Below are positions 1 to 64,000 of a stretch of 64,000 nt of DNA, piece by piece (position 1 is the stretch's first letter; every line of letters starts with the position of its first letter). A program made the translations under genes and the position numbers. Location: positions 18,352,001 through 18,416,000 of the forward strand of contig NC_047063.1 of the NCBI RefSeq assembly GCF_902459465.1, written 5' to 3'. The DNA comes from Asterias rubens (lineage: Eukaryota). Under the pieces are notes generated by a model. It saw only the letters and a program-made list of their open reading frames with translations, did no database searches and was not told the DNA's origin.

Positions 1-3000
1 TTTTACAATTCAAAGAACAAATTTCTAGTTGGTTTCCCAAAGTTTCACGTTCAAAATTAGTGACCCTTTTCACAGGACATGCTAAATAAACTGATACATC
101 AAACTGCGCTTGTTGAACACTAATAGTTTCCAGGCATTACAAGCAGTTCTTAAATTGCTACCACCTTTCACCATACACGCAGTACCGAAAAAACAACTTC
201 GTTCACCCATTTTGCATCAAAATGTTTTGACTGAACATGTTTTGTGCACACTGAATGCTAATAGTAATACTGAGTAGCAACTGGTGATTTTTGAGTAGGA
301 ACAATACATTTTGGATAGCATTTTGATATAATGTTACACCATATGCACATTTCACAAGGGAAATCTTTCACTGTATACAATGAATTGATTCCCTAGAATC
401 CATCCTGGAAATGACCCCTTTAAAAATGGCAAACCGATCAAGCTGCACTACACATACATGTACTGTAATGTGTATGCTAATACAAAACACACACAAATAA
501 AGTGTGCTTTTGGTAAAGGACTAATACATGTAATGTAACTCAAAACTTCACATCTGTGTTGAATAACACAAAGTAGGCAACATGTTAGGCAGGGCCCAAA
601 TGAACATGAACATGATGAACATTTGTGTCGTAAATTTGTATTGTGCATTGTACACATTTACACTGTACATCATGGTGCAGTAAGACTTTGATACTATATT
701 ATTAGTACATTGTACATACAGTATGTACATTATGTACAGAAAATCCTGTACAAAAGCACAGCACATAAACAAAACTGTATTTTTTTCCCCCTACATGTTG
801 ACTTAAGCCCCTTTCACACAAGAGCAAATTAGCAAGGGTCCCTTGCTAGATTGTAGCATCTTGTACAACTTCAATGAATACATACCTTGTGTTAAAGGAC
901 AACAATTGTTTCTACTGTCCAAGTTCTCTTGCATTTGCAATATCTGGTCAAGCATTGCTACATTTTACAACCATGCTAAAATTAAGCAGGGGATCCAAGT
1001 TAAATAACTGTTGTCGTGTGAATAGCACTTCATTATAGGAAACCATTTGTTTTTTAATAATGCTGTGGTGTAGCAGCCACGTGTACCATACAAAAATGTA
1101 CAGTGTTATTTATGTTGCAGAGAAATCAACACATTTCAGGTCAACCCTTCATTACAGTTAAACCCTAGACTAGACTCATTTACAGGTCACTACCGGTTGC
1201 CATGGTGATGCCATGATTACAAAAAAAAGCTGACAAATAAACACTGGTGTTGGTTGGTGGTGAAGGCCCTGGCCTCCCTAGCCTGGCAGACAAACACCAA
1301 CCTTGTGTTAAGTAGAAGGCATCTGTCATACCTTAGCAATAGCCTGGAGGAAGGGCAAGGGGACCACATTGGATTCTTTCCAGCCAGGATTCCTTCATTT
1401 AAAAAACACTTTTAAAAAAGGGTGGGGACAAAAATTTGGTTCCAGAAAGAATAATGCATCCATTCACAATCACATCCTCTGATTGTTTTTCCACATAAAC
1501 CTGGGAAAAACACTACGTGAACATATTATGGATACAAGTTTGCAAAACTGCATCAACCCCACAGCACTTCATGTCATAAGCATTTCATGCATGTGATTCC
1601 TGCTAGTGTGGCAAAATGGCTGTGTATAAAGAGCCTAGGACAATGCTAAGAAGCTACATGTATGCTCTGTAGCTTATTTTTTTTTAATCAAAATGGCAAA
1701 TCCACTAATTCAGTCAAATTCTTGTACAAAACATGAGGGGAATTTAAGAAGATTAGTTTTTTTTTTTTATTACAAAGATTTGATCATGTAGGCTGACAAA
1801 TGCTGGGGGATATTACACCTTGTTTTAAACAAATTTGCATCTTTTCAAGAGTACAACTTGCCTGCACAAATACTCTTTTTACCCAGTTATATTGTTTTAT
1901 TTGCTTGTTTGTTTGGTTGTTTGATAATTTCTGCCTCAAGCTGAATCATTCGTCTGTTCTTCGTGTGTTGTGGCCGAGCAGTCTGCATGGCATCGGGCTC
2001 ATGTTCTGATGCTTGAATCATTGGAGTGTGGGTTGGAGTCCTGATCAAGACCACATTCAATGAAAAAGGGAATTTCTGCTTTTAAATCTAAGGTTTTTTG
2101 GTCTGTCAAAAATTTTCAACATTGTTTACACATGTAGGTTGTACAATTCAAAGAGAAACTACTTTTCGGGACCCCCCCCCCTTCCCCCAAGTAGTGATTA
2201 ACCAGAGATGCCAACATTGAATTTAAAAAAAGAGTAGCATCTCCCAAAAGTTAAGGGCGAGCGTGGCTTGGGCTCCCTAAACCGATTTTTCTATTACCCT
2301 CTACAATGCTAATTAGCTCATTTTCAGACATTGTCGTGAAATAACAATTACCTCTGTATGCACCACCAGAACAGCTACAAATGTTTATAATGGCCAGTGA
2401 AAAAAAAACATAACAAAGGGTGGCCTTACTTAAATGTTTTTGTTTTAATGGTCATAAATAGAACCCACACAATCCATCCAGATAAACCGTTTACATCTAT
2501 TTTTACGTTCGTTACAAATTTATTGATTGATCAGGACAACCTTCAGCTTGAAAACAAAAGACTTGTTATTCTCATGTTTGTCTCTGTGTCATTTCGTCTC
2601 TAGGCGCAGGTGATTCCCGACAGTCAGCAGGGTATTTTAATATTTCCACCGTGCCCGAGAAAAACAGTTTTGGAATCCTGGGGTTCACAGAGGACTGAAA
2701 TGTACTGCAGAATGTCGTGGCTTGTAATTCTTTTAGATGACCTTTTTTGGCCAGCTGTTTGTTACATAGAAAACTATTCTTCAGTTTTTTGACATCAAAT
2801 ATAGATCAGCATTGTCGCCAAAGGGTATTAAGACAATTTCAGGAGGAGCTGTCTGTGAATCATTCTTTATTTTTTTCTTTAAGGCCAGGTTTTTCAAAAA
2901 AAGGAGGAAGAGGGGCTTTTTATTTTTTATTTCAAGATGGCCGCCATTCTTTGTTAAAAATTTCAAATATCCATTGTTTTTTCTACTGCTGAAACACACA

Positions 3001-3047
3001 AAACATAAACGAAACAATTTAGTAGAGGCATTCAGACAAGACATTCA

Positions 3048-3223
3048 CAGGGCTGTATGCTTCGTTTTTGAAAGGGCAAGGGCACCAAGGCATTTTCTTC
3101 TTGGTGAAGGGCACCCTATGATGAAATTGCAAAATTGTACTTGAGCATTTCAAGGGCACCAAGGCAATGACCAGGGGACACGGAGGCAATCGCCTTCATT
3201 GCCTCCGTGAAGTATCAGGCCTG
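3048..3223 (+). repeat. Interspersed family G (about 175 bp, caggcctg ends, internal gggcaccaaggc repeats); copies at 4265-4429 (-), about 7945-8105, 9437-9600, 17448-17550, 18130-18257, 54335-54550, 59099-59279, 60093-60268 (-), 60394-60570 (+)
   Basis: Ten or more recognisable copies with the same gaaagggcaagggcaccaaggcattt core. Confidence 0.8.
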
Positions 3224-5016
3224 CATTCAGATTGTTTTTGCTGAGATCAAAATAACCCTATTTATAAAATATAAAAAAATAAAATATAAAATGTGCATAA
3301 AAAAATAAAATAAAAAATAAAATAAAAAAGGAGGCGGCCTGTAAAACGTGTTTCTTTTTTTACTTGGCCTAATTTGGCCTACATGTGTTTCCTTCCACTG
3401 AAGGAGGAACGGATCTTTGCACAAACATTTCAATTTCATTCTATCTTAAATTGTCTGTTGCCATGCAATGTTCCTACTAATGTCTTACATTAGTCCATTA
3501 GTCTCCCTCTTTTTTCTGGTTTGGTTTCTTGGTTGTCTGTAAATAAATTTACACAACTGACTGCAGATAATTGATTGTCCTGATTATTGAAAAATTATGG
3601 GCCAAGTTCACTTTAGGTTTGTGGTCTTTATTTGAAGGTAGTGAAAGGAAGACTTTATTAGCAAGTTATAAAAAAAATTATAAAGTAAATTGCATTATCA
3701 GATTTTATGTGTACGTAAAATTTGTCTGTTTGATATTAAGAATAAGTTTTCACCAAATAAATATTCGTATTATGCCTTGCCCTTTAATTATCTTTACTTG
3801 ACGCTTCAAAGTTCAACTACTTACAAAGCTACAAGAATTTGTTTAAAATAATTTTTACGAGTTCACCTTGTATGAAACTGTAGCTTTGCATTAGCCATAA
3901 TAATGTTCCAGCTTATTATGCCCCATAATAATTCATTTCACAAGACAGTTGTCTTGAATGAACCATCAGTACATTTTGTAGCTACTGTAGTCCTTTCTTG
4001 ACATAAAGGTCAAGCAGGAAGCTACACTTAGCTCACTATAGGGTCGATCAATTTTTAACTATCAGAGCCAATTTCTAATTAAATTTCCAGTTCCCACCCG
4101 AACAAGACATCGGGCAGAAGAATCTTTTGACAAAAATCCCCACCCGGTTCAAATTCAATTCCAGAACACAAAAGCTTTTAAATAGCTATCTGGTTACAAA
4201 AGTCCATTCATTGTGTTTTAAAGGGCTAACATCTGCACACTAAAAAGGTTGATCTTCAAGTTGGCAGGTCTGATTCTTCATGAAGGCAACTAAGGCGATT
4301 GCCTTGGTGCCCTTGAAATGCTTGCTTAGAAATTTACAATTTCCTCAGGGTGCCCCTCACATGTACAGTGTACCTAGGAGAAAATGCCTTGGTGCCCTTG
4401 CCCTTTTAAAAATGAAGCATACAGGCCTGAGTTGGGCTATTTATTGTTGTTCTCATTTCAATTCTGATCTTTAGGCCTAAACAAAAAATCTGGTCAATTT
4501 TGAGAGCTCAACAGTACAAGCCCAGTGATTTTGTGAATTTCCCAATAGAATTTGAGCTTTAAAGAATATAAAGACTTAAAAAAACGAGGCCAAGACCGGG
4601 GTTCGATTTCACAAATTGATGAGAAATTAGAATCATCTTGAAAGGTGGGTTGTCGGTATCACAATAGTGGTTTGAATTGTTATGGCACACTTTGATTAGA
4701 AAAGATTTATACACAGCAAAGATCCGTCTTAAATCATTGTGAAATCAGCATCGTGGGACAACAAGGGCTACGGTTTCAATGACCTTCATTTTAGGAGTTC
4801 CAGGGATGGACTGCTCATAATAAATAAATAATAGTAACAGCTTTAGGCTAATACAGCGGTTTACATTGTTTATGGTTATCTCAAAGTACACATCATTATG
4901 TACTTCCAGACAGGTTTTTGAATGTTTTGAATATGACTGATTTATGTAACACCTTACATGTATAAAGGTTTACAAGGTGCTTTGGCGCAACTGCCAGAAA
5001 TGCTGGGGCGAGCCCA

Positions 5017-5381
5017 CACTGGACACTATTAGTAATTGTCAAAGACCAGTCTTCTCACTTGGTCTGTCTCAACATATCTGCATAAAATTACAAACCTATG
5101 AAAATTTGAGCTCAATTGGTCGTCAAAGTTGCGAGATAATACTGAAAGAAAAAAACACCCTTGTCACACGAAGTAATTTTCCATGAATTTGATTTCGAGA
5201 CCTCAAAATCTAATTCTGAGGTCTTGAAATCAAATTCATGGAAAATTACTTCTTTCTCAAAAACTACGTTACTGCGGAGGGAGCCGTTTCTCTGAATGTT
5301 TTATACTATCAACAGCTCCCCATTACCCGTTACCAAGTAAGGTTTTATGCTATTAATTATTTTGAGTAATTACCAATAGTG
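5017..5381 (-). mobile_element. TTAA-flanked MITE family A (Kolobok-like)
   Basis: Reverse copy of the element at 39920-40299, TIR core cactggacactatt(g)gtaatt. Confidence 0.8.
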
Positions 5382-6012
5382 TTACATGTAAGTCAAAGGT
5401 TCGTATAAATGTACCTCTATGGTATAATTTTAAACTAAGATATTTTAGCTTTAAAAAATAATACAAAATTAATGCAAACAGTATTGAACAGTTATCAACA
5501 GACAAGCTTGAGTCTGCTACACTTACCAACACAAATAGTAGCTTTTTCTAAAGTTCAAAATAATGTACATTGTACTTTATGTTCACCTGCATTATGTACA
5601 TGTACTAGATAGTTAAAAACACTCCACCATAATTAGTTGGTTAAATAACTAATTATGATCCCTCATTGAAATGCTGTGTGGATAAATTACTACAGCTAAT
5701 AGAATTAGCTGCTGCAAATTAACTTACCAACAGAAAGGGCTGATGGTATGAATGCAAAAAATAGTTAATGATGGCCTGACGATTCAACCCTAGAAGAGTT
5801 TTTCTTGAAAGGTAGCCTTAGAAAAAGACTCTGCTAGGGTCGAAACATCAAGCCATTAGGATCATTACAGTATTGGTAAAAAACAAAAGTCGTGAAGATC
5901 ACAAATTTACCTAAAACTTATATGGTCTAATGATAATGATAATAAAAAACATCTCTTCAAATATTTCTGTCTGAAATGTCATCTTTGATGAGAAGTAAAT
6001 AATCTAATTTCA

Positions 6013-22132
<16,120 letters not shown>

Positions 22133-22860
22133 TGCGAGTGACCGAGTGTTACCTAATTATGATGACTCTACTGGTTGTTCTCTATCCCCCATTTGATGAG
22201 CATCACTACTGTCAGTATTCCGTTACCTTTCTTGTCTGTGCACGTATCACGTTTCAATCCATCAACTGTGATTTACTGCAATGCTTCTGCGTATAGATGA
22301 GCCTAAAACAAAAGGATTCAGGAGACTACATTGTTAATGTTGGCTATCAGATAGAAAAGATGCACTTAGCCTAATGGATCAACCCCATTTACATCAATCA
22401 TAGTAATATGATTTCTTCTTTCACTAATATATTGAAGGTTACAAATATCCTTACTTATTTTGAAGAGTGGTTTTCTTATTTGTCCACCACTGTATAAAGA
22501 CACTTACATTTAAAATATTTGTTTAGCTCCCTGAGGTGTTTGTAACTGTCAAACCAGTTCTCGAGGCGAAGTCAAGGGCAAGGGAACTTATTAGTCAAAT
22601 TTCAAGTTCCAATACCGGTGGAGAGCTATTGACTGTCATGCTTTCCACCCGACATAAACCATGTTATGTTTGTTTAACTCTATCTCATACTTCTCTAGTT
22701 CAGCATAATTGAGGTCAGGAAAATGCTGATTGACATTTACGTGTGCTGCTACTTTTAGCCTAATGTAGGGTAAGAAATTGGTCCATTACTTAAAAATGTA
22801 GCTCTGCGCACCTTGCAGGAACAAAATTACTCAGCACTTTGAGATGCCCATCAGGTGTGA

Positions 22861-23302
22861 TTAAAGGGTATATATAATATGGACTTTTTCCTAACAAAAA
22901 ACACAATGTCCACAGATTTACATTAAACTTAAACAGTTTGAAGATTATGATAGTAGAAAGCTTCCCTTGAAATTTTACTTACTGACGTGCTGTAGTTTTT
23001 GAGAAATGAGTAAAAGTAATAATTTTCGTCTCAGTTTTAGCATGTAAAAGCGTATTAACCAGTTATGCTATGGTTTTGGTATGATATCATAAATGGTTAA
23101 GGGGATTTTACATGCTAAAATAATTTTGGTCTCATGAGACCAAAATTATTTTGTGACTTGTTTTACTCATTTCTCAAAAACTACACAACCTTAGTTAGTA
23201 ATAATTGAAGGGAAGCTTTCCACTATCATTATCTTCAAACCCTGTAAGTTTAATGCAAGTCTGTGGACAAATCTGTTTTGAAAAAGTACCCGAATCCTTT
23301 AA
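22861..23302. mobile_element. MITE family C (reverse orientation, longer centre)
   Basis: ttaaagggtatata...aaaaagtacccgaatcctttaa, with gtctcatgagac inside. Confidence 0.8.
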
Positions 23303-23853
23303 AGGGCTAATTAAAGAACTCATTATGGAAAAGTTTCCGTATGGCACCACCACTTTTTCATTCAATATGAAATAATATAGAATCTAATTTACCTCAATGA
23401 GATATCCTGTTTTTCTAAAAGATGAGTGAAAAAGTGGTGGCGCCATACGGAAAGTTATCCCTTTAATAATTATGTGATGGTGAATGGATCAGTGAGAAGC
23501 CAGTTCTCAATCATGAATATTTATGAGGTATTAATTATACAGGATATTCTGCAACTTAGGCTATAAAAAAACATAACAAAAATTTGTTGATGTTGTAAAA
23601 ACTTTAATTTCTGCTTTTTAAAAGCTTCCCTTCATAATATTTTTTATCAGTGGGAATAACAGAAGACCTTCCGCATCCTGCCACCACTTTTTCACTATTT
23701 TTTTACAAAAAGGAATAGGCCTACCTCATTTTTTTAATATAATAAGTAAGACACTATTTATTATTTAAATAAATTTAATTTCATAATGAATGAAAAAGTG
23801 GTGGCCGGATAAGGATACTTTTTCCTAACGTTTTATTAGTAAAATAGCAAAAT

Positions 23854-24040
23854 TACAATAAAGATCAACTCCAAGTGTCAACTCCAACTCCAAGTGTTTA
23901 GAATGTCTGTCATGATTTTGGAAAGTGGAAAAAAAGGACGAATCTGATCACGAGTCTGGCAAAAACTGGTCAAAACTGCTAGTTACACCGATAATATCAG
24001 TCTTGTGTTGTTCAATGGAGGGTTACGATTATCGCAACTA
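23854..24040. mobile_element. Solo terminal-arm fragment of the same MULE-like family
   Basis: Matches 61997-62193 (tacaataaagatcaactcca...ggagggttacgattatcgcaacta) with an internal deletion and a short duplication. Confidence 0.85.
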
Positions 24041-24699
24041 AATGCCTGTGGCCACAAATTACATACCTTCTACATTAATAAAAAACTGGCCACCCTACCA
24101 TGCCTACTTGAAATGAACGAGATCAAATTACAATGATTCATTCAATGAATTGCATATGAATTTGTTGATTATGAGCAGCCCGGCCAGACCAGAGGATCTG
24201 CACAAAAACACAGACACTAGACAGAGCAGACAGAGTCCCAGTCACAGCAGTCTCACCACCTCATCACTGTCACATTCACAATACTTCATGTACTTACATA
24301 AATCATAGTTGGCGAATTTAACCTGATTCACGTTAACTTCTTGAAAGCCGAGTAATATATGGGTAATATATCCACAGAATCTTAACCCCTGAACTAAAGT
24401 TTGTAATCAACACACACAGCACAGCAGGCTGGACACCTCGGTTGTCAGGTTTGTGTACGTCCGTACCGTACGCTTGATCATGTGAAGCTTATTTTGTTTG
24501 TACACATTTCACTAAATCGTTCACACACCACACAAGAATTTCATCATTGTTCCACGGTTCCAGACCTCATACTTTCTACATGACAAGTTCGCAGTATTAA
24601 CACATCTTTACACTTACCTGTCATATTACAATTAGTTCATTTCAGCTGTTTTCTAATGAGTCATTCACAGTCAGAGTAGGGTGTTTCTCGTTTAAAAAT

Positions 24700-27202
24700 A
24701 TTCCGTTTAAAAACATACACAGCTTAAAAAATACTGATCGATTGACCATCGCTGGTTCCGATAATATTACTCCTAATTCGCTATCAATACCACAATGGTA
24801 ATTCCGGGTACCAAGGATCATGGCAGTGGTTTATGATGGTACTCTGCGTGTAGGCTATGAGTTCGAAACGACGTATCAGGTTACCAGTTTTCAAACGAGC
24901 GTGTGTGTGTGGGTGTTAAAATAAAAGGAAAGACTAAGCTAGTCTAATTATAAAGAGGCGAGGAGGGGCATTATCACTAGGCCCCAAAAGGGGGTACAAA
25001 GGGAAAACAATCGTTTGATATGCAAATTAATTTTAAGAAGACATCTCACCTAAAAAGTTACACGACATTGCGAGTGTTTCTTACTCCATGTATATTGTGG
25101 TGTAAACAAGTTGTTCATAATAATCTGATATAAAACCCAATACCCTCGGCACCTCTTCTTCTTCTTCTTTCCGGGGAATCCCGGATCAGATTTTATCCGC
25201 CGGCCGCCGCCCGCCGGCAGCACACAGCTAGGTGGCCTATTGAATTCGGCAAGTGTGTTGTTGGAATTGTATATGCCAAGTTTTATTGCCCGGAGTAAGC
25301 GGCAACTTTTTTGAAATAACGGAAACGGGTAATTTTTCCTTCGCAGGGCCGGAGGAGGGCCAAGAGAGGGTGTCCTATATGAATCTGTCCGCCTCTTCTG
25401 TAGACTGGGCCCCTGTTCATCAAGAGCCTTGAAGTCTAGTCCCCATTTTGTAGAATAGCGTGGGTTGAAGGAGGATCAAAAGAGGGCGCTTATGGGGAAC
25501 AAGCGGCCGGGGAGCAATTTTTTTTTCCCAAACGACACTTGCAATGATTTGGTAAAAAAAGCACGCCAATTTCATCGTAATATTGACGGCAAGAGCCAAA
25601 TCACAGCGGCAGGGGGAACAAGTATTGCAATGTCGTTTGGGGAAAAAATATTCGCAGGGCGGGGCAACAGAATTTCCTGTCATAAGTCAGTGCAGACTAC
25701 ATGCATGGTTCGGGTTTTACCTCCATTATGCAGGGCTAAAACGAAAAAATTAAACTGATTTAGACTTCCATACCATGATATAATGACTTCGTTATGTCAC
25801 ATGTTATTTACTGTAGGTTTCACCGGTCAATTAAAAATCAATTCGTTTATTTTAACAACCGGGTGCATTTGATCACTTTCGTTTCAAAAGAACGCTCGAC
25901 CGTTTATCATGAGCATCAGCAGTCAATTTAATGAGTAAATCAATTTCAGTAAACTTTTCTCAACCAACCAACCAACAGCACGAGCGGATGAACCATGGTG
26001 TTTACGGGGCATAAATTTTGTAGAGTGGTGTCTTGCGAATGCCATAGAAAAAGAATGACTGAAACGAAAATGGCAAATCTAAACGAAATGGATTACAGTA
26101 AAAGAAAAACCCCTAGGGGGCCTATAGTTTGAAAACTTTCGAATGCGCATTACTTATAATGGAAACCAATTTGGGGAGGATTTGAGGCATTGCGTGGTGA
26201 GGTATCAATGTATAATAATTTGGTTTGCGGTAACACACTGTGTATTTGCCATAGGTAGAGTTTGTTCTTAGAGAACTGTCTTGCTTTATTCTACTGTCGC
26301 GGAGGGCGGGGGGAACCAAATTTTTGAAGAAACTGGTCAGGAAAACCTATAGGTCTACTTTCTATCATCGATACATCATGAGATTTAGGGACAAATTACT
26401 TTTTTGGCCCCCATCTCTCCGTACAAACGCTCAAAATGAGAGAAAAGGTGCGTTGAGTCCTGAATACCGGCGGTAGACATGTGGTTTTTGTTTTAAAAAG
26501 AATGTCGGGAGCATGTGGGGGGTCTGGACCGTCGGAGCCTGACACCCACCCCTTGCTCGATGGATGGCGGCGCAAGTTTGTTGAGTTCGGCATTTTCTCC
26601 TCACGGGGGGCGCGTCTAGCTTCGTAACTATTTTTTGTTTTTTGTTTTTAAAATTAGGTCGTGCAAGAGAAAGTTTGCAGTTCGAACCTGCAGTCATTCA
26701 ATCCGCAAACAAACCTTGGAGGGATTAGTAGGCCCGCGCCCCTTACTCAAAAATGAACTAAGACGTGATTATGAACACAAACAGGTACGATATGGGCGGC
26801 GGGAACGGCCCACATGGAAGGAAGCAACACAATGCCAAAGAAACGAAGTGCGAGTACAAAAGACAAGTTTTAATGCTTAGCTTTGACTTTGCATAATATC
26901 ACGCCGATAGTTTTTAGGACCTCAATCTTTTGTAAAACAAAATAATGGCTGAGTATCAGCAAGGTTTGATATACTTTCAGGGACTTTTTTTGCAAAAGGT
27001 CAAACTATTCAATTTGTATTCCCCTCGACTTCCGGTTTCAGATTGAAAACAACTTTTGGCAAAAATAAATGCTCACAATCCCACAAGCACATGGTGGCTC
27101 TAGAGCTAGAGAGGGCGCTAGTTCCAAATAACAGAACGACCGCCGAGCTTGTGTGATAGGGGATAGGGGATCGAAGCAACATCACTTTTTTGATCAGAAA
27201 AC
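24700..27202. promoter_or_regulatory. Divergent intergenic/promoter region between MAGI and UROC1 with CpG-rich patches (about 25140-25700 and 26400-27180)
   Basis: Local GC and CpG enrichment (for example ccgccggccgccgcccgccggc at about 25198) between two outward-facing 5' ends. Confidence 0.5.
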
Positions 27203-30200
27203 ATGGCTTCCTTGAAAGATATTTGTGACGGGCTTCCAGTGGATCCTCTGCCTCCTCCCAAACCGAGAGATTCTAACACGGCACATGCACCAACCAGGGT
27301 GCCCAACCTTACACCAGAGGAAGAGAGGGTGAGTGGTGAATGAAGAAAGAGATTCAGTGACAACTGACATTGATTGTGTTCAATGAGAAGATTCAATTCA
27401 TTGCCATTGGATTGTGTTGTATTGTGTTTTACAGAAGTTATGCAACGACAACGTGGCAACCTATGGTGATTGGTGGGTTTCGTGGGGCGTGATGTGGGTG
27501 TTCCCATGTTTTGTTTGTGATTGTCTACACGATCGCGAGGAACTCACATTTGAATGGCTTTTCATGATTGACTATATGAGTGACTCTTCTGAGCAATAAC
27601 TTTCCGTATGGCGCCACCACTTTTTCATTCGATATGAAATAATCTAACTTTAATTCACCTCTCAATGAAATATATTCCTCAATGAGGCCTATCCCTGTCT
27701 TTTGTAAACAAAGTGAATTAGTCATAGTGCTGACGCGCCATGCGGAAAGTTATCCAGACTTCTCCTACAACTCTATGAGGTTCGTTCTGCTACCGTCGCT
27801 TCCACGAACCTCATACATAGAGTGACATAAACAAAATCCTGTTTGAAGCTTTTTGCACTTCAGTTTATACATTTACAATTACAAACATGCCGATCGATTA
27901 TTATAGGTTTCTCTGACTGATCTCGCAAAAATTGTTATTATTTTTGTTTTTTAAAGATCTCTCTATAGTGTTTTCTGTTCTCTCATTGAGTGTTGCGTTG
28001 GTCTAGAAAATCCACTCCCTTATTAGATCCAGTAACTGAAGCGCTGTGCTCTTTTTTTTTCTACGAAATTTGTCATTATCCGTCGTACGACCGATAATGA
28101 CAAATTTTGAAGAAAAAAAAAGGAGTGTAGCGCCCAAGGTACTGGATCTTCTCACTTATAAAGTCCTGCATAAGTTTTTAACTGTCTTTTTTAAGTGTCT
28201 ATTTGTTCTGGCATCTTAATCTTGAATACCTTATCTAGGTAGATACATGAGCTATAGACTATAAATGTTGTCACTGTAGTCTCGAGAAAAAACCCCAGTG
28301 GTTTTAATAAAACCATTGCATTTGATAAAAAACATAGTGACCACTGTTCCCTCAACCTCTCCCTTTTGATTTTACAGCTTGCTTTGCAGAATGCTTTGCG
28401 ATATTTCCCATCGGAGCTCCATGACGTCTTGGCACCAGAGTTTGCTCAAGAATTGAGACAGTATGGCCACATTTACATGTATCGCTTCCGTCCTGACATT
28501 GAAATGAGGTACTGTTTTAGGCAAGACTTTATACTCAAACCATTTACATATTTTCAAATGTATATTAGTTTAAGATCATTTCTCCTTAAAGATGTGAAAT
28601 GTTTAAATTTTTTTGAGTTAATTTATTGGTCATGCCTGGTTTTATATAAAACATGGTTTAAATAACACAATATTATTCATTGCAAAAAAAGAAAAGAAAA
28701 GAAAAGCAGACAGATACTCAAGTTAAAGTGCACTTGATACATTATAAGTTTACTTAACATCCAGAAACAAAACAAATCACACAGTTCATGAAAAAAGGTG
28801 AAGAACTGATGACAAAAGCCGTGGATTTTCACTTTGCATTTACGCATGTATTGTGAGGTCAGACTGGCTCATCAACCATCATAAAAAAATATAGAAAAAA
28901 ATTAAAAGATTGTCCACCTTCTTCAAATGTTGGGGAACTTTATTCCCTCAGTGTTGCTAATTTATACTAATGAAAGCATTTGTGCCTCACACAAATCATA
29001 TTATTGAAAGCATTGTTATTATTTTGAAATTGACTATTGATTTGCTTTTTATTTCAGGGCTTACCCTATCAATGAGTACCCATGTAACTCCAGACAAGCT
29101 GCCGGCATCATGCATATGATTATGAACAACCTCGACCCAAGGGTGGCTCAGGTTGGAAATTTTCCTTCAAATTGTTTTAAATAAACACATATTTTGGTTG
29201 TGAGCCCAAAAGCTTTGAGGAGTTAGGTTATGTTATAAAAGGGAACACAGACAGTCATTTTCCAGAAATGTTTACATCTGTCCAATTTCCTCCCTGTTTC
29301 TTGTTTAGTTTCCTCATGAGTTGGTAACATACGGTGGCAACGGACAAGTCTTTTCCAACTGGGCCCAGGTACTGTATCTTTACATTTCAGTGATACTAAC
29401 TTATTTAGTCAGGGATAAAGAGTATTATTTGGTTTAACCCGTACACCAAGATCTGTAAAAAAGATTCCACAGGCATGTTTCTCGATTGGGATTCAAAGCA
29501 ACGACCTTGGCCTGGGAGCTAGAGGCAGTTCAAATTGCATAAATCAGCTGGTACTGTAACTATGCTAAACTTCGCAATAAAATAATATCATTTTGGTTTT
29601 CCCCATACACTGATGTCTACTTTAGAAAGGGTAGGTGGGTTGGAATCACACCCTAATAACATACCTGTGATTATTTATCCCGAGGGTACTGAAAATGTCA
29701 GTCAGAGTCAGACCTCGCTGTTTCCCACACTCTTGACTTCTCTACCACATCAAATACAAACTACAAAAGCTAAAACACAGTTCAGATCTGCTTTTCAATG
29801 TGTGTACATGTAGTTTTACCTGTGTTTGTAAATCCGTTTGCATAAATGTTGTGTTAATTATTACTATTATTATTATCACTTTTCATTGCGTTATAGTTTC
29901 GTCTAGTGATGCATTATCTATCTGAGATGACGGATGACCAGACTTTGGCGCTCTACTCAGGACATCCAATGGGTCTCTTCCCTAGTCACATCGATGCACC
30001 TAGGGTGGTAGTCACTAATGGCATGGTATGAATAATGATACTGGCCTCGATTGGGAAAATCAAATTTTGTGTTAGAAGTTAGCAACCCCAGTCACCATGT
30101 TAACCGAGCCACAGTAAAATCAAGCGGGCAGCAAAAAATGAGTAAAATTACACCTTGTTGAATTGGTCACATATCACAATTTTCCTGAACAGCAAAACTC

Positions 30201-33200
30201 ATTAAAAAAAACAAAACACACATTTTGGGAAATCAACATCTTTGCGTTTTTTCGATGTTATCAATAACATAAAAAAAATTCTCCAAGTTTTGAGTCATAA
30301 AAGGTCATAGTTTCATAAGTACACTAATAAGAGCTAGATAATATTAACAGATTTATAGTTTTTACAGTTTTCACGTACAGCCAATCTTTGCTTTGTCAAA
30401 TTTTACACTCAATACATAACAGTGACAAATATAAAGGCTTAATGGGAGACTTTCTGGGACGATAGAGGGCAGCAGACTTACCGGGTAAATCCATTGTTCT
30501 CAGAATTATGCGCATGTTCAGAACTACGTAAACAATGGAAATTTACCCGGTATGTCTGCTGCCACCTAGCGTTGGAAAGTCTCCTATTGTTTTTGCGTTT
30601 TCAGTAGGATATAAAATATATGACCTAGATAAGTAGATTGTACGACCTAGATTGTACGACCTAGATTGTACGACCTAGATTGTACGACCTAGATTGTACG
30701 ACCTAGATTGTACGACCTAGATTGTTCGACCTAGATTGTACGACCTAGATTGTGCATCCATTCAGACCTCAAATAAAGCTCAATTAAATACAATATTGTA
30801 TGGAAAGTAAATTGTAATAATCATTGTGTTTTTATGATTACAGATGGTGCCCAATTATTCATCCCGTGAGAATTACAATCGCCTCTTTGCTTTAGGTGTT
30901 ACTATGTAAGTTCTTTATATTTTAAGACTTATCTTTCTCAAGTCAAGTCCCTTTTCTAAGGCACAGTATTTTTTGTTAAATGTCAGTAAGTGATAACCAC
31001 AACTTAGGACATTTGTATACGTTTGCTCAGTGGTTCTTTCACTGCCTTCCACTCCTCTTGTGGGTCCCAGTCTGAATCCAAGACTAGAGCCTTGCATGTG
31101 GATTTGGTGTCGGTCCCTATCTGATTGTGTGTGTGTGTGTTTTCCCCAGCTGGGGTTTCCGTCCCACATCTAGAACTGACATTTCATCATCATCTTCTCT
31201 ACTTAGGTTTCTTTAGGCCTCAGGATCACAGTCACTTTGGAGTGTCCCTTGGTTTCAATACAGGCCCCTTCCCTCCTACCCCCTTTTGTCTCCCTATTCA
31301 TTGTTTACCCCTTGTTTTTTCCTGTGCGCTTTCTGACTCTCTCTAATAATTAATTTCCATAATGACTGCTTACGTTACATTTGTTCATGTTTAATGTGTT
31401 GTCATTATATAAGCCTTAAAGAAAGACTCTGCTAGAGGGTCCAAACGTCAGGTCATGAACTATTTTTTGCATAATTTTAAGAAGAATCAAGTAGAATAAT
31501 TTTTAAAACTCTTTGAAGTTGATTAAGTGACTGTTTTAAATCTGTTTTCTGTATTTACTGGTCAGGTATGGACAGATGACTGCTGGTAGCTTCTGTTACA
31601 TTGGTCCTCAAGGCATCGTACATGGAACAACGGTATAAGAATGTTTACTATTTGGTTTTACTAATGACAGCGATGTGTGTACTGTAAAGCACTGTTTATG
31701 CAGCACTTTCCTGAGTCCAGTGAAAAAAACCTCAAAGGCAATACTCGGGTGGGACTCAACCCACCACCTTTGCAATTCTAGAGCAATGTCATACCAACTA
31801 GACTACCAAGGTCGCCGGTAGCTAGAGGCAGTTTGAATCCTATGTTTAAGCTCAATCAACCATTTAAAAACCTGTACTTGCTTTCTCTGTTTTCAAACAT
31901 CAAGTTTTGAACTCGCAGGATGGAAACTACATTTATTTTTTTTTATTGTAAAAAGACTGCAGCATTTCAAGCAAAAATATTTCAAGGGAAGTTTCTTAGC
32001 ATGACCATATACCATGTGAAGTTATGTGTAAATCTGTGAACATTTATATTTTTTAAATTATACCAATAAAGTGCACATTGTAGATCTACCATTAAAATAA
32101 TATATTTCTTCTACTCATGACAGATTACCGTCCTGAATGCTGGTCGCCAGCAGCTGGGTACCAGTGATCTGAGAGGTCGGGTCTTTGTGACCTCTGGCCT
32201 AGGAGGAATGAGTGGCGCTCAAGCTAAAGCTGCAGTTATCTGCGGATGCGTTGGAGTCATTGCTGAGATTAGTAAAGAGGCACTGATGAAGAGATATAAG
32301 CAAGGGTAAGGTCTTAAAGGATTTGGCTACCTTTTCAAAATTTTCATAGATTTACATTAAACTTACAGGGTTTGAAGATAATGATAGTGGAAAGCTTCCC
32401 TTCAAATATTACTTACTGAGGTGCTGTAGTTTTTGAGAAATGAGTAAAACAATGTCATAAAAATACGTTTGTAAATGCTTAAAATAATTTTCGTCTCATG
32501 AGACGAAAACTATTTTTATGACATTGTTTTACTCATCTCCCAAAAACTACAGCACCTCAGCACGTAGTATTTTTAGGGAAGCTTTCTACTATCATTATCT
32601 TCACACTGTGTAAGTTTAGTGTAAGTTTAGTGGACATTGTGTTTTTTGTCCTTCAAAAGTTACATACACCCTTTAAAGGCACTGGACACTATTGGGTATT
32701 ACTCAAAATAATTGTTAGCATAAAAACCTACTTGGTAACGAGCAATGGAGAGCTGTTGGTAGTATAAAACATTGTGAGAAACAGCTCCCTCTGAAGTAAC
32801 GTAGTGGATTGATTGACTGATTAATTGGTTGATTGATTGATGGACTGATGATTGATTTTTTCTTTTACTTTTCAAAACAAAACAGTTTATTCATTTACAA
32901 AATATACAGAATTTACAAAAACATAGAAAACTAGAAAATTAAATTAACTTAGCTGTAACAATATAAGGTCGGTACATCTAAATTAACACTTAAGCAAATA
33001 CATTAGAACAGCATAGTAGACATGGACGAAAAACAAAATTTCAGAATAAATTTAATGTCATCAGTGATCTGGAATATGTTGCAGAGATCCCATTATTGAT
33101 TGATGGATGGATGGCTTGATTGATTGATTGACGAACTTGCTAATTTATTAGTTGACTTAAAATATCTTAATTTTTTGTTTAAGCTGGTTGATGGAGATAA

Positions 33201-36200
33201 CAGATAATCTTGACATCTGCATTGAAAGAATCAAGTAAGTAAAGTCACATTATTTGTTTATATATATTTATTTATTTATTTATTTATTTATGAACACATT
33301 TTTGTTTTAGATAACTGTTAGAATTATACGTATGATATTACACCATTAATTTGCATAATTGTTAAAACTAAATTGCTCCCCAATGTTTGATTCTTGACAG
33401 ACGAGCTAGAAAGGAGAGGACACCCCTCAGCCTGGGCTACAATGGGAACATAGTGGACATTTGGTAGGTATAATTGATTGCTTTAAAACAGGTGCAAATT
33501 GAACGGGGATCGATACGCATCATAACTATTGATGGTTCCTATTTGTTTTCAAGATTATCGGTACCCCAATCACTCATTTGTCACCCTTGTAATGTAAATA
33601 AATTTAATTAAAAATTACTATCACATCACAGAAATCCATAACAAATTTCGGTGTGTATATGTGTATAGGATTTGAGCGATGCATGGTGAGGTATCAATTT
33701 ATTTGGTTTGCGGTAACACCATATATATATATTATTACATATAGGAACTATTTTTACTTCTAAATGTACTTTTTCGGCATGCTTGGCTGTCAGTCCAGTG
33801 AATTAACAAACCAGAATATATACCGTAGCAGAGTAGAATTTTCGGAATCAGGAGACTTCTCAGTCCTGGAAAGGACTGTCTTGCTTATTAACTATACGTG
33901 GGCGGAAGGTGGAAAATCAGCCAGGGGTGGGTTTAACAAAGAGTTAAGACTAGTCTTATCTTGAGTTAGGGTGACTTACTCGGTTTATCTGAGGACTTGC
34001 AATACGCTTTTAATATCTCCTAGGACTATTCCTATGTTAGGACTAGTCCTAACTCTTTGTGAAATCGACCCCAGGACTACGACTTAGATTTAGTGAATCG
34101 AGGGGACCTCTCTTGAACGTCACTAATGTCAATGTTTCGACTAGCTTGCTCTATAGTCATCGTCAGGAGACTGAAGAGTGGGAGAAATGTGGGCCTAAGG
34201 TTATTGTAATAAACCGAGACATCTATATTTCAATATGAAATTATATAGACTCTTCCATTTAAATAAAGGGGGATTTTAATTTGATACTGGGCTATTCTAT
34301 TTTGAAACACAGGGAGCGTGTTGCAGCAGAGTATGACAGTACAGGAGAGTTACTGGTTGATCTAGGATCGGATCAGACCTCTTGCCATAACCCCTACAAT
34401 GGAGGCTACTACCCAGTCCAGCTTAGCTTCGATGATGCCAATGTCATGATGGCTGCAGATCCTGCTAGATTCAAGAACCTGGTCCAGGAAAGGTACCCAT
34501 TCCGCCCCCCCCCCTAAAAAAAAAAAAATAATAATAATAATAAAAAAAATCCCTTTAAACTTACAATAGGAATTGTTAATCAGACATGTTAGTTCAGTAG
34601 GTCAGGATTTTCTGAAAACTTAAAATTTTCCCAACTGAGCCATTCATTTTGTAATTTGTAAGTGACACAGCTTGTGTCGTCAGATTGCATTTACACATAG
34701 TTCTTCATATACAAAAAGAAGAGACATTTTTAGATTTTGAACGCATACACTTTTGTAAGACCTCTTTAATTTTCAAGTAAGAAAAACCACAAGCTAAACT
34801 GACTGGATAAATCTTAAGTATTTTTGGAATGAACAAAGAATGATTGCCAGCACTGAACCAACTGATACATTAGTTTTGTTATTTGTTTTGGACACAGCTT
34901 GCGTCGTCAGATTGCTGCCATCAACAAGCTGTCTGATCGAGGGTTGTATTTCTTTGACTATGGGAATGCCTTCCTGCTAGAGGCCAGTCGAGCAGGTCGG
35001 TTCAAGAGGAATTTTTGTTTTCCTGATTTAAGGTCATCAATTTTGTAGATGTCTTAGTTTTCTTCAGCTGCACTACGCATCTGGAACTCTCTACCACTTT
35101 ATCTTAAATCTTGTCAATTCAAATCTCTTCTCAAAACTTATCTGCTCAAAAATTAAACGGCAGTTTAAGAACTCGTCGCTACCCTTTTATTTCTTTATTA
35201 AATTATGATGATTTTTGTAGATGTCTTAGTTTTCTTCAGCTGCACTACGCATCTGGAACTCTCTACCACTTTATCTTAAATCTTGTCAATTCAAATCTCT
35301 TCTCAAAACTTATCTGCTTAAAAATTAAACGGCATGTGATGATATTATTTTCTTGGTAGGTGCTGATGTGATGAAGGAAGGAGATCAAACTGGGAATCGG
35401 TTCAGATATCCATCATATGTTCAGGATATTATGGGGTAAGAGATAAGCTTTAAATACGCTTAGATCTGTGTTTCTTACTACCCGAGTGAAAGACGGATCT
35501 TCAAAGTTTGAATCAATCTGACTTAGTTTCCTGAGCCCAATTTCATAGAGCTGCTGTAAGCACAAAAATTTGCTTAGCGTGAAATTTCTTCCTTGATTTA
35601 AACAGGATTACCAACCAAGTTTCCATCTGTTGCATATTGCTTGTTCAACTGGTGTTCAGCTGTTGTTTGCTTATCCGGAAAATCACGTGGAAATTTGGTT
35701 GGTTAGCAGCTCTATGAAAGTGGGCCCTGTTCATGTTTGTTGTGTTGTCATTTAGCCTACAAGAAAGACGTCTGCTATGGTCAAAACGTCAGGCCATTAA
35801 AAACAACTATTTTTTGCATTTATACCACAGGTCCTTTTGGACGTTGGTAAGTTGTTTGCAACAGCTAATTCTATTTTCTTAATCTGAATTGCTATGCAAA
35901 GATGTCACAATACAAACCACTATGGTAATACTGACAACTCATCTTGAGATGACTTTTAGTGCTTTGTGAATTTGATTCCTGATTGTTGTCTTTATCTCTA
36001 CAGCGATATATTTTCTCTTGGCTTTGGTCCTTTCCGATGGGTGTGTACATCGACTGACCCAAATGACCTGGCCACAACGGATGACATTGCAACAACTGTC
36101 CTGGAGGACTTCATCAATCAAGGAGGTAGGGAAAGTCTCCCTTTCAAATTATCTTGATCTTAATTCAGTTGGTAATGGGTGACTTTTGGGACGCTAGGTG

Positions 36201-38590
36201 GCAGCAGACTTACCAGGTAAAATCCATTGTTCTTGGTAATGCGCGCATGCTCAGAACTGCATAAACAATGACAGTTCACCTGGTAAGTCTGCTGCCACCT
36301 AGCGTTCCAAAGTCTCCAATTGCAAGACATCATTCTGTAAGCAAGCAAAGTTTTAAAGATTATATTTTATATAGCGCTGGATGTGACATTACATCTACAT
36401 CATAATGCTGTGATTTTTAAGCCTGTTACATTAATAAAAAATTGACCTATTAAAGATCAAATGGCCACTTGTGGTGATAGCAGTGATAAGGAAAACTATG
36501 GCGGGTACAAACTATTTTTATTTCATTTTAGAATTAAAACATCAGTAGGCACTGAGAATGTAAAAACATATCAACTCTTTCTTCGATGCAAGAGTTACAA
36601 ACGTTTAAATTAACTTGTCAAGAATTTCTTGTGACTCAACTTTACAAAAAACAATATTTGTAAAATGTTTTGATTTGACTGGAACTGATTGATGACTTTA
36701 TTTGAATTGTCAAGAATTAGCTTCTGGATTTAGAATGTCTTAGATTTGTGAAAATATGAATTGGTTATAACCTGCATTTCTTGTTTTTGTTTTTCCAGTT
36801 CCCGAGACAACCAAGCAACAATACGAAGACAACATTCGCTGGATAAAGGAAGCTAATAAGCATAAGCTGGTAATATCTACTTCCTATTTACCTCAACCGC
36901 TTGTCATTTGCACCCCTGCTCTCTGATAATGAGAGTTGAATGGCATTTTTTAAAATTAAATAATACCCTACAATAGAATACAAATTGTCTTTATATATCG
37001 TCATTTCATCAATACATGTATCACAGCGGTTTGTGATGATATACAGCAAAAGAAACATGGCAATAATTATACAAAATTGCAAATTAAAATCATAAACAAC
37101 CAAACAATCATTGTCAGAAGAGGTGTGGTTTTAGATGATTCTTGAAAATATGAAGTGAATCAGCAGAGTGCAGAGATTGGGGGAGACTATTCCTAAGTTT
37201 GGGGGAGACTATTCCAAAGTTTAGGGCGACAAAGTTGAAGGTTTTTTTCAGCAGCTGATGCAAGAATTAAGGTTGTGTTTTTTAATTTATGATTGAATTT
37301 TATTTATTATTCTTATTATGAGGAACCTTACTATCTCCTCCCTGGTACCCTAAGGTGGTTGGTTCCCAAGCACGCATCCTCTACTCCGATCAGCGAGGTC
37401 GTATGGCCATCGCAGCCGCTTTTAACCAAGCAGTCAACGATGGCAGGCTACATGGCCCGGTGAACATCAGCAGAGACCATCACGACGTCAGCGGGACAGA
37501 CAGTCCGTTCAGAGAGACTTCAAATATATACGATGGATCTGCCTTTTGTGCAGGTAAAATGGATACATCGTTTAATTGCAACATTGCACAAACTTTGTAT
37601 CTTGATTTTATGCCGTTTCGCACGGAAATGCTCCATCCAAAAATGTTGCATCTCGGCGCAAACTTTTGGGGTTTTTCATCTGGGCTATTTTAAGCGAGAC
37701 ATTATGGTTTTGACAATTTTAAAACTTACGGGTAACATAAGTGCCGTTTTAGAAGACTGTTCCATAGTGCCGAAACACCATGTTAAAACATTTGGCTGTT
37801 GTGTGTATGCCGAACACTACAGATGTGGTATAGACACTGCAACAAATGATAACTGCAGTACAGCTCTGCAGTGTACAAAGGTTGCACATCTAATTCATAT
37901 AAACACTGTTTTTTTTTTATAAAAACATTTTCTGTTTTTTTCCTTGACAGACATGGCAGTCCAGAACGTGATCGGAGATTCATTCCGAGGTGCTACGTGG
38001 GTGGCTCTACACAATGGGGGAGGTGTCGGATGGGGTGAGGTGGTCAACGGAGGCTTTGGTCTGATGCTGGATGGATCAGAGAGGGCTGGAGAGAGAGCGA
38101 AATCCATGCTAGCCTGGGATGTCAGTAATGGGGTAAGTGGGGTGTAGTGTTGGGGTGGGGGTGGATTCTTATAGATTTTTGTGACTTCTGTGATTCCTGT
38201 AAGATTCTTCAAGGGTTTGTTTTCGTCAACGAAAGAATACTTCCACACGTTCCACACCTCTACTGTTTAATTCATGGGGATTTCAAGAGTCTTTCAAACT
38301 AAATAAATATCCTCAAAACGATTTTACAATCTGAAAGTTCTCTACTGGCCAAAAAGGAAATTGCTAGTCCCATTTTTCAGGATTTTTGCTTTTCACTTCC
38401 TTGCAATCTCGCCCTGATTAATACTCTACTTTTTTGTTCTTAAAATCCCAAGGTGGCCCGTCGGAGCTGGTCAGGCAACACTAAAGCCCAGGAGACCATC
38501 TGCAGAGCCATGCAGGGCAATAATAAGCTGAAGGTGACCCTGCCGCACAATGTCCAGTCTGACGTACTGGAGAGAGCCTTCAGAGACTAA
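27203..38590 (+). CDS. UROC1: Urocanate hydratase (urocanase), complete, 18 coding exons, 676 aa
   Basis: Exons 27203-27328, 28378-28508, 29058-29151, 29309-29368, 29897-30025, 30844-30905, 31566-31632, 32124-32305, 33184-33234, 33401-33463, 34313-34492, 34898-34995, 35360-35435, 36004-36125, 36799-36869, 37355-37553, 37951-38132, 38453-38590. All introns are GT-AG and phase-compatible, total 2031 nt. Motifs: LALQNALRYFP, MYGQMTAGSFCYIGPQGIVHGT, VFVTSGLGGMSGAQAKA, DLGSDQTSCHNP, SRDHHDVSGTDSPFRETSNIYDGS, WVALHNGGGVGWGEVVNGGFG. Confidence 0.98.
30444..30584. mobile_element. Palindromic MITE (family K) with CTCF-like motifs in its TIRs, UROC1 intron 5
   Basis: TIR gggagacttt...gatagagggcagcagactta / tatgtctgctgccacctagcg...aaagtctcc; second copy at 36177-36317. 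Confidence 0.8.
30634..30753 (+). repeat. 14-bp minisatellite (TAGATTGTACGACC) x8.5 in UROC1 intron 5
   Basis: Eight full units, one with a single A>T change, and no spacers. Confidence 0.95.
32314..32676. mobile_element. MITE family C inserted 8 nt downstream of the UROC1 exon 8 donor
   Basis: GG|gtaaggtc then ttaaaggatttggctacc...tacatacaccctttaa. Confidence 0.85.
32673..32805 (+). mobile_element. MITE family A, left part, sharing a TTAA with the preceding family C element
   Basis: ttaaaggcactggacactattggg...ctgaagtaacgtagt, then breaks into (gatt)n. Confidence 0.75.
33922..34074. mobile_element. CWG-flanked MITE family E (Harbinger-like), rich in ttaggac/gtcctaa; other copies at about 8421-8570, 19277-19420, 55302-55480, 55478-55583, 57091-57250
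   Basis: cag|gggtgg...gaaatcgaccc|cag, 3-bp CWG flanks and G-rich TIR ends. Confidence 0.75.
35041..35332 (+). repeat. About 120-bp direct duplication in UROC1 intron 12
   Basis: ttttgtagatgtcttag...aaaaattaaacggca at about 35041 and 35213, one mismatch. Confidence 0.9.
36177..36317. mobile_element. Palindromic MITE (family K), UROC1 intron 14
   Basis: gggtgacttttgggacgctaggtggcagcagacttacc...ggtaagtctgctgccacctagcgttccaaagtctcc. Confidence 0.8.
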
Positions 38591-38732
38591 ACCAGACTGA
38601 CACAATCTCCTCTACATCCATCCCTCTACATTAGCATCAAAACTAGGGCAACATTTCAGGGGGGCACAAGGGGGAGTGGGGAGGCACCATTTTTCTTTGG
38701 GGGCCCCTTTCGGCAATTAAAACTGTAGTTTC

Positions 38733-38930
38733 CGTACACTGGACACTATTACTCAAAATAATGATTTGCATAAAAACTGACTTGGTGATGAACAATGGAG
38801 AGTTGTTGATAGTATAAAACATTGTGAGAAACGGCTCCCTCTGAAGTACAGTGTAACCTAGTTTTTGAGAAAAAGGTAATCACTCAAATCATAAAAAACA
38901 TCAGGTCTGAAGCCTTTTATTATGTGCCTC
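38733..38930 (+). mobile_element. MITE family A-related fragment about 140 bp after the UROC1 stop
   Basis: cactggacactattactcaaaataat...cattgtgagaaacggctccctctgaag. Confidence 0.7.
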
Positions 38931-39919
38931 CTTCACGTTAGGCCACTAATTAACATCCACCCCTAGATTGAGGCCTCTAAAGTGCCACTTTATTTTATTT
39001 AGAGCAGAAAATGGGGGTTATATTGGGGAAAACAACTGTTGTTCTTAATTGGGGATGGGGAGAGGATGTCTTTGTATTCACCAATAAGAATATTCAATTT
39101 TTTTCTTTATTTCATATTATTTATGATTGGACCTTACTTAGGGCGGTCTGATTGGTGTGTATTGGTTATCTTTCCTTGTCTTCCACCTCTAGAACCCCGC
39201 TTCAAATCCCACGGGGGGCACCATGTGGATTGGGTTTTCAGATTAAAGGTTTTTAATTTTCAGGTAGCCACTAGTCTCTTCCTTTGACCAATAGTCTATG
39301 TGGTGATAGGTACATGTAAATGTATTTAAAGGATAAAACTGTGCCGGCTTAGTATTATATAGTTTCTGAAATTCAACAGTTTGGTTTGGGACGGATGCCA
39401 TTATTTGAATCGTTCTAACGTTGGTGATAATGAAATTTAATGGTTTGCTCAGTAGTTTTACTTTATATCCTGCACTGAAATAAGAAATGTATAAAACACA
39501 AATAGAGGTAGAGATATTCTGGGTTTAGTTCATGGAGTGTGACTTCATTTTTTTATTGACTTTTTCAAGAGTTAAAACTAACAATAATGTCTGTTTAAAA
39601 AACAATGTTATGTCAGAACGGCAAAGTCTAGCTGCATATCTCTTGGTTACTTTTTCAGATTTTCAATCAAAGCCTGTTATGTTACTTTATTGATTCTTTC
39701 TCACAAGCTGTAAATTCTTCCGATATAAAGTAACTATGGAAGGAAAGCACTGCCTTAAATTCACAGACTCTGGAGTCTTGGGTTCAAATCCCAACCAAGC
39801 AGCCTGTGGATTTTGTTTCTGCAGGCAGGATTTGGAACACTTGAGTTTGAAATAGGGACAAATACGGTTCTTCTGCATCCCTAATCCAACAAAGTCATTA
39901 CAGAGTAGGACGAGCTGCT

Positions 39920-40299
39920 GCAGTGGACACTATTGGTAATTACTCAAAATAATTATTAGCATAAAACTTTACTTGGTAATGAGTAATGGGGAAAGGTTGG
40001 GGGTATAAAACATTGTGAGAAACGGCTCCCTCTGAAGTGACATAGTTTTCGAGAAAGAAGTATTTTTCCACGAATTTGATTTCGAGACCTCAAGTTTAGA
40101 GTTTGAGGTCATGAAATCAACCATCTAAAAGCACACAACTTCGTGTGACAAGGGTGTTTTTTCTTTCATTATTATCTCGCACTCTTCGACGACCGATTGA
40201 GCTCAAATTTTCACAGGTTTGTTATTTTATGTATATGTTGAGATACACCAAGTGAGAAGACTGGTCTTTGACAATTACCAATAGTGCCCAGGTCTTTAA
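39920..40299 (+). mobile_element. MITE family A, near full length
   Basis: gcagtggacactattggtaatt...aattaccaatagtgcccaggtctttaa, with an internal gagacctc/gaggtc hairpin. Confidence 0.85.
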
Positions 40300-41870
40300 T
40301 GCAATATGTGGTGTCGAAATGGCTGATCATTTTTGATATAGATTTGAATAGCGCAATACCCAGAGTTATTTAGAACAGGGTGTTATATTGGCCGTGCAAA
40401 ATAGGTTTATATCACCTTTTGTCGCTAGTGAGTTGACCAAACAGAACCTTAGATTCCTATTTGCTTGAAGAAACACAGTGCTTACAAAAAACAGGGTTTC
40501 GGTTAAAATTGATTTTGTGAAAATCTCTTTAGACTTTCACAGATGTATGTTTCAGGTTCTTGTGTTTGGTGTAATTGTAGGAGATTAAAAATCTATTTTA
40601 CGAGTCAATGACGAGTTGCCTGATTTTCCTTATTTATCTGTTGTCAAGAAATGTTTAAGGTAAACAATAGAGATATATAAAATGGCATCATGTTTATCTC
40701 CTATTGTTTTAGACAACAACAAACTCTTTTTCTGGAAAATTGTAAATGTTGAAGATACAGGGGGTAGGTGAGATAAGAGAGAAATGGGGTTTGGGGGGGG
40801 GGGAAAGTAAAGGTTTCACAGAAAAAAACAAAAACACTTTGCCAGAGGTCGATTACCGAGAGGAAGCATTTGTGGGTAGGGGAGGGGTGTGGGATCAGAG
40901 AGAAATGGGGGGGGGGGTGTTAAAGTAAATACCGTTAGTGATCATTGATATGAATTTTAAAAACTTTGTTTTCTTCTCTGCAAGAAGGGGTGGACATTTC
41001 CAGGAATTAAAGGCCAATTTCTTTTAACAAATTTATCACAAAATTTCAAATGACACAAATTTTTATTACATTTCCACCATTTTATTCAAACACTCTTTTC
41101 AAACCATTCCACACTCTGAAACAATAAACAAATTGAATGGGTTATTTTTTTTTTACTGATTAATGCGTTAATTCTTTAATAATTTTTTTCCCAAAACACG
41201 CCAAGACCACTACATTATTAACTGTTTTACAGTTAATATTATAATTCTAAATTAAACATTTCCTTTGTTCAAAAACACGCAAAAATCCACTACAAATACA
41301 AACTTGGATTTGTAGTGGATTTTACAGTTAGTGGTGGAGCTTTACAGTTAATATCATAATTCTAAATTAAACATTTTAACGGCAAAAGCTTAAACAACAA
41401 CAATTCACTAAAATTTTTGCAAAAAAAAACACAATATTTTTTTCTCTCTCTCAAATAAGTTCTTTAGATTGCCCTTCCAGCACAATTTTTTATTTGGTCA
41501 ACTAGTGTAACAATGAGAAAACAATATTACGCAATATCAGTTTATTAATTTTGACATTTTAAAAAGCTTTATTTCTATGGGTTTCCTACACCACTTCCAT
41601 GAATAAAAAGGTATAACAAAACTAAGGAAAAAAAAGAAAAAAATACAGCACAAAAAAACAACAACTGGGAAACCAAGAAGACACCTTCAAGGAAGTTAAA
41701 TACGCTTTGAAAAATATAGGAGAAATATAAAGTGTTTTTTTTACATAAAAAATATAGAGGATTACAGATTGCAAAAAAATAAAAACTACTCCATAAAACC
41801 GAGTATCGCAAGACTATGGTATTGTTGAAAGTTACAACAAACAATGCACTTATTCATTTTGGTTTTACCC

Positions 41871-42075
41871 ATACACCGATGTGTGCTAGCACTGTATACT
41901 CAGTACTTTCTCGAGTTCTACTAAAAAAAAATCACAGGCATATTACTCGAGTGGGATTCGAATTTACAAGCTTTAACATTCTAGAGCAGATGTCTTACCA
42001 ACTAGACCACCGAGACTGCTTGGTAGCTAGGCAGTTTGAATCCTTTATTTTAGCAGAGGGTACCACATTTATGAA
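41871..42075 (-). mobile_element. tRNA-derived SINE-like family; other copies at about 29463-29560, 31677-31850, 51848-51935
   Basis: The minus strand reads ggtggtctagttggtaagaca...gttaaagcttgtaaattcgaatcccac (A-box and B-box-like), followed by a shared non-tRNA body. Confidence 0.7.
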
Positions 42076-42271
42076 TCAATGCACTTATTTCAGATAATTT
42101 AACACCAGAACAAAAAGGAGTGTCCTTGTTTGCCCAAAATGATCAGTGTTAAGAAAAATAACACAATTTCAGTAAAAAAAAAAAGAAGAAAAAAAATAAC
42201 AATGAAAAAGTTTCAGGCAATCCCACCTTGCTGTTTTCTAAATTGTTTGTTTCGGATGCACTGCTGTTGTG

Positions 42272-42570
42272 TGTCGCGGCTGAGTGGTTAAAGAGCACCG
42301 GACTCAAGCTCTAGTATTTCTGATCAGCAGAGTGTGGGTTTGAGTCCCTGTGGCACTTGTGTCCTTAGGCAAGATACTTTACCATTATTGCTTTGTCTTT
42401 CAAATGGGACATTAAGCCAAAGGGGCCGCTATACTAGGAAGGATTGGTAGTACATTTAAAAGAACCAATAATACTTATCAAGGAATAGCAGGGGTTTAAC
42501 CCCAGTGTTTCTGGTTCCCGTAGCAAGCGCCCTTGTTTACAGGTCTCCCCGGGTTTGCAAGCTATAGTGC
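42272..42570 (+). mobile_element. tRNA-headed SINE with a conserved-core-like body
   Basis: gtcgcggctgagtggttaaagagcaccggactcaagctctag...gtgggtttgagtccc, then cttgtgtccttaggcaagatacttt. Confidence 0.65.
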
Positions 42571-42875
42571 TTAAAGGCAGTGAACACTATTTTTAATTAC
42601 TCAAAATAATTATCGGCATAAAAACTCATTTGGTAACAAGTAATGGGGAGAGGTTGATAGTTTAAAACATTGTGAGAAACGGCTCCCTCTGAAGTAACGT
42701 AGTTTCCGTGAAAGAAGTAATTTTCAGTGAATTTGATTTCTAGACCTCGAGTTTAGAATTTGAGGTCTCGAAATCAAGCATCTGAAAGCACACAACTTTG
42801 TGTGATAAGGGTGTTTTTTCTTTCATTATTATTTCGCAACTTTGACGACCAATTGAACTCAAGTTTTCACAGGTT
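42571..42875 (+). mobile_element. MITE family A, right end truncated at the HAL 3' UTR
   Basis: Begins ttaaaggcagtgaacactatt and stops at ttttcacaggtt, 16 nt from the HAL stop codon. About 80 bp including the right TIR are missing compared with 39920-40299. Confidence 0.85.
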
Positions 42876-42891
42876 CACTCTGGTTTGCGCC

Positions 42892-45800
42892 TTAGTACTC
42901 TCGTTTGCGCTTGGGCATGCGGGGTGTAGAGGTCCCTGATCCCAAGACGCTAGCTGTTGGCGACTGGACGCTGACGTCTTTCAGATGCTCAGTATGGTAA
43001 TGATCCATGTAAGGCTTGACCGCATCCCATATCTAGAAATTCAATTCAAAATGATGTTTATTCCATTCTCCATTGGAGAATAGTTCAAAATGAGAATTTA
43101 GAAAGGTAACAAAATCAAAAGTGCGTATGAGTATACAAAATGTATGTATCGTTAAAGCAAAGAATAAATAAACAATTAGGAAATAACTATGTACAAGAGA
43201 AGAGCGAGAGCATGAGGCGCTTTGAGTAAGCCGAGCTCGTAGAAAACAAAAAACAAACAAACAAACAAACAAACAAACAAACAAACAAACAAACAAACAG
43301 CGAATCACAAAACTATTAGTTCAAGACACAAGAGACGAACAATGACATTACAAAAAATGCTGACAACAAAATACAAAGGATTTAAAATACCAGGCTAACT
43401 GAAGACGACAAATACACAAATACACAAAATAAATTTGGTGCACCAATCAATGGGGGAGAGGGGTTGCTTTGTTACTTGGAGGAAATTATCATAGATTTTA
43501 TCTAGTTGCCAGTTCAGTATTGGAGTCAATAAACACAGGAGCAGAGAGTGGACGGTGTTTAGGATATGGATGAGGATCATTTTATAAGTAACCATAATTG
43601 ATTTGTTATAAACTACAGAAAATTAAGTATTGTTTGAAGCTTTGCATGTTGTGGAGAAATAAGAAAAAACTATAAATAAATAGTAAACTGCGGGTACAAC
43701 CATGTGTAAATCTCATTTGTGGAAGTGTCGGCTCTGAGAAGTGCCGGTTTTCAGAGCCGGTTTTCAGAGCCAACACTCCCACAAAAGCGATTTACACATG
43801 GTTGTACCTGCAAATTTACTACTTATTTATAGTTTCTTCATACAAAAAAAAAATACAAAAATACATCACATAAACTAAAAAACCCAATAATGAACTTATT
43901 CGACAAAATAAAATAAAACGTTAACATTAAAAAAGGCCAGTGATATTACAAGATAAAATAGATCCAGTTACTAACAAATACCAGAGAAAAGGTAGGGTTG
44001 CTTTTTCAAAGAGGAAAATTTGGTTGACCTTTTGGTCCTGCAGCAGCTTTGTTGCAACATCAATGTCAGGAGCCATGAAACGATCCTTATCCCAAGGCCT
44101 GGGGGGGGGGGATAAAATAACGTATTAAAACCAACTTATATTTCATATTTTAATTTANNNNNNNNNNNNNNNNNNNNNNNNNNNNNNNNNNNNNNNNNNN
44201 NNNNNNNNNNNNNNNNNNNNNNNNNNNNNNNNNNNNNNNNNNNNNNNNNNNNNNNNNTTTTGGTTATACACAAAAATGCACTGACCCCTTTTTTTTGGGG
44301 GGGGGGGGGTAAGCACTCTTGCAATTTTTTATCAGACCCCACCTAGGCTAATTCTTTTCACTGTCGTTTTTCTTCGTGAGGTTTATTTTAGGGTTGTAAT
44401 TTGTTGGGGGTACGAAACTGCTAGCTGCCTCCTGACCCACTGCCCTGTTTAACAGGCAACATGTGTAACAACCCAAGTCTCATGGGGAGCAGCAAGAGTT
44501 CATGTAGTCTAGTTAAATAAAGGCTGATTGAAGAAAAAGACACAAATTCCCACTAGACATGATCCATTTGTGTCAAAGGGTTAAACTTTGTCACATTATA
44601 GACACCAGATAACAAATTTGCCACAACCAGCTTGCACAAGCAATTGTGCCATGAAAATTTTTTGTGAATTTGAGTGCTTGATGCAATGTAGGTTACGTTT
44701 GCGGTAACACCATGTGTGTACCTATTTGATTAGGTAGATTATGTTCTTTTGAGACTTTGTCTTGCTTTATATTCTACGAGCAGGGAGTAGATTTTCAGAA
44801 TTTCGGGAAACTTATTAGTTCTGAAAAATTACCTTACATTTAGAAACTACCTTCCGCTCAGGTAGAAGTAAAAAAGCAGGACAGCTCTCTTCAGAGTACA
44901 GTCTCCCAAACTCCGGAAAAATTACTCTGCGGTTGTAGAATATAAACACAAGTTCTCAAAAGAACACAATCTACCTGGCAAGTAGATATACATGTGTTAA
45001 CACAAACCAAATACCTCACCTTACAATGCCTCAAATCCCATGATAAATTTTCATTATTATTTTTTTATAAAAGCGTTTAAAGGACACTTCCACCTGCCAC
45101 TGCTTCAAGCTCTGGTGCTCCTACACACAAAAAAACAAGTTAAATACAAAAATTTTGACTCAAGGTCGTTCCCACTTTTGTTTGCTTCCCTGAAAAATCT
45201 CTTAATAAATTTTTTGTATGAGAAAATATTTTATTTCATATTCTAAAAACAAACAAATATCAACCTGAACATAACTCAATGTGTCAGGGACTGTTGATTT
45301 AGGTCAGATTTTCTTTGTTGAACAAAATTTAAGCCTCAAATAATCCAAGTGCCCCTTGCTTATTGCTTTCATTTGCTGAACTGTCAAACTATTTAAAAAT
45401 GCTGAAGTACAAAGTTTCTATCTGCATACCAAACAAAGAACGGTGACACTCCACCAATTGAACGATTGGCTCAACGTTCACCAATGATTCTTGTTTGAAT
45501 GATTTTCTGTAAAATTCATCAACTCTGAAGCCCCTCTTACCCCTCTCAACTATTATCATTGTGCCACAATGATCAATTTCAGGGCTGAACTTCATCTCTT
45601 ACCATAGTGCCATCATAGTAAATTTCAGGGCTGGAATAACATGAAGGCCAAAACAGTTGCCCTTAAATAATTTAGACTTTGTCAGACTTCACTGATGATT
45701 GTAGGGTGGAGGAAAACATGCACCAGGCAAGAAATGCAAAACCTGGCTCTTCGCTTAAAACTTTTGATTCTAACTCATGTTCCATCTTCAAGATCAAGTG

Positions 45801-47850
45801 CATTGATCTAGACCAGGATTTGTGAGCAGAAAATTTACATTTGTGACCCACTCTGTGAAAATGAGTCACATGTCGCCCAATGCAATATTAAGTTATGGAC
45901 AGTTTAATGTGGAAAATGTATATAACAAATAAAAAAAAAATAAAAAACCTTTAGAACACTTACTTTTAGGCAATAAAGCTATGAATACAACAATTTTGAT
46001 CATACTTATGTCTAATTTGTATCCTTTTGCACAAAATGGTAGTTTAAAATATCGTTTTAAATACTTGTAATTCATTTTTCACAAAAAATGGTGTAGTGGC
46101 TAGCTTCAAACGGGAGTAATTCAGCAACGCGATACACCCCAAAGCTTAGACACATACCAAATTACTGCGGCTGATGTGTTCTTTCCAGCCATGTATATAA
46201 CTCAATTCCTGAAATTGCCTACATCTGACTCATTTTCACAGAGCGGGTCACATTTACACTTACACTAAAGTTGCAAACAATTTTTTAGATACATGTAACT
46301 AATAAAAGCTTGTAGTAAAACAAAAAAGATACACCTCATGTTGAATGGCTGAGGGCGCAGTGTATGATCCATTCCCTTTGTCATTCTTCAGTACTAGAAA
46401 AAGGTTAAATAAAACACATAGTTTTTAGTTGAGAGATGTATGCCCGGAAGTCCAACTTTAGGAGGATAGTCACAAACCAAGAAAACTCCCTCGCTTAAAG
46501 GAACACGTTGCCTTGGATCGGACGAGTTGGTCCATAAAAAGCATTTGAAACCGTTTGTTATGAAATGCATATTGGTTAGAAAGATGTTTAAAAGTATCAC
46601 TAAAAATTGCATGGTTTTCCTTTTACGTCTCGCACTAACACGGTTGGCCATTTAGGAGTCAAAAATTTTACTCCAATAAATGGCCGACCGTGTTAGTCGA
46701 CCAGGGGTGGATTTCACAAAGGTAGTCCTAACTTAGGACTAGTCCTAGGCAATGCTAAGAGATAGGACCAGTCCTAAGTTAGGATGAGTTACTGGTCCTA
46801 ACTTAGGACCAGTCCTATCTCTTAGCATTGCCTAGGACTAGTCCTATGTTAGGACTACCTTTGTGAAATCCACCCCAGGTAAAAAGAAGACCACATAGTT
46901 TCGAGGCATATTTGTGTAGATCATTGTATTCTGCTTTTACAAAATCTTTCTACTCATATTCATAATGCATTTTATAACAAACAGTTACAGAACGCTTTTC
47001 TAAGACCAACTCAACCGATCCAAGGCAACGTGTTTCTTTAAACTCAAGTTATTACCTGCCTCCTTATCTTTGGCCTCTTTTTTATTTAGCATTCATCATG
47101 TGATAGAAATTTCACATCTACTTGTATAAAAACTATCCTGTCAGGGAAAAACTAATCAACATGGCCCAGGTGTCTACCCCAATTGCCTGCACAATTTTTT
47201 TTTTTTTTTTGCTGACCCTGACAGCCAGACAATTTTTTTTCCACCTGCACAAGCACCTACCTAGGACATGATACACCAGGCATGATTTTTTGGCGTTGGG
47301 AAAACAAAAAGTAGAAACAATGATCAATAGAGTGGCTGAGTCCTGACCTAAATGGCCTATGCATGGTGTAGGCTTTAACAGACTTTTAAGGCTATTTTAG
47401 TAACACTTTTTCAGATTTTATTTAACAAAATCAACTCCCCTAATATCGCTGTCAGTGTCGGTCTCAATTCATAACATTTGTAATGACAAATAAACCTTCC
47501 TAGTTTAGACCACAACAGAACAAAAACCTTATATAAAGTTTTACTTTATATTATTATAAAGAAAACCAACCCAAACTAACAATACGTCCTTCATTATCAA
47601 AAAGAAAATACTAACCCGTGACCAAAAACCCTCCATCCTCCACGAGATCTTCAACAAGATCCTCTGGAAACAGCAGACTTCCTCCTGGGGGCTTGCGGAC
47701 CTCCACCACGGCGTCCGTCTTCTTGTTATCGTACCCCTTCATCGAGCGGTATCGACACAAGGCCGTTTCCCCAAGATTCTGGACGGTGAAGCCCGCTGAT
47801 TTGACTGGAATAAGTAGCCATTCTTCACGCACTCGTACGTTGACCTTCAT
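42892..47850 (-). CDS. HAL: Histidine ammonia-lyase (histidase): first coding exon 47850-47616, probable linker exons 46393-46333 and 45630-45603, penultimate exon 44098-44029, last exon 43032-42892; catalytic-core exons missing, probably in the N-gap
   Basis: The first exon MKVNVRVREEWLLIPV...GGSLLFPEDLVEDLVEDGGFLVT is a Par3/HAL N-terminal domain with a phase-1 GTTAGT donor. The 70-nt exon gives PWDKDRFMAPDIDVATKLLQDQK (human PWIKDRFMAPDIEAAHRLLLEQK). The 141-nt last exon gives IWDAVKPYMDHYHTEHLKDVSVQSPTASVL...* (human VWEVAAPYIEKYRMEHIPESRPLSPTAFSL). The linker exons are supported only by splice sites and phase. Confidence 0.92.
43250..43298 (+). repeat. (CAAA)n microsatellite in the last HAL intron
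   Basis: About 12 units. Confidence 0.95.
43660..43840. repeat. Palindromic MITE-like element in the last HAL intron
   Basis: aaactataaataaatagtaaa...gtacaaccatgtgtaaat / atttacacatggttgtac...tttactacttatttatagttt. Confidence 0.7.
44158..44257. other. Assembly gap (exactly 100 N, placeholder of unknown true size) inside HAL
   Basis: Run of 100 N, with HAL 3' exons on the left and 5' exons on the right. Confidence 0.99.
44690..45040. mobile_element. Palindromic family I element; related copies at about 26190-26320, 33676-33920, 52360-53030
   Basis: Shared gcattgcatggtgaggtatcaat...tttgcggtaacaccatgtgt...gtcttgctttatattctac sequence, with inverted ends in this copy. Confidence 0.7.
46495..47041. 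mobile_element. MITE family D carrying a nested family E insertion at 46705-46875
   Basis: Family D termini at both ends. The nested perfect palindrome gggtggatttcacaaa...tttgtgaaatccaccc is flanked by duplicated CAG (46702-46704, 46876-46878). Confidence 0.85.
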
Positions 47851-47980
47851 CTTTGAATCGCGAAAGGATTTTCTTGGGAAGTTGTAACTGTATACTGCAG
47901 TTTGAACGTAGTTTGTTATCTCTGTTCAGTCTGATAATTCTATGAATTGATCATATCACGATAACAACAACGACCAAATT

Positions 47981-49342
47981 CTGTAGTGAAAAACAACAAG
48001 TCCTGTTGTTTTGCCACACTCTCAGAACGCCAAATAAAACACCGCGGTCAGTAAAACTCAAAAAGGGACACACAACTCAAATGAGCAACAACAAAATGTC
48101 GGCTTGACCATGGAGCAATGGCGCCTTGACTGAAGAGAAGCTCGTGATACGTGACGAAAACTGCATCATGCGCGTCGGAGCATCGACCTCCAAAACCACA
48201 CGTCGCGTAGTAGGCAAACATAAATAGTGTTGGAGACTGCGCGCTGATATGAAGTGTGTGTGTGGCGGCAGGCGTGACAGGGGTGTGACCTAAAGAATGA
48301 TTTTGATTGGCTGTTGGACCTAGACCATTAGAGCTATGCTCTATGACGACCTAGACACAATAAATTGACACGCTTTTCTCCAAATGGTAGAGGGCGCGCT
48401 ACACTGAAAAGAAATAAATAATGACCGAAAAGAGAACATGGTCATGGATTGGAGGAAAGTGGTAGTAAGAATGAATGATTATTATCGTTTCTCATTCTGT
48501 GCTGAACTTGTACAGTTTTGGCAGGATTTGATATTTATGTGTTATTTATTACAGTTGTAGATAAACTTTTGAACAGTTAGTTAGTACAAAAAATAAATGC
48601 AAATGTCAATTTGTCAAAATGTTTACAAAATTACAATGAATTAGTAGCCATTGAATCATTGGATGGCACTGGAATTATACAGGAACTGGATCTAAATGGG
48701 TCAGAAGCTTTTAATTAATTTTTTTAATTATACAATTTTGTCTTTATATTTTCATAATGCAAATTTTTTTTTTGTAGGGCCTATTGTTTTTTTATATTGA
48801 GTTTTGAATTGAATTCAATTGAATCAAATTTGCAATAAATGTATGCGTAGTACTCTAGTCTAGTATGTTTATGTACTCAATATAAAAAACAATAGGCCCT
48901 ACCCAAAAAAAGAATTCGCATTATGAAACATGTGTGTAAAATTAAATGGTAAATTATTGTAAATAAAATATTGTGCCCCAAATCGCAATATTTTGTATTG
49001 AATGTTCAGGAATGGATATTTTTACCACATGGCCCCAGCGACGTAAAATCATCTGAAATGCTGTTTTGCCAGCAGGTCAGACGTCGTAAGTCAGTAGTAC
49101 TCCTACGAACTAATATAGGTTGTTCCGCTATCGCTTCCACAAACCAATAACGGAACGAACCTCATAGATCTAGGAATATTGATGCATATATGCCTATATA
49201 ACAAAATGAGTTGACAGTATATCTTATTTTGCAAAGATTTTCGACCACTGCTGTGTAGCACAGTGGAATAAGCTCAGGTTAAACCCTAAATACATTCAAA
49301 TCCCGCTGATGTTCTGATGTTTTGTATTCTTAATATCAATAG
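47981..49342. promoter_or_regulatory. Divergent promoter region shared by HAL and MFSD3
   Basis: Start codons are 1.56 kb apart. CpG-rich patch at about 48010-48410 with CCAAT-box-like gattggctg/attggctg at about 48305 and tggtagagggcgc at about 48386. Possible 5' UTR acceptors at 47980 (-) and 49343 (+). Confidence 0.55.
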
Positions 49343-49407
49343 TCGGGATAATCATGACCCTCGATCACAAACTTCAGCAGCAAAGCTATGATTGAAAGAA
49401 GCCGAGG

Positions 49408-52400
49408 ATGACTGGTTTTCATCTTTACCGCTTTGTCAACAGTAAGATTCTGTGCCTTCTACTCTTGTACTTTGTCCAAGGAATTCCTTATGGCTTCCAG
49501 GTAAAGATCACATTCACTTTCATTTCAGTTGGTATCTTGCATGCTCATATAGTTTATCTACCGTTCAAACCTGCTGTGGATGATATTGACTGGTCGAACA
49601 GTAGGAGGGTTGACTGTGATGTGTAGATCAAAATATGAATGATTAGGGGTTTGAAAAAAGAAAAATTTACTAAAGTGGGACTGGAACCAGTGACCTCCGG
49701 ATTAATGTGCCGGTGCTCTACCAACTGAGCTATCTAGCCCTATGTTGGTGGTGTCCCTATTTTGTCAATATCTTTGTTCGGGGGGTGCCAGTCGGAAGCC
49801 GTACAAGTACTGCCAAGTAGCCAGGGATCACACCACAATTACGGTACAACCTGGGAAGTAGCAGCCAGGGGATAACCTTAAGGGGATGCAACTTTTTAGT
49901 TCAGATATCAAATATTTTAAACCAGAAGGGAAACTGATAAGGTAAATTTAAAATGATTTGGGGTTGAACAAAAACAAATTTACTAGAGTGGGACTCGAAC
50001 CAACAACCTGAGGATTAACTAGTCGGTGCTCTACCAACTGAGCTATCTAGCCCTATGTTGGCGGTCTCCCTATTTTGTCAGTATCTTTGTTCAGGGTGCC
50101 AGTCAGAACCCAAATCTGAATGAAATACAAAATTATCAAGATCTGTGTTTAACCTACAGTTGAATAGTCACACAATTATTTACTACACACAAAATCTCAT
50201 TTTTCGAACAGGCTGGATTCTTGCCGATCTTTCTCCGGTCTCAAGGCACATCTCTAACCAGCGTTGGTTTCTTCAAGATCCTCCTGCTACCCTGGATGCT
50301 GAAGGTTCTCTGGGCTCCTCTCCTAGAATGCTACACCTCTCGACGAACCGGTTTAATCTGCAGCCTCGTTGCCATGGTATTGGCATGGGCTTTTGGCGCT
50401 TGTATCTCTCCGGAACAGACGGTCCTTCTGTGTGTAATCGTCTTCTGTTTGAACCTAACAGCGTCAATGCAGGACGTCATTGTAGACGCCATAGCGATTG
50501 GGATACTTAGAGAGTCAGAACTGGGAGCTGGCAACACCGCACAGGTCGTTGGCTATAAAGTAGGATCCATTGTCGGGGGAGGGGTGTTCATCTGGCTGAT
50601 CGTGTACATTGGGTGGCAGGGTTTGTTCATTTCGATATCAGGACTTTATGTTGTGACAACGTTTCTTGTAATGCAGCTGGATGATTTAAAACGGTGCAAT
50701 ATTGACAAAAGCAAGACTAGTAACAGTGTTTCTATTGGCCAAGTCCACGGTCAGCAAGAGGGGGTGGGAGTAACACAGGAGGATGACTTCAAGGGACAAT
50801 CTTTCACACACCTCATTAGGGATATTGTGACCACCCCTCACACAAAGTGGATGATGATCTTTGTAACATTTTATAAATTAGGTAAGTAGTCATGTTTAAC
50901 AAAATAATTAGCATGTTTAGTACAGCTGAACTTCATCCTGTTTCCTGAATTAGTTGCATGTGTTCTTATGTGTAGACCATGTAACTTTTGTTTACAAAGG
51001 AGTGACTGTACATTCCAGGATATTTCCTGGCAGGCAAGATTCTACATAGTTCTATGGGAAACTTTATATTTTATGTACATGTAAGTTATACAAAAACAAC
51101 AGCTGTACAAACTTATTAGGCGCTATTCCATCAAGATGATAGTGCACTTGAAAGCAGTTAACATGTAAAAAGATGAGCTTTAGAACTTTAAGGCAATGTA
51201 GACTGAGAAACAGTAGGAAGTTGGTGCCAAATCATTGGCCCAGCTACACTGAAAGTTTTTGACCTGGAACTTTATTTGCTCGGGAACATTCAAGCGAGTG
51301 ATGTCAAGTGTGGACCGAATAAATCCTGATGGAGTTAAATGAGACTGCCAGCACATACACGTGTGCAATAGCTTGATGAGAGTTCATTGCTTCAGGTACA
51401 GCCACAGGCCTGCTATGATCATCAGGCATGCAATTTTTTAGCTGGTCATCTGATTTCATCTTTTTCCTCTTTTTCTTTTCAAAACAGTGCCATAGAAAAC
51501 TTAAAATTGCTGTACACTCTTTTTTTTTGCAATTAGAAAGTTGCATGTCTGGATCATGAAGACTGCTCCGCTTTTTAAAAAGCTATCGCTGTATCATCCT
51601 TTTAAATTTTGAGTGCAGCTAAAATGACATTTCTTTGTAATATTTTCAAATTAGGTGAAATGGGTTCCATTGGAATGTTTCCTCTCTACCTGGTGGACCA
51701 TGGGATACCAGTCGGTGAGGTCGGTTTCCTAACAGGGGTCATAAGTCAAGGGTTATCCATTTTGGGGTCGCTGGCTGGGGGCTGGATGCTTTCCAATCAA
51801 CAGCTAAGGTATGTATTCATAGCTTATAGTAAAGCCCTTTTATTGGTTGTGTTAAACACTGTACTCAGTACTTTCCAAAGTCCTATAGAAAAAAAAAACC
51901 TGTAGCACATTTAAACCCACAACCTTTGCCATTCTAGCGCTGGGCCCATTTTCATGGCTCTGCTTACAGTAAGCAAAGAATCAGCGCTCACGGAAGCAGG
52001 GAATTCCGTGCCGATGTCAAGCTTATTTCACTGGTAAGCAGGGAATTTTTGCATATGTGCGTGCGTACTCTACGTTACATACAAGGCTCCTATACTTGAA
52101 AAATATAGCTCTGCATACCTGAGAAAAAATACTGAGCGCTTTGAGACGCCCATAGGTGTACAAGAAATACATATTGACTCATTTTCATTTGTTTGATTTG
52201 TTTAGTTTGACGCCATCTCATCTTCTCCCAGTTCTATTCAAGTTGAGGCTCCTTCCACTTCTTCTTCAGACAGCTGTGATCTGTTTTAATCAACCAAATG
52301 AAGTTATTCCTTTATATGGTAAGTTATTAAGTATTATTATGGGATTTGAGGTATTGCTTGCATGACGAGGTGTCAATATATTTGTTTTTCGGTAACACCA

Positions 52401-53440
52401 TGTGTGTGTCTACTTGCTTTATATTCTACTACCGCAGAGAATTATTTCAAAATTTTGGGAGAGTTCTTACTTCTGAAAAGTACTGTCCTGCTTTTTAACT
52501 ACTACCAGGGGCCAATTTCATAGAGCTGCTTATGCAAAAAATTTGCTTAAGCACGAAAATAGCTTGCTTATTTTACACATGTTACTGGCAACAATTTCAT
52601 GCCACATACATTGCTTGTGACTGGTATTTAGCTATTGTTAACACTTACCATAACAATTGAATGGAGTCTTAGCTGGTAATCTGATTTTACGAAGCAATGA
52701 ATTTTTTGCTTAAGCAAAATTTTGTTCTTAAGCAGCTCTATGAAATTGGGCCATGGGCAAAGGTAGAAAACCAGCATTACGTTTACAAAAAAAAATAAAA
52801 TTGGAAAATGAGGCATTGCATGGTGAGGTATCAATTTATATTTGGTATTTATCATGTGTGAATTTACTTGCCAGGTAGATTATGTTCTTTTGAAAACTTG
52901 TCTTGCTTTATATTCTATTATCGCGGAGTAGATATTCTGAATTTGGGAGGCTTCTCATTTCTGAAATGATTAAGAACTCTCCTGCTTTTTATCTACTACC
53001 CGAGCGGAAGGTAGAAAATCGGCCGGGACTACTACTTTAGCTTTAGTGGACCGAGGGGACTTAACGTTATTAACTTCTCTACTGCGGAGCAAGTTCCAAA
53101 TGATGACCCTTTCCATTGAGTCTCAATAACACTTTTCTACATTCTCTGTGTAGGTTTATGCCTCGTTGCCATGTGCCTCCTTCAACTCATAGGGGGCGCT
53201 ATAACGATCTGCACCTTCACCTTGATGATGCAATGCTCCCAGCAGGCACCACACCGTATTCAAGCAACACACTACACAGCCTTAGCAACCATTGAAGTGA
53301 TGGGTAAATTAGTTTTTATGTCGGTGGCTGGTTGGCTCGTTGACTGGTTGGGATACGGCAAGATGTTCTGTTTGTTTCTCTCACTATCTGTCGGTGTACT
53401 CGCAATGTTGAGACCGGAAATAAAAGCTTATTTATCGTAA
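49408..53440 (+). CDS. MFSD3: Major facilitator superfamily domain-containing protein 3 (AmpG/AT-1-like transporter), 5 exons, 438 aa
   Basis: Exons 49408-49500, 50212-50881, 51655-51808, 52206-52318, 53154-53440, GT-AG and in phase. Motifs LYFVQGIPYGFQ, LPWMLKVLWAPL, ASMQDVIVDAIAI, GNTAQVVGYKVG, FYKLGE, MMQCSQQAPHRIQATHYTALATIEVMGK match human MFSD3. Confidence 0.93.
49645..50110 (-). mobile_element. Two tandem tRNA-like repeat units in MFSD3 intron 1 (about 49645-49800 and 49960-50110)
   Basis: Both contain ggtgctctaccaactgagctatctagccctatgttgg, the reverse of ggctagatagctcagttggtagagcacc. Confidence 0.7.
52506..52755. mobile_element. CWG-flanked MITE family F, nested in a family I element; other copies at 35531-35729 and 56807-57009, partial copies at 10268, 20272, 51941
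   Basis: cag|gggccaatttcatagagctgct...agcagctctatgaaattgggcc, interrupting the element that spans about 52360-53030. Confidence 0.75.
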
Positions 53441-53787
53441 AGCAACTGCTTGGATATCCATTGCCTCAGGAATAAAATGATATGTATTTTGTTTATTTAA
53501 TAGGTGTAATAATTGTGTCAGGAGTAAAGAATACTATCTTTGTTCTTATCTTTAACATTATAAGGACTGTATTACATGGTGCTTTTGTGGACAAAAATCC
53601 AAAAAACTTATCCATCTGAAGCAATGGTGTTGGGAAAGACCTATGACGATCCTTTTTAAAGAAACAAACAGCAACTGCAGCACACAGTCTAAGTGTCCTT
53701 GTGGCCACCTGGCATGTGACCCTCCAGTTGAGTGCAATAATGAATGACCATGCGCAGTAACCAGAAGGCAACACAAGGATAATTGCT

Positions 53788-54150
53788 TTAAAGCCATTAA
53801 ACACTTTCGGAACAGAATTTTTTTGTTAAGTTCACAGATTCACAATGACTTACAGGGTTTACAGAAGGTAATGATGAAAGACTTCTCTTGAAATATTATT
53901 CCATGAAATGCTTTACTTTTTGAGAAAACATTAAGACAATATCAATTCTCGATATCGAGAATTACGGATTTATTTTAAACACATGTCGTGACACAGCGAA
54001 ACAAGGGTGGGTTTTCCCGTTATTTTCTCCCGACTCGGATGACTAAGTGAGCCTAATTTTTAACAGGTTTGTTATTTTATATATAAGTTGTGATACACGA
54101 AGTGTGGGCCTTGGACAATACTGTTTTCGGAAAGTGTCGAATGGCTTTAA
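53788..54150 (+). mobile_element. MITE family B, full length
   Basis: ttaaagccattaaacactttcgg...cggaaagtgtcgaatggctttaa. Confidence 0.85.
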
Positions 54151-55932
54151 TAAAAAGAAATTTACAGTTCTTCCAAAGCAAATCACACTTGATTTTTTTC
54201 CCATAAATGGGTCAAAGAGTTTAAGGCCGTATCAGAATTGGAGTCTACAGCTACGGCTACAACTGTTGCTAGGGGTGTTGTAACGGAGTTCCTATATACT
54301 CTAACCAAAGCCACATAGCTGCCATTTTTCAAAACGGCCTACTTTGATGCAGCTATTGGAAATTGACATGGGAAAGCACAAGTAAAAACCTGGTGTATAG
54401 TAAAGGCAGGCGCCTGGTTTTCCATCTTTTAGAGAGCAAAGCCATTGTCATTTGCAAATGGGCACTTAAATAAGAAAATCTATGGGAAATGGTTAAAGAG
54501 GCACCAAGGCCAAGACTAGGGGCAACAGAGGACACCTCTAAGTAATTCTACGTCTGAAAGGAAGTGTTGACACACAATGCAAACAATCTCAGTTAAATCC
54601 CTACAAGATGTAAAAGTTATAATTATATTGTTAGCTCAATTCTACCATTATGTATATATTTAATTATGTCATCACGACATGATCCACTGATGGGTTTTCA
54701 AGAAATAATTCACAATAGTTTATGGGTTTTTAGTTGAACTGTTTTTCTCAGGTAAGAAATATTTCTAATAAATAAGTTGAAGCAGAATTTTTTTTCCCCA
54801 AGGTGTAGTTTATTGACGTCTCTACTGGTTAATTATTCTGATGACAGTGTGTAGAAGCAACATGTTTGTAGCAGGCATGATTTTTGGCTCCTGGAGGGGC
54901 TGACCTATAGTACATGTGTAGGCTTTTATAAACCTTTTCCTTGGCGGGGTATTTAATTACAATATTGATGATTTTTTTTCAAGGGCAAAACAAAAAACAT
55001 TGTGCCTGGTATCATTGTAGCAACAAAGGTGATACAGCAAAACAAACATCCCATCTAATGGACAAAGCAATTGAACATGATCAAGTATTTTTTTAATTTT
55101 TATGCAAGTCGCCAGACACAAGGCCTGAAGGCCACTTCAAGGTGTGGGCTACAATTATTTTTGTCCAGAGGCCGTTGCCACCTACTCCTAGGGCTGAAAC
55201 AGGGTTACCCTTTTACAGTCCATATGGATGTATGCTTGGGTATCATTGCTCAAGGACAGAAAGTACAGTGACCAGGAACCAAACACACACTCTTACAACA
55301 CCAGGGGTTGATTTTTTACAAAGAGTTATGAATAGTCTTATCTCGAGTTAGGACAAGTTACTTGTCCTAACTTAGGACAAGTTACTTGTGTTAACTTAGG
55401 ACTAGCCATGCGATTTTAATATCTCTTAGGACTAGTCCTAAGTTCGGACTAGTCCTAACTCTTTGTGAAATCGACCCCTGGGGTTGATTTTACAAAGAGT
55501 TTAGAATAGTCTTATCTCAAACACTAGCTTTAAGAACTCCTAGGACAAGTCCTAAATTAGGAAAAATTTTTGTGAAACTGACCGACTCGAGTCGGATGCA
55601 CTATATCCCTTCACAACGACACTTCACCAATAGAACAAAACGAAAAAAACATTTAACTTGGCATTACACTCTGAATCACCTTTATTTGTAACAGTCTTTG
55701 ATAATGCATGAATTTTGTACAAAGTAAGGAGCGATTGCAAAGTGTAATCTCTGACCACAGCATCCACGAATGGACACCAACCCTCAGAATTCTGAAAAGC
55801 GATTCATGCATGAATCATTTCTCACATTCAAATGTTTGGGGGATGGGAATCCTTTCTCAAAGCAGTTTATACTACCTACAGCTGTAGTACTTCATTAAGT
55901 TTTGGAGTATTTAGCCATTTATGACCCTACCC

Positions 55933-56483
55933 TTAAAGGCACTGGACACTGTTGGTAATTACTCAAAATAATTCTAAGCATTAAAACTTACTTGGTAACG
56001 AGCAACTGAAAGCTGTTGATAGTATAACACATTGTGAGACACTGCTCCCTCTGAGGTAATGTAATTTTAGAGAAAGAGGTTATTTCTCACTCAAATATTA
56101 AAGACAGCGGACACTATTGGTAATTGTCAAAGACTAGTCTTCACAGTTGGTGTATCTCAACATATGCATAAAATAACAAACCTGTGAAAATTTGAGCTCA
56201 ATCTGTCGTCGAAGTTACGAGATAATAATGAAAGAAAAAACACCCCTGTCACAAGAAGTCGTGTGCTTTCTGATGCTTGATTTCGAGACCTCAAGTTTAG
56301 AATTTGAGGTCTCGAAATCAAATTTGTGGAAAATTACTTCTTTCTAGAAAACTACGTCACTTCAGAGGGAGCTGTTTCTCACAATGTTTTATACTATCAA
56401 CCTCTCCCCATTACTCGTAATCAAGAAAGGTTTTATGATGATAATTATTTTGAGTACTTACCAATAGAGTCCACTGCCTTTAA
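55933..56483. mobile_element. Compound family A locus: partial forward copy (55933-56097) followed by a full reverse copy at a TTAA (56098-56483)
   Basis: Two sets of cactggacact/gcggacactattggtaatt termini with TTAA at 56098 and 56480. Confidence 0.8.
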
Positions 56484-56608
56484 AAGCCTTTTATTATGTA
56501 TCTAAAAGCACACAAATGTTTGCAACAAGGTTTTTTTTGTTGTTAAAAGTGGCCGAGGGAAATCTATATTTGGAAATGAGTACAATTTCTTTGGGGTTTT
56601 TAGTTCAT

Positions 56609-59600
56609 TTACACGCTTATATGTGTTCCTTTTTTGTCTGGACTCCTGTAGACTTTCAGAGGAGGTGGAGGATGGATTTTCCTGCCAGCCCATCCACCCT
56701 TTCTCTGCCAAAGGCCACTCGATGGACGCCAACCAAGCCATCTATTCCTACCAGCTTTGCCTATAAATAAGAAAAAATTTGAGACAAATTTGTACCGTGG
56801 CAACTCCAGGGCCCAATTTCATTGAGTTTCTTAAGCAGAAAATATTGCTCAATAAGTGTCTGCTAAGCAGAAAAGAAGCAGGGCACCAGTCACAAATTGT
56901 GCATGTGACATGGTTGTCTGGCTGGGAACCTTATTCTGGTAAGCATTGGTCTGATTGGTTGTGCTTGGCAACTTGTTGTGCTTTTAAAAGCAGTTTTATG
57001 AAATGGGCGATTTTTGAACGCTAGGTGACCATTAATTACTTGGTTCTGAAGATGCAAACAACTCTGAGAACAATGGCTTTACCAGCCTTCGATTTCACCA
57101 AACTCTTCCTACCTTATGATTAATCTTAGGACTTATGACGAGTTAAGTTCCATATCCATAGACATAGGACACATTGAACTCATCCTAAGTTAGTACGAGT
57201 TAATTGTCCAAACACCAGATAGAATTAATCCCAGCATTTCGTAAAATTGACTGTTGGCAAGTCTGCTGCCACCAAGTGACCCAAAAGTCTCCAACTGAGC
57301 CTTTGACAGAAGTCATTGTCCTGTTCAGAGCTAATTTGATTTTATTGACTCATCACTCACCAATGGGTTTCTTATTGTGATCCTCGTTGGAGACACGCCC
57401 AACTGTTGCCATACACTTCTCGCTGACGCTGATCTGTTGTTTAGATGGCAGCTGAAGGATCACCTGACCGCCAGTCTTGCGAATGACCTGAGCGCTCGTA
57501 CCCGCTGCTCTGACGTAGGACCCACCGGCGCCCTCGAAGACCTCTACGCTATGGACGAGGCAACCGATGGGGAGAGCTCCTAAGGGGTACGCATCACCTT
57601 CATTTGCAGCAACTTCAAAGAAATCAAAGTAGGCAATTATAATTTAAAGCCAAGCCATAAATCTCATAGAGGGGCTCCAAGGTCAATTGAGTTTTCTGAT
57701 GCAATCATTTTACAACGGATCGAATGCTCACGAAACACTACAAGTCTCTAATATCATGTTAAAATGGTTTAAATGTAGATGTTCACATGATGTTACTGCA
57801 AGTCAAATGTACAATTTAAAATAATATATATCTTTGATGTGTGAAAACAATTTTAAACGCAGTGGACACTTAGTAATTAAATGTACTAAAAATAATTGTT
57901 AGCATAAAAACTTACTTGTTAACAAGCAATGGAGAGCTGCTGATAGTATAAAACATTGTGAGAAACAGCTCCCTCTGAAGTAACATAGTTATTCAAGAAC
58001 AAAGTAATTTTCCACAAATTTAATTTCGAGACCTCAGAATTAGATTTTGAGGTCCCGAAATTAAGCATCTAAAAGCACACAACGTCGTGTGACGAGGGTG
58101 TTTTTTCTTCCATTATTATCTCGCAACTTTGACGACCAATTGAGTTCAAATTTTCACAGGTCTGTAAATACTGTGCATATGTTGGGATACACCAAGTGAG
58201 AAGACTGGACTTTGACAATTACCAAATTTGTCCAGTTTCTTTAAACTATCTGTTTGCTCCTTGTGACCTTACCTGTCATTCTACCGATGACACCGGATGT
58301 TTTGATGATGTCACCTTTTTCCATGTTGATTGTGGCAAGTATCCAACGTTTGTGGTTACCAGCGGCAACCATAGCAATGTTTGCAGTCCGGCAGGGGTCA
58401 TACCTGACCTGGAGTACCTTCTCTTCTTTGGGGGCGCCTTCCTCAGGACCGATGCGTTTGAAGTCCACCATACGATAGCGTCGTTTGTGGCCGCCACCTC
58501 GACCAGTGACGGTAACTCTGCCTGAAAATTGTGTGGACAGTTTGGTGGTCATAAGACTAAAAATAGATTTTAATTGTGTAAAAATATTTTCGAATACCCT
58601 TATCCAGCGCTTTTCTGAAAAGATGTTACGTCATAGTTTGGAGCTCCAATTGGTATAGCCGCTTTGTTGCAGCGTGGAGGTACAAAAAAGCAAACTCCCA
58701 AGCATGACGACAAAGCATTGTCATTTTGATGGCGCCGTCAACGGCAGAAGTGTTTTTAGTTTTACAAAACCTTGAGGATGGAGCCTGATTTTTTAATTGA
58801 TAATTACAAAAAATTCAGAAGTGTACAAATATCAAAATTACATTTAAATGGTGAACAAATGCATTATAAACAAGTTTAAATAGCAATTATATACAAAAAA
58901 TACTACACCATGTGGACAGTGGACACTATTGACATATTGTTGCAGTTTTACTATATTTTTATTTGGCACATGCTTCTAAAATTTAGCATATTTTATGCTA
59001 AAAGTTTACTTCAGCATATGACACAATAACAATCCAATCAAAATTCTTGCAAACTATTTAAATATACAGCCTTTTCTTGAATATCAAGAACTCAAAGTCG
59101 GGCCTGTATGCTTCGTATTTGAAAGGGCAAGGGTACCAAGGCATTTTCTCAATGGTGAAGGACACCCTATCAGGAAATTATAAATTTCCACTGGAGCATT
59201 TTAAGATAACAAAGGCATTAAACAAGGGGCATGGAGGCAATCACCTTCGTTGCCCCTGTGAAATTTCAGTGCAGTCCTGTTAAAGCCATTATACACTTTC
59301 GAACAGAAAAAAAAGAAAAAAAGTTCACAGATTTACAAATAACTTACATGGTTTAGAGAAGGTAATGGTGAAAGACTTTCTCTTTAAATATTGTTTGATG
59401 AAATGCTTTACTTTGTGAGAAAACATTAAAACGATTATCACTTCTCGATATCTCAATATCGAGAATTACGGATTTATTTTAAACACATGTCATGACACGG
59501 CGAAACATGCGGAAACAATGGTGGGTTTTCCCGCTATTTTCTCCCAACTCCGATGACCGATTGAGCCTTAATTTTCACAGGTTTTTTATTTAATATATAA

Positions 59601-60000
59601 GTTGTGATACACAAAGTGTGGGCCTTTGGACAATACTGTTTACCGAAAGTAATGGCTTTAAATAAAGCAAGTTACCTGTATTGTTGCGACCAGCAGATTT
59701 AGTCAACCCGAGAGGTTTGACCGTGTACTTCGGTGTACTCTTCCATGGAATGAATTTATAGGTCACACTCGACGTATGGAAATCTGATCTTACACAAAAA
59801 GTTCCAAAATGTTGCTTTTCTCCAGGTAAAAGACAAGTTGGCTTGACTATTGGCCATACAGACACTGGACGGTGCAGGGATTGTGGTATCTGGGTGTTCA
59901 CTGAATAACTGCGGATTGTTCTCATTAGTTGTTGTTGACAATCATTTTGACTTGTGAGTGCAAGGGACTGCAGTCGACTGCATAACGTCGCCAACTTCAT
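56609..60000 (-). CDS. MRPL2: Mitochondrial ribosomal protein uL2m, 4 coding exons, 325 aa
   Basis: Exons 60000-59676, 58521-58273, 57612-57361, 56760-56609, GT-AG and in phase. N-terminal targeting-like peptide, then WKSTPKYT...[82 protein letters not shown]. Confidence 0.96.
57853..58244 (+). mobile_element. MITE family A in the MRPL2 intron between coding exons 2 and 3
   Basis: ttaaacgcagtggacactta...aattaccaaatttgtccagtttctttaa. Confidence 0.8.
59280..59661 (+). mobile_element. MITE family B in an MRPL2 intron, 14 nt from the donor
   Basis: ttaaagccattatacactttcg...ccgaaagtaatggctttaa. Confidence 0.85.
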
Positions 60001-61128
60001 TTTGTGAATTGTTGTAGAAGGACTTTCATCTGAAAGGGAAACAAATTTAAGTTTTAGTGATCAAACCTTCCGGGTGTAGACCAACATTAGTTCAGGCCTG
60101 ATACTTCAAGGAGGCAACAAAGGCGATTGCCTCCGTGCCCCCTGGTCATTGCCTTGGTGCCCTTGAAATGCTCCAGTACAAATTTGCAATTTCATCATAG
60201 GGTGCCCTTTACCGAGAAAAAAATGCCTTGGTGCCCTTGCCCTTTCAAAAACGAAGCATACAGCCCTGATAGTTTATAATCACAGCAACAAACAAAATCA
60301 TAAGATTCCATTCGAACCCTGTGAGTTTAGTTTGCCATTAAAACCTTTACTGAGCTAGGCAGATTGGCTAGCCTATGGAATTCTCCACTCAGTCAGGCCT
60401 GTATGCTTCGTCTCTGAAAGAGCAAGGGCACCGAGGCATTTTCTTCTTATGAAGGGCACCCTATATGAGGAAATTGTTAATTTCTACTGGAGCATTTCAA
60501 GGGCACCAAGGCAACGCCCAGGGGGCCTGGAGGCAATCGCCTTTGTTGCCTTCGTGAAGTATCAGGCTTGTCTTCCTCTCCCATGTACCTATGTCACAAG
60601 CTTCACACATTGTCTGGACTAATTGCAGTGCATGCAGCGCATTCCATAAAGGTTAGATTTAGAACAGTGAGTGAAAAAGTATGTGGAGGTGGGATATGGA
60701 AAAATTCCCTCATGATTTGATATGCATGATTGGGATCAATCAATGAGGGAAGTAATTTGAAAGGAAATTTTTAAAAAAAATCTACAATTACAAAATATCT
60801 TTTTATTTAATAATTTATTAAAAATAACGGATAATTTTCCATTTGGCGCCACCACTTTCTCACTCTTTTTTACAAAAATGGATATCTCATTGAGGTAAAT
60901 TAGATACTATATTATTTCATATCGAATGAAAAAGTGGTGGCGCCATACGGAAACTTTTCCAAAATAACAATAATAATCCAAACAAAACACCCGGGTACGT
61001 CAAGCTATACATATTCTTCCTACAACTATAATATATAACATTAACAAGGTCCATTCAAAAACTGCCCCTTTCTCCATTGCCGCCCCCCCTCCCCATTTCC
61101 CCGCCCCCAAACCGTGCACCAAAACACC

Positions 61129-62193
61129 TAGTTGCGATAATCGTAACCCTCCATCCTCCCGACGGTCGGAGACCGGAGGGTTACGACACAAGACTGATAT
61201 TATCGGTGTAACTAGCAGTTTTGACCAGTTTTTGCCAGACTCGTGATCAGATTCGTCCTTTTTTTTCCACTTTCCAAAATCATGACAGACATTCTAAACA
61301 CATGGAGTTGATCTTTATTGTATGACAACGTCATCTGGAACCCTTAAAACTACATCATGAAAATATTTGGCAGAAAAAACGACAAAAACTTACCAAAAGA
61401 CTGACCGAATATATCCACAATCCATAGCGGGACCAACTACGTCGCACTTGCTTGGCAACAACCAATCAGCGTGACCCAACCATCGATGTCGTATGCGTAT
61501 CGGCCATTCCAGCTTGCAAACTCACCGCCTGTGTGTGTAAGCACCGATCCCCCGCACCGAGTGCGCAGCATGCAGGCATGTACATGTACATGTATTGTGT
61601 ACACTTGCACACATACACACAACGTCAGGGTGTGTTTGGCCATGTGGGGGTATGGAGCAGCACACGGTACTTACGAGCTGTATAGTTTGTGCACGCACGA
61701 TGTTCATACAGTACATGTACATGTACATGTACATGCCTGCATGCTGCGCACTCGGTGCGGGGGATCGGTGCTTACACTCACAGGCGGTGAGTTTGCAAGC
61801 TGGAATGGCCGATACGCATACGACATCGATGGTTGGGTCACGCTGATTGGTTGTTGCCAAGCAAGTGCGACGTTCAAAATCACTAGTTGGTCCCGCTATG
61901 GATTATGGATATATTCGGTCAGTCTTTTGGTAAGTTTTTGTCGTTTTTTCTGCCAAATATTTTCATGATGTTGTTTTAAGGGTTCCAGATGACGTTGTCA
62001 TACAATAAAGATCAACTCCATGTGTTTAGAATGTCTGTCATGATTTTGGAAAGTGGAAAAAAAGGACGAATCTGATCACGAGTCTGGCAAAAACTGGTCA
62101 AAACTGCTAGTTACACCGATAGTATCAGTCTTGTGTCGTAACCCTCCGGTCTCCGACCGTCGGGAGGATGGAGGGTTACGATTATCGCAACTA
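61129..62193. mobile_element. Non-autonomous Mutator-like (MULE)/foldback element with about 470-bp terminal inverted repeats and 9-bp TSD
   Basis: Arms 61129-~61594 and ~61712-62193 are near-perfect reverse complements around a spacer of about 117 bp. Termini TAGTTGCGATAAT...ATTATCGCAACTA. CAAAACACC is duplicated at 61120-61128 and 62194-62202. Confidence 0.9.
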
Positions 62194-62399
62194 CAAAACA
62201 CCAATCAAAATTTTCAGCTGGAGTTCATGTGTATGCATACCGCAATTTTACACCTACATTTCCGACAGCAAAACAACTAAGTATAAACTAAACACAAAAT
62301 ATTCAATATACATACCAATGCAATTGTTCTGCCAACTTTTTGAAGCCAAAATATCACACCAACTGACTAACCTTGCGCTACCTCTTTAACTTTGGTCCA

Positions 62400-62780
62400 C
62401 ACTCACACCGGTCTATTTTACACAGCGCCACCATCGGTCACGTTTGGAGTCGCAGTTAAAACAACTTTTATTTTAAATTAATAAAAAAATAGCTTTGTAT
62501 TATTTTATAAAATTCCACTTAACTAAAATATAACAATTTTCAATACTAAGAAATATTTTATAGCATTTTAATAAAAATAGTATTGAGTTTGATTTGATTA
62601 CAGTAAAACAAAATCGTGTTCCTTGAGTGGGACTGTCATGGCAGCACCCGCGATAAAAATTAAAACGTGAAACTGTCGTTTGTAACACACAAACAGTGAG
62701 TAAACACTACGTAATAACTAATTATTCTCAACCATTTTGCAAGCACGGTTTTCCAGAGGTCACATCCAGATTTGTTCGAG
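62400..62780. promoter_or_regulatory. Divergent promoter region shared by MRPL2 and LSM8
   Basis: CpG-rich sequence just upstream of the LSM8 ATG. Candidate MRPL2 non-coding exon donors on the minus strand lie near 62406 (GTGAGT) and 62371 (GTTAGT). Confidence 0.5.
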
Positions 62781-63917
62781 ATGGCGTCGGGACTGGAGAG
62801 TTATATAAACCGTATCCTTTACAAAATACAAGCAAATTTCGCCACGATTCGTCATGCTTGTTTTGCCGTTCGTTGCGTTCCCGGCCGACGTTCGCCGTTG
62901 GGTCGCACTAAATTAAATGCATTAAGCCGACAACTGACGACAACAAAATTTTAAATGTTCTTTGAATATAAACAAGATATTAAATAAATGGGAAAAGTTT
63001 CCGTATCGCGCCACCACTTTTTTATTCGATATGAAATCAGTATAAAACTATAACTATGTCATTGTAATTTTGTATTTTGTTTACCTCAATGGGATATCCC
63101 TTTCTGTAAAAATGGGTGAAAAAGTGGTGGCGCCATACGGAAAGTTATCCAGATTCCAGTTGTAGTTTTAAATTAACTGAAAAAGTTTATAAAATTTAAA
63201 AAGGTTTTTTTTTTTACCCTGAATTAGTCATTAATGTTTTTCAACTACATTTTGGGGGGCTACAGGGGGGCAGGCCTATAGCGTAGCTACATACAATACA
63301 AAAATAGTTGCAACTTACTGCTTTGTGAAGTTATTATTGTGTCACTTGAACGACTATTCATGACAACATATTTTACTTGATATTCAAACACAACCAGACA
63401 TCACTGACACAATCTCTCAATCCTTTCAGCGTGAATTCTATAAACAACATGCAGCTATGCATCAATAATGCGACTATTTAAGGCGCAACTAGTCGAGTAG
63501 TAAATTTCACTTGCACCCAGGCCTACTTGCAAGTAAACATCATTTAACAAGTTTGCAATCTGGTAGTGCAGAGTGTGGTACTTAGATTGGGCATAGTTGC
63601 GATAACATAACCCTCTGACTATGCCGTCGGCCGGGAGGAGGGTTACATTATCGCAACTAGATTGGGCACAGCTGGCTGTTGCACCATGAAAACATTATGC
63701 GCGCTTCACTGATCATGATTGGTTTTGCACACTCTGATCCAATGTTTAAGCTGGAAAGTGTGTACAACAAAGCTGTGAGGTTTACAGTGGCTCATGTTTT
63801 TTAAAGAACTTTATTTTAACATTTAATTAATTTCGACTTTCCTAGTGAAAGTTTTCCTTTACTTTCCGATGCACAGACACAGTTTCTGTCATTACCAACG
63901 ATGGCCGACAGATAGTG
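62781..63917 (+). CDS. LSM8: U6 snRNA-associated Sm-like protein LSm8, exons 1-2 (62781-62811, 63877-63917); continues beyond the window
   Basis: Splices to MASGLESYINHTVSVITNDGRQIV|gtaaga (human MTSALENYINRTVAVITSDGRMIV). Exons are 31 nt and 41 nt. Confidence 0.92.
62990..63150. mobile_element. Palindromic MITE family H; other copies at 23327-23460, 27595-27755, 60829-60960
   Basis: ggaaaagtttccgtatggcgccaccacttttt...aaaaagtggtggcgccatacggaaagttatcc. Confidence 0.8.
63594..63659. mobile_element. 66-bp mini-element of the same MULE-like family
   Basis: Same termini TAGTTGCGATAA...TTATCGCAACTA, with 9-bp TSD GATTGGGCA at 63585-63593 and 63660-63668. Confidence 0.85.
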
Positions 63918-64000
63918 GTAAGAAAGATACTTTTCACACTCGGGGTTCTGCCCTCAGTGGTTGGTGCTGGAACCCGCCCGGCACTTCTCAAGACACCTCT

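Follow-up and report, generated by a model that had tools for sequence, protein, structure and literature searches.

HAL and UROC1 in the sea star Asterias rubens: a convergent gene pair that probably dates from the cnidarian-bilaterian ancestor

Pathway gene neighbourhoods in bacteria and eukaryotes

Histidine ammonia-lyase (HAL) and urocanate hydratase (UROC1) catalyze the first and second steps of histidine catabolism, respectively. In bacteria, the same two enzymes are encoded side by side in the hut operon, where hutH and hutU are often accompanied by hutI and hutG, and in this respect the operon resembles the gene pair of the sea star Asterias rubens described here. The operon is, however, co-directional, intron-less and transcribed as one unit, whereas the sea-star genes are intron-rich, monocistronic and convergent, and steps 3 and 4 of the pathway are without linkage to the sea-star pair, unlike in hut operons that carry hutI or hutG. 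Among animal genes, PPAT-PAICS and HADHA-HADHB are same-pathway pairs arranged head-to-head with a shared bidirectional promoter. The arrangement of HAL and UROC1 in the crinoid Antedon and the coral Pocillopora resembles these pairs as far as gene layout goes, but the sea-star genes lie tail-to-tail and, therefore, any co-regulation in the sea star would act via a shared domain or enhancers rather than via one promoter.

Eukaryotic metabolic gene clusters, such as the fungal DAL and GAL clusters and the plant clusters, physically group non-homologous genes for consecutive steps, as is also the case with HAL and UROC1. To our knowledge, few genes of primary metabolism form clusters in animal genomes, and most gene adjacencies dating from before the cnidarian-bilaterian divergence have been erased. 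Biosynthetic gene clusters have recently been reported in animals as well (cf. PMC12833800 and the reference to Grayson et al. 2025 therein). The HAL-UROC1 pair differs from typical clusters of this kind in comprising two genes, in belonging to primary catabolism and not to specialized metabolism, and in being far older and more widespread.

Human UROC1 is located on another chromosome than HAL. The human HAL-AMDHD1 neighbourhood (12q23.1) is similar to the sea-star locus in that HAL lies beside an enzyme of the same pathway, but the human partner is the step-3 enzyme whereas that of the sea star is UROC1, with no AMDHD1-like sequence nearby. The proximity of human HAL to AMDHD1, stated in a preliminary description of the locus, is consistent with the positions of two intronic SNPs, 12:95984993 in HAL and 12:95964751 in AMDHD1, which are 20 kb apart (PMC6524467).

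Gene models and continuity of the sea-star locus

The window, that is, the whole stretch of A. rubens DNA that was analyzed, is 64 kb long, and the features identified in it are listed in Table 1. Using tblastn with bacterial HutU and animal UROC1 queries, we could identify 18 colinear UROC1 coding exons, beginning with the ATG at 27203 and ending with the stop codon at 38588-38590. The splice-resolved model has a coding sequence of 2031 nt, corresponding to 676 amino acids with no internal stops; all 17 introns are of the GT-AG type, and the protein is 99.6% identical to UROC1 of Asterias amurensis (P0272). Single exons match the Pfam families Urocanase (PF01175; E 1e-19) and Urocanase_C (PF17392; E 5e-27), and the full model can be aligned over its entire length to proteins bearing the Urocanase_N, Urocanase Rossmann-like and Urocanase_C domains. 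Contigs of 2.1-2.3 kb from public RNA runs end at 38452, one base before the modelled start of the last exon (38453), and thus represent spliced mRNA. This model agrees with the complete plus-strand UROC1 of the preliminary description, including its stop at 38590.

Table 1. Features of the UROC1-HAL region, in window coordinates
Feature	Position	Strand	Remarks
UROC1 (urocanate hydratase)	27203..38590	+	complete; 18 coding exons
UROC1 coding exons 1-6	27203-27328, 28378-28508, 29058-29151, 29309-29368, 29897-30025, 30844-30905	+	
UROC1 coding exons 7-12	31566-31632, 32124-32305, 33184-33234, 33401-33463, 34313-34492, 34898-34995	+	
UROC1 coding exons 13-18	35360-35435, 36004-36125, 36799-36869, 37355-37553, 37951-38132, 38453-38590 (stop)	+	
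Convergent intergenic/UTR spacer	38591..42891	.	4.3 kb
Very high-copy repeat copies in spacer	38748-38880, 39920-40299, 42568-42875		repeat search and depth spikes
HAL last coding exon	42892-43032	-	46 codons and TAA stop; AG acceptor
HAL penultimate coding exon	44029-44098	-	70 nt, ...PWDKDRFMAPDIDVATKLLQDQK; AG acceptor, GT donor
Assembly gap	44158..44257	.	100 N; presumably hides HAL exon 2 to antepenultimate exon, ~500 codons including the catalytic core
HAL exon 1	47616-47850	-	ATG 47850; 78 codons and 1 base; N-terminal Par3/HAL domain

HAL had also been taken to be complete, but only exon 1 and the last two exons are present in the assembly (3 of ~20 exons, or ~147 of ~653 codons), and they are out of frame and devoid of the catalytic core. 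Exon 1, with the donor G/GTTAGT, matches the Pfam family Par3_HAL_N_term (PF12053; E 3.1e-7) and aligns with the first HAL exons, located at the annotated gene starts, of Antedon (44%), Ptychodera (37%) and Nematostella (33%). The penultimate exon matches residues 473-497 of HutH as well as HAL of Asterias, Patiria, Strongylocentrotus purpuratus and Antedon, and the last exon is 96%, 57% and 43% identical to the last exons of A. amurensis, S. purpuratus and Antedon, respectively; in all, the three visible exons could be aligned to HAL genes annotated in six species. The minus-strand stop at 42892 given earlier agrees with the translation and the AG acceptor of the last exon, and a 2281-nt RNA contig covers 42864-43032, halting at the edge of this exon.

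A protein search with HutH found no match to residues 1-470 anywhere in the 64-kb window, and the exons for the Lyase_aromatic core (PF00221), with its Ala-Ser-Gly MIO-forming motif, are likewise not in the window; these core exons presumably lie in the N gap. The visible HAL exons add up to 446 nt, a length not divisible by 3, and hence they cannot splice in frame. The window can be followed colinearly with A. amurensis up to 44157, where the gap begins, but the next 4.3 kb of the A. amurensis HAL gene is unmatched on the right side of the gap; the Ns stand in for no less than 4.3 kb of sequence. Taken together, the end of colinearity, the unmatched 4.3 kb and the frame test indicate that the sequence is discontinuous across the Ns and that the gap conceals most of HAL; the concealed part would be expected to measure roughly 5-15 kb and to contain some 17 HAL exons in frame. 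The HAL model, truncated by the gap in this assembly, should not be mistaken for a pseudogene.

Left of the gap, the window is colinear from 18.2 to 44.16 kb with the gap-free A. amurensis assembly at 85-94% identity, spacer included, from an upstream PDZ (MAGI-like) gene via UROC1 and the spacer into HAL. Besides this PDZ gene, an Acatn-like transporter gene is a neighbour of the pair. A misjoin between UROC1 and the HAL 3' exons is therefore unlikely, also at 38.6-42.9 kb, where according to the preliminary description a misjoin would refute the adjacency; that description was also right in placing the HAL 3' exons and UROC1 on one contig. Four very high-copy repeats stop short-read contigs from bridging the spacer, the continuity of which rests on the colinearity with the sister species and not on these contigs. 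One contig from the DNA run reaches 714 nt beyond 44157.

The spacer had been described as 4.3 kb of repeats and UTR, and its size and repeat copies agree with this. The depth of the RNA runs is high in two stretches, 38.8-40.6 kb and 41.07-42.6 kb; between them, at 40.59-41.07 kb, it drops in three RNA runs but not in the DNA run. ATTAAA occurs at 40584 on the plus strand and AATAAA at 41086-41081 on the minus strand. The mRNAs of both genes are present in the same RNA runs. Both genes probably have long 3'UTRs, that of UROC1 extending to ~40.6 kb and that of HAL to ~41.07 kb, and their transcripts appear to end within ~0.5 kb of one another. No conserved non-coding block could be found in the spacer or the promoters upon comparison with Patiria, S. 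purpuratus, Ptychodera, Antedon and Holothuria.

The HAL-UROC1 pair in other animals

We made 12 gene-context look-ups, all centred on UROC1 with 10-kb flanks and covering one or two species per phylum. In 8 of the 13 animals checked, HAL lies no more than 10 kb away from UROC1; these eight represent two orders of asteroids as well as an echinoid, a crinoid, a hemichordate and two anthozoans. Conserved microsynteny, taken as adjacency in at least two phyla, is thus seen in Echinodermata (5 species), Hemichordata (1) and Cnidaria (2), and the adjacency extends well beyond a single species or genus. The genes are arranged tail-to-tail in the two Asterias species, Patiria and Strongylocentrotus, and the direct convergent neighbourhood reported earlier for A. 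rubens recurs in the same order in A. amurensis, Patiria miniata and S. purpuratus, with UROC1(+)/HAL(-) spacers of 4.0, 7.2 and 4.7 kb, respectively. A head-to-head arrangement, HAL(-)/UROC1(+), is observed in Antedon (279 bp between the genes), Pocillopora (770 bp) and Nematostella, the only species with an intervening gene (PIG-F), while the hemichordate Ptychodera has a tandem pair, UROC1(+) followed by HAL(+). The layout of a bidirectional promoter (head-to-head, with starts less than 1 kb apart) is found only in Antedon and Pocillopora and not in the window.

No HAL was detected in the 10-kb flanks of UROC1 in Branchiostoma (amphioxus), which is the sole chordate tested, or in Lineus, Owenia, Haliotis and Holothuria. 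Amphioxus, Lineus and Owenia retain a UROC1-MED20 pair; tblastx searches of the window detected neither MED20 nor other conserved neighbours. No other flanking gene is common to several phyla in the HAL-UROC1 loci compared and, therefore, HAL-UROC1 is the only conserved unit at these loci. Our literature search yielded no account of a syntenic HAL-UROC1 pair in animals.

Sequences similar to HutI/AMDHD1 or HutG were limited to chance-level matches in the 64-kb window and 11 compared loci, and no AMDHD1 or FTCD homologue was found in the window or within the 10-kb flanks of these loci. The locus thus holds two pathway genes, where the common working definition of a metabolic cluster takes at least three. 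An ancestral or repeatedly selected cluster of HAL, UROC1 and AMDHD1 had been proposed, of which the HAL-UROC1 pair is upheld by its wide phyletic spread and AMDHD1, as a third member, is not.

The UROC1 introns are common in position and phase to other ambulacrarians and amphioxus (17 of 17), Pocillopora (16) and Nematostella (14). In the UROC1 tree, the window sequence groups with A. amurensis inside Asteroidea, and the animal sequences are monophyletic (support 100/99). These common intron positions, cnidarians included, and the tree rule out a recent horizontal transfer of either gene from bacteria, in line with the earlier argument against a recently transferred bacterial operon.

Origin and persistence of the pair

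Based on these comparisons, we consider it probable that the complete, transcribed UROC1 and the convergent, gap-hidden HAL form an old microsyntenic pair that descends from the cnidarian-bilaterian ancestor and was kept through local inversions, and we infer co-regulation and a selective cause behind its retention. An ancestral or selectively kept pair is suggested by the span of the adjacency, from asteroids, echinoid and crinoid to hemichordate and anthozoans, and the gene orders most likely reflect that HAL and UROC1 were already neighbours in that ancestor. The ancestral genes were probably arranged head-to-head around a short promoter region common to both, a layout still found in the crinoid and the two anthozoans. 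Local single-gene inversions could then have produced the tandem order of Ptychodera and the tail-to-tail order of sea stars and sea urchins without the genes ever being parted, and the linkage would have been lost in chordates and the sampled spiralians. A common regulatory neighbourhood for the enzyme that makes urocanate and the one that consumes it may have favoured balanced co-expression of their genes. Such co-regulation could not generally operate through a single shared promoter, since orientation varies among lineages, and any constraint on the linkage is dispensable, as 5 of the 13 species do not have HAL within 10 kb of UROC1.

It is possible, though doubtful, that the pair is a neutral leftover of accidental neighbours in an early animal, which were never separated in the slowly rearranging cnidarians and ambulacrarians and are under no functional constraint. 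Consistent with this, the five species without the linkage have apparently lost neither gene, the spacer has no conserved non-coding element in comparison with the other species, and UROC1-MED20, a pair with no evident functional link, also persists. However, all other neighbours have been replaced between phyla while HAL and UROC1 stayed together through at least two local inversions, and we estimate the a priori chance of two consecutive pathway enzymes being adjacent by accident at ~1 in 10,000.

An independent joining of HAL and UROC1 in cnidarians and ambulacrarians, or a repeated one, driven by selection for pathway clustering, is unlikely. The three orientations observed would fit such convergence, and the location of vertebrate HAL beside AMDHD1 (PMC6524467) hints at recurrent recruitment; yet a head-to-head layout with less than 1 kb between the genes is common to the crinoid and the corals. 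Single-gene inversions interconvert all three orientations, and one origin is more parsimonious than at least three.

We regard as very unlikely that the pair is a relic of a bacterial hutH-hutU operon, acquired whole by the animal ancestor or an earlier eukaryote, split into two intron-bearing genes and kept as neighbours for more than 600 million years. If true, this would explain the original adjacency of two consecutive enzymes and also why sea-star UROC1 is 59-64% identical over its full length to the long-form HutU of Bacteroidota and other bacteria. Among the bacterial loci with such a HutU (59-64% identical to sea-star UROC1), hutH is directly upstream of and co-directional with hutU in 17 of 57 informative ones, and hutH likewise immediately precedes hutU on Pseudoalteromonas and Chondrinema plasmids. 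This hutH-to-hutU order differs from the probable divergent order of the ancestral animal pair and is seen in none of the animals compared, which leaves the operon relic without positive support. Finally, a misplacement of the contigs that carry the HAL pieces, or a truncated pseudogene copy at this locus, with the true HAL elsewhere, is scarcely credible: the few, mutually out-of-frame exons around an N gap and the spacer repeats unbridged by short-read contigs are outweighed by the colinearity of the left contig with A. amurensis from the PDZ gene into HAL, the identical gene order in Patiria and S. purpuratus, the location of exon 1 on the side and strand where it would be expected, the spliced 2.28-kb RNA contig that includes the last exon, and the DNA-run contig that extends past 44157.

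The pair that we favour as ancestral would mean that the first two enzymes of histidine catabolism have been neighbours since before the cnidarian-bilaterian split, despite several local inversions. Whether co-regulation is what preserves gene order in animals could be studied on this pair as a compact natural system, in which head-to-head, tandem, tail-to-tail and unlinked states are all open to comparison. The pair also gives a context for the HAL-AMDHD1 neighbourhood of vertebrates.

UROC1 and its surroundings

AT-rich and of animal origin, the window is interrupted by a single run of 100 N. Using tblastn with bacterial HutU queries from plasmid-borne hut loci of Chondrinema and Pseudoalteromonas, colinear plus-strand exons matching HutU residues 48-670 were identified at 28.4-38.6 kb, and animal UROC1 proteins, obtained with one exon as query, extended the model to residue 1. 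The splice-resolved UROC1 has 18 coding exons, with GT-AG boundaries at 17/17 introns, and its 2031-nt coding sequence specifies a 676-residue product sharing 99.6% identity with that of Asterias amurensis, 91% with Patiria, 78% with Strongylocentrotus and 72% with Nematostella, a profile that assigns the window to an Asterias-type sea star. In public RNA runs, contigs of 2.1-2.3 kb are spliced UROC1 mRNA; they stop at 38452, the base just before the modelled last exon.

Features of the window, in window coordinates
Feature	Position	Strand	Remark
PDZ-domain gene, 5' part	~18200-22150	-	upstream of UROC1
UROC1	27203-38590	+	residue 1 at 27203; last exon from 38453; TAA at 38588-38590
tRNA-like sequence	31742-31812	-	UROC1 intron 7; Rfam tRNA, 35 bits, E 5e-4
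Repeat copy	32672-32805		in a UROC1 intron
Repeat copy	38748-38880		
Repeat copy	39920-40299		
Poly(A) signal	40584	+	
Poly(A) signal	41086-41081	-	
Repeat copy	42568-42875		immediately behind HAL stop
HAL last exon	42892-43032	-	stop at 42892
HAL penultimate exon	44029-44098	-	
Run of 100 N	44158-44257		
HAL exon 1	47616-47850	-	ATG at 47850; Par3/HAL N-terminal domain, PF12053, E 3e-7
Acatn/MFS-type (acetyl-CoA-transporter-like) transporter gene	50221-53440	+	beyond HAL
Mitochondrial ribosomal protein L2-like gene	58241-60000	-	beyond HAL
Inverted repeat or foldback	61452-61968		ORFs 61452-61685 (+) and 61522-61860 (-)

Instead of being a gene, the tRNA-like sequence may form the head of a SINE derived from a tRNA. 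In A. amurensis and Patiria, the counterpart of the PDZ-domain gene is large and of PDZ/guanylate-kinase/WW (MAGI-like) type. The region at 61452-61968 is rich in ACAT/ATGT-type simple sequence, and its opposite-strand ORFs begin with an identical 27-residue peptide, pointing to an inverted repeat or foldback some 0.4 kb long.

The visible HAL exons and their junction with UROC1

The preliminary description reported a complete HAL; the gene and its strand and stop codon are real, but only three exons are present, and these, totalling 446 nt, cannot splice in frame. For the last two, HAL matches were obtained in Asterias (89-96%), Patiria, S. purpuratus and Antedon; exon 1 can be aligned to HAL exon 1 of Antedon, Ptychodera and Nematostella. 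HutH residues 1-470 found no tblastn match anywhere in the 64-kb window, and a sensitive tblastx comparison with seven HAL loci revealed nothing beyond the three exons at 42.8-48.0 kb. At the nucleotide level the window is colinear with the gap-free A. amurensis locus starting at 18.2 kb and ending exactly at 44157. The 4.3 kb that follow in the A. amurensis HAL gene, containing exons that match HutH 389-470, have only repeat matches in the window. The Ns therefore stand for missing sequence, which appears to include ~500 HAL codons. HAL is nevertheless alive in the species, given a 2281-nt RNA contig that includes its last exon and halts at the splice edge of that exon.

Short-read contigs cannot bridge the spacer, since four very high-copy repeats break them. 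However, an independent A. amurensis assembly without Ns is colinear with the window, at 85-94% identity, through the upstream MAGI-like gene, UROC1 and the 4.3-kb spacer into the 3' end of HAL, which makes a misjoin anywhere from 38.6 to 42.9 kb very unlikely; the sole large difference is one additional repeat copy in the window. The repeats form a family of ~260-380 bp with an enormous copy number (summed contig depth 10^5 to 10^7 in every run), also found in A. amurensis HAL introns; the copy behind the HAL stop probably lies within the HAL 3'UTR.

In three RNA runs, depth over unique sequence is high at 38.8-40.6 kb and at 41.07-42.6 kb and near zero at 40.59-41.07 kb, where a DNA run is flat. 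Contig depth in the RNA runs is greater in the unique segments 38821-39919, 40262-40579 and 41077-41878 (80, 216 and 406, respectively, in run X10) than in the UROC1 (23) and HAL (49) mRNA contigs, and it climbs toward 40.6 kb and 41.07 kb. Together with the two poly(A) signals, this probably reflects long, 3'-biased 3'UTRs, those of UROC1 and HAL apparently converging to ~0.5 kb apart, though the contigs are strandless; independent non-coding transcripts or DNA carry-over may instead be the source. A search of the spacer for non-coding blocks conserved in Patiria, S. purpuratus or Ptychodera gave none.

HAL-UROC1 adjacency across animals

Loci were fetched using UROC1 proteins of named species with 10-kb flanks, and genes were then called. 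The pair is tail-to-tail, UROC1(+) HAL(-), in A. amurensis, Patiria miniata and S. purpuratus (spacers of 4.0, 7.2 and 4.7 kb, respectively); head-to-head, HAL(-) UROC1(+), in the crinoid Antedon mediterranea (279 bp), the coral Pocillopora verrucosa (770 bp) and Nematostella, where PIG-F is inserted between the two; and in tandem, UROC1(+) then HAL(+), in the acorn worm Ptychodera flava (3.7 kb). HAL was neither annotated nor detectable by tblastn within 10 kb of UROC1 in Holothuria, Branchiostoma, Lineus and Haliotis, nor annotated within that distance in Owenia, whose locus lay outside the tblastn set. Around the pair, no other flanking gene in the fetched loci was common to different phyla.

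The adjacency is real, and its spread over these animals provides good support for an ancient HAL-UROC1 pair, the core of the earlier proposal; any mechanism holding the two genes together is putative. The tight head-to-head arrangement in the crinoid and corals suggests that this form is likely ancestral. Single-gene inversions could interconvert the three orientations: inversion of UROC1 in the head-to-head state would give the Ptychodera order, and subsequent inversion of HAL would give that of sea stars.

The preliminary description had extended the ancestral cluster to AMDHD1, which is unsupported, as no AMDHD1/HutI-like sequence was found in the window or fetched loci; HutG-like sequence was likewise absent from both. 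The human HAL/AMDHD1 neighbourhood is consistent with SNP coordinates in PMC6524467.

MED20 lies tail-to-tail after UROC1 in amphioxus (locus L004, 31870-37202), the nemertean Lineus (L007, 24280-25641) and the annelid Owenia (L014, 43311-45555). This apparent second microsynteny of UROC1 conserved in Bilateria is missing from the window and from the ambulacrarian and cnidarian loci. An LSM gene lies just past MED20 in Lineus (L007, 25783-26950) and downstream in Haliotis (L009, 45161-46603).

Bacterial relatives and origin of the pair

Long-form (~670 residues) bacterial HutU proteins share 59-64% full-length identity with sea-star UROC1, nearly as close as the cnidarian protein (72%). Most are of Bacteroidota origin; others come from MAGs labelled Bdellovibrionota, Acidobacteriota and Patescibacteria. 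A recent bacterial transfer of UROC1 is excluded by shared introns and phylogeny: all 17 sea-star introns coincide in position and phase with those of other ambulacrarians and amphioxus, 16/17 with Pocillopora and 14/17 with Nematostella, and the animal sequences are monophyletic, with the window sequence inside Asteroidea. That the pair is a relic of the bacterial hut operon is a low-probability idea, since hutH directly upstream of and co-directional with hutU, itself found in only 17 of 57 informative bacterial loci, is an order seen in no animal examined. The HAL-UROC1 pair, for which we found no description in the literature, joins the gene pairs whose members are linked by function and have stayed together over deep evolutionary time.
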